A DNA stretch of 64,000 nucleotides from an uncultured Gammaproteobacteria bacterium (lineage in GTDB: Bacteria; Pseudomonadota; Gammaproteobacteria; JACCXJ01), in assembly GCA_963764725.1 (NCBI GenBank), contig CAVXTM010000015.1, positions 64,001 through 128,000 on the forward strand. Direction: 5' to 3'. This document shows positions 1 to 64,000 of the stretch, piece by piece. Positions within the stretch are counted from its first letter, which is position 1; each line of letters starts with the position of its first letter. The position numbers and the translations under genes are program-made. The notes under the pieces are model-generated. The model had not been told where the DNA came from. It saw only the letters and a program-made list of their open reading frames with translations, and made no database searches.

Positions 1-18
1 CGGGATCTGCGCCTGAGA

Positions 19-1032
19 GTGCAACAGGAGCCCAAGCAAGTCGGGTACGCCACGGACCTTGCCAGGCGTTATCTCGAGATCGGACGCGCGGAAGCGGATC
101 CGCGCTATGCCGGCTACGCCGAAGCGGTGCTGCAACCGTGGTGGGAAATGGCAGACGCGCCGGCCGAGGTGGGGGTTCTGCGGGCCGCGGTGCGCCAGCA
201 TAGGCACGAATTCAGCGCGGCTTTGAAGGATCTCGATCGAGTACTGGCCAAGGACCCGCGCAACGGCCAGGCCTGGCTGATGCGCTCCACGATCCTGACA
301 GTGATTGGACGTTATCCCGAAGCGAGGCAGAGTTGTCTCGCCCTGCTGCGCCTTGCCGATGCGCTCGTCGTGACAGCCTGTCTCGGCGCGGTGGAAAGCC
401 TAACGGGGCGCGCGCGCCCGAGCTACGCGGCGCTCGACGGGGCAATCCAATCCGCGCCCGAGGCCGATCCGGCGACGCGGCTCTGGGCACTGACCTTACT
501 CGGCGAGCTCGCCGCGCGGCTCGGCGAATTCGCCCAAGCGGAGCGGCACTTCGTGGAAGCGATGGGTCTCGGGCGCCGCGATGTGTACTTGCTCTTCGCC
601 TACGCGGATTTTTTGCTGGATCAAGGCCGCTACGCGGAGGTCGCCCGGCTCTTGCGCACCGAGACGCGCGTCGATGGCTTGCTCTTGCGCGTAGCGCTCG
701 CGGAACACGCACTGGGCTTGGATACCACCGAGAGGGTAACGAATCTCAAGGCGCGCTTTGAAGCCGGCCGGGTACGCGGTCCGTTCTTGCACCCCGGAGA
801 GGAGGCGAGGTTTAGCTTGGTGTTGTTAAAAGAACCGCGGCGGGCCGTGCAATTGGCGCGTGCGAATTGGTCGCTTCAGCGTGAGCCCGGCGACGCGCGC
901 ATCCTGCTCGAAGCGGCGCGCGTCGCGAACGATGCCCGAGCCGCCGGCCCGGTTCTGAAGATGTTGGCGCGGGCGGGAACGGAGGATGTGGTCTTGCGCC
1001 GCTTGGCGGCAAGCTTTAACGCGGTGGAGTGA
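19..1032 (+). CDS. Tetratricopeptide-repeat protein (5' end probably outside the window)
   Basis: Ala/Leu-rich helical TPR-like repeats (e.g. DLDRVLAKDPRNGQAWLMRSTIL). Lies directly upstream of a HupE/UreJ-type gene. Confidence 0.75.
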   Translation: MQQEPKQVGYATDLARRYLEIGRAEADPRYAGYAEAVLQPWWEMADAPAEVGVLRAAVRQHRHEFSAALKDLDRVLAKDPRNGQAWLMRSTILTVIGRYPEARQSCLALLRLADALVVTACLGAVESLTGRARPSYAALDGAIQSAPEADPATRLWALTLLGELAARLGEFAQAERHFVEAMGLGRRDVYLLFAYADFLLDQGRYAEVARLLRTETRVDGLLLRVALAEHALGLDTTERVTNLKARFEAGRVRGPFLHPGEEARFSLVLLKEPRRAVQLARANWSLQREPGDARILLEAARVANDARAAGPVLKMLARAGTEDVVLRRLAASFNAVE

Positions 1033-1075
1033 GAGCTTGGGAATAAATCTACTGCGCAGCCCGCCCGCATCGTTG
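1030..1075. mobile_element. MITE-like element end (partial copy)
   Basis: TGAGAGCTTGGGAATAAATCTACTGCGC resembles the terminus of the full copy at 6183 (TCAGAGGTTGAGAATAAATCTGCTGTGC). Confidence 0.55.
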
Positions 1076-2197
1076 CAGCGCCGGGTCGTTGGATGCCTGT
1101 TCCTCATCCTGGCCGGGCAGGCCTGGGCGCATAAGGCCAGCGACAGCTACCTAGACGTGAACGCGGGCGATGAGCGCATTGAAGTGCGGTGGGACATCGC
1201 GTTGCGCGATCTGGATTTCGCCATCGGCCTCGATGGCGACGGCGATGGGGCGATCACCTGGGGCGAGGTCCGCGCTCGCCAGCGAACGATCCGGGACTAC
1301 GTCATGCCGCACCTGCGTTTTGGGAGCGGCGATGCCCAATGCGCGCCGCGGGGCGAGCGACAGCTCATCGATCATCATAACGACGGCGCCTATGCCGTTT
1401 TGAAGTTCGAGCTTACCTGTCCGCCGAGCGCCAAGGATGTTCACATCCATTATGACTTGCTCTTCGATCTCGATGCGGCGCACCGCGGGCTGCTGCGTTT
1501 GGCCTACCGCGGGAGTACCCAGCCGGCAATCTTCAGCCCCGCACACCCGCGCCAATCGTTTTCCCTGGGATCGCTGAACCCGCTGGATGGGTTTCTAGCC
1601 TATTGCCGCGAGGGGGTGTGGCACATCTGGATGGGCTACGATCATGTGCTGTTCTTGCTCAGCTTGTTGTTGCCGGCGGTATTGCATCGCCGTGGGCGGG
1701 TCTGGGTCGAGGCCGATGATTTTCGGGCCGCTTTCCTCGATGTCGTAAAGATTGTTACGGCCTTCACCTTGGCGCATTCCGTCACGCTCAGCCTCGCCGC
1801 GCTCGGATCCCTCAAGCTGCCCTCGCGGTGGGTCGAAACCGCCATCGCCGCTTCGATTATCGTGTCGGCGCTGAATAATCTCTATCCGGTCGCGTATCGC
1901 CAGCGCTGGTCGCTGGCGTTAGTCTTCGGCCTGATTCATGGCCTGGGCTTCGCGAATGTGCTCGGGGACCTCGGCCTGCCGGCCGGCGGGCGAGTGCTGG
2001 CCTTGCTCGGGTTCAATTTCGGTGTCGAGCTTGGACAGCTCGTGATCGTGAGCGCCTTCCTGCCCTTGGCTTTTAGCGCGCGCGCGACGCGGGCCTACCG
2101 GGCGATTGTCCTCGGTCTCGGATCGTCGGCGATTGCCCTCCTTGGCTTCCTGTGGTTTGTCGAGCGTGGGTTCAACCTCGAAATTCTAGGGAGCTAG
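1037..2197 (+). CDS. HupE/UreJ-family membrane protein (putative metal-binding/transport)
   Basis: Signal peptide ending AWA-H, and motifs GVWHIWMGYDH, FTLAHSVTL, FGLIHGLGFA, GFNFGVELGQ. Start uncertain (ORF track gives 986; TTG at ~1037 follows the upstream stop). Confidence 0.85.
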   Translation: MGINLLRSPPASLQRRVVGCLFLILAGQAWAHKASDSYLDVNAGDERIEVRWDIALRDLDFAIGLDGDGDGAITWGEVRARQRTIRDYVMPHLRFGSGDAQCAPRGERQLIDHHNDGAYAVLKFELTCPPSAKDVHIHYDLLFDLDAAHRGLLRLAYRGSTQPAIFSPAHPRQSFSLGSLNPLDGFLAYCREGVWHIWMGYDHVLFLLSLLLPAVLHRRGRVWVEADDFRAAFLDVVKIVTAFTLAHSVTLSLAALGSLKLPSRWVETAIAASIIVSALNNLYPVAYRQRWSLALVFGLIHGLGFANVLGDLGLPAGGRVLALLGFNFGVELGQLVIVSAFLPLAFSARATRAYRAIVLGLGSSAIALLGFLWFVERGFNLEILGS

Positions 2198-2363
2198 CTT
2201 CTCGGCCGCGGTCGTCGCTTCCGCATCAGCTCGCTCTTGTCGGACTCACCACTCAGCAACGCCGCAGTCCGATTGCGTGCCGGCTCGCTCGCAGTTACTC
2301 TTGCCATCGGGATGCAGTAGTGTCTCGGTTTGAATTTCAGCTATCGGGCCACGAGCAGTCGCT

Positions 2364-2592
2364 CGCGCCGACCGCCGGCAAGAGCGCCACCTGTAAGAGC
2401 TGTGGCCACTGCTCGTGGATGGGGGTGAACGGGCTGCGAAAGCTCGCCGATGCGTTAGAGAGGGGTGCCAACGAGGTGTTTCTCGACCGCGACATCGTCG
2501 AGCGGGCGCGGATCCCGATGGAGCGGCTGCTCCGTTTTGCCGCCGCCAAAGGGCGGGTCGTGCCTGGGGCCAACGATCCTGAGAGCTTGTGA
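2364..2592 (+). pseudogene. nadA: Quinolinate synthase C-terminal fragment
   Basis: APTAGKSATCKSCGHCSWMGVNGL...ERARIPMERLLRFAA matches the NadA C-terminus (APTAG..ATCRSCAHCPWMAMN). No N-terminal part is present. Confidence 0.8.
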
Positions 2593-2650
2593 ATATATCG
2601 TCGCGAGCATCCCGAGGGCAACGAGCCGCGGAGCGAGCAACGAGGCATCA
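2580..2650. mobile_element. MITE-like element half copy
   Basis: TGAGAGCTTGTGAATATATCGTCGCGAGCATCCCGAG...GAGCGAGCAACGAG aligns by eye with the reverse complements of 48219-48303 and 6250-6332. Confidence 0.7.
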
Positions 2651-2662
2651 TCGGCGCGCGCC

Positions 2663-3319
2663 ATGCAAACTACCGCTCCCGCGAGCGATCAAACCCCGGA
2701 GGCCATCGTCCTCGTGCATGGGCTGTATTTGCACAGCGACTGGGGCATGGCGGTGTTGCGTTACAGGCTGGCCTCCATGGGCTTTGCCGCCTTCCGATTC
2801 TCGTATCCATCGGTCGGTGCAAGCCCGGAGCACAACGCACGGTGTCTCGGGAGTTTTCTCGAGCGCATCCAGGCACCGACGATACACCTGGTGGGACATA
2901 GTCTCGGTGGCCTGGTGATCCGCCATCTGTTTCACCTGTCTCTCGAGCTGCGACCGGGGCGCGTGGTGACCTTAGCGACGCCCCACCAAGGCAGTTCCGT
3001 CGCGGCGAGACTCGCGCAGACCTCGGCTGGGCTGTTTGCACTGGGGAAGAGTCTCGATCACGGCTTGCGGGGAGATGCGCCGGCGTGGACCGGCGCGCGC
3101 GAGCTGGGCGTGATCGCGGGCAGCCGGAGCCTGGGGCTAGGTCGGATGGTCGCTACCCTGAACGGCTTGAATGACGGCACCGTGGCCGTCTCGGAAGCCT
3201 CGCTTCCGAACGCGACGGACTTGGTCATTCTGCCTGTCACACACTTCGGGATGTTGTTCTCGGCCATAGTGGCTCGCCAGGTCCGGCAGTTCCTGCGATC
3301 GGGGCGTTTCGGAGCATAG
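2663..3319 (+). CDS. Alpha/beta hydrolase (lipase/esterase-like)
   Basis: LVHGL oxyanion motif, GHSLGG nucleophile elbow, NDGTV and late His (VTHFGM). Confidence 0.85.
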   Translation: MQTTAPASDQTPEAIVLVHGLYLHSDWGMAVLRYRLASMGFAAFRFSYPSVGASPEHNARCLGSFLERIQAPTIHLVGHSLGGLVIRHLFHLSLELRPGRVVTLATPHQGSSVAARLAQTSAGLFALGKSLDHGLRGDAPAWTGARELGVIAGSRSLGLGRMVATLNGLNDGTVAVSEASLPNATDLVILPVTHFGMLFSAIVARQVRQFLRSGRFGA

Positions 3320-3516
3320 TTGCTACTGTTCCATTCGGTCTTCCTCTCTACCAGCGTGATTTTGACCAACCACTGATGAGCATCGGTGATGTCCCACCAT
3401 CGGTGGTGCGAGCTAAACCGACCGCGGTGGCGGGCCCTGCCTCAAAGCTAGTTACGGCAGCCGTTTTGCGCCAAATACCACCGGGCGCGCAAAACAACGC
3501 GTCGGTGAACTCTGCT

Positions 3517-5145
3517 TTAGGTGCCCACGCTGCCCGACCGCTCACCAAAGAGTTCTCCCTGTTGCCACACTGAGGAACGGAGTTCGGGCCAGCGCTCGAC
3601 GAGGGGCGCTGCGGAGATGCGCCCGAGTTCGCTCGGCTCGATCTTGTTTAGCCCCCCGCCGTATACACGACCCTCGCCGCGTAGCTCGTGGCCGGTGATA
3701 CGTGCCAGGACTGCGTGCACGTCGGCGGCGCGGCCGGGGTGCTTACGGAGCATGGCCGCGAGGGCATTCAGCGGGTAGAGCATGAGATAGAGATTCGTCC
3801 CGATGGCCTTTGATCGGTTGAGGATGAAGCGGAACGGCTGCTTATCGTTCGCGCCGCGGCCCATGTATGTGCAGAGGAAAGGGGCGGGGAGGCGCTGCTC
3901 TTGCCTGTACCACGGGCTGCGCTTGCCGACGAGGTAGCGGTCCATGATGCCCAGCGCTGCAGCGGTTCGTAGGTATTCCCAGAGGGCCGGATGCCGCTGT
4001 TCCACAACATGCTCCGGGAGGTCGCAGTCTATGACGCACAGTTGGCGGTCGAGGACCGGGTAGCCGTCGTCGTCGCCTTCAATGACGGTGGTCTTGAGAT
4101 GCCTCGGGCTCGGCAGGATCGGGCGGAGATACTTCGTCGGGAGGCCGAGACCCTTGGCGTCGGCGCGGTCGAGTACGAAGAATTTGTTGCTCCCCGTGGC
4201 GATTCCGCGCTGGATCCGGAAGAACCCAGAGAGTGTCGGGCCATTGCTGTCGCTGGCAGTGTGCCGGTCGTTCCTGGCGTGGCTCGGATACGCGGTCCAC
4301 TTGCGGGACTCGCGCAAACGTTCGAGCGCGATTCGGTCGCTGGCGTGCGGCTCGTTCAAGGTGCCGCCGAACGTGAGCTCGACCTCGTGGCTTTGGGGCG
4401 GCGGGGCCTTTCTGAACACGAGAACGACCGACGACACCAGGGCATCGCCGAACTGAACATCGTCAGGATCGAACCGATGTGTGCGGATGAGCGTAACGCG
4501 ATCGGTGAGGTAGCGCCTGAGGGCAGCGCCATAGTTGACGTCCATGAACTCCGACGGGACGAGCCACCCGGCGTACCCGCCATCCTCCATCCACGCCGTG
4601 GCGAGCAGGAGGAAGTAGACGTACAGACCGGCTAGGCCGCTGACTTCGACACCGGTCATCTGGTACGCAAGCCGTTGCAGGCGCTCCTTATCCTGGTGGT
4701 CCATGTGGTGGTGGCGGACGTAAGGTGGGTTGGCCAGGATGAGGTCGGGCGCGGACGGGCGAGATGCATTGGCGACGACACGAGTAAAGTCGCCGCGTAC
4801 GAGTTCAAGCGCGGTGTCGGACCACAACTCCCGGGCGGCCTCGCAGAAGGCCGGATCGAGTTCGATACCGACGGCGCTTCTGATGCGCTTGGGGCCGAAC
4901 ACCGCGAGCGCCGCCGAGAAGAAGCTGCCGGAACCGATCGAGGGATCGGCGAAGCGGACACCGCGCTTACGGTCGTCGATCAGCGAGTCCACGTACCGGG
5001 TGATGTCGATGGCGAGGGCGTTGGGCGTGGCGAACTGGCCGAGGCGGTTCCGCTCGGCCACCGACCTGGTGGTATCGATGGCCGCTTGAATTGTTTGGCG
5101 CCGCGTCTCGGTCGGGTTGTCATGCTGCGCAATCATGCCGGTCAC
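3517..5145 (-). CDS. Type II N6-adenine DNA methyltransferase (XamI/Eco57I-like)
   Basis: [15 protein letters not shown] (SAM binding), NPPY catalytic motif, C-terminal [13 protein letters not shown]. Overlaps the endonuclease stop. Confidence 0.9.
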
Positions 5146-6101
5146 AACCCCAGTTTCGCAAGGTCGTCGATGCGATGTTCCCAGACCCAGTCGATGCCCT
5201 CCGCCGCCTCGTACCCCAAGTAGTCGCTGCCGAAGTAGCCGCAGAGGAACAGCACGTAGCGTAAGTTCTCACCATACGTCGCCTGGAGTTGGTGCACCTT
5301 CGTCGCCTCTTCCTTGCGGCGCTTGTTGGTGTTGGTGAAGTCACCCGCCGACTTGGCCTCGATGAGGATGGGCAGGCGGCCCTTCCGCGGCTTGTTGGGC
5401 TGGATGACCACGTCGGCGGGGATGTTGACTTTGACCGTGTTGCCGACGGCTAGGTTCATGCGGAAGCTGTACGTGGCCGACTGCATCTCGGTCAGCGGCT
5501 TCCCCGCGGCATGGGGCTGTTTCCGATACCCGCGTTTGTCGAGATAGTCGCCAATCATGGCGAGTTGCCGTTGCTCCTGCGCGTTGCGGACGATCGGGTT
5601 CGCCACGGCGCTGCACAGCCGGTCAGCGACGATCGTTGATGCCCGGTCGCGTTCGTGGTCAGTCGGGTCTTTCGCCGTGTCCAGCCACGGGAAGATGTCG
5701 CGGTCCAGGAGCTTTGTCAGCACGAGGCAGACTTTGGTTATGTTTTCATCGAGCAGTTTGGCCTTCATCCGTGAGGCCAGCTTTCCTTCCTCCATGCTGC
5801 CGATGAGCGACTTGTTCGCCCCAGCAAGCCCGACCAGCCGGTCCACCGCCAGCGGCGGAGCGGTACACATGCGAAGCGTTGGGAGCGCGCTGGGGTTCGC
5901 CCGCAGCGTCGCGGCATCCAGACTCCGCAGATCGCGAGTGGCGAGGAGAGCGGTCTTGACGTGCTCGGTGGTTTTTACGCGCGTCGACCGGAACGCCTCG
6001 GGCGCGAACCGCATGAACCACTGGTTGAACTGGTCAACAGAGGTTGCGATGTCGGCTTTCCAGAGATGCGGCTTGTCGGCGTTGATCCGGCGAGGTTTCA
6101 T
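5142..6101 (-). CDS. XamI-family type II restriction endonuclease
   Basis: N-terminus [24 protein letters not shown] and PD-(D/E)xK core PADVV...[19 protein letters not shown]. Coupled to the MTase. Confidence 0.85.
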
Positions 6102-6182
6102 GAGATCCCGTTGTTCACGGCTACTGCGTCCTCGGTTGTCGCGGCAAGCGCTCGGCGTCAGGTCATGAGCAGCGTGCAATGC

Positions 6183-6332
6183 TCAGAGGTTGAGAATAAA
6201 TCTGCTGTGCATGCCGATCGCTGCGTCGCGTGGTCGCTCGCTCCTCGCCTATCGAGTTTGATATGTCTCGTCGCTCGTTCCGCGGCTCCTGGCGCTCGGA
6301 CTTGCTCGCGACGATTTTCTCGCAACCTCTGA
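6183..6332. mobile_element. Full-length ~150-bp MITE-like element with terminal inverted repeats
   Basis: Left end TCAGAGGTTGAGAATAAATC; right end reverse complement TCAGAGGTTGCGAGAAAATC. Interior is imperfectly palindromic and non-coding. Partial copies occur elsewhere in the window. Confidence 0.75.
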
Positions 6333-6338
6333 GGCCTG

Positions 6339-8531
6339 CTAGAGCAGCGGCACGATCATCAAGGCCACGATGTTGATGATCTTTATGAGCGGGTTGATCG
6401 CGGGGCCGGCCGTATCTTTGTAGGGATCGCCCACGGTGTCGCCCGTCACCGCTGCCTTGTGGGCGTCTGAACCCTTGCCCCCATGATGGCCGTCCTCGAT
6501 ATACTTCTTGGCGTTGTCCCAGGCGCCGCCCCCTACGGTCATCGAGATGGCCACGAAGATCCCGGTGACGATGGTGCCTAGCAGTAGACCTCCAAGCGCC
6601 TTGGGACCCGCATCGCCGCCCATCAGCAAACCGAGCCCCAAGGCCACGGCGATCGGCACCAGGACCGGCAAGAGCGAAGGGACGATCATCTCCTTGATGG
6701 CGGCCCGGGTCAGCAGGTCCACGGCCGTGGAGTAATCGGGCTTCGCGGTGCCCTCCATGATCCCCGGGATCTCGCGGAATTGCCGTCGCACCTCCACGAC
6801 TACCGAGCTCGCGGCCCGGCCGACGGCCTCCATGGCCATCGCAGCGAAGAGGTAGGGGACGAGACCCCCGATGAAGAGACCGATGATCACCGCCGGATCC
6901 GAGAGTTCGAAGCTTATCTTCATTCCGGCGTGCTCCAAGCTGTGGGTATAGTCAGCGAACAATACCAAGGCCGCGAGTCCCGCCGAACCGATGGCATACC
7001 CTTTGGTCACGGCCTTGGTCGTGTTTCCGACGGCATCGAGCGGATCGGTGATCCCGCGCACCTCGGGCGGGAGATCGGCCATCTCGGCGATGCCGCCGGC
7101 GTTGTCGGTGATGGGACCGTAGGCGTCGAGAGCCACGATAATGCCGGTCATCGACAGCATGCTGGTCGCGGCGATCGCGATCCCGTAGATGCCCGCGAAG
7201 GCATAGGCGAGAAAAATGCTCGCGCAGACGGCCAGAACGGGAAGCGCCGTCGCCTTCATTGAGACCGCAAGCCCGGCGATGATATTGGTCGCGTGTCCGG
7301 TGGTCAACGCCTCCGCGATATGGCGTACCGGCGCATACTGGGTGCCCGTATAGTATTCCGTAACCCAGACCAGCGCCCCCGTGAGCGCGAGACCCACGAG
7401 GGAGGACAGATACAAGGCGATGACGTTGTATTCGTCCACGCTCCACATCATGAAAATCGTAACGGGTAGAAAGGCAACCGCCGCAATCCCTCCCGCGACG
7501 ATCAATCCGCGATAGAGGGCGTCCATGATCTTGCCGCCTTCCGCGGCCTTGACGAAAAACGTGCCGATGATCGAGGCGATGATCGACACCCCCCCGAGTG
7601 CGAGCGGATAGAGCACCGCGTCCGCTGCGGCGCTTTTCACCAGCAAAGTCCCGAGCAGCATTGTGGCGATTACGGTAACGGCATAGGTCTCGAAGAGATC
7701 GGCCGCCATGCCCGCGCAATCGCCGACATTATCCCCCACGTTATCCGCGATGACGGCGGGATTTCTGGGATCATCTTCCGGGATCCCGGCCTCGACCTTG
7801 CCGACCAGATCAGCGCCGACATCGGCGCCCTTGGTGAAGATGCCGCCGCCCAAGCGCGCGAAGATCGAGATCAAGGAACCGCCGAAGCCTAAACCGACGA
7901 GCGGGGCAAGGTCCACTGTTGTACCCTCGGGGGTGAGTGCCGCGAGCAGAGCGTAATAACCGGCCACGCCTAATAGCCCGAGGCCCACGACCAAGAGTCC
8001 GGTGATCGCGCCGCCTCGAAACGCTAGGGTCAATGCGGGGTTAAGACCGCTCTTTGCCGCCTCGGCAGTACGCAGATTCGAGCGCACCGAGATGTTCATG
8101 CCGATGTAGCCCGTCGCGCCCGAGAGCACCGCTCCCAGCAAGAAGCCAAAGGCCGTTTTCCAATCGAGCACGATCCCGATGAGGAGAAACAATCCGGTCC
8201 CGACCTTGGCGATCGTCGTGTATTGGCGATTGAGATAGGCCGATGCCCCTTGCTGAATAGCGGCGGCAATCTCGCGCATCCGTTCGGAGCCTTCTGGTTG
8301 CGCCAGGATCCATTGCACCGACCAGGCTCCATAAGCGATGGCCAGGCCGCCGCACACCAGCGCGAAGGCGAGCGACAATGATCCCAGCAAGAAGCTCAGT
8401 ATCAGTATCGCCGCGGCGACGCCCCCTGCGATAGTCAGATATTGGCTGTTGCCAAGCACTGTTTTTAGAAAGCTTTGCCCTTCCTGCCGCACCTCGAGAG
8501 CTATTTCTTGTACCGCGCTAGCGACTTGCAT
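6339..8531 (-). CDS. hppA: Membrane-bound proton-translocating pyrophosphatase (K+-independent type)
   Basis: [30 protein letters not shown] motifs. GNTTKA carries the Lys typical of K+-independent enzymes. Confidence 0.95.
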
Positions 8532-8722
8532 GTGAGGACTCCCCTATGGCATTAAAAAAGGGGCAGCCGCCCCGTAGGATTATGCGGTCAATATTAATGG
8601 ATTATGATCGACGTTGGAAGTGAAAGCGGTTGCCGAAGGCTAGGTTCTTTCTGTAATCTGCCCCCATGGGGTTGCATACCCCGTGGTGGCGAAATCTAAA
8701 TTGACTTTTTGAGATTACGACT

Positions 8723-9391
8723 ATGGGACACACCGTGGCCTTTACTCGGCCGGACGGAAAGGCCTCAAGCGGGTACTGTGCGAGCCCCGCGGCGGGCGAT
8801 AGCGCGCCGGGCATCGTGGTGATCCAAGAATGGTGGGGCGTTAACCAGCAGATCAAGGGCGTGGCCGAGCGCCTGGCGCAGTCGGGGTACCGCGCCTTGG
8901 TTCCCGATCTTTATCGAGGCCGGGTGACGCTCGAAGTGGCCGAGGCCGAGCATTTGATGGGGCAGTTGGATTTCGGCGCAGCCGCGACCCAGGACATCCA
9001 AGGCGCGGTGAATTATCTGAAAGCCCGGAACGCCAAGGTCGCGGTGAACGGATTTTGTATGGGCGGGGCGCTTACGATCTTATCGGCCGTGTTGGTGCAG
9101 GATCTGGCCGCCGCTGTCTGCTGGTACGGTTTCCCTCCGGCCGAAGCGGCCGATGCGCGCACCATCCGCATTCCGCTCCTGGGCCATTTCGCGGAGCAAG
9201 ACGAATTCTTCCCGCTGGCCGGTGTGGACGCCCTTGAACAGCGGCTTCGAGACGGGCAGGTGCGCTATGAGTTCCATCGCTATCCGGCACGGCATGCGTT
9301 CGCCAACGAAACCCGGCCGAATTATGACGCGCGCCAGGCTGCGCTGGCCTGGGAGCGCACCCTAGGCTTTCTCGCCACAGAGCTTGCGTAA
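8723..9391 (+). CDS. Dienelactone hydrolase family protein
   Basis: QEWWG, GFCMGG nucleophile motif, HAFANE. Confidence 0.9.
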   Translation: MGHTVAFTRPDGKASSGYCASPAAGDSAPGIVVIQEWWGVNQQIKGVAERLAQSGYRALVPDLYRGRVTLEVAEAEHLMGQLDFGAAATQDIQGAVNYLKARNAKVAVNGFCMGGALTILSAVLVQDLAAAVCWYGFPPAEAADARTIRIPLLGHFAEQDEFFPLAGVDALEQRLRDGQVRYEFHRYPARHAFANETRPNYDARQAALAWERTLGFLATELA

Positions 9392-9429
9392 ACTGCCCGC
9401 TAACGATTTTTTCACAAGTCCTCATTAGC

Positions 9430-10230
9430 GTGACTAGAACATACGACGCGAGCGCCGTGGCGGTTCTGGCGCGCAGCAAACGCGATCTCGCGATCGCCGC
9501 CATCGTAGTCTTCTGTGTCTCCCTCGGGCTTTATCTAGACGGGGATTGCACACGTATTGAACAGTATTTCCTCGGCGCCATCGCGTGGTGCTTTTTATTC
9601 GGGCTTTTGCAATTCGAGACCCCCGCCATTCGTATGCAGGTCGGGGTGGCCGTCGCGGTGGCGACCTTGTGCGAGTACTCCTTCGCGCCCCTCTATCATA
9701 TCTACACCTATCGCTTCGACAATGTTCCCGCCTACGTCCCGCCCGGTCACGGTATGGTGTATCTGACGGCGGTGGCGCTTGCCCGATCCGCGCTCTTCGA
9801 GCGCTACGGCACGCGCATTGCGCGCGTGACGCTCGTAATCGGGGCGTGCTGGGCATTATGGGGCGTGACCTACGCGGAACGCGCCGATACGGGCGGGGCA
9901 GTGCTATTCCTGGTGTTCTGCGGCTTTTACTTTGTTGGGCGCTCACCCCTTCTTTACATCGCGGCCTTCTATATCACGAGCTACTTGGAGATCGTGGGCA
10001 CCTATTCGGGCGCTTGGGCTTGGGCGGTGCATTGGCCCTCTTGGGGCAATCTACCTCAAGCCAATCCGCCGAGCGGCATCGCCGCCGGATATTGCTTCCT
10101 CGACACAATCGCGCTATTCGGCGCTCCCATCTTGGCGCGATTCATCACCTACGGCGGCACCGCGCTCCGGCGCCTGCAGCCTGTCCCCATGGGCGTAATC
10201 CAGGTGCCTTCCGCGCGCGACAGCGGCTAA
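9430..10230 (+). CDS. Uncharacterised multi-pass membrane protein
   Basis: Several hydrophobic segments with YVPPGHG and NPPSGIA motifs. Confidence 0.65.
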   Translation: MTRTYDASAVAVLARSKRDLAIAAIVVFCVSLGLYLDGDCTRIEQYFLGAIAWCFLFGLLQFETPAIRMQVGVAVAVATLCEYSFAPLYHIYTYRFDNVPAYVPPGHGMVYLTAVALARSALFERYGTRIARVTLVIGACWALWGVTYAERADTGGAVLFLVFCGFYFVGRSPLLYIAAFYITSYLEIVGTYSGAWAWAVHWPSWGNLPQANPPSGIAAGYCFLDTIALFGAPILARFITYGGTALRRLQPVPMGVIQVPSARDSG

Positions 10231-10395
10231 TCGCACGCCTCGACCCTCCCACGCACGCCGCGGGCGGCTTCTCGCGGTGCCGTAATCATTGTGCGACGCA
10301 CAATACTCGCGCTAAAATCATTGTGCACGGCAATACGGCTCTGATGGGGTCCGGCCGCTATCTTTCCAACTTCGATTTTAGCAATGGAGGATGCA

Positions 10396-11214
10396 ATGGA
10401 AATTAAAGATAAAGTAGCACTCGTGACGGGCGGAGCCAGCGGCATCGGTAAGGCCGTCGGATTAGAGCTCGCGCTTCGGGGCGCCAAGGCGGTCGCATTG
10501 GTTGACCTCACCGAAGAGGCGTTCAGAACCGCGGAGCAGATCAACAAAGACCTCGGGAAAACGGTAGCGCACGCCTTCTGCGGGAATGTGAGCGACGAAG
10601 ATTTCCGTCACGAGGTGTACGACGCCCTGGGCGAACAACATGGCATGGTGACTATCTGTGTCCCGGCCGCCGGCATCACCCGCGACGCCCTAGCGGTCAA
10701 GATGAACAAAGAGACCGGCAAGGCCGAAATCTACCCGATCGAGAAATTCCGGCTGGTGACGGAGGTTGACCTCATCGCCCCGGTCTACTGGTCGCTCGAG
10801 ATGGTGGCGCGCGCCGCCGAGGTGCGTTATCGCATGGGCTTGAAGCGCTGGCAACCGCAGGAAGGCATGCAGGGGGTCATCATCTTCATCGGATCGATCT
10901 CCTCGCAGGGCAACAAGGGCCAGATCGCTTACGCCGCATCGAAGGCCGGTCTGGAAGGGGCGGCGGCGACCCTGATGAAGGAAGCCATCTTTCACGGCGT
11001 CCGTTGTAGCGTGATTCACCCCGGCTTTACCGACACCCCCATGGTCCGCGCCCTCGGCGAGGAGTACATTCAGAAATACGTTCTCCCCGAGACCCAGTTA
11101 GGGCGGTTGATCCGACCGCAAGAGATCGCGGACGCGATTTGCTTTATGATCACCAACTCCGCGGTGAGCGGAGAGCTGTGGGCCGACGCGGGGTGGCATC
11201 CCTCGCCGGCCTAG
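10396..11214 (+). CDS. SDR family oxidoreductase
   Basis: TGGASGIG, YAASK, PGFTDTPM. GGAGG RBS before the ATG at 10396. Confidence 0.92.
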   Translation: MEIKDKVALVTGGASGIGKAVGLELALRGAKAVALVDLTEEAFRTAEQINKDLGKTVAHAFCGNVSDEDFRHEVYDALGEQHGMVTICVPAAGITRDALAVKMNKETGKAEIYPIEKFRLVTEVDLIAPVYWSLEMVARAAEVRYRMGLKRWQPQEGMQGVIIFIGSISSQGNKGQIAYAASKAGLEGAAATLMKEAIFHGVRCSVIHPGFTDTPMVRALGEEYIQKYVLPETQLGRLIRPQEIADAICFMITNSAVSGELWADAGWHPSPA

Positions 11215-11306
11215 CGGGTGATCTCCTGATTTCGGGGAGCGCTGCTATAGGCTGGCTAGCGGATGCCCGACGCGTTAGATCCTACGCTCTTGGATAGCGG
11301 AGCAAT

Positions 11307-12827
11307 GTGAACAAGAAATCTCTCCCATTGCTGGGCTCGGCACACCGAGCATCGTGCCGTCGCGGCATGCGCGTTCGAGGACCGGTCGCGTTCTCCCTCC
11401 TGCTGGCATTCGTCCTCCCGTCCCTGCGCGCGGAAACGACTCCCGGCCGGTTACCGCCCCCCGTCATGCAAGCGCTACAGCGGGCCAAGATCCCAGCCGA
11501 GAGCGCCGGGATCTTCGTGCAAGACACGGCTACCCGGGAGCCGTTGCTCGAGTGGTCGGCGCAAACGCCGATGAATCCCGCCTCGACCGTTAAACTCCTC
11601 ACGACCTTCGCCGCACTCGATCGGCTCGGTCCCGTCTATACCTGGAAGACCGAAATCTACGGCTCGGGCCTTACCCAAGGCGATGTGCTCGAGGGGGATC
11701 TCATCATCAAGGGCTACGGTGATCCCAAGCTGACCTTGGAACGCTTTTGGCTCCTGCTGCGCACCGTTCGGCAACGCGGCATTCGGGTGATCCGCGGGGA
11801 CTTGGTGCTCGATCGCAGCTACTTCGCTATCCCGGAGGATGACCCCGGGCAGTTCGATCACCAGCCCTTCAGCCCCTATAACACCGGACCCGATGCCTTG
11901 CTGTTGAACTTCAAATCCGTACAGATCCGGTTGTTGCCGACGGGCGCCGGTGCGGTGCGCGTGGTCAGCGATCCGAATCCCACGCAGTTGCAGCTCGTCA
12001 ACCGGCTCGGCGACGCGCGCGGGCCGTGCCGGGGCGGTCCGTCGATCGGCGTCCGCGGCGATGCTTCGCAGGTAAGGGTGACGGTCTATGGACGCTACGC
12101 CGCGGCCTGCGGCGATGGCGAGTATTACACCGCTGTCTTGGGCCACCCTCAGTACGTCCACGGCGTATTCGAGGACATATGGGGCGATCTCGGCGGCAAG
12201 CTCCACGGCCGCGTCCGCGAGGGCCTAGTGCCGGCGCACGCCGAGCTTCTGGCCGCAAGCGAATCCCCGCCGCTCGCCGAGATGGTCCGCGACATCAACA
12301 AGTTCAGCAACAACGTGATGGCGCGGCAGTTATTCCTCACCTTCGGTGCGGCCGCTCGGCAAGCGCCGGCGACCTTGGTGAAGTCGCAACAGTCGATGCA
12401 TGATTGGCTTCTCGACCAAGGCTTGGATCCGCAAATGGCCACTCTCGAAAACGGCTCGGGGCTGTCGCGCACGGAGCGCATCACGGCGCGCGAGATGGGC
12501 AAACTGTTGCTCGCCGCGTACCGCAGTCCGTTGATGCCGGAATTCGTATCTTCCCTGCCGATCGCCTCGGTGGACGGAACCATGCGCCGGCGGTTGCGCT
12601 ACACGGACGTTACGGGTCATGCTCACATAAAAACCGGCAGTCTGCGCGGCGTCAAAGCCATCGCCGGTTATGTGCACGACCGGTTAAGGCGCACGATCGC
12701 GGTCGCCTGCCTCATCAATCACCGCAACGCGGGGGCGGGCGGCGCGGCTCAGGACGCGCTGCTCCGCTGGATCTATGAGGGAGGGTCCCAAGCCCCGCGG
12801 CCCGTAACCCGGCAAGCGACGCGGTAG
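11307..12827 (+). CDS. dacB: D-alanyl-D-alanine carboxypeptidase/endopeptidase PBP4
   Basis: PASTVK (SxxK), SNN (SxN), KTG, GDP and NGSGLSR motifs. Confidence 0.93.
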   Translation: MNKKSLPLLGSAHRASCRRGMRVRGPVAFSLLLAFVLPSLRAETTPGRLPPPVMQALQRAKIPAESAGIFVQDTATREPLLEWSAQTPMNPASTVKLLTTFAALDRLGPVYTWKTEIYGSGLTQGDVLEGDLIIKGYGDPKLTLERFWLLLRTVRQRGIRVIRGDLVLDRSYFAIPEDDPGQFDHQPFSPYNTGPDALLLNFKSVQIRLLPTGAGAVRVVSDPNPTQLQLVNRLGDARGPCRGGPSIGVRGDASQVRVTVYGRYAAACGDGEYYTAVLGHPQYVHGVFEDIWGDLGGKLHGRVREGLVPAHAELLAASESPPLAEMVRDINKFSNNVMARQLFLTFGAAARQAPATLVKSQQSMHDWLLDQGLDPQMATLENGSGLSRTERITAREMGKLLLAAYRSPLMPEFVSSLPIASVDGTMRRRLRYTDVTGHAHIKTGSLRGVKAIAGYVHDRLRRTIAVACLINHRNAGAGGAAQDALLRWIYEGGSQAPRPVTRQATR

Positions 12828-12887
12828 AACAGGCGCCTCTACACCGCCTTCAGAGTATGCCTGCGGCGACCCGGCGCCAGTCCAATC

Positions 12888-13472
12888 ATGCAACGAGTGA
12901 AGCGTCTTCTTTTGATCTTCGCGGTGCTTGAATCGGGTTGCGCACAGGGACCGGAGGTCCCCGCAATGGTGCCTGACATCAACACCGCTCCGTCCATCTC
13001 CAGCCGAAAAACGATCGCCATCTCACGGGCACTAGGCGGCAAGGAGACGAATTTTTTCATGACCTCGGAGATCGATAACGAAGGCTTTCGGAAGGCCCTG
13101 AAGATCGCGCTCGAAAAATCAGGACTATTCCGCATCGTGTTTATCGACCTGCACGGTGATTATGTGCTTTATCCCAAGATTGTGTACCAAGACGTGACCC
13201 CGGGCCTGTCGATGCGCTCAGTGTTCAAGGTCGATTATCGGATCGTGGATGGCTGGAGCGAAAAGGAACTCTGGCAACGGCGGGTGATCTCGACCTATGA
13301 CGCGCCCCTCGCTGAGGCGCTGTACGGTGTGAGCCGGGTACGCAAGGCGCATGAAGGATCGGTGAGAGAAAATATTCAATCGCTGCTGATGCAATTAAGC
13401 GAATTCGTAGCCGCGGACATTGCTCGAGACTCCTCGAACCCATCAATGCCACCGGCTGGTGATCCGCGTTAG
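12888..13472 (+). CDS. Putative lipoprotein
   Basis: Hydrophobic N-terminus with a lipobox-like ESGC. Confidence 0.6.
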   Translation: MQRVKRLLLIFAVLESGCAQGPEVPAMVPDINTAPSISSRKTIAISRALGGKETNFFMTSEIDNEGFRKALKIALEKSGLFRIVFIDLHGDYVLYPKIVYQDVTPGLSMRSVFKVDYRIVDGWSEKELWQRRVISTYDAPLAEALYGVSRVRKAHEGSVRENIQSLLMQLSEFVAADIARDSSNPSMPPAGDPR

Positions 13473-13884
13473 CCCAACACTCTACCTCCGGGAGCGGGAT
13501 CTCGAGTGGCAGTTCGTGCGCGCCCCGGGACCCGGCGGTCAGAACGTCAATAAGGTCGCGACGGCGGCGCAGCTTCGTTTTCACGTCGGCAACGCTACTT
13601 ATCTGCCGGAGACGCTGCGCAAGCGGTTGTTCTACCTCGCGCGCGGGCGCATCGCCAAGGAGGCGACGTTGGTGATCGAGGCCCACCGCTATCGCAGCCA
13701 AGAACGCAATCGGCGAGACGCACTCGAACGCCTCCTGGACCTTATCCGCCGAGCCGCGATCATCCCAACGCCGCGACTGAAGACCGGGCCGACGCGCGCC
13801 TCGCGGAGCATCCGGCTCGAAAGCAAGCGCCGTCGCGGTCTGCTCAAGCGCGGGCGCAATGTCGAACCGGGGGTCGAATCCTAA
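13459..13884 (+). CDS. arfB: Ribosome rescue peptidyl-tRNA hydrolase ArfB
   Basis: GPGGQNVNK, RSQERNR, basic C-terminal tail. Confidence 0.92.
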   Translation: MIRVSPTLYLRERDLEWQFVRAPGPGGQNVNKVATAAQLRFHVGNATYLPETLRKRLFYLARGRIAKEATLVIEAHRYRSQERNRRDALERLLDLIRRAAIIPTPRLKTGPTRASRSIRLESKRRRGLLKRGRNVEPGVES

Positions 13885-14020
13885 GCCACCGGCGTGGCGA
13901 TCCGCGAACAGGTACGGCCTGGGACTGGTATCGCGACCGCTTGGCTCTTAGAATGACGGCAACTAGACGCTAAACCGATCCCATTCGATACGTCATCGGA
14001 GAACGACGAGGTATAGACCC

Positions 14021-14347
14021 ATGGATATCATGGAGCAAATCAAGACGACCATTCATAGCAATCCTATCGTGCTCTTCATGAAAGGAACGCCGGATTTCCC
14101 GCAGTGCGGTTTTTCAATGCGCGTGGCCGAAGCCTTGAAGTCCTGTGAGGTGCCATTCGCGCATGTGGACATACTGTCGCACCCCGAGATGCGCCAAAAC
14201 CTGCCTCGCTATTCCAACTGGCCGACGTTTCCCCAGATTTTCATCAACGGGGAGCTCATTGGGGGTTGTGATATCGTGATGGAGCTGCATGAGAAAGGCG
14301 AATTACAGAAAATGACACGCGCCGCGGTAGCCACCGTGACGCAATGA
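14021..14347 (+). CDS. grxD: Monothiol glutaredoxin
   Basis: CGFS, WPTFPQ, GGCD. Confidence 0.95.
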   Translation: MDIMEQIKTTIHSNPIVLFMKGTPDFPQCGFSMRVAEALKSCEVPFAHVDILSHPEMRQNLPRYSNWPTFPQIFINGELIGGCDIVMELHEKGELQKMTRAAVATVTQ

Positions 14348-14511
14348 CACGGCCGGCGCGCTCCGTCGGACGCGCCTCCCGGTCCCTTATGCGCGAATTC
14401 CCGAGGCTCCGATCCGCGGGGTGGCGGCTGTCTCGCGTGGGTTATACTGATCCGCTGATCGCAACGTCCTTGTTGAGACCAGCGGGAGCGGTTGAGAGGA
14501 CTTGTGCTTTT

Positions 14512-14886
14512 TTATAATTTATCTAGTGCCCCGGTAAGTAAAGTAATCGATTCTTGCAACGGGGCCACGGCGGCGGCGGCATCCCCTTTGTCGGCCGCTA
14601 CGATCGCTGTAGTGAGCCTGTTCTGAGCCTGCTCTATATCCATACCGGCGTTTTCAGTAGCGGCGCCTTCATCGGCCTGAGCGGACGCGGCGCGGGCAGC
14701 CGCGGCGGTCTCCGGAGCTTTTCCCTGCTGAGCGTAGCCCAAGGCCTCGTTTGCGTGTTTTAGAGCTTCGGAAACGAATCCCTTGACGGTATCTACATGG
14801 AGGCCAGTACCGCCTTGAGCAAAAACACTCGTTGCGGTAAGACTGAGCGCGCCCGCGAGGAGCGCGGTGACAAAATTTTTCTTCAT
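14512..14886 (-). CDS. Secreted four-helix protein, SmbP-like
   Basis: Signal peptide ending SVFA, followed by helical repeats like EALKHANEAL...GK, similar to small metal-binding protein SmbP. Confidence 0.55.
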   Translation of the reverse strand: MKKNFVTALLAGALSLTATSVFAQGGTGLHVDTVKGFVSEALKHANEALGYAQQGKAPETAAAARAASAQADEGAATENAGMDIEQAQNRLTTAIVAADKGDAAAAVAPLQESITLLTGALDKL

Positions 14887-15158
14887 CTGTCTGTTCCTTT
14901 TCATCGTGTATAGAATTAGGAATCTCCACGAAACAGGCCGGCCGCTGCGACCATTCGATACCGAGCCTTATGGGGCTCGGCGCATAGACCTCCCTGAGGA
15001 CTCTATTTGGCCTGACCTGCCGCATTTCGCAGGATCTTAGTATAGATTAACACGATCCGGGTTTTGCGACACGGGAGGCCCGGCGCGTCGAGCCGGGATA
15101 GTCTCTCAAGCGAGCGTGTAATGGCAGCGGGTAGAGAAACGGCTGGAGCCGGCCCGCG

Positions 15159-15686
15159 TTACAGTCCCTCTTCCTCGATCGCGATATCGACCATCAGCTC
15201 GTTGCCGAGGTTTTCGAGCACCGCGCACAGTTGCTCGGTGGCTACACCGGCGGGCACACTGAGCTCGGCGGTGACCTTGAACATCACCTCCCCCGACCAG
15301 GATGCGCTCGCGCATGTCGATTCCAGCTCATCGATGCTGACGCCACGAGTGGCGAGCGCGTGAGCGATCTCTTTGATGATCCCGGGCCGGTCTTGGCCCG
15401 TCATCTCGAGTTTCACTCGGCGGAGACCGAGGGCGGGCGCGCGCACGGGCTCGGCCGCGATGGTTACGGTCAGCCCCTCTCTGCGTAGCCTCTCAAGCGC
15501 CGATTCGAGGGCGGCGAGCTTTTTTTCCGGGACGCTCGCTTGCAGCAGTCCGGCGAACTGCCCGCCGAGCGTGGCCATGCGGCTTTGCTGCCAGTTGGCC
15601 CCGTGGGCGGCGAGGGTCGTCGATAGCAGATCAATCAAACCCGGTTTGTCGGGGCTCGTGGCGGTGAGGACTAAGATTACTGGCAT
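15159..15686 (-). CDS. gcvR: Glycine cleavage system regulator (double ACT domain)
   Basis: Two ACT motifs (SPDKPGLI, GQDRPGII). Lies downstream of gcvP. Confidence 0.85.
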   Translation of the reverse strand: MPVILVLTATSPDKPGLIDLLSTTLAAHGANWQQSRMATLGGQFAGLLQASVPEKKLAALESALERLRREGLTVTIAAEPVRAPALGLRRVKLEMTGQDRPGIIKEIAHALATRGVSIDELESTCASASWSGEVMFKVTAELSVPAGVATEQLCAVLENLGNELMVDIAIEEEGL

Positions 15687-15739
15687 GGTCGTGTACTCCG
15701 TGAAATTCGTAGTATTTGACGCTCACGCTCAGAGGCTTG

Positions 15740-18682
15740 CTAGGCGATCCTGCTGCGCACGGCAGTCTCCGTGGCTTCGGCAGCCTCGGCGTACGCGGAG
15801 AGCGGCGGGCAGGTGCAGATCAATTGACGATCCCCGCGCACGTTGTCTATCCGGCCCACGGGCGGCCAGAACTTATCGCCGCGCAGACTCGCGAGCGGAT
15901 AGAATGCCTGCTGTTTGGTATAGGGGTAGCGCCACGGCTCCTCTAACAAGAGGCCCGGCGGGTGAGGCGCATTGCGCAGGAGATTATTCTCCGGATCGGC
16001 TTCTCCGCGTTCCACCGCCGCGATCTCGTCGCGGATCCCGATCATGGCCTCGCAGAAACGATCCAGCTCGCGCTTGCTCTCGCTCTCGGTCGGCTCGATC
16101 ATCAAGGTATCGGGGACCGGAAACGACATCGTCGGCGCATGGAATCCGTAGTCGACCAGCCGCTTGGCGATATCGTCCACCGTGATGCCGGTCGCCTCCT
16201 TGATCGGCCGCACGTCGATGATGCATTCGTGGGCGACCAGATTATTCTTTCCTGTATAAAGGATCGGATAGTAGGCACTCAAGCGCCGGGCGATGTAGTT
16301 GGCGTTGAGGATCGCAATTTGCGTCGCGCGTGTGAGGCCTTCGGCGCCCATCATCGCGATGTAGGCCCAGGAGATCGTCATCAGGCTGGCGGAACCCCAG
16401 GGCGCCCCGGCGATCGGTCCGATGGTACCGGCGGGCCCGGCGGCGGGATTGACGCCGCCGACTACGGGGTGATCGGGCAGATAGGGCGCGAGATGCGCCC
16501 GCACCCCGATGGGCCCGGCCCCGGGCCCCCCGCCGCCATGCGGTATGCAGAAGGTCTTGTGCAGATTTATGTGGGCGACATCGGCGCCGATGAGTCCGGG
16601 TTGACTGAGGCCGACGAGGGCGTTGAGATTGGCCCCATCCAGGTACACTTGTCCGCCGCAGTCGTGGATGATGCGGCATATCTCTACGAAAGCCTCCTCG
16701 AACACGCCGTGGGTGGAGGGGTAGGTAATCATCAGTGCGACCAATTCAGCGCGGCAAGCCTCGGCCTTGGCCTTCAGATCGCGGAGCTCGACATTGCCCT
16801 CTTCGTCACAGGCCACGACCATCACATTCAACCCGGCCATCGAGGCGCTCGCCGGGTTGGTGCCATGGGCCGAGGCCGGGATCAAACACACATTCCGATG
16901 TCCCTCACCCCGGGTTTCATGGTATTTACGGATCACGAGCAAGCCTGCATATTCGCCTTGGGAGCCGGCGTTCGGTTGCAGCGAGAAGGCGTCGAAACCG
17001 GTGATGCGGCAAAGCCTGTCCTCGAGCTCCTCGAAGAGTTGCAAGTACCCTTGGGTCTGATCGAGCGGCGCGAAGGGGTGCAGCGCGCTGAACTCGCGCT
17101 GGGAGAGCGCTTGCATCTCGGTCGTGGCGTTGAGCTTCATAGTGCAAGAACCGAGCGGAATCATCGCGCGGTCCAAGGCGATGTCCTTGGCGGCGAGCCG
17201 CCGCAGGTACCGCATCATCTCGGTCTCGGAGTGATAGGAATTGAAGACCGGATGGCTGAGCAAAGCGCTCCGCCGCCGCAAGCCTTCCGGTACGCATTCC
17301 ACGATCTCGGCATCCAAACGCTCGATGTCGAGCAGTGCGTCGGCTTGGGTCGAGAACACCCGCAAGAGCTTGCGCAGATGCTCGCGGGTGGTGGCTTCGT
17401 CAAACGTGATGCCAAGGTAATCGGCCTCGAACACCCGCAGATTGATTTGCGACTCGCGCGCGCGAGCGCCGATGCGCCGGGCTTGTCCGGGGACCCTCAC
17501 GGTAAGCGTGTCGAACCAGCCGCGAGTCACGACCTCGAAGCCGAGTTTTTCAAGCCCGGCGGCGAGGATTTGGGTCAGACGGTGCACGCGGTCCGCGATG
17601 CGCTTCAGGCCCTTGGGGCCGTGGTAGACCGCATAAAAACCCGCGATGTTGGCGAGCAGCGCTTGGGCCGTACAGAGGTTGCTGGTCGCCTTTTCCCGGC
17701 GAATGTGCTGCTCCCGCGTTTGCAAGGCCATACGATAAGCCGGTTGTCCGAGGCTGTCGACGGACACGCCGATGATCCTTCCTGGCACCGAACGCTTATA
17801 GGCATCGCGGGTGGCGAAAAATGCCGCGTGGGGCCCGCCGTAGCCCATCGGCACGCCGAAGCGCTGCGCACTTCCGACGACGATATCGGCCCCCATCTCG
17901 CCCGGCGGCTTAAGCAGCACCAGGCTCAGCGGATCGGCCGCGACGGTGACCAGCGCCTGCTTCGGGCGGGCAGCGGCAATCACGGCCTGAGGATCCCGGA
18001 CCTCGCCGCTGGAACCGGGATACTGAAGCAGGACGCCGAAGAATTCGTGGCGTTCGAGATCGGTGTAGGGATCAGCCACGACGATTTCGATGCCGAGCGG
18101 CCGGGCGCGGGTGCGAACGACGGCAACGGTCTGGGGATGGCAATCGCGATCGATGAAGAATACATTGGATTTCGCCCGTGAGAGTCGCCGCGACATCGTC
18201 ATCGCCTCGGCCGCGGCGGTCGGCTCATCGAGCAACGAGGCGTTCGCGATCTCCATTGCCGTGAGGTCGATGATCATCTGTTGGAAATTGAGGAGCGCTT
18301 CGAGCCGCCCTTGGCTCACCTCGGCTTGATAAGGCGTATAGGCCGTATACCAACTCGGGTTCTCCAGCACGTTGCGCTTGATGACCGCCGGCATGATAGT
18401 ACCGTGATATCCCATGCCGAGCATGGAGACGAAGACCTTGTTGCGCTCGCGCATCCGGCGCATATACGACAACGCCGCCCGTTCGCTCATGGGCGGGGGT
18501 AGATCCAGAGCGTGCTCTGCACGGATGCTGGGCGGCACGGCCCGGTCGATCAGATCCTCGAGACTCCGCAGGCCGAGGATCCGTAGCATTTTAGCGCACT
18601 GCGTACGGTCAGGCCCGATATGCCGGCGCATGAAATCGTCGTGCATTTCAAGCTCGGTCAAAGACGGCGTCGGCTCCGGCAT
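15740..18682 (-). CDS. gcvP: Glycine dehydrogenase (decarboxylating)
   Basis: [32 protein letters not shown] site [16 protein letters not shown]. Confidence 0.97.
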
Positions 18683-19076
18683 CGCAAAGCCCCTCCTCGG
18701 CAAAGGCTATTGTTTATTTTAGTTGTTACGTCGTAATCATACCAACAAGACGCCGACGGCCGTGGCATCGCGGCATATACGGGATCCGTCTCGTCAAGAC
18801 CGCAGCGCGTGAGTTCCGTCAGCTCGACCCGTCGCGTGCTCTGCCGCGGTGGGAGGGATGACCGTGAGGCCGATTGTCGAGGCTAAAAGCACCCCGGAGC
18901 AAGGTAATTTCGGCATTGCTTTGCCTCCCCTTTTCTTGTATACCCCGTACACTCTCTTTAATTCGCGAAAATGAAAAAATCTCAAGGAAGTTATGCGAGA
19001 TGCCGACTCCGTCAAAAATCCGACCGCCGGATGTAGACTTTACTGACAACCTAAGATTGGTCGCTAGGCAGCCCGC

Positions 19077-20783
19077 ATGGGATGGGAGCGGGAAGGTCAA
19101 CTGCGCCTCATTCGACGAGTGAGCGTCGTTCCATGGGTCGTGTTGCCGGTGCTCCTCGGGATCACAGCGGTGGTTCAGGCTTATGCCGCAGCGACGACAC
19201 TGACCGCCGGCGGAAAGCATACGTGCGCGCTCCGCTTCGACGGCAGGCCCGTATGCTGGGGTTCGCTAGCATCACCGTTCAGTCACCACTTCGTGCAGCT
19301 CAGTGCTGGCTTTGAACACACTTGCGGATTGCGCTCCGATGGTGCCGTGACGTGTTGGGGCGATAACGATCTTGGACAAGCAGCCCCACCGAGTGGCGGC
19401 TTTACCGAAGTCAGCGCTGGCGAATCCCATACCTGCGGGATTCGCCCGGGTGGCCGCGTGGAATGCTGGGGTGACAATCGCTCTGGACAAGCAGCGCCCC
19501 CCGATGATCCGTTCACCCACCTCAGTGCGGGGAGCTGGCACACCTGTGGGGTGCGCCCGGATGGCACAGTGAGGTGCTGGGGGAGCAATTGGTTGTTTTA
19601 TCGACCATTGACGCCTCCGCCCGGCAGTTTCGTCCAAATCGCCGCCGGGCAGTTGCATTCCTGTGGGCGGCGTGCCGATGGCACCGCCGCTTGCTGGGGA
19701 AGCGATTTCTATGGTCAGAGCAGTCCCCCGCCCGGTGCATTCATCCAGCTTAGCGCGGGCCGCTACCACACCTGCGGACTGCGGCCCGAGGGTCAGGTGA
19801 CCTGCTGGGGGAACAATAACTACAAACAAAGCGACGTGCCGAACGGTGTATTCATAGAAGTTGCCGCGGGCGGCTATCACACCTGCGCGGTACGCCCGAC
19901 CGGGCGGGTCGAGTGTTGGGGAGAAAACCGCTATAGACAGGCTAGCCCTCCTGGCGATAGCCTAGGTCTCGGACGTGTAAGCGCGGGCGGATTACACAGC
20001 TGTCAGCGGCAGAATAACGGTTACGTTCAATGCTGGGGATCCAACAGGGACGGGCAGGCAAAAGCCCCCGAACCGCCCTTCACGCAGATCAGTGCAGGGT
20101 ACATGCACACCTGCGGGCTGCGTCCCGACGGTAACGTAGCATGCTGGGGATCTAACTCAGATAGGCAATCCAGGCCCCCGGCCGGTAGCTTCGTCCAGGT
20201 TAGTGCGGGATACCTGCATACCTGCGGGCTGCGCCCCGACGGTCGCGCGGAATGCTGGGGGAAAAGGCATTCGTACCAAGGAACGCCCACCGAGGGTGCC
20301 TTTCGCGAGCTCAGCAGCGGTGGCGTACACACTTGCGGGCTACGCCCCGATGGCCACGTGCAATGCTGGGGGCTCAACTCAGATGGACAGCTAACCGCAC
20401 CCGGGGCCCTCTTCATGGACATCAGTGCGGGTGGCATGCACACGTGCGGGCTACATCCGGATGGGCACGCACAGTGCTGGGGGTCCAATTCGGATGGACA
20501 AAGCACACCGCGGGCCGGTAGCTTCGTCCAGGTCAGTGCGGGATACCTGCATACCTGTGGGCTGCGCCCCGACGGTCGCGTAGAGTGCTGGGGAAACAAC
20601 TATCGACAGACGCTCGCCGCAGTAGTGGGCGAGTTCATTCAAATCGCCGCGGGCGGCGACCACACCTGCGGGGTACGCCCCGACGGCAGCGTCGCTTGCT
20701 GGCGCTCCATGAGCGTGCTCGATACGAAACCTGCACCAACTGTAAGAGGAGGTATTGAATACCCATTTCCACCCATGCGTTAA
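19077..20783 (+). CDS. Secreted RCC1/BLIP-II-type repeat protein (14 repeats)
   Basis: Fourteen ~37-aa repeats of form SAGxxHTCGLRPDGxxxCWG after a signal-peptide-like segment. Confidence 0.9.
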   Translation: MGWEREGQLRLIRRVSVVPWVVLPVLLGITAVVQAYAAATTLTAGGKHTCALRFDGRPVCWGSLASPFSHHFVQLSAGFEHTCGLRSDGAVTCWGDNDLGQAAPPSGGFTEVSAGESHTCGIRPGGRVECWGDNRSGQAAPPDDPFTHLSAGSWHTCGVRPDGTVRCWGSNWLFYRPLTPPPGSFVQIAAGQLHSCGRRADGTAACWGSDFYGQSSPPPGAFIQLSAGRYHTCGLRPEGQVTCWGNNNYKQSDVPNGVFIEVAAGGYHTCAVRPTGRVECWGENRYRQASPPGDSLGLGRVSAGGLHSCQRQNNGYVQCWGSNRDGQAKAPEPPFTQISAGYMHTCGLRPDGNVACWGSNSDRQSRPPAGSFVQVSAGYLHTCGLRPDGRAECWGKRHSYQGTPTEGAFRELSSGGVHTCGLRPDGHVQCWGLNSDGQLTAPGALFMDISAGGMHTCGLHPDGHAQCWGSNSDGQSTPRAGSFVQVSAGYLHTCGLRPDGRVECWGNNYRQTLAAVVGEFIQIAAGGDHTCGVRPDGSVACWRSMSVLDTKPAPTVRGGIEYPFPPMR

Positions 20784-20816
20784 GAATCCTCGGCTGTGCG
20801 TGCTTCCTGCGGATCG

Positions 20817-21971
20817 TTACAGGTAACGCTCGGAGAGCAGCGCGTAGATCGCACTCCACATGCGCACTCCGTCCATCGCATCCGGCGCTACATCGACGTG
20901 CGCCAGGCCGCGGGGGAGGAAGATCTGACTCTGTCCCGCGGGGAGAGCCGCGGCCAAGGCTACGCTCTCGGTGTAGGGGATCATCGAATCGTCGACGCCG
21001 TGGACGAGAATGAATCGGGTCTCGAGCCGTGAGAGATCGCGCGCGGCGAGGTTAAGTCGCTCGACATCCGTTCGCAACGCCGGAGGAAACCGGCTCAGCA
21101 GGTGCGCGCTGCGCGCGGGGTCCCGGTTCACGATGAAATCGTAGACTTGGCGGGCCTCGGCACTGAGAGAGGTGAGGAGATCACTGACCTCCGCCTTTGG
21201 ATTTACTAATTTCCGCCGCGCCAGCGTGCCGAGGAGATAGCGTTCGCGGGCATTTTCGAGACGCGAGGCGTTACTGACCGCGTAGACCCATTTCCCGTAT
21301 TCATGCGGCTCATTTCTTAACGAAAGACCATAGGCCTCATAGTGCCCGGTCGTGAAATAGGTCAGCACGCGCGGCAGATCGAAATAGCCGCCGACGGAAA
21401 TAAGAAAAGGTACCCGCCGCGACAAGGAGGAGTCGAGCAAGGCCAAGAGCGCGGGTCCGACGGCGACACTCGTCGTCAGGATGCCCGCACGGCCGGCGGG
21501 CGTTAGCTCTTTCCGGGAGCGCAGATAGGTGACGGCGTCGGCCACGTCGCGGCGGCTTTCGGGTAGCAGCTTTAGCTCACGCAAGGCGACGATGTCGGGT
21601 ACCAACACCGCGAAGCGCGCGCGTGCCAGGGTGGTCGCAAAGCGGATGACGCGCGGGTCCTCCTTGCCCTCGGCGGCGGCACCGGGGACGAAAACGATCC
21701 CCGCGAGCACCGGATCGGCCGTGCGGTAAAGATCTGCCCGATAGTGACGCTCCTCAACCGCGAAGCTGAGGGGTGTGTGCAGTGCGGCAGGACGGATGTC
21801 GATCGCCGCCGCCGGTGCGCGCTGAACGAGATCGAGGAGCGTCAACAAGGCCTCGTAACCCTGGCAGAGGTTGCGCGCGTAGACCACGGCCAATGCGATG
21901 GCCGATCCCAGGAGGACGCCGAGGACCCAGCGGCGCGCTGAGAGCTTGTGAATAAACCTTCTGCGCGTCAC
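20817..21971 (-). CDS. Membrane-anchored alpha/beta hydrolase-like protein
   Basis: N-terminal transmembrane segment, VLVPD, LVHGVDDSMIP, late His (LAHVD). Confidence 0.7.
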   Translation of the reverse strand: MTRRRFIHKLSARRWVLGVLLGSAIALAVVYARNLCQGYEALLTLLDLVQRAPAAAIDIRPAALHTPLSFAVEERHYRADLYRTADPVLAGIVFVPGAAAEGKEDPRVIRFATTLARARFAVLVPDIVALRELKLLPESRRDVADAVTYLRSRKELTPAGRAGILTTSVAVGPALLALLDSSLSRRVPFLISVGGYFDLPRVLTYFTTGHYEAYGLSLRNEPHEYGKWVYAVSNASRLENARERYLLGTLARRKLVNPKAEVSDLLTSLSAEARQVYDFIVNRDPARSAHLLSRFPPALRTDVERLNLAARDLSRLETRFILVHGVDDSMIPYTESVALAAALPAGQSQIFLPRGLAHVDVAPDAMDGVRMWSAIYALLSERYL

Positions 21972-22056
21972 GATAGCTGCGTTGCGCGGGTCATCATGAT
22001 CTCGCTTTGGTCACTGATAGGATAATATAAAGCATCACCATTAAGACCGGGCGATT

Positions 22057-22536
22057 ATGAGCTTTGCGACCGCCGATCTCTACGATCAGCACGAACACAG
22101 GGTCCAGGTGCTGGCGCCCATGTTGTCCGACTATGGGGGCAAGCGGCGGTTTTCCGGGCCGATCGCGACCGTCAAGGTCTTCGAGGATAATAGCCTGGTA
22201 CGCGCGGCGCTCGAGGAGCCTGGCGCTGGCAAGGTGTTGGTCATCGATGGCGGCGGGTCGCTCCGCTGCGCGCTGGTCGGCGATAAGCTGGCGGAGCTGG
22301 CGAGCCGGAACGGCTGGGCTGGGCTCGTGGTCTATGGGTGCATACGCGATGCCGCGGCCATCGCGACGATCCCGATCGGGCTCAAGGCGGTAAACACCAA
22401 TCCGCGCAAGAGCGTCAAGCAGGGCGCGGGGGATCGGGACATACCGGTGCAGTTCGCGGGGGTCACCTTCACGCCAGGCGGGTATCTGTATGCCGACGAA
22501 GACGGCGTCTTGATCTCGGAACAATCCCTGGCGTGA
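22057..22536 (+). CDS. rraA: RraA / HMG-aldolase family protein
   Basis: TADLYD, FEDNSLV, VLVIDGGGSLRCALVGD, GCIRD, YADEDG. Confidence 0.92.
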   Translation: MSFATADLYDQHEHRVQVLAPMLSDYGGKRRFSGPIATVKVFEDNSLVRAALEEPGAGKVLVIDGGGSLRCALVGDKLAELASRNGWAGLVVYGCIRDAAAIATIPIGLKAVNTNPRKSVKQGAGDRDIPVQFAGVTFTPGGYLYADEDGVLISEQSLA

Positions 22537-22539
22537 TCT

Positions 22540-23373
22540 ATGAAATTTAAGGTCGCCTGTATCCAGAACTGTGCCGACGACGATGTGGCCGAAAACATCA
22601 CGATGGCGACGGAGCTTGTGCGCGCGGCGCGCGAGGCGGGTGCCGATCTCATCTGCTTGCCGGAGAATTTTTCCCTGATCCAAGTCAACGATGCGCGCCT
22701 GCTGGCGCAAGCCCATACGGAAGAAACGCACCCCGCGATCCCGCACTTCGAGGTTTTGGCGCGCGAGCTCGGCGCCTGGATCTTGATGGGTTCCTTGGCG
22801 ATCAAGGTGCCCTCTGGGAAGATCAACAACCGCTCGTATTTGCTCGATGATAACGGGCATGTCATCGCCTCATACAACAAGCTCCATCTCTTCGATGTAA
22901 ATCTTAAGGCCGGAGAAAGCTACCGGGAATCTGCCACCGTCGAGCCGGGGGATCGGGCCGTGGTGGCAGCCACGCCTTGGGGCGGGATCGGGCTGTCGGT
23001 GTGTTACGATTTGCGTTTCGCGCACCTCTACCGAGCGCTTGCCCAGGCAGGGGCATGGTATCTCTCGATCCCCGCGGCCTTTACGCGCACGACCGGGCAG
23101 GCGCACTGGCACGTGCTGCAGCGGGCCCGCGCTATCGAGACAGGGAGTTATGTTTTCGCCCCGGGTCAGTGCGGTATGCGGCGCAGCGGCCGGGCAACCT
23201 ACGGGCATTCGTTAATCGTGGACCCTTGGGGGCGGATACTGGCCGATGGCGGTGACGAATCTGGATTTGTCATTGCCGAGGTTGACTCCGCGAGGGTCGA
23301 GGAGGCCAGGCAGATGATCCCAGCGTTGCAGCATGACCGTGACTTTACCGGTCCCGAAGCGGATGCGCTTTAA
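22540..23373 (+). CDS. Carbon-nitrogen hydrolase (Nit1-like deaminated glutathione amidase)
   Basis: LPE, YNKLHLFD, CYDLRF triad, RAIE, YGHS. Confidence 0.92.
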   Translation: MKFKVACIQNCADDDVAENITMATELVRAAREAGADLICLPENFSLIQVNDARLLAQAHTEETHPAIPHFEVLARELGAWILMGSLAIKVPSGKINNRSYLLDDNGHVIASYNKLHLFDVNLKAGESYRESATVEPGDRAVVAATPWGGIGLSVCYDLRFAHLYRALAQAGAWYLSIPAAFTRTTGQAHWHVLQRARAIETGSYVFAPGQCGMRRSGRATYGHSLIVDPWGRILADGGDESGFVIAEVDSARVEEARQMIPALQHDRDFTGPEADAL

Positions 23374-23388
23374 GCGCTCAGTGCATCG

Positions 23389-23404
23389 TTAAGCATAGGT
23401 TAAG
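23389..23404 (+). promoter_or_regulatory. TTAAG-N6-TTAAG response regulator box
   Basis: TTAAGcataggTTAAG upstream of the PepSY-regulator-kinase operon. Matches the published BqsR/CarR consensus. Confidence 0.75.
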
Positions 23405-23466
23405 CAGCTCTCGGTAAACTTCTCTTGGTGATGAAGAATGGATACAGGTTGGCCAGCCCGCCAAGT

Positions 23467-23784
23467 ATGTTGACAGTACATTTCCCGCGGTCGCGACGCG
23501 GGGACCTGGCACGCGCCGCGAGCGCGGTGTTGCTCGCCTGCCTAATCGCCCTGCCGCAGGCGGTGAGCGCGGATCAAGAGGGACGTAACCGGGAGCGGTC
23601 CCGGGGCGGTGGCGAGCGATCCCGGATCGACCCGGACCGGGCGGCGTCCATCGCCCGCCAAAAGTCCGGGGGACGGGTGCTCGGGGTGCAGCCGGGGCGC
23701 AATCGCCACAGTGTCAAGGTGCTGTCCCCCGATGGCCGTGTGTACAAGATCGAAGTCGATCCGCGCACCGGCGACGTACGTTAA
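23467..23784 (+). CDS. PepSY domain protein
   Basis: Signal-like segment, then AASIARQKSGGRVL...VKVLSPDGRVYKIEVDPRTG. Start uncertain. Confidence 0.8.
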   Translation: MLTVHFPRSRRGDLARAASAVLLACLIALPQAVSADQEGRNRERSRGGGERSRIDPDRAASIARQKSGGRVLGVQPGRNRHSVKVLSPDGRVYKIEVDPRTGDVR

Positions 23785-23806
23785 GCGCTGCAATCAAGTT
23801 CTTCCG

Positions 23807-24499
23807 ATGCGATTGCTCTTAGTCGAAGACGAGCGTGCCCTGAGCGATCAGGTGGCGGAGCGGCTGCGCGTCGAGGGCTACGCCGTCGATATCGCGCGCG
23901 ATGGTCAAGAAGCGTTGTATATGGGCGGCGAGTTTCCCATCGATGCCGCGCTCGTTGACCTCGGTCTCCCGAAGCTATCCGGTATCGATGTGATCCGGCG
24001 CTGGCGGGCCGCCGGCCGCACGTTTCCCATCTTGATACTCACGGCGCGCGGGCGCTGGCAAGAAAAGGTGGAAGGCCTCGATACGGGGGCCGACGACTAT
24101 CTGGTTAAGCCGTTCCAATTCGAAGAGCTGCTAGCGCGCTTGCAGGCCCTGATCCGCCGCTCCAAGGGATGGGCCACGCCGTTTCTGGAATGCGGACCGG
24201 TTGCACTGAACACGGCGAGTCAATCCGTGCAGGTCGACGGCGCGCCCGTCGAGCTCACGGCCTTCGAATATAAAGTCTTGGAGTACCTGATGTTGCGCGC
24301 GGGTGAGGTGATCTCCAAGTCGGAGCTCAGCGATCACATCTACGAGGAGGAGTCGGACCGCGACAGCAACGTGCTCGAGGTGCTGGTGGCGCGGTTGCGG
24401 CGTAAGCTCGACCCCGACCGGGTGCTGCAGCCCATCGAGACCCTCCGCGGCCGCGGTTACAGATTCAACCTTGAACCGAGCGGGCGGACTCTCGCTTAA
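23807..24499 (+). CDS. OmpR-family response regulator (PhoP/BqsR-like)
   Basis: LLVEDE, DLGLP, GADDYLVKPF, winged helix ETLRGRGY. Confidence 0.95.
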   Translation: MRLLLVEDERALSDQVAERLRVEGYAVDIARDGQEALYMGGEFPIDAALVDLGLPKLSGIDVIRRWRAAGRTFPILILTARGRWQEKVEGLDTGADDYLVKPFQFEELLARLQALIRRSKGWATPFLECGPVALNTASQSVQVDGAPVELTAFEYKVLEYLMLRAGEVISKSELSDHIYEEESDRDSNVLEVLVARLRRKLDPDRVLQPIETLRGRGYRFNLEPSGRTLA

Positions 24500-25829
24500 T
24501 GCCCGGCTCCTTGTGGCCGCGAGCGTCGTGCTCGCAGCCTTCCTGGGACTCACCGGACTGACCTTGGACGAGGCTTTCAGGGAGAGCGCGCTAACGGCCG
24601 TCCGCGAGCAACTGAAGGTCCAGATCTATTCCCTGCTTGCCGCCGCTGATCTCGATGACAGCGAGAAACTAGTGGTTCCCAACCGGCTGCCGGAGGTCCG
24701 CCTCGACACCCCGGGTTCTGGCTTGTATGCCCAGGTGAACGACGCCGCGGGGGATGTGGTCTGGCGTTCCCGCTCCATGCTCGGATTGAGCTTGCCTTTC
24801 GCGGCCATCTACCGTACGGGCGAGCCGGCGTTCCATGAGCTGGTGAACTCGGAGGGGGCGCGATTCTTTGCGGTGGGTCTCGGCGTGATCTGGGAAGCCA
24901 GTCCGCAGAAGCGACACGGCTATACGTTCTACGTTGCCGAGAGCACCGAGCCGTTCAATGCCCTGGTAGGCGGTTTCCGGCGCAGTCTCTGGGCTTGGCT
25001 CCTCGGGGCCGCGCTCGTGCTCCTCGGTGTGCAAGCCCTCATCTGGCGCTGGGGGCTCGCGCCGCTGCGCCGGGTCGCCTTGGAGGTAGCGGAGATCGAG
25101 GCCGGGCGCAGGGACGAACTCGGCTCCGCCTACCCGAAGGAGCTGAGACTTCTCACGGAGAGCTTAAACACCTTTTTGAGGAACCGCAGCGCTCACCTTG
25201 AACGCTACCGCAATGCATTGGCCGATCTCGCCCATAGCCTAAAGACGCCGCTCGCGGTCATTCGGGGCGCCGTGGAGGAACGCGAGCGGGGGGAAGGATT
25301 TCAGGAGACGCTGCAAGAACAAGTCGAGCGAATCAACCAGGCCGTGGACTACCAGCTTCAGCGCGCCGCGGCCTCGGGACGGACGGTGCTCGCGGTGCCC
25401 GTGGCGGTCGCACCGCTGGTGCAGAAGCTCCAGCAGTCATTTGCCAAGGTCTACGCCGGAAAAGCGCTGCGTTTCGATTTCTCTTTGGATTCCAGGACCG
25501 TGTTCCATGGGGATGAAAGCGATCTCCTGGAGGTGCTCGGAAATCTCCTGGACAACGCTTGTAAGTGGGCGCGGCGGGAAGTGGCGCTGCGTGTCACGGT
25601 AAACGCCGAGCGGTCTGGATTGCTGCTGGAAGTAGAGGATGACGGACCGGGGATCCCGGAGAATCTATACACACTTATCAGCCAGCGCGGGGTACGCGGC
25701 GACCACAACGTCGCTGGCCACGGCATCGGACTCGCCGTGGTGCGGGAGATCGTGGAGCGGGTCTACGGAGGCACGCTAGAGTTCGGCCGTGCCGAACGCG
25801 GTGGGGCGCTAGCGCGAGTGCGACTGTAG
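24471..25829 (+). CDS. Sensor histidine kinase (PhoQ/BqsS-like)
   Basis: Two transmembrane segments, HAMP, H-box LAHSLKTPL, GNLLDNACK, DDGPG, GHGIGL. Confidence 0.95.
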   Translation: MNRAGGLSLNARLLVAASVVLAAFLGLTGLTLDEAFRESALTAVREQLKVQIYSLLAAADLDDSEKLVVPNRLPEVRLDTPGSGLYAQVNDAAGDVVWRSRSMLGLSLPFAAIYRTGEPAFHELVNSEGARFFAVGLGVIWEASPQKRHGYTFYVAESTEPFNALVGGFRRSLWAWLLGAALVLLGVQALIWRWGLAPLRRVALEVAEIEAGRRDELGSAYPKELRLLTESLNTFLRNRSAHLERYRNALADLAHSLKTPLAVIRGAVEERERGEGFQETLQEQVERINQAVDYQLQRAAASGRTVLAVPVAVAPLVQKLQQSFAKVYAGKALRFDFSLDSRTVFHGDESDLLEVLGNLLDNACKWARREVALRVTVNAERSGLLLEVEDDGPGIPENLYTLISQRGVRGDHNVAGHGIGLAVVREIVERVYGGTLEFGRAERGGALARVRL

Positions 25830-26017
25830 CCATCGCAGAGCCGAGGATGCATAGCTCCGCCCTTCCTGAGACACGTCGCCAAGCCGTGCTCCAAGCCGCT
25901 GCCACAACGCCGGCCGGTCGGTGCCGGCTGGCGTTCCGTGGATCCCCTCTGTCTCGTGCGTGGCCGACGCCTTCTGGTATCCGCACTACGGTGCCGCACC
26001 TACCATCCGGTGGTCGC

Positions 26018-26640
26018 TTAAGGAAGGGGGTGCTGCACGAAGAATGGCCACACCCAATCGGCTAGATTGAACCCGAAGGGATTGTTGGTCCCATTGGGAT
26101 ATTGATGGGTGACATCGTCAAGAAAAGCGAAGTACAACTCGTTCCCATCGATGTTGCCGGGTTGCGGAATCTGTGCACGTAGCTCTGTCCAGGTTGCACC
26201 GGTCAAGGTCGTGACCGGAGTAGCTTCAAGGTTGAAGGAGTCGAGATTCACCAGGATCCGGTTCTTGATCTGCGGGATCTTGTCGAGATCCGCGGGATTC
26301 AGTGGTAACTCCGTTATCGTAGGCATTCCCAAAGGGATCAGAAAACTGTTGATCGCCTCAAGCCCATTACCGTCCAGGGTGCCAATAGAAAAATACGCAG
26401 AAAGATTGCGGTGCCCGACCAGCGTTTCATGCACCTCGTCCAAACCTGACGTGTGGCAAGCCACCGCCGCGATGAAATCCGAGGCCTCGATGCCTAGACG
26501 TGCACATATTCCCCCGCCGATCGAGAACCCTGCCACATACACGCGCTTGGGATCGGTCGAAAGCTGTTGGATCACGTCATCACCGATTTGACGGATGAGC
26601 TTCACATCATCGGCAGGCCAAGGAGACGTCGCGGGATAGC
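26018..26640 (-). pseudogene. PHB-depolymerase/LpqC-type esterase, N-terminally truncated
   Basis: ADDVKLIRQI...DPKRVYVAGFSIGG, late His, ends WPFFVQHPLP. The N-terminal FHG region and signal peptide are missing. It abuts a CAGGAGAA leader out of frame. Confidence 0.7.
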
Positions 26641-26711
26641 GTTTTCAGGAGATTCTCCTGTGACTACTCGGGACATCGGTTGAAATGAGACGTTGGAATT
26701 CCTTTGAAGGG

Positions 26712-26750
26712 ACTGGGCTGCCGCCCCGGATGTTGAAACCGCAGCCCAGT
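26712..26750. terminator. Stem-loop after the secreted protein gene
   Basis: ACTGGGCTGC...GCAGCCCAGT inverted repeat. Confidence 0.45.
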
Positions 26751-26774
26751 TTCATTACACCTACTGGCTCTGAA

Positions 26775-27212
26775 CTAGGACAGGTGCCACGTTACTAATG
26801 TTGATGCCGTTAATATCACGGCACTCCATAACGCTTCTGTAGGAAACCAACGGTTAGTAGCGTCTTTGGAGATCGCCACGAAGAAGGCGTCTTGCGCTCC
26901 TGGCACATCGGAGGCAAATAGGGAAGTAGCGCCATCCGGGGCCTCGCGGATGTCAACCTTTACCTTTTCCGGCGAGGTAGCAAGGGGGCGTATGAGCATC
27001 ACGCTCAGTTTTTCGGGACCCGCTCCCAGGTCGGTCACATTGGCCTTAACCGTGACGGTTAACGCTGGGCATGCGAGCCGGTAAATATCCTCGGAGTTCA
27101 CGGCACCTCCCAGCGCACCGTTGACAGTGAATGCTTGTGCTAAGGACGCGCCGCCCATGCCGCCAAGTAGGACTGCTGCTGCACCCATGGTTCTAAGCGT
27201 ATTCGCTTTCAT
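26775..27212 (-). CDS. Secreted hypothetical protein
   Basis: AAGGAG RBS and signal peptide MKANTLRTMGAAAVLLGGMGGASLAQA. C-terminus may be frameshifted. Confidence 0.75.
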   Translation of the reverse strand: MKANTLRTMGAAAVLLGGMGGASLAQAFTVNGALGGAVNSEDIYRLACPALTVTVKANVTDLGAGPEKLSVMLIRPLATSPEKVKVDIREAPDGATSLFASDVPGAQDAFFVAISKDATNRWFPTEALWSAVILTASTLVTWHLS

Positions 27213-27259
27213 GATAGACTCCTTACCGTTAGCAATTGCTAACAATTAACGTCATAACA

Positions 27260-27427
27260 ATGCTGAAGTAGTCCTTCGCTGGACTGTTCAGCGTGGAAAG
27301 CAAAAGTGCGTCTTTTGCCTTCCCCCTTTGTTTTTCAATCATTGCCGGATTGAAAAACGCCGGCGCTCCCTGTGCCGCTTGCAGGCTGCCGCAAACGAGC
27401 GCCGTTTCCGGCAGCCTGTCAATTTCT
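27260..27427 (-). repeat. Repeat A copy 1: three-hairpin leader (candidate structured RNA)
   Basis: Homologous to 31621-31790. Hairpins at 27262-27292, 27330-27358 and 27382-27418. Confidence 0.85.
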
Positions 27428-27496
27428 TCGGTATCCCACGTTTCCTGGCCTCGTCCCTGACTACCGCGAGAGCCATATCCTTTCACCTGCTTGCCG

Positions 27497-28433
27497 CTAT
27501 TCGGTGTCCACCCGGTGTAGCTCTTGGTTCAACCGGTTTGCGGCTACGGAACGAATGGTCTCGTCTACATCAGAAAGCGCCTCTTGAAGCAGGGCGATCC
27601 CCTGATCCTTTGATTTCGCATTCTCGACGGCCATGATCCGAACCTCGGCGGATGGGTCCCGCAGGGCCCGCCATAAATGCCCCATCACCTCGGGCCCTCC
27701 GCGCATGGCCAGAGCCTGCACGCCATAAGCCCGCACGCTGGCGTCGTCGTCTGTCAGCGCCGTATCTAGGACCGCAGCGACAGCGCCGTCCTCTTCGGCT
27801 GTTCCGCTATCCGTGAGGGCCGCGATGGCTTGGCGACGCATCTGCGGATCTTCGTCGCGACTCATCGCCAGGAAATGGTCGGTCAACGCTTTATCCATTG
27901 GAGGTTCCGCGGCGGTTGCAGGCTTACCGGCTTTCCACGTTTCCCTGGTTGCTGTCAACGCCGACGGTGTTTGCGGGCGCGCTCTGTTGTCCCCTGGCAC
28001 CTCCACCTTGCACGTTGCCAAGTACCCACACTTCCTTCGGGAGAGAGGAAGACGAATATGCTGTGCCGCCGTAACGAAACATGAAGTCGGCCTCGGGACC
28101 GAATAAGCGCTCTATGGCTTGCCTTACTGGAAGGTTCGCGAAGGACACGGTCACCAATCCCGCGAACGGCCAGGAGTGGTGAAACCGGATCCCGGTCTGT
28201 TCTGTAATCTCGGTCAGCACTTGCATCCATGTTCCCGCCTTTGCCTCAACACTGAGCAGACCGTCTCGAAAGCTAACCCGCACCGTCGTGGCATTAGGAC
28301 GCTCAGACCTGAGCGTTGCGGACAGGCTGTCACGAGAACTCTCCGTCGATGCTTCTGCCGCCAGCCAGGTGGCGAGGATCGCCGGGACTGTAAGGCTAAG
28401 GAGCCCAGCTTTACCTAGTGTCATTCTCTTCAT
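27497..28433 (-). CDS. Secreted protein with STN/secretin-N-like domain and HEAT repeats (split by a frameshift near 27950-28020)
   Basis: ORF from MKRMTLGKAG with GLLSVEA...VLTEITEQTGIRF...VTVSFANLPVRQAIERL, continuing in an overlapping frame with ALxDxxxxVR HEAT repeats. Confidence 0.7.
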
Positions 28434-28488
28434 GCTTAATGCCCATCGCATTGCGTTGATAACAAGTCGCTCTCGTCGCACGTCGTTT

Positions 28489-28698
28489 TTATAAGAAGTA
28501 CCTGGCGACCAGCTCGCGACCCGCCCGGGTGATAAACCCGTCGTCGCTGATGAGACCAAGCTCCTGGCAGACGAGGAAGGGCATCCCGGGCATACCCTTG
28601 GGCAAATACACGGTCCCATCGCCGTAGCGGCAGGCGAGAACCCGGACCAGCTCCCTCTCGCTTGGGCTTGACATCTGATGAATCGGATAAGTGTTCAT
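28489..28698 (-). CDS. Small 69-aa hypothetical protein, copy 1 (possibly winged-helix-like)
   Basis: GGAGGAGG RBS. 64/69 aa identical to the copy at 35172-35381 with frame conserved. Confidence 0.75.
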   Translation of the reverse strand: MNTYPIHQMSSPSERELVRVLACRYGDGTVYLPKGMPGMPFLVCQELGLISDDGFITRAGRELVARYFL

Positions 28699-28846
28699 GG
28701 GACTACCTCCTCCAAGTGACGGTCGCGATCGTGCGTCGATTAGCGTGTCTCATGTACCTCCTTTTCCTATGCTTGATAAGGCGGTGCCGCATCCTCAACA
28801 ACTACCTCTCGTCGCATGCCAGGGAATTCGATTCCCCTTGAATGTA

Positions 28847-28874
28847 TATTTCTCGCGCAGCCGGAAAAGGTTCA
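28847..28874 (-). promoter_or_regulatory. ECF-type promoter TGAACC-N16-GAAATA
   Basis: TGAACC TTTTCCGGCTGCGCGA GAAATA. Same boxes and spacing as the motif upstream of the ECF sigma gene. Confidence 0.8.
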
Positions 28875-29222
28875 TTTCTGAGAGCCACCGTGTGGGCGGA
28901 CCAGCGGTTACAGCTCTAGGAGGAGATAGCAGCGATGAACTCTCACGGATGCGTTTGCACATCCCGTATGCTTGGTAGGTTGAACAGTACCAAAGGAGCC
29001 AAGCTCACTTTATTTTGCTGCGCCCTCGGCCTGCCGCGGGGGCTTGGCCTCGCATCGCTGCCCAGTCATTCGCTCTATCGCCGTGTAATTAATCGATCCT
29101 GGCCCATTTTCAGTTCCTGGGCGTGCTGGTCGGCTGTCGATCACGTGGTTTGGTGCGCCGCGGACCGCGCTTGGGTGTAGCTATTAGTCCGACCCGGTGG
29201 AGGCCGCGGCCCTACACGTGGC

Positions 29223-29335
29223 TCACTGACCCGCTGTCACCGGAATGGCGGCGCCGTTCACGAACGACGCCGCTTCCCACCAGCAGCGACACGTACGCCG
29301 CCACCTCGTCAGCGGTGCGGTAGCGGCCCACCGGG
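29223..29335 (-). pseudogene. SDR oxidoreductase C-terminal remnant
   Basis: Translates (with one frameshift) as VPVGRYRTADEVAAYVSLLV..EAASFVNGAAIPVTAGQ*, a typical SDR C-terminus. Confidence 0.6.
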
Positions 29336-29689
29336 ACAGGGCGTGCCCTACTGGGTCATCACCTCGACGTCGATGGCGCTGTCGAACAGCCAGGCCTTGC
29401 TCCAGACGTCGCGGGTCTTGAACCAGAATCCACTGGCTGCCGCGGTCGCTGCCGACCGCTTCGGTCCTGTACGACCACGGCCCGCCACTGTCACCGGGGA
29501 CCGCGTTGAGGTCTTCCATGGCTACGAGGTTCGACACCAGCCCGCCCGAGAAGGTGAGCGAGGTGACGAACGTCGAGTACACCTGGTCGCACGTCCGGGT
29601 GCCCTGCCTCGGCTGTACACGCAGTAGGTGTTGTTCACAGCTGCGGAGGTCTCCACCGAGTTGACCTCCCTGAGGTCGGTCGGGCTGGC
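29325..29689 (-). repeat. 365-bp direct repeat: 3' part of the S1 protease gene
   Basis: Nearly identical to 33711-34075 (about three differences by eye). Confidence 0.95.
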
Positions 29690-29697
29690 TGACCTCC

Positions 29698-31328
29698 TCA
29701 GTACAGGCACCGCGGCCCGGCGCTGAACTGCACGACCGGATCGGTAACGGGGTGGTTCGCCAGCGTCGGGTCACCCACGTCGCCAGTGTCGAGCGTCCGA
29801 TACAGCACGCCGGCGCTCGAGTACCAGTCCCAGATCGCGTCGTTCGAGCGAGATCGCGGCGCCGACTGAGACCCAGCCGAGGGCCGGATCGTCCGTCGAG
29901 TCCGGCGTGGTCTGCGACGTGTACACACCGGTGCTCTCCAGCCCGACGTGCTGGCGGCAGCGCGGCCCGAACACTGCGGTCACGTTGTTGCCGGTGTCGT
30001 CGAAGACCTGCTCGAGCGACTGGCGCATGAGGTCGGTGAAGTCGTCCTTCGTCGTGTATCGCCCCGTCCGTCCCACCATCAGTTGCTCGCCGGTCGGCCA
30101 CGGCGCGATCCACTGGTCGTCGATGACGCTGTCCTCGAGGTCGACGCGCACGAAGGTCTCGGTCTCGATGAACGGCACGCCGCCGTACATGAGGGTCAGC
30201 AGCGTGCCGAAGTACGAGCAGCGATCGAGGCGGCCGATCGGCTCGTAGACGGCGCGGCAGCTCTCGTCGACGAAGGCGTCTACCGCGGCGTTCCAACCGC
30301 TCGACCACGACGCCGTCGCCATCGTGATGCGGTGAGAGTAGTACGGCGTGTCGCCGAGGCCGTTGGCGTTCGTGTCGACCCAGATGTCGTTGCCGATCAG
30401 CACGTCGTCGGTCATGTCCATGTTGGCGTCGATGACGAGTCGCTTCGTCGGCGCGGCGAGCACGCCGAGGAACCAGTCGGCGTTCTGGATTGCGCCTTTC
30501 GCGCCAGCCGACGTGCCGGTGAAGATCACGTCGGTCGCGGCGTCCAGGTCGGGCACCACGGTGCCGTCGTCCGTCGTCCACGCCGGGTTCGCGTTCTCCT
30601 TGCGCAGCATGCGCCGCGCCGCCGACAGGATGGTGTGCCCGCGGTGGTCGATCGAGAAGTCGTTGCCGGCCCCCGCGGGGTCGGCGTAGTCCACGTCGCT
30701 CCCACGGCCGAGCCACGAGTCGGAGCTGCAGTAGTACATCCACACGTGCGTCCACTCGCGGAAGGCGTTGGCCGGATCGTCGGAGGTCATGCCCGCCGCG
30801 GCGCCGTTCAGCGGCAGGTCGATGACGCCGTCGGCGTTCCAGTCCGTGCTGCATCTTGTTGGCCTGGTACGGCAGGTTGCCCTGCTGCCCGCACCACCGC
30901 TCCAGGCACGCCGTGTGCGAGCTGCAGCTCCCGCCGCCCTGCACGTGCACGATCCATTTGGTCACGTCGGCGCCGCTGCCCGGGCGGACGTAGAACACGC
31001 CGGGCGAGCCGTCGTTGCACACCGCGTTTGGGAAGTCGGCGACGGGCACCGTGACGCGCCGCAGGCAGTCGCTCGTCGCCGGGTTGCAGCCCGCGATCTG
31101 TGACGCCCCCGCCGGCACGCTGGCTCCGGCGCCGCACATCGCGCCCCAGGCCGCGGATCCGGGCGCATCGGCCGCGGTCAGGATGTTGGAGTAGAGCGCT
31201 GCGCGAGCATCGTGGCTCAAGGCGGCGGCGATGAGTGCGAACGCGAGGGCGAGAGAGCGGCGCGGCTGCGACGGCGGTGAGATGCCGGCCCCGGCGCGCG
31301 GCGCGTCGATCGTCCTCTTGTCCAGCAT
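29698..31328 (-). CDS. Secreted pectinacetylesterase/Notum-family hydrolase (frameshifted near 30855 and 29850)
   Basis: AVCNDGSPGVFYVR, WIVHVQGGGSC, NAFREWTHVWMYYCSSDSWLG and GTSAG nucleophile, spread over three ORF frames. GC-richer than the flanking leaders. Confidence 0.85.
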
Positions 31329-31419
31329 GATAATCTCCACTTTCCTTGGGGTGGCGGTGGCCTGTCGCCCGATATAACCCTGTGCCATCCGAGAAGGTTG
31401 GCCACTTGCGCCCAAGGAG

Positions 31420-31541
31420 GACGGTGGGGTGCCAAAACCGGCGGCTGCGTCATACCCCCAATAGATGCCAATCAACGTCTGGTCCACGGTACGGCGCGAG
31501 TTTGAAGGCACGGTTCCCATCAACTCCGGCGTCGCAATCAC
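31420..31541 (-). pseudogene. Internal fragment of a vanadium-dependent haloperoxidase-like gene
   Basis: RTVDQTLIGIYWGYDAAAGFGTPP resembles the VCPO motif QTxxGxFWAYDGxxxxGTPP. Confidence 0.6.
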
Positions 31542-31620
31542 ACTTCTGAAGTTATATGCTTTTCCATGGATATTCTCCTGTAGTCGTTAACTTTGTTAAC
31601 GGTTGCTCTATAAAATAAGA

Positions 31621-31790
31621 ATGCTGAGGAAGTCCTTCGCTGGACTCTTCAGCGTGGCAAGCAAGAGCGGGTCTTGTGCTTTCGCCTTTTGTTTTTCAAT
31701 CGTTGCCGGATTGAAAAAACGCCGGTACCTCCGTGTACCGCTTGCAGGCTGCCGCAAACCAGCGCGGTTTCCGGCAGCCTGTCAATTTCG
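31621..31790 (-). repeat. Repeat A copy 2
   Basis: Homologous to 27260-27427, with a compensatory base-pair change in the large hairpin. Confidence 0.85.
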
Positions 31791-31801
31791 TCAGTCTCCA
31801 T

Positions 31802-32095
31802 CCTAGTGTCATTCTCTTCATGCTTAATGCCCATCGCATAACGTTGATAACAAGTCGCTCTCGTCGCATGCCAGGGAATTCGATTCCCCTTGAATCTATA
31901 TTTCCCACGCCGCCGGAAAAGGTTCATTTCTGAGAAGCCACCGTGTGGGCGGACCAGCGGTTACAACGCTAGGAGGAGATAGCAGCGATGAACATCCCAC
32001 GGATGCGTTGACACTCCCGCATGCTTGGTAGGTTGAGCAGAGTAGATGAAAGGTTTTAGAGGAGCTCTATCCGTACCCCGGGGAGTAATAAACTT
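31802..32095 (-). repeat. Repeat B copy 2
   Basis: Homologous to 35585-35879. Retains only the MKRMTLG codons before joining repeat A. Confidence 0.9.
31899..31926 (-). promoter_or_regulatory. ECF-type promoter TGAACC-N16-GAAATA
   Basis: TGAACC TTTTCCGGCGGCGTGG GAAATA. Confidence 0.8.
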
Positions 32096-32726
32096 GCGCT
32101 TAGGATTGGCACGACGTGAATAAGCTCAAGGTCGTTCCGCTTGGCGACGGTGCGATCTCTATGTTTACGCCCAGCGCGAGCGCTCGTCGGCAATGAATGT
32201 TCTAAGCCAAGATTGAGCGCGTGACAGGCGACGGCGCGAGGGGAGGCCGCGGGGGCGGCCGCGATTAGACGCTAATGTCACGGGATAAGCCATCGCTGAG
32301 CAGGGAGAGCTACCATTGTAAAATTATCCGAGCCTGGCCCGTTTACCCGCGTCGACGCCCCCGAGCTCGCGCAAGCGCCCTGGGGACGGAGGGGCCAGTC
32401 ACGCTGAGAATCATCGCGAAGGACAAATACAAGCGTTCCGTTGCCGAGGCCTAACCGTGCGGATGCCCGTTGACCGCTCGCGCCACGCGGTCCTGCATGA
32501 TCCGTCGCTGGCCCGGCAGGCCGCGCGCCGCGCAATCTCGGTCCGACGGTCAACTCGCCCTACGCCGACTTCACGCCGTACATCTCCCGGGGCGGCCGCT
32601 ACCTGTCCTTCACGTCGGAGCGCCCGGGCATCGTGCCGGCGGTGATCGAAGGCCGCCCACCCGATGCCATCTATCAGGTCGATCTCGCGGACGCGCGCTT
32701 GGCGAATGACCAGAGCCGCGTCGCGA

Positions 32727-33671
32727 TCACTGCACGTCGAAGAACGCGAGCAGCTTGGCGGAAGCATCGAAGCCGTTGGCCGCAATCGGCCAAAGATGGC
32801 CAAGTCCGAACACCTCGGTGAACTGGATCTTCGGGTTCGCGATCCCGGCCTGGCAGTCGGTGGAGAAGAGCGCGTGAGTCGCCTGCGGCAGCGGCGGCTG
32901 CGGCAGCAACGACCCGACGATAAACTCGGTGCAGCCGTCGTTGGAGTACCAGCGACTGAACGAATCCCCCGCCGACAGCCGAAAGCCCCCGGCGGCCACC
33001 GGATCGCCGCCGGCGATCGGCACCGTCCCGTCGGCGTCACCGTGCACGATGAACACCGGCAACAACGTTCCCGCGGGCGGCGGGGGCGGCTCGGCGATTG
33101 TCGAGCCGTAGAACCCGGAAACCACCCCGATCGCGAGGAAGGTTGCCGGCGTGTCCGCGCCGAGCGCGTGGACGAAGTGGCCGCCCATCGAGAATCCGGC
33201 GGCGAGCACCCGCGCGGGATCCGCGTTGAGGTCCGGGCTCGTCGCGAGGTGGTCGATCAGCTCCTCGGCATAGAGCAGATCGTCTCTCACCGCGCCTGTG
33301 GTGTCCCAGGTGCCGCGCGTCACCACGCCCATGCCGAGCGTGCCCTGCGCGAAGACGACGATCTTGCCCTGCTGATTGGCGAGCGTGGCCATGCGGAGCA
33401 TGCCCGGCCGGTTCGAGAACGAGCTCGCCGACTGGCCGGCGCCGTGGAACATGACGACGAGCGGATACGGCACGGCGCGCGCGGGGTCGTAGCCCGCGGG
33501 CAACCGCAGGATGTACGCGCGCTGATCGCCGTTCACGACGTCGAATCGGAGCGCGTACGTCCCGGCCGCCTGCGGGATGGGATCGGTGACTGCATGCGCT
33601 AGAGACGCGCCGCCCATGCTGACAAGTAGGACTACTGCTGCACCAACATTTCTAAACAAATTCGCTTTCAT
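32727..33671 (-). CDS. Secreted PHB-depolymerase/LpqC-type esterase
   Basis: PLVVMFHG, DPARVLAAGFSMGG, HGDADGTVP, GLGHLWP. RBS and signal peptide are shared with the gene starting at 27212. Confidence 0.88.
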   Translation of the reverse strand: MKANLFRNVGAAVVLLVSMGGASLAHAVTDPIPQAAGTYALRFDVVNGDQRAYILRLPAGYDPARAVPYPLVVMFHGAGQSASSFSNRPGMLRMATLANQQGKIVVFAQGTLGMGVVTRGTWDTTGAVRDDLLYAEELIDHLATSPDLNADPARVLAAGFSMGGHFVHALGADTPATFLAIGVVSGFYGSTIAEPPPPPAGTLLPVFIVHGDADGTVPIAGGDPVAAGGFRLSAGDSFSRWYSNDGCTEFIVGSLLPQPPLPQATHALFSTDCQAGIANPKIQFTEVFGLGHLWPIAANGFDASAKLLAFFDVQ

Positions 33672-33733
33672 GATAGACTCCTTACCGTTAGCAATCGCTA
33701 ACAATTAACTGGCCCACCGGGACAGGGCGTGCC

Positions 33734-34984
33734 CTACTGGGTCATCACCTCGACGTCGATGGCGCTGTCGAACAGCCAGGCCTTGCTCCAGACGTCGCGG
33801 GTCTTGAACCAGATCCACTGGCTGCCGCGGTCGCTGCCGACCGCTTCGGTACTGTACGACCACGGCCCGCCACTGTCACCGGGGACCGCGTTGAGGTCTT
33901 CCATGGCTACGAGGTTCGACACCAGCCCGCCCGAGAAGGTGAGCGAGGTGACGAACGTCGAGTACACCTGGTCGCACGTCCGGGTGCCCTGCCTCCGGCT
34001 GTACACGCAGTAGGTGTTGTTCACAGCTGCGGAGGTCTCCACCGAGTTGACCTCCCTGAGGTCGGTCGGGCTGGCGTAGTACTCGGCGAGGTCGGCGTGC
34101 TGTACTCCGTTTTGATCAGGTAGAGTCGTGTGCCATTGCACGTCGCCGTTCAGACCCTCGTGCTCGTCCTCGAAAACCATGTCGTAGCTCGGTCCACCTT
34201 GGGGCTGGTGGTAGTGGTCTATTCCGCTGCAGTGGGCCGCGGTGGTCACACCCGTCTCATTGGTGAGCTGGGACTGCACGGTGAAGCCGCTGGTGCACTC
34301 GGAGGAGCTGCCGTGCACATACGCGCCGCCGTAGGTGTGGAACTCCTCGACGACGTCGTGGCCAACGAATGTGACCCGCACGCCGTCGCTCAGCGACGGC
34401 GGCAGTTCGGCTCCGGGCGTCTGTTCGCCGGTGACCGCGACCTCGATCAGACCGCTTGGCAGTACCGCGGAGCCAACCAGCTGATAGCCGGCGTCGCCGA
34501 AGAACCTCACCACGGCGACGGCGCGGTTCGCCAGTTCGGCGGCCGAGTACTTCCGGCCGCCGGTCAGACCGACGTTCAGGCCGGCATCGGTAGCCAGCGA
34601 TCGTGCGGCCGACGGCACGGCACCCTTGAAGCGCAGGTAGCTCCTCCCGCCCGGCGAGGCGGCGAACTCGGCACCGGCGAACTTGGTGGGAAACTGCGCC
34701 TCGATCTGGTCCTGCAGCTCACCGAATGCATGCTGATCGTCCAGGTGCCGTCGGGTGGCGGCGAGACTCCAGCCTTTGTCGTCGGCGATGATGGCGATGT
34801 CGATCGCCTCGGCGGTAGCCTGATCGTGCAACTCGACACTAGGGTCGGGGTCGACGGTGGCGGCCGTCGCCGGCGTGGCAAAGCTCGCGATTGCGATCAG
34901 GAGCGCCAGGGCGCGTGAAGCTGCACCTATTCCAACGAGTAGCGATATCGCCACACCTATACCTTTTAGCGTCTTCGTATTCAT
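33734..34984 (-). CDS. Secreted S1 serine protease (alpha-lytic/streptogrisin-like) with prodomain
   Basis: CTSGF, TAAHC, GDSGG. CAGGAGAA RBS. Confidence 0.9.
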   Translation of the reverse strand: MNTKTLKGIGVAISLLVGIGAASRALALLIAIASFATPATAATVDPDPSVELHDQATAEAIDIAIIADDKGWSLAATRRHLDDQHAFGELQDQIEAQFPTKFAGAEFAASPGGRSYLRFKGAVPSAARSLATDAGLNVGLTGGRKYSAAELANRAVAVVRFFGDAGYQLVGSAVLPSGLIEVAVTGEQTPGAELPPSLSDGVRVTFVGHDVVEEFHTYGGAYVHGSSSECTSGFTVQSQLTNETGVTTAAHCSGIDHYHQPQGGPSYDMVFEDEHEGLNGDVQWHTTLPDQNGVQHADLAEYYASPTDLREVNSVETSAAVNNTYCVYSRRQGTRTCDQVYSTFVTSLTFSGGLVSNLVAMEDLNAVPGDSGGPWSYSTEAVGSDRGSQWIWFKTRDVWSKAWLFDSAIDVEVMTQ

Positions 34985-35171
34985 GATAAGTTTCTCCTGC
35001 CGTTAGTTAACCTAACGGCCATCTGTGTTAACAACAATTGCTGGTGAGTCATAACCCAGGTTTTGGCGGCGACGAGTTGGATCTTTGGGTTTCATGATTC
35101 GCTGTGCAGCCGCAATCTGTCGTTCTCTGCGCTCGTTGTCGTCAGATTGCATTCACGAAGTCGTGTCGTTT

Positions 35172-35381
35172 TTATAAGAAGTACCTGGCGACCAGCTCGC
35201 GACCCGCCCGGGTAATAAACCCGTCGGCGCTGATGAGACCGAGCTCCTGGCAGGCCAGGAAGAGCATCCCGGGCATACCCTTGGGAAAATACACGGTCCC
35301 ATCGCCGTAGCGGCAGGCGAGAACCCGGACCAGCTCCCTCTCGCTTGGGCTTGACATCTGATGATTCGGGTAAGTGTTCAT
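35172..35381 (-). CDS. Small 69-aa hypothetical protein, copy 2
   Basis: Paralogue of 28489-28698 with the same RBS. Confidence 0.75.
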   Translation of the reverse strand: MNTYPNHQMSSPSERELVRVLACRYGDGTVYFPKGMPGMLFLACQELGLISADGFITRAGRELVARYFL

Positions 35382-35506
35382 GGGGCTACCTCCTCCAAGT
35401 GACGTCGCGGTCGCTCGATGAATTCAATGTCCGATTTACCCACCTCTGGAGCCGGCCTGCAGTGCCCGTGTTCAGAAGTTCAGCAGAGGTAGTTCAATTG
35501 GGACAG

Positions 35507-35879
35507 GAACCCCTCCGTCGATGCTTCTGCCGCCGGCCAGATGGCGAGGATCGCCGGGACTGTAAGGCGAAGGAGCCCGGCTTTACCTAGTGTCATTCTC
35601 TTCATCCTTAATGCCCATCGCATAACGTTGATAACAAGTCGCTCTCGTCGCATGCCAGGGAATTCGATTCCCCTTGAATCTATATTTCCCGCGCAGCCGG
35701 AAAAGGTTCATTTCTGAGAGCTACCGTGTGGGCGGACCAGCGGTTACAACGCTAGGAGGAGATAGCAGCGATGAACATCACACGGATGCGTTTGCACATC
35801 CCGTATGCTTGGTAGGTTGAACAGAATAGATGAAAGGTTATAGAGGAGACCCAGCCGTATACCGGGGGGTAATAAACTT
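35507..35879 (-). repeat. Repeat B copy 3 plus signal-peptide remnant of the STN-HEAT gene
   Basis: Homologous to 28336-28480 + 28817-28987. The ATG at 35605 gives MKRMTLGKAGLLRLTVPAILAIWPAAEASTE, then unrelated sequence and a stop. Confidence 0.9.
35683..35710 (-). promoter_or_regulatory. ECF-type promoter TGAACC-N16-GAAATA
   Basis: TGAACC TTTTCCGGCTGCGCGG GAAATA. Confidence 0.8.
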
Positions 35880-36107
35880 TTGCTCCACCTCTCGTCGTAA
35901 GAATCGCAGCAGAAGTGGCTCAGCCGGCGCGTAAGAAGCGTCTGTCGCCAAGCTCGTAGAGAGCACCTCTCGGGACAACGCGGTGCTCTGCATTCTCAGG
36001 GGTCACCCATTCCTTGACCCACCCATTCCAGACGGGCGATCTCCTTCACCAGACATCTGTACACCGCTAGGCTGGCTAGTTTGCCGCGTGACCGAGGGCC
36101 GCAGCGA

Positions 36108-37339
36108 CTAGCAGCTCGGACGCTGCATTAGTTTTGCTAATGCGCTACACGCATCGACCATCCTGATCTCATTCGTTGATGCGGATCCGGCTGCGGTCAA
36201 TAAACCGATTATCTCCGCAGGCCCAGATGGGGTTGTTTTTCCAGTAGCAAGGCGATGACACCACTCACGTGCGCGGTCGCCACGGAGCTACCCGACAAGA
36301 AATCATATCCGTCCTGCGGCGCGGTGGTCAGGATCTCGAAACCGGGAGCGGCGAGAATATCCTTGTTCGCTCGCCACTGAGGAGGAGGCATGCGGCCGTT
36401 AGCGTCGCTTGCGCCCACTGCGATGACGTTTTCCATGGACGCTGGGAATCCCGGACCGGGTGCTTGCGGTTCGGCCACGGCCGCCACCACGACTATTCCG
36501 CGGCCGGTGGCCGTTTCAATGAGGCGCCCCAGCAGTCGGTCGACGGGCCCAGTGAGGCTTAAGTTTACCACCTGGGCGCTGGTAGTTATCGCAAAGTCGA
36601 TGGCCTTGGCCAGGGTCCAACTGCTGCAGACGGCTTGCGTGTCACCTGCAGGATACCAGCACGCTTTCTCTGCGAGGATTTGCGCCTCGGGGGCGATGCC
36701 GAAGATCCCTATGTCGTTATCGGCCCTGGCGGCGATGATTCCGGCGACGGCGGTACCGTGCGGATCCTGCGAAAACGACTGCTCGCCATTTTCAACGAAG
36801 TTCGCCACCTTCATGATCTGCCCGCGCAGATCGGGATGACCCTTGTCTACGCCGGTGTCCACGATAGCGATCCTGACCCCGCGGCCGGTGCTCACACCGT
36901 GCGCGGTATCGGCGCGAATGAGCTCGGCTCCGTGTTGCATGGACGCATAGGGATCTGTGTGAGCCGATCCCAGTCCTGCGAAGACTTGGTTAATCTGTAC
37001 CGACTCTACGCGCGGATCGGCGGCCAGTTCGTCCAGTACGACATCCAGTGGTTTCCCCGAGGGGACCTCAAACACGATGCATTGCACGCGGATGGAAGAA
37101 AGCGGGAATTCTCCGACCAGCGTCAGGCCGTAGTTCGCGCCCAGTTCACGCGTGAACAGCGGCCAATGCGACTCGGCTTCTGCCGCCAGGGTGACGATGA
37201 GCTGCCGTTCCCGCAGTTGTTTGGGTGCGGCTTCGGCAGCGGTCTGTGACATCAATGGGAACCCTGCCCGGTCCGCACAACCGACCATCAACGCAAACCC
37301 CAGCAGCCACAGGCCGTTGCGAGCGCGCCGGCTCTTCAC
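36108..37339 (-). CDS. S8 subtilase lipoprotein (frameshift near 36225)
   Basis: Lipobox MVGC, IVDTG, HGTAVAG, NLSL, SGSSVATAHVSG. C-terminus continues in another frame as ...MVDACSALAKLMQRPSC*. Confidence 0.9.
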
Positions 37340-38031
37340 CGTGTTGCTGTGGCGGCGCGCTCTGCAAACCGCACCTTGGGATGGGCGCGCAGCTCCCCGA
37401 GCACCTGTGCCAGCTGCGATGGCGAGTGCTTTGGCAGAGCCACGACGTATACTCCGAGCGAGTTGGGACCTTGTACGATGCTGGCATGCATGGCGAGCAA
37501 GAGCGAGCGGATCTCTTTTTCTTTTGTGTCCTCGCTGAGGGCGATCTGCACTCGGGGGACATTATTGGGATCCGCTTTTGTTGGGGATGAAAGCGTTTGA
37601 TAGTACTCAGGCTGTTTATAGGGCATAAGCACAACCAGGGCTCCTACGAGCACGACCACGGTAACTGTCTGCATGCCTAGCATCCATCGCATCTCCGCGG
37701 GGCTTTGTCTGATGGATTGGACAAACCGCGTAAACCTATCGCGCCAAGCTATGGCCCGTCTTTGTGCCGGCGAAGAAGCGTTGACCTCTTCCATCAGGCT
37801 ATGGAAGTGGCCGGGCGAAGGAACCCACTCTTGATCGTCCATGGTTTGCACGCTGTGAGCAATGTCTCGACACCACTGCAACTCTTTTTGGCAGCGAAGG
37901 CAGACCGCAAGGTGCGCTTCCACTTCGATGGCTTCCCGTGGATCTAAGCTTCCGTTGACATACCACGGTAAGATCTCGATGATGTGCCGATGGGCGTCAT
38001 TCGCTGAGGTTAATGTGGTTTCGTTGCTCAT
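37336..38031 (-). CDS. Zinc-finger (zf-HC2) transmembrane anti-sigma factor
   Basis: LPWYVNGSL, HLAVCLRC (HxxxCxxC), single transmembrane segment, periplasmic domain. Confidence 0.9.
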   Translation of the reverse strand: MSNETTLTSANDAHRHIIEILPWYVNGSLDPREAIEVEAHLAVCLRCQKELQWCRDIAHSVQTMDDQEWVPSPGHFHSLMEEVNASSPAQRRAIAWRDRFTRFVQSIRQSPAEMRWMLGMQTVTVVVLVGALVVLMPYKQPEYYQTLSSPTKADPNNVPRVQIALSEDTKEKEIRSLLLAMHASIVQGPNSLGVYVVALPKHSPSQLAQVLGELRAHPKVRFAERAATATR

Positions 38032-38035
38032 GCCT

Positions 38036-38677
38036 TCACCTTTGTTCGGTTAAGATTTCAGCCAGCCGCCGGCGCGCGTGAAACATCCGTGTTTTGATGG
38101 TATTAACCGGAGCCCCCACGATCTCCGCGATCTCTAGGTAGGGGAGTCCATGGAAGAAGGTGAGTTCGATTACGGCGCGATGCTCGGCAGACAAAGCCGC
38201 GATCGCTTTGGCGAGCGTTCGGCTCCGTTCATGGCGCTCCAGATCCTGTTCCGGCGTTTCGTGATCCGACGCGTCGTTGGGGACACGTTCTTCGCAACTC
38301 GACTGAAGTTCGCCATCGGGCCCAGAGCTATGTCGCGAGGCTTGCTGGAGGGCTTTGAGGCCCTTCTTATGCGCAATGCCAAAGAGCCAGCTAGATAAAC
38401 GACAACTGGAATCGAAGCGGCCGGCATTGAGCCACAAGGTCAACATGACATCGCTTAGCGCCTCTTCGGTAAGCTCGCGGCTCTTCAGCAGTCTCAAAAG
38501 ATACCGTCCTAGCATCGGCGCGTAACGACGGTAGAGTACCTCAAAGGCTTGGCGGTCCCGCGCGGCCACGCGCATCATCATGGCGCCATCCGTTTCTGCA
38601 CCGGAAAAGTCGCAGTCCGTCACCTTTGGGTACTTACCTAACAGGCCCGAGTGATTCTTACATGCTACTGAAATCAT
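38036..38677 (-). CDS. ECF RNA polymerase sigma factor
   Basis: AFEVLYRRY, SSWLFGIA, region 4 YLEIAEIVGAPVNTIKTRMFHARRRL. Start uncertain. Confidence 0.93.
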   Translation of the reverse strand: MISVACKNHSGLLGKYPKVTDCDFSGAETDGAMMMRVAARDRQAFEVLYRRYAPMLGRYLLRLLKSRELTEEALSDVMLTLWLNAGRFDSSCRLSSWLFGIAHKKGLKALQQASRHSSGPDGELQSSCEERVPNDASDHETPEQDLERHERSRTLAKAIAALSAEHRAVIELTFFHGLPYLEIAEIVGAPVNTIKTRMFHARRRLAEILTEQR

Positions 38678-38753
38678 GAGTTATTCGCCAGCCTCGACAC
38701 TATGCGACCCAGAAACCTCATGCCGCGAGGTTCTGTTTGAGCTTCTCCCCAAG

Positions 38754-38781
38754 TATTTCCCGATTTCGCACCAAAGGTTCA
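38754..38781 (-). promoter_or_regulatory. Putative autoregulatory ECF promoter TGAACC-N16-GAAATA
   Basis: TGAACC TTTGGTGCGAAATCGG GAAATA, ~77 bp upstream of the sigma ORF, outside any repeat B homology. Confidence 0.8.
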
Positions 38782-38896
38782 AACCATCGGGTGTTTTCGC
38801 GAAAGTGTTAAATAGGCACGAGGCGAGAGCGCGCGTTGCGTTGAAGCTTTGCGGTTGACAGAATACCCGCCGAAAACCACTAGGGAAAGCGAAAAA

Positions 38897-40204
38897 ATGG
38901 GAACAGAGCAAAAAAGCCGTAGCGGCATTGCTTCGTTCTTCTGCCTATCGCTGGCCGCTATGGTATCTAGCCCATGCCATGGGGAGAGCTCTCTCATCGA
39001 TGCGCTAAGCACCGGCCAGTTTGACCTCTTTTTGCGCTACCGGTTCGAACACGTAGACGATGGCAAACCCGGCATCGAAGACGCATATGCCAACACGCTA
39101 AGAACTGCGCTCGGTTACAATACCGGGAGTTTTTATGACCTGGGCGTGTACCTGCAGCTAGAAGACGTACGCGCCCTGGGGAGGGAGTCGTTTAATGACG
39201 GGGGCGCAAACGGCGTTACCGATCATGCGCTGGTGGTGGATCCGGAAGGCACGGAGATCAATCAGGCCAATCTTCGCTACGAGGGCCTGCCAAGGACCGT
39301 CTTACGTGTGGGGCGTCAGGAGATCGCCCACCGAGAAGCGCCCCTGCACCGCTTCGTGGGGAACGTGCTTTGGCGGCAAAACTGGCAGTCCTTTGACGCC
39401 TTCCGGATCCTGAACCTCAGCATTCCCTACGCCGCTCTGGACTATGCCTATGTGTGGAACGTCAACACCATCTTTGGAGAGGGTAACCCCTTGCCCGGTC
39501 GCAGCGACTTTCCTATGGACAGCCATTTGTTGCGGGCCGAATATACGGGTCTCGCCTTAGGAAAGCTTGAGGCGTACGCGTACCTGCTCGATTTCGATGA
39601 CAGCGTCTCAGAGCGTTTTTCCACGGCCACCGGCGGCCTGCGTTTGGAAGGAGATCAGGGTTTAACGCCAAACGCTACGCTGACCTATGCCGGCGAATTC
39701 GCCCATCAGTGCGATTACGCTGATAATTCAAACGACATTGATGTCAATTACTATCTTGGCGAGGTGGGCGTCAGCTACAACCTCGGCTGGCAGTTACAAA
39801 CCGTCGCCTTGAATGTTGGCTACGAGGTGTTAGAGGGTGACGGCGGGGTCGACGCGTTTCAAACACCTTTGGGCACTAATCACGCCTTCCAGGGATGGGC
39901 GGATCGCTTCTTGATCACGCCGGGTGATGGTGTCGAAGACCTCTATGTCACGCTGAAGCTAAGCGCCTTTGGGGCGGTTCTGATCGCGGTTTATCACGAT
40001 TTTAACGCCGATAATGAGGGGTACGATTACGGGCACGAATGGGATATCGCGTTAGAGCGGCCGTTCGGCAGGGGTTTCCTGGTCGGCGTCAGTTACGCCC
40101 ACTACGAGGCGGATCGCAATGCTACCAATGTGCTTCGCAACAGCGCCGATGGACAGGCGTTTGATTTATCTAAGACCTGGGCCTATCTGCAGTTCCGATT
40201 TTAG
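38897..40204 (+). CDS. Outer-membrane beta-barrel, alginate export family
   Basis: LRYRFEHVD, DPEGTEINQA, FVGNVLWRQNWQSFDA, TPLGTNHAFQGWAD, C-terminal Phe. Confidence 0.85.
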   Translation: MGTEQKSRSGIASFFCLSLAAMVSSPCHGESSLIDALSTGQFDLFLRYRFEHVDDGKPGIEDAYANTLRTALGYNTGSFYDLGVYLQLEDVRALGRESFNDGGANGVTDHALVVDPEGTEINQANLRYEGLPRTVLRVGRQEIAHREAPLHRFVGNVLWRQNWQSFDAFRILNLSIPYAALDYAYVWNVNTIFGEGNPLPGRSDFPMDSHLLRAEYTGLALGKLEAYAYLLDFDDSVSERFSTATGGLRLEGDQGLTPNATLTYAGEFAHQCDYADNSNDIDVNYYLGEVGVSYNLGWQLQTVALNVGYEVLEGDGGVDAFQTPLGTNHAFQGWADRFLITPGDGVEDLYVTLKLSAFGAVLIAVYHDFNADNEGYDYGHEWDIALERPFGRGFLVGVSYAHYEADRNATNVLRNSADGQAFDLSKTWAYLQFRF

Positions 40205-40252
40205 CTATGGATTTGATATTGAGCGTAGGCGTCGCGTGCTCGCTCTCCCCGT

Positions 40253-43439
<3,187 letters not shown>

Positions 43440-43516
43440 GGGGAAACGCTTAAATAAGTAACCTATTGATTGTCAGTAGTTTAATGGCCATCTTGGTCAT
43501 GTCTGCGGGTTCCTTC

Positions 43517-45034
43517 TTAAATAAACTCACGCCCAAAATGGCACATACCGGACTTCCGGGATCCACCAATCTTTTCGTCGGGCTTTATCAACCCGGACTC
43601 GATCGTCGCAGCGATCACCTGGGACGCAATCGCCGCCTTACTCTCAGGTAAATGAAAGCGCTCACGAAGTGACTGGTTTGTCATACGTTCCGACATGACC
43701 CACTTCAACGCACAGTGCTGGTAGCAGGCCCGGGCGCGGTCCTCCCGATCCATGTCCTCGAACGGCTTCGGGCCGTAGAGCGTTACGATGGTCCGGCGGT
43801 GTCCGGCGCGGAAGTCCGGGGCAGGCAACTGGAACACTTCAGCCGCTTGCACTACGCGGTCGATACCGCTGCTCTTTTCCTCGCAGATTCCAAATCTGCG
43901 CATCAGATCGGCGAGGCGTTCGTTCCTCGATTGGTACCCGTCGATGAACCGCTCGACCGGGACGACCGGCTCGCCAGGATTCGAGATTTCCACACGATTG
44001 CTGAACACCTCTACCATCACCGACGCACCGCCCACGCTCAAATCTTGGTGGATGAGCGCGTTGGCAACCAGCTCGCGGATCACCACTTCCGGCACGAGCT
44101 TCATTTCCTTGCGGAGTGCGTCCACAATCACCTCGTTTTGCGGTAGCTGGCCCATGATGAAGTGCACCAGCCCTTGAAAGCCGACCGCGTAGCCTTTCAT
44201 TCCTAGCTGGTCGAGCCGGGTCTCCAATTTCGAGGTACCGGTGTAGACCACTACGCGCGGCGCCTTGCGGGCCAGGTCAGAGAAGTCGGCCAGCCTCTTC
44301 GCAAGCAACAAACCTCCCAGGCGTCGGATGGCATACTGGCCGTCGATTTCATCGATCAAGCGCTCGCTCAAGAGCCGGTCGAGGACGCCAGCGCGCTTGG
44401 TCGGGTATGGCAACTTAAGCAGCTCAAACAAGGTTTGCGTATCAAGCAACTCCACTAATTGCTGCGCATCCAAACCAGTCTTCGAGTGCTCCTCCAACCA
44501 GTCCGGCTTACCCTCGGCGAAGATTCTGCGAAGCTGGTCCTCGCTCATCGGCACCAGTGCTTCTCCGGAGCGCATCAGGTACTTGCCTTCGAGGTGATAC
44601 GCTGTCCCGCGTGGACGGGAGGGAATGTGGAACACGAGCACCCGGCCGTTCGGGTGCGCTACTTCCTCGATGTCCACACGGAAACCGACGGCCGCGAAGA
44701 GCTTCTCGGCCATGGCAACGGAATCACGGAAGGCGTGAGTGCCCACCACCGGTCGAGGGGGTTTGTCGGCGACACCCAACACGAGGAACCCTCCGCCCTC
44801 GTTGGCCATGGCGACGCAGTATTCGTAGAGCTTGCGGTTGTCGAACTGAGTCTTCGCTTCCTTGAACTCTAGTCTTGGTTTTTCGGTCGCCGACTGTCGC
44901 CAGAGGTCGAGCTGCTCCGGGGCATGATCACCGTTATGCAGTGCTGCCCCGTCGCCGCCAGCTTGACCGAATCCCGAGGCTTCAGCCGGCAACCGTCGCT
45001 TCGACATGGTTCGCAATGCTAGCAAAGCCTTCAC
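43517..45034 (-). CDS. Schlafen/AlbA_2 + RecG-C/HATPase-like protein embedded in the type I R-M locus
   Basis: LEFKEAK, VAMANEGGGFLVLGV (AlbA_2), IRELVANALIHQD, RVEISNPG, SRNERLA, EEKSSGIDR. Confidence 0.85.
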   Translation of the reverse strand: MKALLALRTMSKRRLPAEASGFGQAGGDGAALHNGDHAPEQLDLWRQSATEKPRLEFKEAKTQFDNRKLYEYCVAMANEGGGFLVLGVADKPPRPVVGTHAFRDSVAMAEKLFAAVGFRVDIEEVAHPNGRVLVFHIPSRPRGTAYHLEGKYLMRSGEALVPMSEDQLRRIFAEGKPDWLEEHSKTGLDAQQLVELLDTQTLFELLKLPYPTKRAGVLDRLLSERLIDEIDGQYAIRRLGGLLLAKRLADFSDLARKAPRVVVYTGTSKLETRLDQLGMKGYAVGFQGLVHFIMGQLPQNEVIVDALRKEMKLVPEVVIRELVANALIHQDLSVGGASVMVEVFSNRVEISNPGEPVVPVERFIDGYQSRNERLADLMRRFGICEEKSSGIDRVVQAAEVFQLPAPDFRAGHRRTIVTLYGPKPFEDMDREDRARACYQHCALKWVMSERMTNQSLRERFHLPESKAAIASQVIAATIESGLIKPDEKIGGSRKSGMCHFGREFI

Positions 45035-45049
45035 GACGTCGAACGCTCC

Positions 45050-46527
<1,478 letters not shown>

Positions 46528-46538
<11 letters not shown>

Positions 46539-48175
46539 ACCCAAGCTCCCTCAGGTTGGCGGCAATCGCGGCATCGAGCTTCGCGGCCTCGGCCTGCTGC
46601 TCGCGCAGCGTCGCGGTGAGCCGCTTCATCTTCTCCTCGAACGGCTCGCCGTCGTCTTCCTGCGCCTCGGCGCCGACGTAGCGGCCGGGCGTGAGCACGT
46701 GGCCGTGCTTGCGGATCTCCTCCAGCGTGCGCGCTCTTGCAGAAGCCGGGGATGTCTTCGTAGGGGCGACCCTCGCGTCGCCCTTTAGGGCAGGCACAGG
46801 CTTGCCCCTACATCTGCCGCGCCAGGCGTGGTAGGTGCTGGCGATGCGGGCGATGTCCTCGTCGGTCAGCTCGCGGTGGGTGCGGTCCACCATGCGGCCG
46901 AGCTTGCGGGCGTCGATGAAGAGCACCTGGCCGCGGCGGTCGCGGACCCTCACCCCGCCCTTCGCGGGCGAGGGAGTCTTGTTTGTCGCGCGCGAGGAAC
47001 CACAGGCAGGCGGGGATCTGCGTCGAGTAGAAGAGCTGTCCCGGCAGCGCGACCATGCAGTCGACGAGGTCGGCCTCGATGAGGCTCTTGCGGATCTCGC
47101 CCTCGCCGGACTGGTTCGACGACATCGAGCCGTTGGCGAGCACGAAGCCGGCCACGCCCGCGGGCGCGAGGTGGTGGACGATGTGCTGCACCCAGGCGAA
47201 GTTGGCGTTGCCCGCAGGCGGCGCGCCGTACTGCCAGCGCTTGTCCTCACGCAGCCGCTCACCGCCCCAGTCGGAGATGTTGAAGGGCGGATTAGCGAGG
47301 ATGAAGTCGGCCTTGAGGTCGGGGTGGCGGTCGTTGTGGAAGGTGTCGCCGTGCTTGATCTGGCCGTCGATGCCGCGCAGGGCGAGGTTCATCTTCGCCA
47401 GGCGCCAGGTGGTGTAGTTCGACTCCTGGCCGTAGATCGAGATGTCGGCCTTGGCCTTGCCCCCGTTGCCGTTGCCATTGGCGTGGTGGCGGATGAACTC
47501 CACCGACTGCACGAACATGCCGGACGAGCCGCAGCAGGGATCGTAGACACGGCCCTTGTAGGGCTCGATCATCTCGACCAGGAGCTTGACCACGCAGCGC
47601 GGCGTGTAGAACTCGCCGCCCTTCTTGCCCTCGGCGCTCGCGAACTGCGACGAGGAAATACTCGTAGACGCGGCCGAGCACGTCCTTGGCGCGGCTCGCC
47701 TCGTCGCCGACCCGAATGTTGCTGATCATGTCGATGAGCTGACCGAGCCGCTGCTTGTCGAGCGCGGGGCGGGCATAGTCCTTGGGCAGCACGCCCTTGA
47801 GCGCCGGGTTGTCACGCTCGATCCCGGCCATCGCATCGTCCACGAGCTGGCCGATAGTGGCTTGCTTGGCCTGCGCTTTCAGATGCGCCCAGCGCGCTTC
47901 GGGCGGCACCCAGAAAATGTTGAGCGCGCGGTACTCGTCCGGGTCTTCGGGGTCCGCGCCCAGCGCCTTCTCCGCCTTCGAGCTTCGCGTGCTGCTCCTC
48001 GAAGGCGTCGGAGATGTACTTGAGGAAGAGCAGGCCGAGGCACGACGTGCTTGTACTCGGCGGCGTCCATGCTGCCGCGCAGCGCATCGGCCATCTGCCA
48101 GAGCTGCGCTTCGTAGCCGACGGTGGCGCCAGCGTTGCTCGCTGCGGCAGTCGAGTTTTTCTTCGGCTTCGGCAT
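46528..48175 (-). CDS. hsdM: Type I R-M methyltransferase subunit (frameshifted)
   Basis: [44 protein letters not shown]. Confidence 0.92.
46760..46811. repeat. GTAG-type REP doublet inside hsdM
   Basis: GTAGGGGCGACCCTCGCGTCGCCC TTTA GGGCAGGCACAGGCTTGCCCCTAC. Confidence 0.75.
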
Positions 48176-48218
48176 GTGCGTTACCTCGCCTCGATTACTT
48201 CGCGACGGCTTCGGGGGC

Positions 48219-48303
48219 GCCTAACGAGTTGACAGGTCTCGTTTCTCGCTCCGTGGCTCCTGGCGCTCGGGGATGCTAGCGAGGATTTTTTCATAAGCTC
48301 TCA
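48219..48303. mobile_element. MITE-like element half copy between hemL and hsdM
   Basis: Aligns with 6247-6332. Its terminus overlaps the hemL TGA. Confidence 0.75.
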
Positions 48304-49582
48304 CAGCGTAGCTAAGACCTTGCGCGCGGCCTCGATCGTCGCGGCGATCTCGGCCGAACCATGGGCGCTCGATACGAACCCGGCTTCAAAGGGGAAGGGA
48401 GCGAGGTACACGCCGGCCTCGATCATCCCATGGAAAAACCGCTTGAATCGTTCCGAGTCCGCGCGCATGACGGCGGCAAAGCTGGTGACGGCCGCCTCCT
48501 CGGTGAAGAAGAACCCGAACATCCCTCCCAGGTGATTGGTGGTGAGCGGCACGCCTGCCTCCTTCGCGCAGCGCCGGAGTTGATGGGTAAGATCGGCAGT
48601 CGTCGCGCCGAGTGCGTCGAAGAAGCCGGGTTGCGATACGATGTCCAAGGTAGCGAGCCCCGCCGCCATTGCCACGGGATTTCCCGAGAGCGTCCCGGCT
48701 TGGTAGATCGGTCCGTTCGGCGCGAGCTGATCCATGATCTCCGCGCGTCCGCCGAAAGCCCCCACGGGCAAACCGCCGCCGATGACCTTCCCGAGGGTGG
48801 TGATATCGGGACGGACATTGAAATACCCTTGCGCCCCGCCGAGCGCCACGCGGAAACCGCTCATGACCTCATCGAAAATGAGCAGACTTCCATACTGATC
48901 GCAGAGCGCACGCAGTCCTTCGAGGAAGCCCGGCGCAGGTAATACGCAATTCATGTTGCCCGCCACCGGTTCGACGATTACCGCCGCGATGTGCTCGCCG
49001 AGCTCGGTGAAGACCTCTTGCACTTGCTCCAAGGCATTGTAAGCCACGGTGTGGGTGTGGCTGCGCCAATGCGGCCGGGACGCCCGGGGAGCTCGGCACC
49101 CCCAAGGTCAACGCCCCGGAGCCGGCCTTGATCAACAAGGAATCCGCATGCCCATGGTAGCAACCTTCGAACTTGAGGATCTTGTCGCGTTGAGTAAAAC
49201 CCCGGGCTAGCCGGATGGCGCTCATCACGGCTTCCGTGCCGGAGCTGACCAGTCGCACGCGCTCGATGGACGGTAAATGTCTGCGAAGGGTCTCGGCCAT
49301 CGCGGTCTCGATCTCGGTGGGCGCGCCGAAGCCGAGGCCACGGTCCACACTTTCCTTGACCGCCGCGATGACTTTCGGATGGGCATGGCCCACGATCATC
49401 GGGCCCCACGAGCCGACGTAGTCGATATAACGGCGCTCGTCCGCGTCGATGAGGTAGGCGCCCTCCCCGCGGCGGAAGAACAGCGGGGTGCCGCCGACGC
49501 CTTTGAATGCCCGGACCGGGGAATTGACCCCGCCCGCGATCACGCGCTGGGCACGGCTGAATAGTTCTTGGGAACGGGACAT
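48301..49582 (-). CDS. hemL: Glutamate-1-semialdehyde 2,1-aminomutase (one frameshift near 49055)
   Basis: [53 protein letters not shown]. Confidence 0.95.
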
Positions 49583-49592
49583 TCCAGATTCC

Positions 49593-50234
49593 TTATTTAT
49601 GCTGAGAAAAGAGCCGCGCATAGCGACCGGCCGCGGCGCGTACATCTGTGGCGGCGAACACCCCTTCGATGACGGCCAGGATATCCGCGCCGGCATTGAG
49701 AAGCAGCGCACCGTTCTCGGGCGTGATGCCGCCGACCGCGACGATGGGAATGCTTAGCTGTCGCTTAGCCAGCCTGAGCAGTGAGACCTCGGCGGCGGCC
49801 GCCTCGGGTTTCGATTTTGATGGAAAGAAGCATCCGAAGGCCACGTAGTCCGCGCCGTTGGCTTGTGCCTCGCGTGCGGCAGGCACATCGTCGTAGCAGG
49901 AAACCCCGATGATAGCGTCACCGCCGAGCACGGCGCGCGCTTCGGCGTAGCTTGCATCGTGGCGCCCGATATGGAGTCCGTCCGCAGCCACGGCGCGGGC
50001 CAAGGCGAGATCATCGTTCACGATCAACGGCCGTCCGTGCCGCCGGCAGATCGCACGCAGCGCTACCGCATCTTTATAACGCTGCGCATACCCGCCGTTC
50101 TTGTTGCGGTGCTGGATCAAGAGGGCGCCGCCGGCGATCGCCGCCGCGACGGCTGCCTCGATTCCGTTTGGAGCTCGGTAGGCGTCGGAGGTAATGACAT
50201 ACAGACCGCGAGAGGGAAGTTTTGGGTGGGGCAT
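49593..50234 (-). CDS. thiE: Thiamine-phosphate synthase
   Basis: [33 protein letters not shown]. Confidence 0.93.
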
Positions 50235-50302
50235 GGCGTTCTATTTTATCGGTGCCGTGGACCTGCGAAAATGTCGCGCTGAGGAATGCAACGGGGTAGT
50301 GA

Positions 50303-50467
50303 ATGAAACGCTATATGTGTGTGATTTGCGGGTTTGTCTATGAAGAAGCCAAAGGCTGGCCCGGCGACGGAATCGCGCCTGGGACGCGCTGGGAGGACGT
50401 ACCCCCGAACTGGCAGTGCCCCGATTGTGGCGCGCGCAAGGAAGACTTCGAGATGATCGAGGTGTAG
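50303..50467 (+). CDS. Rubredoxin (54 aa, absent from the ORF track)
   Basis: [54 protein letters not shown] with two CxxC motifs. Confidence 0.95.
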
Positions 50468-50505
50468 CGTATTCGTTACCTTGCTCCAGACCTGCCTCGT
50501 CGCTG

Positions 50506-50931
50506 CTAGATCGGTTTAACCACGGCGAGGATAACCACGCCCGCAAGGATGAGTACGGGAAGCTCGTTGATCCATCGGTAATAAACGTGGGTGTGTCGGT
50601 TGCGGTCGTGGCGAAAATCATGAAGGAGCTTGCCTAAATAGATATGATAAGCGATCAGGACAGTGACCAATCCGAGTTTCGCGTGCAGCCATCCTGCGCG
50701 CGCGTAGTGTTCCCAGCCGTTCGCGATCACCGTGGCGGCGCCGAACAGCAAGGTCAGTAACGCGCCTGGCGTCATGATCCCGAAAAAGAGCCTGCGCTCC
50801 ATGAGCTTAAACCGGTCGAGGCTGATGGTGTCGCTGCTCCGCGCGTGATAAACGAACAAGCGGGGCAAATAAAACAGCCCGGCAAACCAAGCCACCATAA
50901 AGATAATGTGGAACGCCTTTAGCCACAGCAT
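50506..50931 (-). CDS. hemJ: Protoporphyrinogen oxidase HemJ
   Basis: WLKAFHII..WFAGLFYLPRLFVYH, MERRL, WLHAKL, NELP, VVKP. Confidence 0.93.
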   Translation of the reverse strand: MLWLKAFHIIFMVAWFAGLFYLPRLFVYHARSSDTISLDRFKLMERRLFFGIMTPGALLTLLFGAATVIANGWEHYARAGWLHAKLGLVTVLIAYHIYLGKLLHDFRHDRNRHTHVYYRWINELPVLILAGVVILAVVKPI

Positions 50932-51081
50932 AACGGCGTGCAGCTATCTACGGGTCCGATCCCAACGCGGGGCGCCGGGCGAGCGCGAGCGCTGAATCGC
51001 CAACAGGAAGCCATCGCGAGAAGGATCGAAAAACGACCGCAGTGCAGCAAAAAAATCATTCAGTAAATGCTCTCGGAGGTG

Positions 51082-51110
51082 TTGACACAGGCCGCGACGC
51101 AAATTAAGCT
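51082..51110 (+). promoter_or_regulatory. Sigma70 promoter
   Basis: TTGACA-N17-TAAGCT followed by GC-rich GCGCC. Confidence 0.7.
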
Positions 51111-51116
51111 GCGCCT

Positions 51117-51203
51117 GTCATGGCCAACCAAGCTTTTTGCGCCATGACTTGAAACATAATAACTATAAGATGACTTAAGCGGCTTCGGCCGCTTTTTCTT
51201 TTT
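51117..51203 (+). ncRNA. Candidate small RNA
   Basis: Own promoter, 5' hairpin GTCATGGC/GCCATGAC, AU-rich linker, intrinsic terminator AAGCGGC-TTCG-GCCGCTT with a T run. Confidence 0.65.
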
Positions 51204-51248
51204 CCGGGGCCCTGACGCTAACCCGCAGCTTAGAATGAATTCGAATCA

Positions 51249-52280
51249 ATGATCAAGGTTGCCGTCGTCGGCGGAACCGGGTACACCGGCGTCGAGCTAT
51301 TGCGCTTGCTTGCACAACACCCGGCGGTTAGTCTCGATGTCATCACCTCACGTGCCAAGGCGGGCACCCCTGTTGCCTGCATGTTCCCGAGTCTAAGAGG
51401 GCATGTCGAGTTGGCGTTTTCACCGCCCGACATCGAACGCTTACAGGGGTGCGAGTTGGTTTTTTTTGCAACCCCGAACGGGACTTCGATGACAATGGTG
51501 CGGCCATTGATCGATGCCCGCGTCCGGGTCATAGATCTGGCGGCGGATTTCCGGCTTAGGAGCGCCGAGGTATTCGAGCGCTGGTATGGTCTCCGCCACC
51601 GGTGTCCGGATCTCTTAGAGCAGGCGGTTTATGGCCTGCCGGAGTTAAATCGTGAAGCGATTAAGGACGCTCATCTTGTTGCCAATCCCGGTTGTTACCC
51701 TACCGCGGTCATACTCGGTCTCGCGCCTCTCATCGAGGCGCGCCTGGTGCGAGCGGATCGATTGATCGCCGACGCCAAGTCAGGCGTCAGTGGCGCGGGT
51801 CGGCAGGAGAGCGTCGCCCATCTGTTCGCCGAGGCTGGTGATACGCTGAAAGCGTATAGCGTCGCCGGTCACCGGCACCTTCCTGAAATCCTGCAGGCGC
51901 TCGCCCGCATCAACGGTAGTGAGGCCGATCTCGTGTTTGTACCGCATTTAGTTCCGATGATCCGCGGTATCCATGTTACCCTGTATGCCGAGTTGCTTCG
52001 TCGCGAGGTCGATATTCAACACGTGTACGAAGAAAGATATCGGCGGGAACCGTTCATTGACGTGCTGCCGCCGGGCAGCCACCCGGAGACGCGTTCGGTG
52101 AGGGGGTGCAATACTTGCCGCATTGCCACGCACCGGCCGGGCCAAAGCGATCGAATAGTGGTATTATCCGTGATCGATAACTTGGTCAAAGGCGCGGCCG
52201 GCCAAGCGATTCAAAACATGAATCTGATGTTCGGGCTGGAAGAAACGTGCGGTCTGGCGAGCATTGGCTTGTCGCCTTAA
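51249..52280 (+). CDS. argC: N-acetyl-gamma-glutamyl-phosphate reductase
   Basis: [33 protein letters not shown]. Confidence 0.96.
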
Positions 52281-52393
52281 GGTGTGAGTTCGCGCGCCCG
52301 TTGTCTGAGCGTTGAGCCTAGTACGCGTCGGAAGGGTTGGGTTCACGGGACCGGAGATCGAAGCGCTGGTTCATGTGGAGGGGGTGATTGGAA

Positions 52394-52855
52394 ATGTTCG
52401 GAAGACGGAAAAAGCGAAAAATTTCCAAAGTGGATTCGCTCGTCGGGCAGAACACCCAGGTTTTGGGCAACGTCAACTTCGATGGCGGCTTGCATGTTGA
52501 CGGTGCAATCAAGGGCAACGTTTATGCGACCGACCAGCAAAGCTCGGTGCTGACGTTGAGCGACCGCGGTACGATTGAAGGCGAGGTGCGGGTTCCTTAT
52601 GTGGTTTTGAACGGCGTGGTATTGGGAGACGTTTATGCTAACCAGCATATTGAACTGGCGTCGAGCGCCCGCGTCGAAGGTAATGTTTATTATGGGTTGA
52701 TTGAGATGGCGGTCGGGGCGGAAGTCAATGGTAAGTTGGTGCGCACCGCCGAGACCGAAAAGCTAACGCTGGCGTTAAGCCATCACAGCCTGGGTGAATC
52801 CGAAGCACTGTCCGCGACCGGCGTCAGGCCCGCGGCAACGAGTTTGGATGGGTAG
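52394..52855 (+). CDS. Bactofilin (polymer-forming cytoskeletal protein)
   Basis: Beta-helix repeats GNVNFDGGLHVDGAIKGNV...IEMAVGAEVNG. Confidence 0.9.
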   Translation: MFGRRKKRKISKVDSLVGQNTQVLGNVNFDGGLHVDGAIKGNVYATDQQSSVLTLSDRGTIEGEVRVPYVVLNGVVLGDVYANQHIELASSARVEGNVYYGLIEMAVGAEVNGKLVRTAETEKLTLALSHHSLGESEALSATGVRPAATSLDG

Positions 52856-52913
52856 TTTTGGCCTGCCGACGGTTAATGACTCACTTAAAGAGTAATTTGG
52901 TTGGATGGAATAG

Positions 52914-53270
52914 ATGGAAATTATGAACGCGACCGCTACAGAAAACCCTCTAATGTTCACGGATGCCGCCGCAATTAAAGTGCGCGAGCTGATGGCTGAA
53001 GAAGGCAACGCGGCGCTTATGCTGCGCGTATTTATCTCGGGAGGCGGATGTTCCGGCTTTCAGTACGGGTTTACCTTTGAAGAAGCGCTCGGCGATGGGG
53101 ATACGATCGTCGAAAATCAGGGCGTTAAGCTATTGGTTGACCCGATGAGCTTCCAATACCTTACCGGTGCCGAGATCGATTACAGCGAAGGACTCGATGG
53201 CGCCCGATTCGTGATCCGCAACCCCAATGCCGCCACCACCTGCGGATGCGGGTCCTCGTTCTCAGCTTAG
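52914..53270 (+). CDS. erpA: Iron-sulfur cluster insertion protein ErpA
   Basis: [25 protein letters not shown]. Confidence 0.95.
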
Positions 53271-54673
53271 GGGCGGATGCGCGCATTGGTTCGGGCCGCC
53301 AAGGTGATGGCAACCCGTTCCGTCGTACTCGCTAAATCCTGGGAAGGTCCGGTATGGGAAAGCGCTAATGCGTCGAGTTTGCTTAATAAGTTCCGTGTCT
53401 CTGCCTTGAACTGTGCCAGTTGCTGCCCTACGAGAGGCAGGGCATTCGGTAGCTTAACCGTAAGCGGGTTCTTATGGACGCCGTTGACTCGAAACTCGTA
53501 GTGTAAGTGTGGACCGGTGGCGGATCCTGTGCGGCCTACATAGCCGATGATCTGTCCCTGACGAACCCGCTGCCCCGGCCGCAAGCGGCTCGCAAAGCGC
53601 GATAAATGGGCGTACAGCGTACTGTAGGTTAGGCTGTGATCCAGGATGATGGTATTGCCGTAACCGTTTTGCCTGCCCACGAATTTCACCTTACCGTTAC
53701 CGCTTGCCTTGATAGGCGTTCCCTGCGGAGCGGCGTAATCGACGCCGCGATGCGCTCGAATCGTATGTAAAATCGGATGTCTACGGTGCGGGTTGAAGTG
53801 GGAGCTTATGCGCGTGAACTGCACTGGGGTTCTAATAAACGCTTTATGCAATGCGTTCCCCGTATCCGTGTAATAATCCGCATGACCCTGCGAATCCACG
53901 AACCGGACCGCGCGATAGGCGTGTCCTTGATTCACGAACTCGGCAGCGACAATCTTGCCGTCTCTAATCTTTTTTTTGTCTTTATACAACTCTTCGTAGA
54001 CTACGGCGAACCGATCACCCTCATGGATATCCAGTGCAAAATCGATATCCCAGCGAAACATTTTTACGAGCCTTATGATGAGGTCATCGGACAGACCGGC
54101 TGCCTGGCCTGCGGTGAACAAGGAATCTCCAATGGAAGCCGTGGTCATGGAGAGTCTTATCTCTGGCTTGGATTTCGAGGTTTGCGCGGTGAAATCACCG
54201 TCCGTGTCTTTAATCACGCGCAGCAGGTGCGTGAGGTCGCGCTGGTAGATGAGCTCGGCGAGACCGTCTCGTTTAACCAGAAACTTTAAGGATTCGCCCG
54301 GATAGAGGTTCGTGAGAGGCGCGGTGATTCGGCCAAGAGCTATGATTCGATCGAGATCTAGCGTGCTCAACCCCAAATGCTGAAAGATCAGCGACAGGTT
54401 ATCACCCTTCCGTACGGTGACCTTTTGCCACTCGGGTTTCAGTTCACGATTGACCTTACCAAGGCGAGCGTGAGCGTACTGTTTTCGCGGTTTAGTGGGC
54501 CTCGGAACTGTGCTTTTATGCGTATGCTTTAGGGCGTCGCCGAGGTTTGCATCCGGCGCGAGCCACGCGGGGAGCCGGATTTCGGCATCCGGTACTTGCT
54601 GCGAGGCCATACCGCCGAGCAGGATCGTCAAGACGGACAACACCGGAAACGAAAGCCAACGCACCGGCGGCAT
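53267..54673 (-). CDS. M23 peptidoglycan DD-endopeptidase (MepM-like)
   Basis: LysM/OapA-like [25 protein letters not shown]. Start uncertain. Confidence 0.9.
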
Positions 54674-54899
54674 TTCGCGACGCGATGCGCCTCCGAATTC
54701 CAACGGCTGAATCGCGCTCCTCCCGGTGAGTGCTATGGAATTGCTATTCCACTGCAGCCGGGGCTTATAATCGTATCTTGTTACCCGCCTGTAGGACACG
54801 AAGGTCTTCTTGTAGTGAGTTGTCTAAAAGATAACCGCTTAAGCCGGATAGGTCAACGCTATCGGCTGATCGTACCCCATGCCTTAATAACTGTATTGT

Positions 54900-56105
54900 T
54901 TGGCAGGTGAAACGATGGACAATGGCTTCGATACGATAAAACATGGTACGGTCGAAATCTTGCTCGAAGAACAACTTCGAACCAAGTTGAGCGCGGGGCG
55001 ACCGCTGCGCGTTAAGGCGGGCTTCGACCCGACGGCGCCTGATCTTCATTTAGGCCACACCGTGCTGCTTAACAAGCTGCGGCAGTTCCAAACGTTGGGA
55101 CATCGCGCCTTATTCTTGATCGGCGATTTCACAGGGATGATTGGCGATCCGAGCGGCCGGTCGACCATGCGCAAGGCACTTACGCGTGAGGAGGTGGTTG
55201 AGAACGCGGCTACATACACGGACCAGATCCTTAAGGTTTTGGACGCGGAGCATACGGAGATCGTTTTTAACTCGATGTGGATGGATAAAATGTCTGCCGC
55301 GGATATGGTTCGGCTCACGTCTCGCGCAACGGTAGCTCGGATGCTCGAGCGTGAGGACTTTACTAGACGTTACAAGAACGGCCAAGCCATTGCAATCCAT
55401 GAATTCTTATACCCGCTAATACAAGCTTACGATTCGGTAGCTTTGCAAGCCGATGTGGAGCTCGGTGGCACTGATCAAAAATTCAACCTTCTGATGGGCC
55501 GGCAATTACAAGCGGAGTATGGGCAAGAACCTCAGACCGTCGTCATGATGCCGCTCTTGGAAGGTACGGATGGCGCGCAGAAAATGTCCAAATCGCTAAA
55601 TAATCACGTCGGTATCAACGAGCCTCCTCAGGAGATGTTTGGAAAACTGATGTCGATTTCCGATGAGTTGATGTGGCGCTACGCGAGTCTCCTAAGCTCG
55701 CGCGGAAAAGCGGCACTGGAGACATGGAAACGCGCGGTCGCGGAAGGGGCTAATCCGCGCGATTATAAGGTATTGTTTGCACAAGAGATGGTAACGCGTT
55801 TTCATAGCGCAAGAGCAGCGGATCTCGCGCACAAGGACTTTGTCCAGAGATTCCGAGAGCATGCGCTACCAGACAGTATGCCGGAGTTGGCGATTCCTGA
55901 ACCCACCGGAGCGATCACTGTTGCCAGCCTGTTAAAGCGAGCGGGCTTAACCGCCAGCACTTCAGAGGCGATTCGAATGGTCGCACAAGGTGCTGTGCGT
56001 ATCGACGGCGAGAAGACTCACGATGCGATGCGCAAGGTGTTCTCTGGCAGCACGCATGTTTTTCAGGTGGGAAAGCGACGCTTTGCAAAGGTCTCCGTCG
56101 TTTAG
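54900..56105 (+). CDS. tyrS: Tyrosine--tRNA ligase
   Basis: [27 protein letters not shown]-terminal S4 domain. Confidence 0.97.
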
Positions 56106-56147
56106 CCATGATCCTCCGGCCGCGCGTCGATACTAAGCGGGTTCATG

Positions 56148-56219
56148 TTGACCCGCCGCCCGTTAGGTGTATAATCCGCACCCTCTAGCGGGGGTGCTCC
56201 CCTGCCTTGTTCTTTAAAA
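56148..56219 (+). promoter_or_regulatory. rRNA promoter and boxA
   Basis: TTGACC-N16-TATAAT with GC-rich discriminator. boxA-like TGTTCTTTAAAA at 56208. Confidence 0.8.
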
Positions 56220-56364
56220 AAACCGAACAATCAAGCAATTTGTGTGGGTGCCTGCGTTCAGGATTTCTTCACCATAAGTTGTGCGGCGGAAGCGGGGTTC
56301 ACTTCGATACCCGGTAGCCGCCGAGCGAGAGAATCTTAGCTGTGCAAGCAGCTAGGTAAGTTTA

Positions 56365-57908
<1,544 letters not shown>

Positions 57909-57984
57909 AAAGTGAACAGTGAAGATTGACTGTGTCGACAGGCGCCCACACAAATTGTCCTGCATTGAGAGGGCCCGTTAACTT

Positions 57985-58061
<77 letters not shown>

Positions 58062-58111
58062 AAGCGGTGCGGTAAACCCCAAACGATACAGCGAGATGGA
58101 AAAAGCGACCT

Positions 58112-58187
58112 GGGGCCATAGCTCAGCTGGGAGAGCACCTGCTTTGCAAGCAGGGGGTCGTCGGTTCGATCCCGACTGGCTCCACCA
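58112..58187 (+). tRNA. tRNA-Ala(TGC)
   Basis: Cloverleaf with TTTGCAA anticodon loop and CCA end. Confidence 0.97.
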
Positions 58188-58199
58188 TAGCTTGATAAC

Positions 58200-58271
58200 G
58201 GGTCGTAGCCAGGTGGTGTCGAGCGCACCCCTGATAAGCGCGAGGCGGAAGTTCGAGTCCTCTAGACACCA
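58200..58271 (+). pseudogene. Degenerate second tRNA-Ile-like sequence
   Basis: GAGCGCACCCCTGATAAG...GTTCGAGTCC...ACCA is shared with tRNA-Ile but the stems are broken. Confidence 0.6.
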
Positions 58272-58455
58272 GCTGCATGAGTTGGCGGAGTTAGATCAGC
58301 GAGCGTCTTGCGCCAGCGATTTGTTCTTTGAAAAATGGATGAAGCGAGCGTTCTAGACGAATATCGAACGTGTCGAGACTAATGACTGATCGCGAGAGAT
58401 AAATCGATTGCATTCGCACGACTGACGTATAACCCGAGACTATTTGGGGTTATAT

Positions 58456-61364
<2,909 letters not shown>

Positions 61365-61498
61365 ATATAACACCCAAGTAGTTTGCGTTTAGGGTGGTAT
61401 GCAATGCAATCGATAGAAGCGATCCAACAAGAACGCGGGACGACCTTTCGATAGTCTTTCAATTGCTAGGCGGTTGTCTGGCGATGAAAGGAATGGCT

Positions 61499-61616
61499 TG
61501 TCTGGCGACCATAGCGAGCGGGAACCACCTGATCCCATCTCGAACTCAGAAGTGAAACCGTTCAGCGCCGATGATAGTGTGGGATAGCCCATGTGAAAGT
61601 AGGTCATCGCCAGGCG
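61499..61616 (+). rRNA. rrf: 5S rRNA
   Basis: CTGGCGACCATAGC...CCCATCTCGAACTCAGAAGTGAAAC...GTCATCGCCAGG. Confidence 0.97.
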
Positions 61617-61624
61617 CTTAAAGC

Positions 61625-61660
61625 AAAACCCCTGCATCCTATTGCAGGGGTTTTTATTTT
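61625..61660 (+). terminator. rRNA operon intrinsic terminator
   Basis: AAAACCCCTGCA-TCCTAT-TGCAGGGGTTTT plus T run. Confidence 0.9.
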
Positions 61661-61847
61661 GCGACTACTGCACGACTTGGTTTTGAAATTGGGCTATATT
61701 TAGTTTTAACAGCGTTCCATGGTGGTTTACGAAGTGTGCTCAGGAAGGGTTTATAGGCTCGGCCAAGAATCGCGGTAAAGCGGCGAAACTGCGAGTCCAG
61801 ATGGCTAAATGCGTCGCTATAACGCGACCACAAACAAAGGGGGAACG

Positions 61848-62084
61848 ATGGTTGAATCCGATGATGAGATAACGCAGGCTCTCTTAGCATCGAGCGAGGA
61901 TTTCAAACGCCTTTACCAGAAGCATAGGGGATTAAAGGACCAGGTGCACCAGGCAAACACGGGCGCACTCCCGCTTGATGACATCTCGTTGGAAAACTTG
62001 AAAAAACAAAAGTTGCTGCTCAAGGATAGAATGGCTTCGATGATCAAGGCTTACCGCGAGAGCAAGCTGGCAATCGGGGGCTAA
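61848..62084 (+). CDS. DUF465/YdcH-family small protein
   Basis: FKRLYQKHRGL...LENLKKQKLLLKDRM. Confidence 0.8.
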   Translation: MVESDDEITQALLASSEDFKRLYQKHRGLKDQVHQANTGALPLDDISLENLKKQKLLLKDRMASMIKAYRESKLAIGG

Positions 62085-62763
62085 TATGCAAGTGTATGCA
62101 ACCTTTCCCCTCGATTATCAACGCGCCTATGGCGAGCGCGACTAGAACGAAAAGGTAAAGCCGCCGTGGAAGAGGCACGGCGTGTGCTAAATCGGTGCCC
62201 ACGATCGAGATGGCGGGCAAACGCGGATAAATCAAGAAAAGAGTTGCGGCCCCCAACGCACCGGCGCCGATCGACGACAGCGTTACTAAAACACCGAGGA
62301 AAACTCCAACAACGAACGTGATCGGTGCCTTTAGGCGGCTGTGAACAGCCCGTAACGCGGAAAACCGTTCCTGCAAACTGAAGTCGATAAGCTGCTTTTT
62401 TAACAATAGCACCATTGACGTCAGTATCAACGCGATACCGAGCGTTGACGTAATGAGCGCGGTATAGTCGATTCCGCGATCGTTGAAGTGCTTCAACACC
62501 CAAACCGTGAGCGCCGATGCCGGTAAACTTCCGGCACTCATGATCCGCACGATGTGCCAATTAATCGTGCCCTGCCGATGATGCACCCAGATCCCGCCGC
62601 ACTTCGTGATCGCGGCGTAGAGAAGATCCGTGCCGACGGCGATCGCCGGGTTAATCCCAAATACAAGTACCAAGATGGGGGTCATGAGCGAACCACCGCC
62701 GACACACGTCAGACCGACGACAAACCCGACTACAAAACCCGAAATCGTATAGGCAAAATCCAT
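62044..62763 (-). CDS. TauE/SafE-family sulfite exporter (C-terminus appears shortened)
   Basis: VGGGSLMTP, AVGTDL, SIGAGA, IVGTDLAHAVPL. Divergent from cysB. Confidence 0.85.
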   Translation of the reverse strand: MDFAYTISGFVVGFVVGLTCVGGGSLMTPILVLVFGINPAIAVGTDLLYAAITKCGGIWVHHRQGTINWHIVRIMSAGSLPASALTVWVLKHFNDRGIDYTALITSTLGIALILTSMVLLLKKQLIDFSLQERFSALRAVHSRLKAPITFVVGVFLGVLVTLSSIGAGALGAATLFLIYPRLPAISIVGTDLAHAVPLPRRLYLFVLVALAIGALIIEGKGCIHLHISPRLPACSRGKP

Positions 62764-62879
62764 TGTGAAGTTTGGTTCTTAGTGTGTTGCGCACTCCAGT
62801 GTAGTAATATCGATTGATAATAACAACGATAGCTTGGTTATATCTTTATCGTATATAGCTATAAATCAAACGTCGCCTA

Positions 62880-63855
<976 letters not shown>

Positions 63856-64000
63856 CTCGGGAGGGCTGGTATCGGCAGGCATTGCAGCGGTGCCCGATTA
63901 TAGAAAATCCGGCACCTGCTCCATCATTTCGTCAACGGCGTCTTTGCCCGAAACTTCGCGGTTTAATACTTCCTTGACGAATCGAAAGTAAGAGGTATAA

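Follow-up and report, generated by a model that had tools for sequence, protein, structure and literature searches.

According to a published account (PMC7826278), ECF sigma factors usually autoregulate, so that their target promoters can be predicted from the motif in front of their own gene. The locus described here lies in a window of 64,000 nt (the whole stretch of DNA that was analysed) from an uncultured gammaproteobacterium, and combines an ECF sigma operon with a series of repeated leaders and hydrolase genes. A sequence-only reading had seen in this series an integron-like platform for gene capture under ECF control. Our own reading, to which we give a probability of about two in three, is that the region is a strain-variable accessory part of the ECF sigma regulon, scrambled by recombination, without a dedicated capture device; the word "capture" fits as a description. 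The earlier reading is therefore partly supported: ECF control, leaders placed before different cargo and a foreign composition of that cargo stand, but the dedicated integron-like platform does not.

Ungapped and gapped self-comparison confirmed that the repeats described earlier are real. The region contains three copies of repeat B, two of element A, two of an RBS with signal peptide, two of a 69-aa ORF and a 366-nt repeat at 99%, all on the minus strand; the last of these (29325-29689 against 33711-34075, 99.2% over 366 nt) had been missed. Every recognisable gene between 26018 and 38677 is likewise on the minus strand, as had been claimed, and no fewer than nine features are damaged, being stubs, fragments or genes with frameshifts.

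The sigma operon and repeat B

The identities proposed for the three genes of the operon (all minus strand) are upheld by Pfam. The ECF sigma factor gene (38036..38677, 213 aa; Sigma70_r2, r4_2 and ECF) is intact and has the same length in G001 and G007; statements on these two relatives and on G008 rest on unpublished genomes. The anti-sigma factor (37336..38031; zf-HC2, 2.3e-8; NCBIfam anti-sigma) has a C-terminal domain resembling a subtilase pro-domain (Pfam Fervidolysin_NPro-like, 3.5e-4). The S8 subtilase (36209..37339; Peptidase_S8, 4e-37) is deprived of its last ~30 residues by a 1-nt deletion near 36224, which alignment to G001, G007 and L041 shows to be specific to the window. Run X4 has one base more at 36223, and both this frameshift and that of the pectinacetylesterase described below could be assembly errors.

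Upstream of the sigma gene lies an ECF-type promoter motif, TGAACC-N15-GGAAATA (38754..38781, minus strand; C15:102781). The same motif with identical spacing is carried by repeat B, which supports the earlier claim of ECF control. Gapped repeat comparison placed B1 at 28797-28987, and repeat and motif searches placed B2 at 31849-32040 (feature extending to 32100, promoter at 31899-31926); B3 (35633-35824, feature to 35879) comprises a conserved upstream part, an ECF-type promoter at 35683-35710 and a 5′ UTR. All three are on the minus strand and mutually 91-95% alike, B2+X2 and B3+X3 agree at 93.2% over 295 nt, and in B1 the -10 element is GAGAAATA in place of GGGAAATA. The motif has five matches in the 4.2-Mb genome against 0.056 expected, four of them in copies of B (B2, B3 and those on contigs C11 and C5) and the fifth ahead of the sigma gene. 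G001, G007 and G003 keep it in front of their sigma orthologues, and it is also found in the same slot in two contexts of non-B sequence, before a 580-aa gene of G001 and a 319-aa secreted protein of G007. No RNA run was found to contain the region. Going by the motif alone, B is predicted to be a sigma-dependent promoter with its 5′ UTR; release of the sigma factor by the anti-sigma factor would lead to transcription of the sigma operon and of every B unit.

Element A, leaders and native genes

Element A is a ~215-nt run of six hairpins whose structure shows strong covariation and which has no entry in Rfam. A1 (27210..27436, minus strand; repeat match 27254-27436), whose last hairpin abuts the RBS, folds with an MFE of -91.2 kcal/mol (z -7.1). 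A2 (31565-31783, minus strand; repeat match 31615-31799) compares with A1 at 87.0%; the final hairpin of A2 is diverged and comes with an RBS (CAGGAGAA). The element belongs to a multi-copy hairpin repeat that other families of this class also have; in the region it is a resident copy of that intergenic repeat, placed between the STN/HEAT gene and its downstream neighbour. A-like matches in other families (32 in G029, 15 in G039 and 11 in G033) are often in tandem or at contig ends and adjoin unrelated housekeeping genes; G002 and G012 also supplied copies of element A.

The STN/HEAT gene (27497..28433, minus strand) is broken by an 8-nt deletion near 27931, as seen in alignment with C11, G001, L041 and L043. 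The HEAT part of its label holds (HEAT_2, 1.5e-12), but for the STN part, which is weak, the score is 14.1 bits (E 0.042; cut-off 28.4 bits). Its N-terminus (28341-28480) recurs at 35513-35652 with 95.0% identity and in a 67-nt stub at 31802-31868 with 97%. The earlier description of its losses proved accurate: in unit 2 seven codons remain and join A2 (feature 31565..31821, minus strand), and in unit 3 the signal peptide runs into unrelated sequence as a 41-aa ORF (35480..35605, minus strand; repeat 35513-35652).

Behind A1 follows a native small secreted protein of 145 aa counted from its ATG (26775..27212, minus strand), with an MKAN-type signal peptide and paralogues on C18 and in G013. 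Contig C18 bears four such genes in tandem; an A-model match precedes three of them, and two have the same hairpin and RBS immediately before the start codon. The leaders and signal peptides of the region are the native 5′ ends of this paralogous family of ~150-aa secreted proteins. The RBS with signal peptide at 27127-27250 is repeated at 33586-33709 (87.1%). Of the three CAGGAGAA leaders proposed, those at 31580 and 34999 have a common leader context, but the third (26660) is decayed, with CTG as its start codon, and the string itself is not enriched in the genome (111 copies against ~113 expected). None of the reused parts was made for this role: the promoter is that of a regulon, the hairpins are one copy of a dispersed repeat, and the leaders are 5′ ends from a paralogous family.

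The 69-aa ORF is present between B1 and the STN/HEAT gene (28489..28698) and again at 35172..35381 inside the repeat 35165-35413, both on the minus strand; the segments 28482-28731 and 35165-35413 are 95.2% identical. In G001 and on C11 this ORF lies upstream of a multihaem cytochrome operon, and the B-Y order seen at copy 1 recurs in G001 and L043. In the window, comparison with a 231-aa cytochrome of G001 revealed a cytochrome gene stub (35012..35095, minus strand), in which 15 native codons run into the end of element A and then a stop codon.

These arrangements raise the question of whether B, A or both are MITE-like small mobile elements that transpose before genes and bring an outward promoter or leader, in which case the array would record their mobility and not gene recombination. 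The multi-copy A-like elements of other families would fit this, as would the joining of the B promoter core to at least three different downstream sequences, the interruption of one C5 copy of B by an IS, and the flanking of B2 and B1 by two other dispersed repeats, such as the ~160-nt repeat between the esterase and B2 (32189..32349, unstranded) that occurs in many genomes of the family. We nevertheless consider this quite unlikely. All eight forward-strand A-model matches in this genome lie upstream of small-secreted-protein-type leaders or leader remnants and none is dispersed; neither terminal inverted repeats nor target duplications are seen around B or A; and at the DNA level B is found in the genus only. 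The duplication of ~11 nt of the B end on either side of 69-aa ORF copy 1 fits a deletion between two B copies.

Chimeric hydrolase genes

The S1 protease (33734..34984, minus strand; 416 aa, intact) is of the alpha-lytic/streptogrisin type, since a family profile compared with PDB matched alpha-lytic protease at E 2.3e-17. The gene opens with about 22 native codons for an MNTK-type signal peptide, and at ~34917-34920 these pass in frame into a foreign body with high GC3: residues 1-27 are 93% identical to a native G013 gene, and residues 45-416 are 70% identical to their best species-level match, a MAG named 'Proteobacteria bacterium'. The last 343 nt of the gene and 23 nt downstream recur in unit 2 at 99% (29325..29689, minus strand), and fragments of this 3′ copy (P0082 and P0083) are found on other assemblies.

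A PHB-depolymerase-type esterase (32727..33671, minus strand; leader repeat 33586-33709; NCBIfam 1.2e-26, and Pfam) is also intact; its signal peptide is native and of the MKAN type, and the mature domain joined to it in frame has high GC3. Homologues at 74-91% identity have the MKAN signal peptide in common, whereas those at 69-77%, with outgroup homologues at 75-77%, have a different, lipoprotein-like N-terminus; homology to both groups begins at the same xTDPxPQ motif. An N-terminally truncated esterase fragment of this type (26018..26767, minus strand; NCBIfam match confined to profile positions 86-136) stands behind the decayed CAGGAGAA leader, and the lesions of this pair differ among the window, L043 and G008.

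The pectinacetylesterase gene (29771..31328, minus strand; Pfam PAE in both halves) has a GC-rich signal peptide of its own and is interrupted by a +1 frameshift near 30851. Another assembly contains an intact version of 479 aa (P0124), and contigs in runs X1, X2 and X4 are 97-98% identical. A 772-aa ORF that spans this gene was ruled out as a single protein, as it is a run of separate pieces: a short unverified fragment, the frameshifted pectinacetylesterase, the copy of the S1 3′ end and, last, a short C-terminal fragment that looks SDR-like (29223..29324, minus strand) and was identified only by eye from the translation. Neither the 'haloperoxidase' nor the 'SDR' fragment of the sequence-only reading has a Pfam match.

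The GC contrast described earlier was borne out: GC3 is 0.83-0.91 in the S1 protease, the esterase and the pectinacetylesterase (~0.91) against 0.63-0.77 in local native genes, although composition alone is no proof of foreign origin because high GC3 occurs in ~1-7% of the genome's own long ORFs (among 1555, mean 0.717, sd 0.078, 1.1% reaching 0.90). By composition the three genes look foreign. In the S1 protease, the esterase and the 357-aa gene of G001, a stretch of 20-40 codons suffices for GC3 to step up from 0.4-0.55 to 0.85-1.0 (for the esterase, 0.4-0.5 over the first 20 codons and 0.85-1.0 after); in the 319-aa gene of G007 the rise is complete within ~80 codons. The nearest named matches are MAGs labelled Myxococcota (Kofleriaceae, 61%, for the esterase; Polyangiaceae, 49%, for the pectinacetylesterase); the best named relatives of the cargo reach only 49-61% identity, and the best of the unnamed ones 67-77%.

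If the region had arisen by plain tandem duplication and decay, the GC-rich genes would be native paralogues, fast-evolving or atypically composed, with no acquisition. Duplication of native DNA is clear for A, B, the leaders, the STN/HEAT gene and the 69-aa ORF, and a paralogous locus exists on C11; many parts are decayed, esterase relatives exist within the family (46-58% in G013, 36% in G003), and a GC3 of 0.90 is not beyond native ORFs. However, the GC3 steps coincide exactly with the end of homology to the native leader, the pectinacetylesterase is in none of eight same-genus species genomes, the MAG that best matches the S1 body has no other DNA in common with this genome, and the closest outgroup esterases have another N-terminus. 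This makes duplication without acquisition an unlikely account of the whole.

Variation among relatives and the origin of the junctions

The histidine-kinase end and the subtilase operon form conserved flanks (92-94%), and the slot between them measures 1.7 kb in G007, ~3.3 kb in L041, 7.8 kb in G001 and 10.3 kb in the window, with genes that differ among relatives; simple operons are displayed by G001, L041 and C11. Across strains and species, each of the two leader types stands before different genes. Element A with the MKAN-type signal peptide is followed by the ~145-aa native protein in the window, L041 and L043, by the esterase in the window and in contigs of run X1, and by a 357-aa protein in G001; the MNTK-type leader is followed by a native 152-aa protein in G013 and by the S1 protease in the window.

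Joining of another organism's GC-rich pieces at repeats during metagenome assembly is highly improbable as the source of these chimeras. The genome does consist of 19 contigs with 1.76% estimated contamination, the search for the source reads gave no run with >16% of the sampled words, and the S1 body and its copy lack cover in four runs. But native DNA flanks every GC-rich piece on both sides, and the repeat copies differ by 5-13%, and would therefore not collapse in assembly. Other contigs contain the S1 fusion, its 3′ copy, an unbroken pectinacetylesterase and the cytochrome-stub junction, with substitutions of their own. The same 416-aa fusion is on three other contigs, of 8,991, 33,189 and 635,808 nt, and differs there at 2, 6 and 7 residues; P0034 is a frameshifted form of it from elsewhere, and P0062, from another assembly, reads through the cytochrome-stub/leader/S1 junction, although these assemblies are perhaps not fully independent because they possibly come from related samples. 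Contigs of runs X1, X4 and X17 span the leader/pectinacetylesterase junction, and those of X1 and X4 the signal-peptide/esterase junction.

The integron-like platform would need a recombinase, so far unrecognised, that inserts cassettes at A or B and thereby supplies host promoter, RBS and export signal. The exchange of cargo behind the same leaders, the four chimeric genes in one slot in three species, the conserved, covarying hairpins of A, which in this recall attC sites, and the position of the pectinacetylesterase between two A copies in the X1 and X4 strains (joint 27420|29698) all speak for it. Against it, the window contains no PF00589 (tyrosine) recombinase, the nearest being at C15:158503, ~30 kb past the window end; a 451-aa neighbour resembles an outer-membrane barrel; TnpB is absent from five of five genomes with A-like elements; and the A-like elements beside housekeeping genes in other families, like the large share of pseudogene debris, are at odds with a cassette system. 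No fixed junction site emerged: those in signal peptides are scattered at about codons 3, 7, 22 and 30, and in A there are three places, ahead of hairpin 1, within hairpin 5 and immediately before hairpin 6. We regard such a platform as very unlikely.

Short microhomology is present at some junctions. Two window fusions and one G001 fusion have identical boundaries at the signal-peptide/mature junction, which exceeds the regularity predicted by random illegitimate joining and may be due to selection. On the reading of a scrambled regulon, the ancestral layout would have been two B-driven operons, one with B, the 69-aa ORF and cytochrome genes, the other with B, STN/HEAT, A and a small secreted protein. 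These operons would have been duplicated, deleted and re-joined by homologous recombination between repeats of 120-370 nt, together with microhomology-mediated or illegitimate joins, and foreign high-GC3 genes for secreted hydrolases may have replaced resident gene bodies. Joins that preserved the reading frame and had an active promoter, RBS and signal peptide ahead of them, as in the S1 protease and the esterase, were probably kept, and the chimeric hydrolases would leave the cell via their borrowed Sec signal peptides; the remaining joins would have decayed into stubs and frameshifted genes. Compared with an integron, the window has neither an integrase nor attC-like units at cassette ends.

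A sigma-factor module and its variable slot

The host genome comprises 4.21 Mb in 19 contigs, with a GC content of 0.59. On the minus strand of the window, running from 38.7 to 26.0 kb, Pfam matches gave the order ECF sigma factor, zf-HC2 anti-sigma factor and S8 subtilase, followed by three units headed by copies of the repeat B (B1-B3), with the array ending at its 26.0-kb side against a convergent histidine-kinase gene. Self-comparison recovered all of the repeats listed in the sequence-only reading, and added a 366-nt repeat of 99.2% identity through which the 3′ end of the S1 protease gene is duplicated into unit 2; apart from this repeat, the copies have diverged by 5-13%. The anatomy first described holds, and its detail is more interesting than that description. 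The word CAGGAGAA, taken earlier as a special leader sequence, occurs at chance frequency (111 genome copies against ~113 expected). A 772-aa ORF was rejected as a gene, being an out-of-frame artefact that crosses several fragments, and scans for terminator-like sites (10 versus 9.7 expected) and sigma-70 promoter-like sites (7 versus 3.4 expected) were uninformative.

The sigma factor contains sigma-70 region 2 and region 4 only, and the zf-HC2 anti-sigma gene lies adjacent to it (Pfam; an anti-sigma family in NCBIfam). The core of B, invariant in nine aligned copies from the host genome and its relatives, is TGAACCTTT-N12-GGGAAATA, with a short hairpin after it; B1 carries the variant GAGAAATA at the GGGAAATA position. 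Each of the three units is headed by its own B promoter motif, and the same motif is found at identical spacing upstream of the sigma gene. Across the whole genome, a strict promoter pattern gave five matches against 0.056 expected, namely B2, B3, the copies on contigs C11 and C5, and the site upstream of the sigma gene. The motif is kept upstream of the orthologous sigma gene in three comparison genomes (G001, G003 and G007), and it also occurs in the same slot in contexts that do not resemble B, ahead of a 580-aa formyltransferase/enoyl-CoA-hydratase gene in G001 and of a 319-aa secreted-protein gene in G007. Since ECF sigma factors usually autoregulate, which is also the accepted basis of target-promoter prediction (PMC7826278), the motif shared between the sigma gene and the B units supports, at the level of sequence, the proposal that the array is ECF-controlled. 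The module shares with the ECF modules described in PMC7826278 the sigma2/sigma4 domains, the zf-HC2 anti-sigma factor and a conserved motif before both the sigma gene and its neighbours, but here the neighbouring regulon genes vary by strain and some are chimeras with foreign bodies.

The C-terminal domain of the anti-sigma factor (37336-38031, minus strand) resembles the N-terminal pro-domain of subtilases (Fervidolysin_NPro-like, E 3.5e-4); directly after it comes the gene for the subtilase itself (36209-37339, minus strand), an arrangement kept in G001, G007 and the metagenome contig L041. The subtilase may act on the anti-sigma factor, or the anti-sigma factor may hold the subtilase. On contig C5 (L002 7421-9347), the B copy is interrupted upstream of its promoter by an insertion sequence (DDE_Tnp_1_4) with a transposase that itself occupies two frames; the half with the promoter is still oriented towards a 168-aa gene, which in L041 occupies the subtilase slot.

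We compared the stretch between the subtilase operon and the histidine-kinase gene among relatives. Both flanks are 92-94% identical in same-genus genomes and the content between them differs. Read from the subtilase, the slot of G007 spans 1.7 kb and holds one promoter and one secreted-protein gene. That of G001 holds the divergent 580-aa gene, then B, a 69-aa ORF, a multihaem cytochrome, a Tll0287-like gene and a membrane protein, and then B, an intact STN/HEAT gene, the six-hairpin element A and a signal peptide fused to a 357-aa protein. In L041, which is 95% identical, B precedes the 168-aa gene and a further B precedes STN/HEAT, A and a small secreted protein, without the GC-rich cargo. 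G013, a genome of another genus labelled Gammaproteobacteria bacterium, has STN/HEAT, A and a leader of the MNTK type on a native 152-aa protein, while contig C11 of the host genome carries a paralogous copy of the G001-type layout. The results for G001, G007 and G008 rest on unpublished genomes.

Several smaller repeats were found in and around the slot. The histidine-kinase gene has its final 100-190 nt duplicated kilobases away in L014 (G007:C206) at 9073-9187, in L043 at 1138-1325 and in L017 (G003:C94) at 4167-4269. In G007 and L043 this second copy adjoins the end of hsdR, and direct repeats thus enclose the variable block; no second copy of the histidine-kinase end was found in the window. 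A dispersed repeat with a core of ~60 nt, which most genomes of the family share and which also occurs on contigs C1, C13 and C14, has two copies in opposite orientation at 32189-32349 and 28989-29104, both directly upstream of a B copy and at boundaries between cargo and native sequence. Short repeats at L043 10098-10250 and 12708-12819 (~110-130 nt), with ~30 and 13 copies across the host contigs, look REP- or MITE-like. A type I restriction R subunit (40253-42925) adjoins the region, and tRNA-Ile and tRNA-Ala at 57985-58187 are arranged as in an rRNA operon spacer.

Element A and the native leaders

Element A consists of six hairpins in a row, with a folding energy of -91.2 kcal/mol for the single sequence (z = -7.1). 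Across ten copies, drawn from two genera, the share of paired cells is 94.1%, compared to 27-47% with the partners slid, and compensatory changes were found in 12 of 56 pairs, a number reached in none of 500 shuffles. A covariance model revealed A-like elements with hairpins 1-5 in further families of the class (32 in G029, 15 in G039, 11 in G033 and 3 in G026); these are intergenic and adjoin unrelated genes, some in tandem or at contig ends, examples being L085 1501-1688, L086 1501-1669 and L097 1377-1823. Genomes G002 and G012 also contribute A copies. When 43 copies were aligned, 95.6% of cells paired, compensatory changes extended to 52 of 56 pairs and the covariation score was 0.471, compared to 0.155 for shuffles and 0.055-0.087 for slid controls, in an alignment that leans towards the structure because it was fitted to the covariance model.

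Rfam searches of the window region returned nothing relevant at E≤1. At E≤0.1 there was no match in L041 or L021, nor in six loci with A-like copies. A guide RNA of the TnpB/IscB kind was considered and rejected, PF07282 being present in none of the five genomes checked. In a metagenome scan with an A-derived pattern, two of the 35 stretches returned were real copies (L041 and L043) and 33 were chance matches. Dispersed palindromic intergenic repeats such as REP/BIME, ERIC and Correia elements are likewise built from hairpins and intergenic, and the relatives of A in other families are, like them, multi-copy and sometimes tandem. However, the order of the five different hairpins is fixed and their loops are conserved, A is found in at least five families and has no Rfam match, and the few copies in the host's family all lie upstream of one gene family. 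Multiple copies in unrelated intergenic places were seen for the A-like elements of G029, G039 and G033, but not in the host genome. The element may be an undescribed structured repeat or RNA.

The last hairpin of A (CCGTTAGC..GCTAACGG) directly abuts the RBS, and the leaders of the form gttaac...CAGGAGAA are diverged forms of this hairpin. In the host genome, every forward-strand match to the A model lies upstream of a gene whose leader is of the small-secreted-protein type, or of what is left of such a leader; the family consists of ~150-aa secreted proteins whose signal peptides start MKAN... or MNTK.... Because these A matches precede the leaders of this family, the reused RBS and signal peptide are, judged from sequence, the native 5′ end of its genes. 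On contig C18 (C18:312881-317763, minus strand), four tandem genes for such ~150-aa proteins are followed by a diverged STN/HEAT-like gene; three of the four are preceded by an A-model match, two with the hairpin and RBS directly before the start codon, and no TGAACC...GGAAATA promoter was seen in this stretch.

Cargo, junctions and decay

The cargo genes have a GC3 of 0.825 (S1 protease), ~0.90 (esterase) and 0.91 (pectinacetylesterase), compared to a mean of 0.717 (sd 0.078) among 1555 long ORFs of the host, 1.1% of which reach 0.90. As the sequence-only reading had noted for most of it, the cargo is richer in GC than the leaders. Within the esterase and S1 ORFs, GC3 starts at 0.4-0.55 and climbs to 0.85-1.0 over 20-30 codons, at the point where similarity to the native leader stops, and a similar step occurs within ~40 codons in the 357-aa gene of G001 and within ~80 in the 319-aa gene of G007.

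A profile of 43 homologues of the S1 gene product matched alpha-lytic protease among solved proteases (E 2.3e-17), with H251 and S371 invariant and D281 nearly invariant among the homologues, which identifies it by sequence as a peptidase of the alpha-lytic/streptogrisin group. The single sequence gave no Pfam or PDB match, and its structure model was unusable (pLDDT 36.1). The S1 body is 70% identical to a MAG labelled Proteobacteria bacterium, and its first 27 residues are 93% identical to the native gene of G013. The 325-aa esterase matches NF050058 (1.2e-26, profile positions 4-276, below the equivalog cut-off) and Pfam Esterase_PHB, whereas a 195-aa ORF covers only profile positions 86-136 and is thus an esterase fragment; it carries different lesions in three genomes. 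Homologues 74-91% identical to the esterase share the MKAN signal peptide and those 69-77% identical have a lipoprotein-like N-terminus; one and the same motif, xTDPxPQ, marks where homology to both groups starts. Among named relatives, a Kofleriaceae MAG comes closest (61%).

The pectinacetylesterase gene carries a +1 frameshift at about 30851, and its two halves match PAE (PF03283) in different frames (2.4e-13 and 8.2e-8); an intact 479-aa form is present in another assembly. It retains a GC-rich signal peptide of its own, was found in none of eight same-genus species genomes, and has its nearest named relative in a Polyangiaceae MAG (49%). Contigs of sequencing runs X1 and X4 lack 204 nt (31260-31463) containing its start codon and signal peptide, and the 5′ end of the gene therefore differs in those strains. 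The fragments called haloperoxidase and SDR gave no Pfam match, and the SDR-like fragment has no similarity to the SDR gene located after the S1 homologue in L019, of which it might have been a remnant.

The STN/HEAT gene is broken by an 8-nt deletion and its C11 copy by deletions of 14 and 8 nt, leaving no intact copy in the host genome; its HEAT repeats are solid, while its STN domain falls short of the Pfam threshold (E 0.042, 14.1 bits against a cut-off of 28.4). The subtilase has lost ~30 residues to a 1-nt deletion at about 36224, and further debris includes two STN/HEAT stubs, a cytochrome stub, the S1 3′ copy and an SDR-like tail. Junction positions are many and varied, with only short microhomologies; in A they are found ahead of hairpin 1, within hairpin 5 and ahead of hairpin 6.

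Such junctions could also be produced by chimeric assembly. In the search for source reads, no run contained more than 16% of the sampled words, and four runs that were mapped gave next to no cover at 29236-29702 and 33906-34839. The leader/pectinacetylesterase junction is nevertheless spanned by contigs of X1, X4 and X17, and the signal-peptide/esterase junction by contigs of X1 and X4. Contigs of these runs also show alternative joins, such as pectinacetylesterase directly followed by A, or A by esterase, and the 416-aa S1 fusion recurs with 2-7 substitutions on three more contigs of up to 635,808 nt. On other contigs there is also a frameshifted S1 variant, the S1 3′ fragment recurs, and the junction of cytochrome stub, leader and S1 is read through. 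This evidence argues for a true DNA structure over an assembly artefact, although the other assemblies may not be fully independent.

Origin of the fusions and comparison with known systems

Recombination, both homologous and illegitimate, in a variable ECF-regulon slot is the most economical explanation of these data; selection would then retain in-frame joins that yield expressed and exported enzymes. We give a probability of roughly one in four to a fuller reading, in which the slot acts as a natural expression-and-export trap for foreign secreted-enzyme genes. In this reading, which comprises all of the following parts, B, A and the signal-peptide leaders would double as ready-made expression signals and portable homology arms, foreign secreted-enzyme genes would be recruited repeatedly, strains would exchange the chimeras as units, giving the regulon a swappable effector set, and A, a structured repeat of five to six hairpins across the class that has not been described before, may nucleate exchanges or control translation of the downstream gene. 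At least four chimeric genes were found in three species.

If this reading of the locus holds, the regulon gains new secreted enzymes without dedicated machinery: foreign coding bodies are joined in frame to a promoter, leader and signal peptide already in place, with an outcome that depends on the strain. In a bacterium this would parallel exon shuffling, with the signal-peptide boundary as the point of exchange and several such events, at stages from intact to decayed, in one 10-kb slot. By-products of the analysis are a promoter motif from which the regulon of an uncharacterised ECF sigma/anti-sigma/subtilase module can be predicted, and a multi-hairpin element, missing from Rfam, whose covariation is strong across at least five gammaproteobacterial families.

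The sequence-only reading had proposed an integron-like gene-capture platform. Integrons consist of IntI, attI, a Pc promoter and attC cassettes, and the slot shares with them a strain-variable, compositionally foreign cargo downstream of resident expression signals, and structured repeats between genes. A dedicated capture system is an unlikely explanation, and the features that define integrons were not found on examination. The integrase family PF00589 has 16 matches in the genome but none in the window (C15:64001-128000), the nearest lying at C15:158503, in agreement with the earlier remark that no integrase was visible. No attI/attC boundaries, and no attC-type palindromes with one fixed recombination point at cassette 3′ ends, were found; the only inverted repeat detected lies inside a neighbouring 451-aa gene, and A lies 5′ of the cargo. 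Instead of promoterless cassettes under one resident promoter, there are three B copies, each with the promoter motif, and the cargo is fused within resident coding sequences at variable junctions in an array of which much is debris. The 451-aa protein (38849-40204, plus strand), which has paralogues at 68-72% nucleotide identity in every genome of the family, was considered as a hidden recombinase and rejected: it has a signal-peptide-like start, a ...YLQFRF end and no Pfam or NCBIfam match, and is probably an outer-membrane barrel.

Full-text literature searches gave no description of such a slot in the portions of the papers that they returned.

Polymorphic toxin loci (CdiA-CT, Rhs) contain arrays of displaced "orphan" modules, and resemble the slot in combining a constant N-terminal part with exchangeable C-terminal parts and in having truncated, displaced copies beside a functional gene. 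Here, however, what stays constant is only a leader with its signal peptide. The cargo consists of hydrolases, and neither toxin/immunity pairs nor a conserved junction motif is present. Replacement-type flexible genomic islands and homology-facilitated illegitimate recombination are known processes that share with the slot its conserved flanks and strain-variable content, and joins that pair a long homologous stretch at one end with microhomology at the opposite end. The slot differs from flexible islands in its scale of 2-10 kb, its position within a regulon and its in-frame signal-peptide fusions.

Follow-up and report, generated by a model that had tools for sequence, protein, structure and literature searches.

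Predicted cognate promoter of an ECF sigma factor, shared by a sigma/anti-sigma/subtilase operon and short repeats ahead of secreted-protein genes in an uncultured gammaproteobacterium

Introduction

ECF sigma factors usually autoregulate and are encoded together with their targets (PMC7826278). In the ECF Hub, promoters are predicted for each group from autoregulation, a conserved gene neighbourhood and a group-specific motif (Casas-Pastor et al. 2021, PMC7826278), and we follow the same logic here; the main text of that paper contains no group description that matches our locus. Subtilases are found in the gene context of ECF54, for which PMC8999054 describes no anti-sigma factor; an anti-sigma factor is present here, and membership in ECF54 thus does not fit.

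The closest described systems are RpoE-ChrR of Rhodobacter sphaeroides, SigK-RskA and SigW-RsiW. As in these, the locus combines a two-domain sigma factor (sigma2 and sigma4) with a co-transcribed membrane anti-sigma factor carrying H-x3-C-x2-C, and a GAAC-type -35 box and a short G-rich -10 box at ECF-typical spacing are predicted upstream of the operon itself. The best PDB sequence matches of the sigma/anti-sigma pair are 2q1z, 4nqw and 5wuq; however, the sigma factor has low sequence similarity to the solved ECFs. Furthermore, the -10 box of SigW and RpoE has a CGT-type core, whereas here it is GG-N-A-N3-AC. Also unlike in these systems, the extracytoplasmic domain of the anti-sigma factor appears to resemble a subtilase prodomain, and most relatives have an S8 subtilase gene in translational coupling with the anti-sigma gene. 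Secreted or periplasmic proteases that are encoded with a single-pass anti-sigma factor, or act on its extracytoplasmic part, are known from DegS-RseA, PrsW-RsiW and the Prc-FecR type, and to judge from its genes our locus is similar. Here, however, the protease is a subtilase and the anti-sigma domain looks like the prodomain of that same protease.

Results

The window, which is the whole stretch of 64,000 bases analysed here, comes from an uncultured gammaproteobacterium. We computed the occurrence of the motif TGAACC-N16-GAAATA, its conservation upstream of orthologous sigma genes, its extra copies in related loci and the conservation of the operon.

The operon begins with the gene of an ECF-type sigma factor (38036-38677, minus strand; 213 aa; Pfam Sigma70_r2, Sigma70_r4_2 and Sigma70_ECF). 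Sigma70_r2 covers residues 48-115 and Sigma70_r4_2 residues 154-205, and the Pfam scan gave no further sigma domain; the protein has sigma2 and sigma4 without region 1.1 or region 3, as is characteristic of ECF (group 4) sigma factors. It scores 89.2 bits against NCBIfam sigma70-ECF (cut-off 42.9), no NCBIfam subfamily model scored above its cut-off, and the nearest solved structures are R. sphaeroides RpoE (2q1z, E 4e-17) and SigK (4nqw). The gene of a membrane anti-sigma factor begins 5 nt past the sigma stop codon (37336-38031, minus strand; 231 aa; Pfam zf-HC2 and Fervidolysin_NPro-like). At its N-terminus the protein has a zinc anti-sigma domain, which precedes one predicted membrane segment and a C-terminal domain that resembles a subtilase prodomain. 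Residues H14, H40, C44 and C47 are invariant in 28 sequences and form the H-x3-C-x2-C motif with upstream His of class I zinc-binding anti-sigma factors; ChrR (2q1z_B) is the top PDB match of the anti-sigma profile (E 2.6e-8). The third gene overlaps the anti-sigma stop codon by 4 nt and encodes an S8 subtilase (36108-37339, minus strand; Pfam Peptidase_S8, E 4e-37), which is probably a lipoprotein. Its catalytic D156, H189 and S347 and its oxyanion N254 (numbering of L001, the closest relative) are invariant in 28 sequences, that is, the Asp/His/Ser triad and oxyanion Asn of S8 peptidases are present. In this contig, the S8 ORF stops at 36209 owing to a 1-nt deletion near 36215, and the conserved C-terminus runs on in another frame to 36108. 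Comparison to L001 shows that the final ~37 residues, which are conserved, are thereby missing from the window copy. The conserved C-terminus is kept in the four other S8 cluster members that were read (403, 410 and 381 aa). The contig contains many frameshifts, which affect the S8 gene and several cargo genes. Upstream of the operon, a predicted autoregulatory ECF promoter (38753-38781, minus strand; TGAACC, 14 nt, GGGAAATAC) sits ~75-77 nt from the sigma ATG (38677), and L001 has the same motif with an identical spacer in the same place.

An earlier note had located TGAACC-N16-GAAATA at four sites on the minus strand, and the exact pattern scan bears this out: the window contains four exact matches (28847-28874, 31899-31926, 35683-35710 and 38754-38781, all on the minus strand), compared to a mean of 0.00 in 100 dinucleotide-preserving shuffles, none of which reached four. 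The last site is that of the sigma gene, and the other three lie in copies of a repeat (repeat B). That the sigma-gene site lies outside the homology of repeat B also holds. In blastn, the sigma upstream region did not match the repeats, and local alignment of the flanks (150 nt upstream and 100 nt downstream) was no better than for shuffles, 122 to 424 of 500 of which reached the observed score. The further claim that the spacer varies and the boxes do not needs a qualification. When the sigma-gene site is compared to the repeat, the spacers agree at 7 of 16 positions, six of which adjoin the boxes (TTT after TGAACC and CGG before GAAATA, in the sigma-gene site and the copy at 35683-35710). 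The signal that is really shared between them is TGAACCTTT-N10-CGGGAAATA. Among the repeat copies, the 16-nt spacers differ at only 1-3 positions, which is about the expectation for 91-95% identity. The constancy of the boxes among these copies is therefore uninformative, and the only informative comparison is that of the sigma-gene site to the repeat. As the copies are recent paralogues, they represent one independent observation, and the window thus contains two independent occurrences and not four.

When scored with a matrix derived from other genomes only (without the window and without L001), the four sites rank 1-4 in the window, with scores of 26.4 (sigma gene), 20.9 (repeat copy 1), 19.3 (copy 2) and 20.1 (copy 3); the best score in 20 simulated windows is 15.9. 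No sigma-70-type promoter was called at any of the four motif sites.

We compared the window to 80 related loci (1.33 Mb) from several phyla, many of which are closely related (29 Burkholderiales and 28 Acidobacteriota), so that the counts and the permutation test below are inflated. An anti-sigma homologue follows the sigma gene in 78 of the 80 loci, which places the cognate factor directly downstream, as is typical of ECF (group 4). S8 was found in 75/80 loci, and the 4-nt stop/start overlap seen in the window is present in 29 of 70 listed loci. Of the 80 loci, 50 have TGAACC on the sense strand no more than 300 nt before the sigma homologue, compared to 5.2% of 8182 control windows. The second block, GG.A...AC (at least 4 of 5 positions), lies 14-15 nt past TGAACC in 70 of 89 sigma-upstream boxes, compared to 47 of 427 occurrences of TGAACC elsewhere in the loci; the spacing is 15 in 65 boxes and 14 in 5. 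The exact TGAACC-N16-GAAATA was found upstream of the sigma gene in 4/80 loci (L001, L002, L022 and L026), all of them Gammaproteobacteria. The absence of the motif upstream of orthologous ECF genes, which the earlier note had named as evidence against its reading, is thus not what we observe. Its second box needs to be redrawn: GAAATA is exact in the four window sites, whereas what the family conserves is the -10 core GG-N-A, which reads GGGA here and overlaps GAAATA at the 5' end of this box; AAATA is a lineage-specific tail of the -10.

A matrix match of at least 16 is present upstream of the sigma gene in 65 of 80 loci, a count that is partly circular, and 15/80 are without one; a predicted group-specific two-block promoter, as expected under autoregulation, is conserved upstream of the sigma gene. 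Across all 80 loci, we detected 125 matches of at least 16, compared to 0-6 in five simulations. These divide into 65 before sigma genes, 25 divergent and 35 elsewhere; since the first two kinds of sites trained the matrix, their counts are partly circular, and only the 35 matches elsewhere and the window sites are independent. Genes downstream of the extra sites encode, according to Pfam, cupredoxin/Calx-beta, CPBP, beta-propeller/cytochrome c, HlyD/ABC, CHRD and redoxin, and a separate, crude test of 47 downstream ORFs gave a signal-peptide-like start in 30. The extra motif copies in related loci precede varied, mostly secreted proteins. L001 (93% identical over 3.5 kb) is without repeat B and has two sites of its own just after S8, before other genes. 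Furthermore, at the variable -10 positions the sigma site agrees with sites of the same locus in 2.19 of 4 positions, compared to 1.22 +/- 0.14 across loci, and 0 of 2000 permutations reached the observed value. This covariation within loci speaks for the extra sites of a locus being read by its own sigma factor.

Repeat B contains the predicted promoter, a leader and a gene start. The identity is 94.8% between 28797-28987 and 35633-35824, 91.2% between 28797-28987 and 31849-32040, and 93.2% between 31802-32095 and 35586-35879. After copy 1 (35586-35879, minus strand; predicted promoter 35682-35710), 57 codons from the start of the STN-HEAT gene described below remain as a relic (35480-35653, minus strand). 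Copy 2 (31802-32095, minus strand; predicted promoter 31898-31926) is followed by a relic leader ORF, by a segment homologous to the region downstream of the STN-HEAT gene (31615-31799) and by a terminator-like hairpin (31723-31740). Copy 3 (28797-28987, minus strand; predicted promoter 28847-28874) reaches its matrix score in a different spacing register, and its -10 reads GAGAAATA, in which the second G is replaced; this position is G in 68/70 family sites. A 69-aa ORF (35172-35381, minus strand) lies inside a 250-nt module that recurs at 28482-28731, where the repeat comparison gives its second copy (28489-28698, minus strand), and this sub-module is placed differently in the two cassettes. 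The cluster of the ORF has 24 members, several of them on 2-3 contigs, and only a weak winged-helix match (E 0.13). We use 'cassette' in a loose sense only: an integron-type cassette array was rejected, as no integrase or recombinase domain was found in 50 ORFs scanned and the repeats are without an attC-like element.

Downstream of the repeat copies, all on the minus strand, we find genes and gene fragments of secreted proteins. A secreted chymotrypsin-type (S1) serine protease (33734-34984; 416 aa) has TAAHC and GDSGGP in its translation, which we take to be S1 motifs, and gave no Pfam, NCBIfam or PDB sequence match. It is followed by a secreted alpha/beta-hydrolase esterase that is PHA/PHB depolymerase-like (32727-33704; 325 aa; Pfam Esterase_PHB and Abhydrolase_2; NCBIfam e_dPHAscl_type1 at E 1.2e-26, below cut-off). 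A pectin-acetylesterase-like gene has the approximate limits 29950-31400 and occupies two frames in this contig: positions 20-71 of the PAE profile lie in one ORF and 94-177 in ORF 29771-30790, and the GC3 profile changes frame near 30900. At 29325-29689 lies a 3' fragment of an S1 protease gene that is 99.2% identical to 33711-34075. Repeat copies 1 and 2 keep the 5' end of the STN-HEAT gene (27497-28433). The product of this gene is secreted and has a signal peptide, HEAT repeats (Pfam HEAT_2) and a segment with weak similarity to STN (E 0.042 only). A 1-nt insertion near 27930 splits it into 169 + 133 aa in this contig; it is a single protein of 308-311 aa in other assemblies (P0168 and P0169). 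Further downstream are a secreted protein of 145 aa (26775-27212), which in its start region has 87% identity to the start of the esterase (33586-33709), and the C-terminal part of a second PHB-depolymerase-like esterase (26018-26605), whose N-terminal part is absent; its first residues match profile positions 86-136 of 276. The promoter-led units are mosaics with gene relics, and the first large hydrolase genes lie ~0.6-0.7 kb past the promoters of copies 1 and 2, behind relic ORFs. Because of these relic ORFs, the distance and the hairpin after copy 2, transcripts may stop before the hydrolases.

Lastly, we analysed the C-terminal domain of the anti-sigma factor. Pfam assigns Fervidolysin_NPro-like to it marginally (21.3 bits, cut-off 21). 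When its profile was compared to that of the S8 protein's own prodomain, hhalign gave a probability of 79.9% (E 1.4e-5), and the AF2 model (pLDDT 71.6) has the expected order of secondary structure (beta-alpha-beta-beta-alpha-beta). The best Foldseek matches in the PDB are the propeptides of Tk-subtilisin and subtilisin E (E 0.014-0.02); no match has an E-value of 0.001 or less, and similar scores were obtained for ACT, RRM and S6 folds. As for the signal input, we would guess that the target of the S8 protease is the periplasmic domain of the anti-sigma factor, which resembles the prodomain of the protease. A literature search returned no publication that describes a subtilase with an anti-sigma domain like its own prodomain.

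Discussion

We consider it likely that the ECF sigma factor recognises the motif as its cognate promoter, both at the sigma-gene site and in the repeat copies. From the computed patterns we infer sigma-dependence, transcription starts, transcript extent and signal. The site ~75 nt upstream of the sigma gene would mediate positive autoregulation of the sigma/anti-sigma/S8 operon. Repeat B (190-295 nt) would carry this promoter together with a leader and the first codons of the secreted STN-HEAT gene, and may have been duplicated and recombined before the S1 protease, the two PHB-depolymerase-like esterases and the pectin-acetylesterase-like gene. Once freed from the membrane anti-sigma factor, the sigma factor would direct RNA polymerase to all four sites, with transcription predicted to start a few bases downstream of GGGAAATA at each. 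By analogy to the known protease-controlled systems, the likeliest switch for the regulon would be a protease acting on the anti-sigma factor.

The earlier note had gone further and proposed that the whole cassette array is under the control of the local sigma factor. The conservation in related loci and the matrix scores support its reading of a cognate promoter; 'the whole array', however, goes beyond the data, given the relic ORFs and the gap of 0.6-0.7 kb. Alternatively, the only working promoter may be the sigma-gene site, perhaps together with the copy before the intact STN-HEAT gene, with the other copies being inert by-products of duplication and recombination and the hydrolases driven otherwise. 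Such inert copies would agree with the uninformative box conservation among 91-95% identical repeats, with copies 1 and 2 holding only the 57-codon STN-HEAT relic, with the terminator-like hairpin after copy 2 and with a mosaic region that includes the 99% identical S1 3' fragment and the truncated esterase. Moreover, hexamers resembling those of sigma-70 promoters directly precede the S1 protease gene (35010-34983) and the pectin-acetylesterase-like region (31599-31572), and 7 such matches were found compared to 3.3 +/- 1.6 expected; however, these matches are weak (9/12 positions). We regard inert copies as unlikely: the scores of copies 1 and 2 (20.9 and 19.3) exceed those of all simulated windows, and the GGGA core of these two copies is the better one. 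In addition, related loci commonly have more than one site near the operon, and a promoter that is intact would fire regardless of its position.

GAAC-containing, TGAACC-type -35 boxes are common to many ECF groups, and thus another ECF sigma factor encoded elsewhere in the genome, of which we view 64 kb, could read the repeat copies, whose likeness to the sigma-gene site would then reflect a shared ECF promoter grammar. This is improbable, since the match reaches past the -35 box to the TTT and the lineage-specific -10 (CGGGAAATA), the covariation of the -10 within loci points to the local sigma factor, and a second sigma gene was not found among the 50 window ORFs scanned. That the motif is not a promoter at all, and instead arose by chance or is the site of another regulator (e.g. 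the two-component response regulator at 23609-24499) or a mobile-element end, would suit the shuffled behaviour of repeat B and the varying place of the 250-nt sub-module with the 69-aa ORF, and is already disfavoured to the point of being hardly credible, as no shuffle matched, orthologous sigma genes from different phyla share the two-block motif at a fixed spacing, the scanned ORFs gave no integrase or transposase domain, and the region has no Rfam family match.

We tentatively propose, as a possibility that we consider less likely than not, that sigma factor, anti-sigma factor and S8 subtilase form an uncharacterised protease-gated ECF module with a decoy-propeptide anti-sigma factor and a portable promoter. 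Such a module would be spread over Acidobacteriota, Burkholderiales, Methylococcales, Competibacteraceae, Myxococcota and Spirochaetales. The periplasmic domain of the anti-sigma factor would be a paralogue of the co-transcribed subtilase's own prodomain and might dock on the protease as a decoy propeptide, so that activation or occupancy of the protease frees the sigma factor. The promoter would be portable: each lineage would have copied it before its own set of secreted proteins, and here a short repeat may carry it and recruit secreted hydrolases.

Neither the method nor the type of result is unusual for ECF sigma factors, and we regard the outcome as an ordinary but well-supported regulon prediction. 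For an uncultured gammaproteobacterium, it provides a testable prediction of the promoter and local regulon of an ECF sigma factor, as well as a family-wide promoter signature, TGAACC-N14/15-GG-N-A-N3-AC, for the sigma/anti-sigma/subtilase module of many soil and water bacteria. Less ordinary is that the sensor domain of the anti-sigma factor looks like the prodomain of its own partner protease, and that the set of targets appears to change by lineage while the promoter stays.

Motif sites in the window

The earlier note had placed the motif TGAACC-N16-GAAATA at four minus-strand positions, and a search of the whole window returned exact matches at 28847–28874, 31899–31926, 35683–35710 and 38754–38781. 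No match was found in 100 dinucleotide-preserving shuffles of the window; the G+C content of the motif region is about 55–68%. The site at 38754–38781 is intergenic, with the ECF sigma gene on one side and a divergent 451-aa ORF on the other; from its end to the sigma ATG there are 77 nt. The three other sites belong to the copies of repeat B.

The sigma-gene site was also said to lie outside the homology of repeat B, and we came to the same result. No similarity was detected with blastn, and when the 150-nt and 100-nt flanks of the sigma site were compared to those of the repeat, local alignment scores were equalled or exceeded by 122–424 of 500 shuffles. Homology of the flanks was rejected, as the similarity is at chance level; a MAFFT alignment yielded scattered matching columns and was not trusted. 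The observation that the spacer varies while the boxes stay constant is informative for the sigma site compared to the repeat but not among the repeat copies, whose spacers differ at just 1–3 positions. Such differences are expected at 91–95% repeat identity with or without selection, and the three copies thus count as one observation. When the sigma site is set against the repeat, TTT following the first box and CGG preceding the second are shared as well. By the blastn and flank comparisons, the sigma-gene site is independent of the repeat copies.

No sigma-70-type promoter was called at any of the four sites. With Rfam gathering scores, the only families matched in the window are those of the rRNA operon and of two tRNAs; 26–39 kb is without a match. 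The leader RNAs 3' of the four sites fold no better than shuffled sequences (z −0.48 to −0.87; 38–60 of 200 shuffles at least as good), and a GGGAAT-CGA-ATTCCC hairpin found there is statistically unremarkable.

The operon and its conservation

The operon is encoded on the minus strand. According to Pfam, it comprises an ECF-type sigma factor (38036–38677), a zf-HC2 anti-sigma factor (37336–38031) with a weak C-terminal match to a subtilase prodomain family, and an S8 subtilase (36209–37339) in a 4-nt overlap with the anti-sigma stop codon. The minus-strand ORFs 3' of the operon encode a 416-aa protein, an alpha/beta-hydrolase esterase, a pectin-acetylesterase-like (PAE-like) ORF, a HEAT-repeat ORF and an esterase fragment. 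The 416-aa protein has no sequence match in PDB and none in Pfam or NCBIfam; the TAAHC and GDSGGP motifs in its translation mark it as a putative S1-type serine protease. The flanking region contains a XamI-type restriction-modification pair (3517–6179), a type I restriction-modification system with a Schlafen/AlbA_2 gene (40253–47909) and a complete rRNA operon (16S, two tRNAs, 23S, 5S; 56365–61615).

The relatives of the sigma protein include proteins of 85–99% identity in uncultured Gammaproteobacteria, followed by a large family at about 50%. By scanning one genome per species with an alignment of 19 sigma proteins, we obtained 80 related loci. Assigned by hand, these belong to Burkholderiales/Betaproteobacteria (29), Acidobacteriota (28), other Pseudomonadota (7), Myxococcota/delta (6), Methylococcales (5), Competibacteraceae (2) and Spirochaetales (2), and one is a Chromatiales MAG (L001) whose sigma factor is 92% identical. 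Using tblastn directly 3' of the sigma gene, we detected an anti-sigma homologue in 78 of the 80 loci and an S8 homologue in 75; the 4-nt overlap of anti-sigma stop and S8 start recurs in 29 of the 70 loci listed. As both genes are kept in nearly all loci, the three-gene operon is an old conserved unit.

The 451-aa protein (38849–40204, plus strand), divergent from the sigma gene, has no Pfam or NCBIfam family. Its homologues adjoin the sigma operon in 9 of the 80 loci, and in two of these (L026 and L038) they lie upstream in the same orientation. The gene may thus belong to the module as a conserved accessory.

The predicted promoter in related loci

The earlier note had made its reading depend on the motif being present upstream of orthologous ECF genes. 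We found sense TGAACC within 300 nt upstream in 50 of the 80 loci, compared to 5.2% of control 300-nt windows from the same loci (n=8182). When TGAACC near sigma genes was counted on either strand and without L001, 70 of 89 occurrences were followed by at least four of the five GG.A...AC positions, of which 65 had a spacing of 15 nt and 5 one of 14 nt; elsewhere in the loci this applied to 47 of 427. The exact TGAACC-N16-GAAATA occurs upstream of the sigma gene in four of the 80 loci (L001, two Methylovulum loci and Competibacter). The window sites are the variant with 14-nt spacing, TGAACC-N14-GGGAAATA(C/T). The −10 flavour differs by lineage, with GGTATTCAC in Duganella and relatives and GGGACATAC in Acidobacteriota. 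We thus conclude that GG-N-A is the −10 core conserved in the family; it overlaps the GAAATA box at that box's 5' end.

The closest locus, L001, is collinear with the window at 93.2% identity from 39596 to 36096 and divergent thereafter. It is without repeat B and has two sites of its own directly after the S8 gene, which precede a DUF5122 beta-propeller protein and a DUF6883 protein.

Matrix scoring and additional sites

We trained a two-block promoter weight matrix on 70 sites, leaving out the window and L001. Over both strands of the window, the four motif sites take ranks 1–4, the sigma site scoring 26.4 and the repeat copies 20.9, 20.1 and 19.3, whereas the best scores in 20 first-order Markov simulations of the window range from 9.1 to 15.9. 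Copy 3 (28847–28874) reads GAGAAATA and reaches its score in another spacing register. It may be a weaker promoter, because it lacks a G that is present in 68 of the 70 family sites. The fifth-best match (17.9; 62467–62495, minus strand), with TGAAGC as first box, also scores above all simulated windows; it was discounted as probably a chance or non-functional match inside a TauE/SafE exporter gene. At the divergent gene (38849–40204), no plus-strand match is among the top 20 of the window.

In the 1,332,667 nt of the 80 loci, 125 matches score at least 16, compared to 6, 1, 6, 0 and 2 in five simulations. Sixty-five of them lie before the sigma gene, 25 are divergent from it and 35 are elsewhere; the first two classes overlap the training set of the matrix, the 35 do not. 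Second predicted promoters of the same type face away from the sigma gene in six Acidobacteriota loci (L014, L015, L019, L024, L030 and L034), towards cupredoxin/Calx-beta genes, and in six loci of Oxalobacteraceae (Duganella and relatives; L046, L048, L053, L054, L066 and L069), towards genes of CPBP (Rce1-like) membrane proteases.

We scanned 57 ORFs 3' of matrix sites. In Acidobacteriota they encode cupredoxin/Calx-beta proteins, in Duganella and relatives CPBP/Rce1-like proteins, in one Methylovulum (L026) and one Burkholderiales locus (L027) beta-propeller/cytochrome c proteins, and in Competibacteraceae HlyD and ABC components. The remaining products are CHRD and redoxin proteins, a second S8 protease and other ECF sigma factors, along with many proteins without a family. 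By a crude test, 30 of 47 downstream proteins have a signal-peptide-like or lipoprotein-like start. Apart from one weak match for the 156-aa ORF, in L031, no homologues of the window cargo genes were found in the 80 loci, and the STN-HEAT protein, encoded after repeat copy 3, has no homologue among the 47 predicted target proteins.

At four variable −10 positions, sigma-gene sites and other sites of the same locus agree on average at 2.19 positions (48 pairs), compared to 1.22 ± 0.14 for cross-locus pairs; none of 2000 permutations was as high, in a test that related loci inflate. This agreement within loci points to the local sigma factor as the probable reader of the local extra sites.

A mosaic array of repeat copies

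The copies of repeat B are identical at 94.8% (28797–28987 versus 35633–35824), 91.2% (28797–28987 versus 31849–32040) and 93.2% (31802–32095 versus 35586–35879). Each opens with about 110–185 nt of no known function, to which the predicted promoter and a short hairpin are joined; after a leader of about 75 nt come the first codons of a secreted protein. On the plus strand of each copy (28930–28975, 31985–32030 and 35770–35815), a strong GGAGGAG ribosome-binding site is followed after 8 nt by ATG; the ORF has 14 codons in copies 1 and 3 and 7 in copy 2, and is unlikely to be coding because it is poorly conserved.

The STN-HEAT protein is intact only after copy 3. In other assemblies it is one protein of 308–311 aa (P0168 and P0169) that combines a signal peptide and a weak STN-like segment with HEAT repeats. 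Copies 1 and 2 retain only a 57-codon relic, with divergence after the MKRMTLG codons. Copy 1 is joined to a module with a 69-aa ORF, the S1-type serine protease gene and the esterase. Copy 2 is joined to the stretch normally 3' of the STN-HEAT gene, including a terminator-like hairpin (31723–31740), followed by the PAE-like gene in two frames and, behind it, a duplicate of the S1 gene end. This 366-nt 3' fragment (29325–29689) is 99.2% identical to 33711–34075, which suggests very recent recombination or gene conversion.

The 69-aa ORF and its own ribosome-binding site form a 250-nt module, present at 28482–28731 and 35165–35413 with 95% identity. Its position relative to the promoter differs between the two cassettes, and the 69-aa protein cluster has 24 members, several on 2–3 contigs; the module looks like a small multi-copy unit. 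An integron was dismissed, as there is no integrase among the 50 ORFs scanned. The array is the product of recent duplication and recombination. Transcripts from copies 1 and 2 may reach the large hydrolase genes about 0.6–0.7 kb 3'.

Frameshifts and sequence quality

In this contig, four genes of the region are broken. Compared to L001, the S8 gene has a 1-nt deletion near 36215 that removes the conserved C-terminus, which is kept in the four other cluster members read. In the STN-HEAT gene, 1 nt is inserted near 27930; the PAE-like gene has a single-base frameshift near 30900, and a 145-aa protein has a C-terminal end unlike that of its 149-aa relatives. These could be read as pseudogenes. 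However, genes elsewhere in the window are split by single-base frameshifts as well, namely those of HsdR (40253–42999, two ORFs), HsdM (46528–47909, three) and a class III aminotransferase (48301–49711, two), and intact homologues exist in other assemblies. We therefore rejected pseudogenes; the pattern suggests indel errors of the contig as the simplest reading. The motif finding is unaffected by such errors, since the spacing is equal in all four copies.

A prodomain-like domain in the anti-sigma factor

In the anti-sigma factor, the H...H-x3-C-x2-C motif is invariant; the protein also has one predicted membrane segment and, at its C-terminus, a conserved domain of 85 aa. An AlphaFold2 model of this domain, from a 28-row alignment, has a beta-alpha-beta-beta-alpha-beta fold (mean pLDDT 71.6, pTM 0.57). 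The best Foldseek matches in PDB are Tk-subtilisin propeptides (4jp8 and 2z58_B; E 0.014–0.015, rmsd 2.5–2.7 Å, 22–23% identity) and the propeptide of subtilisin E, while a furin prodomain ranks lower. E stays above 0.001 for every match, and similar scores are obtained for ACT, RRM and ribosomal S6 folds. With hhalign, the domain profile matches the N-terminal prodomain region of the S8 protease itself (columns 42–119) with a probability of 79.9% and E 1.4e-5, and Pfam Fervidolysin_NPro-like scores 21.3 bits, barely over the cut-off of 21. The periplasmic domain of the anti-sigma factor (37336–37608) thus appears to be homologous to the S8 prodomain (36965–37252).

For complex prediction we used the L001 S8 catalytic domain (118–403) and the L001 anti-sigma C-terminal domain (140–229). 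The scores were 0.56, 0.56 and 0.54, compared to 0.16 for the best of three controls, which lends weak support to a complex: among solved complexes 58 of 80 reach the mark, among mismatched pairs 2 of 110, and scores of 0.60 or below comprise only 7 of these 80 along with both passing mismatches. At least 92% of contacts agree between runs, and partner pLDDT is at least 78. As subtilisin–propeptide complexes have already been solved, the pass may reflect likeness rather than binding.

Comparison with known systems

ECF sigma factors usually autoregulate and are co-encoded with their regulators and targets, which makes promoter prediction possible (2021 ECF reclassification, PMC7826278). The system in the window would work like such autoregulated sigma/anti-sigma pairs; its closest solved relatives, RpoE-ChrR, SigK and SigW-RsiW, are all distant. 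The main text of PMC7826278, whose group descriptions sit in supplements, mentions neither subtilases nor the motif. ECF54, according to a review (PMC8999054), has subtilases nearby and no anti-sigma factor; by that description it does not fit, as an anti-sigma factor is present here. Assignment to an ECF group was abandoned: the NCBIfam subfamily models stayed below cut-off, and the literature, including what these two sources state on groups, gave none. Our literature searches found no paper describing an ECF sigma/anti-sigma/S8 module; a group number and a predicted motif may already exist for the family.

The comparative evidence supports the interpretation of the motif as an ECF promoter. 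We have high confidence in the sigma-gene site as a predicted autoregulatory promoter, less in the repeat copies as putative working sigma-dependent promoters, and less again in the proposal that these copies would drive the hydrolase genes; as a whole, the explanation seems to us quite probable. As a lead on how the module operates, the S8 protease may bind or cut the prodomain-like domain of the anti-sigma factor, by which the sigma factor would be freed.
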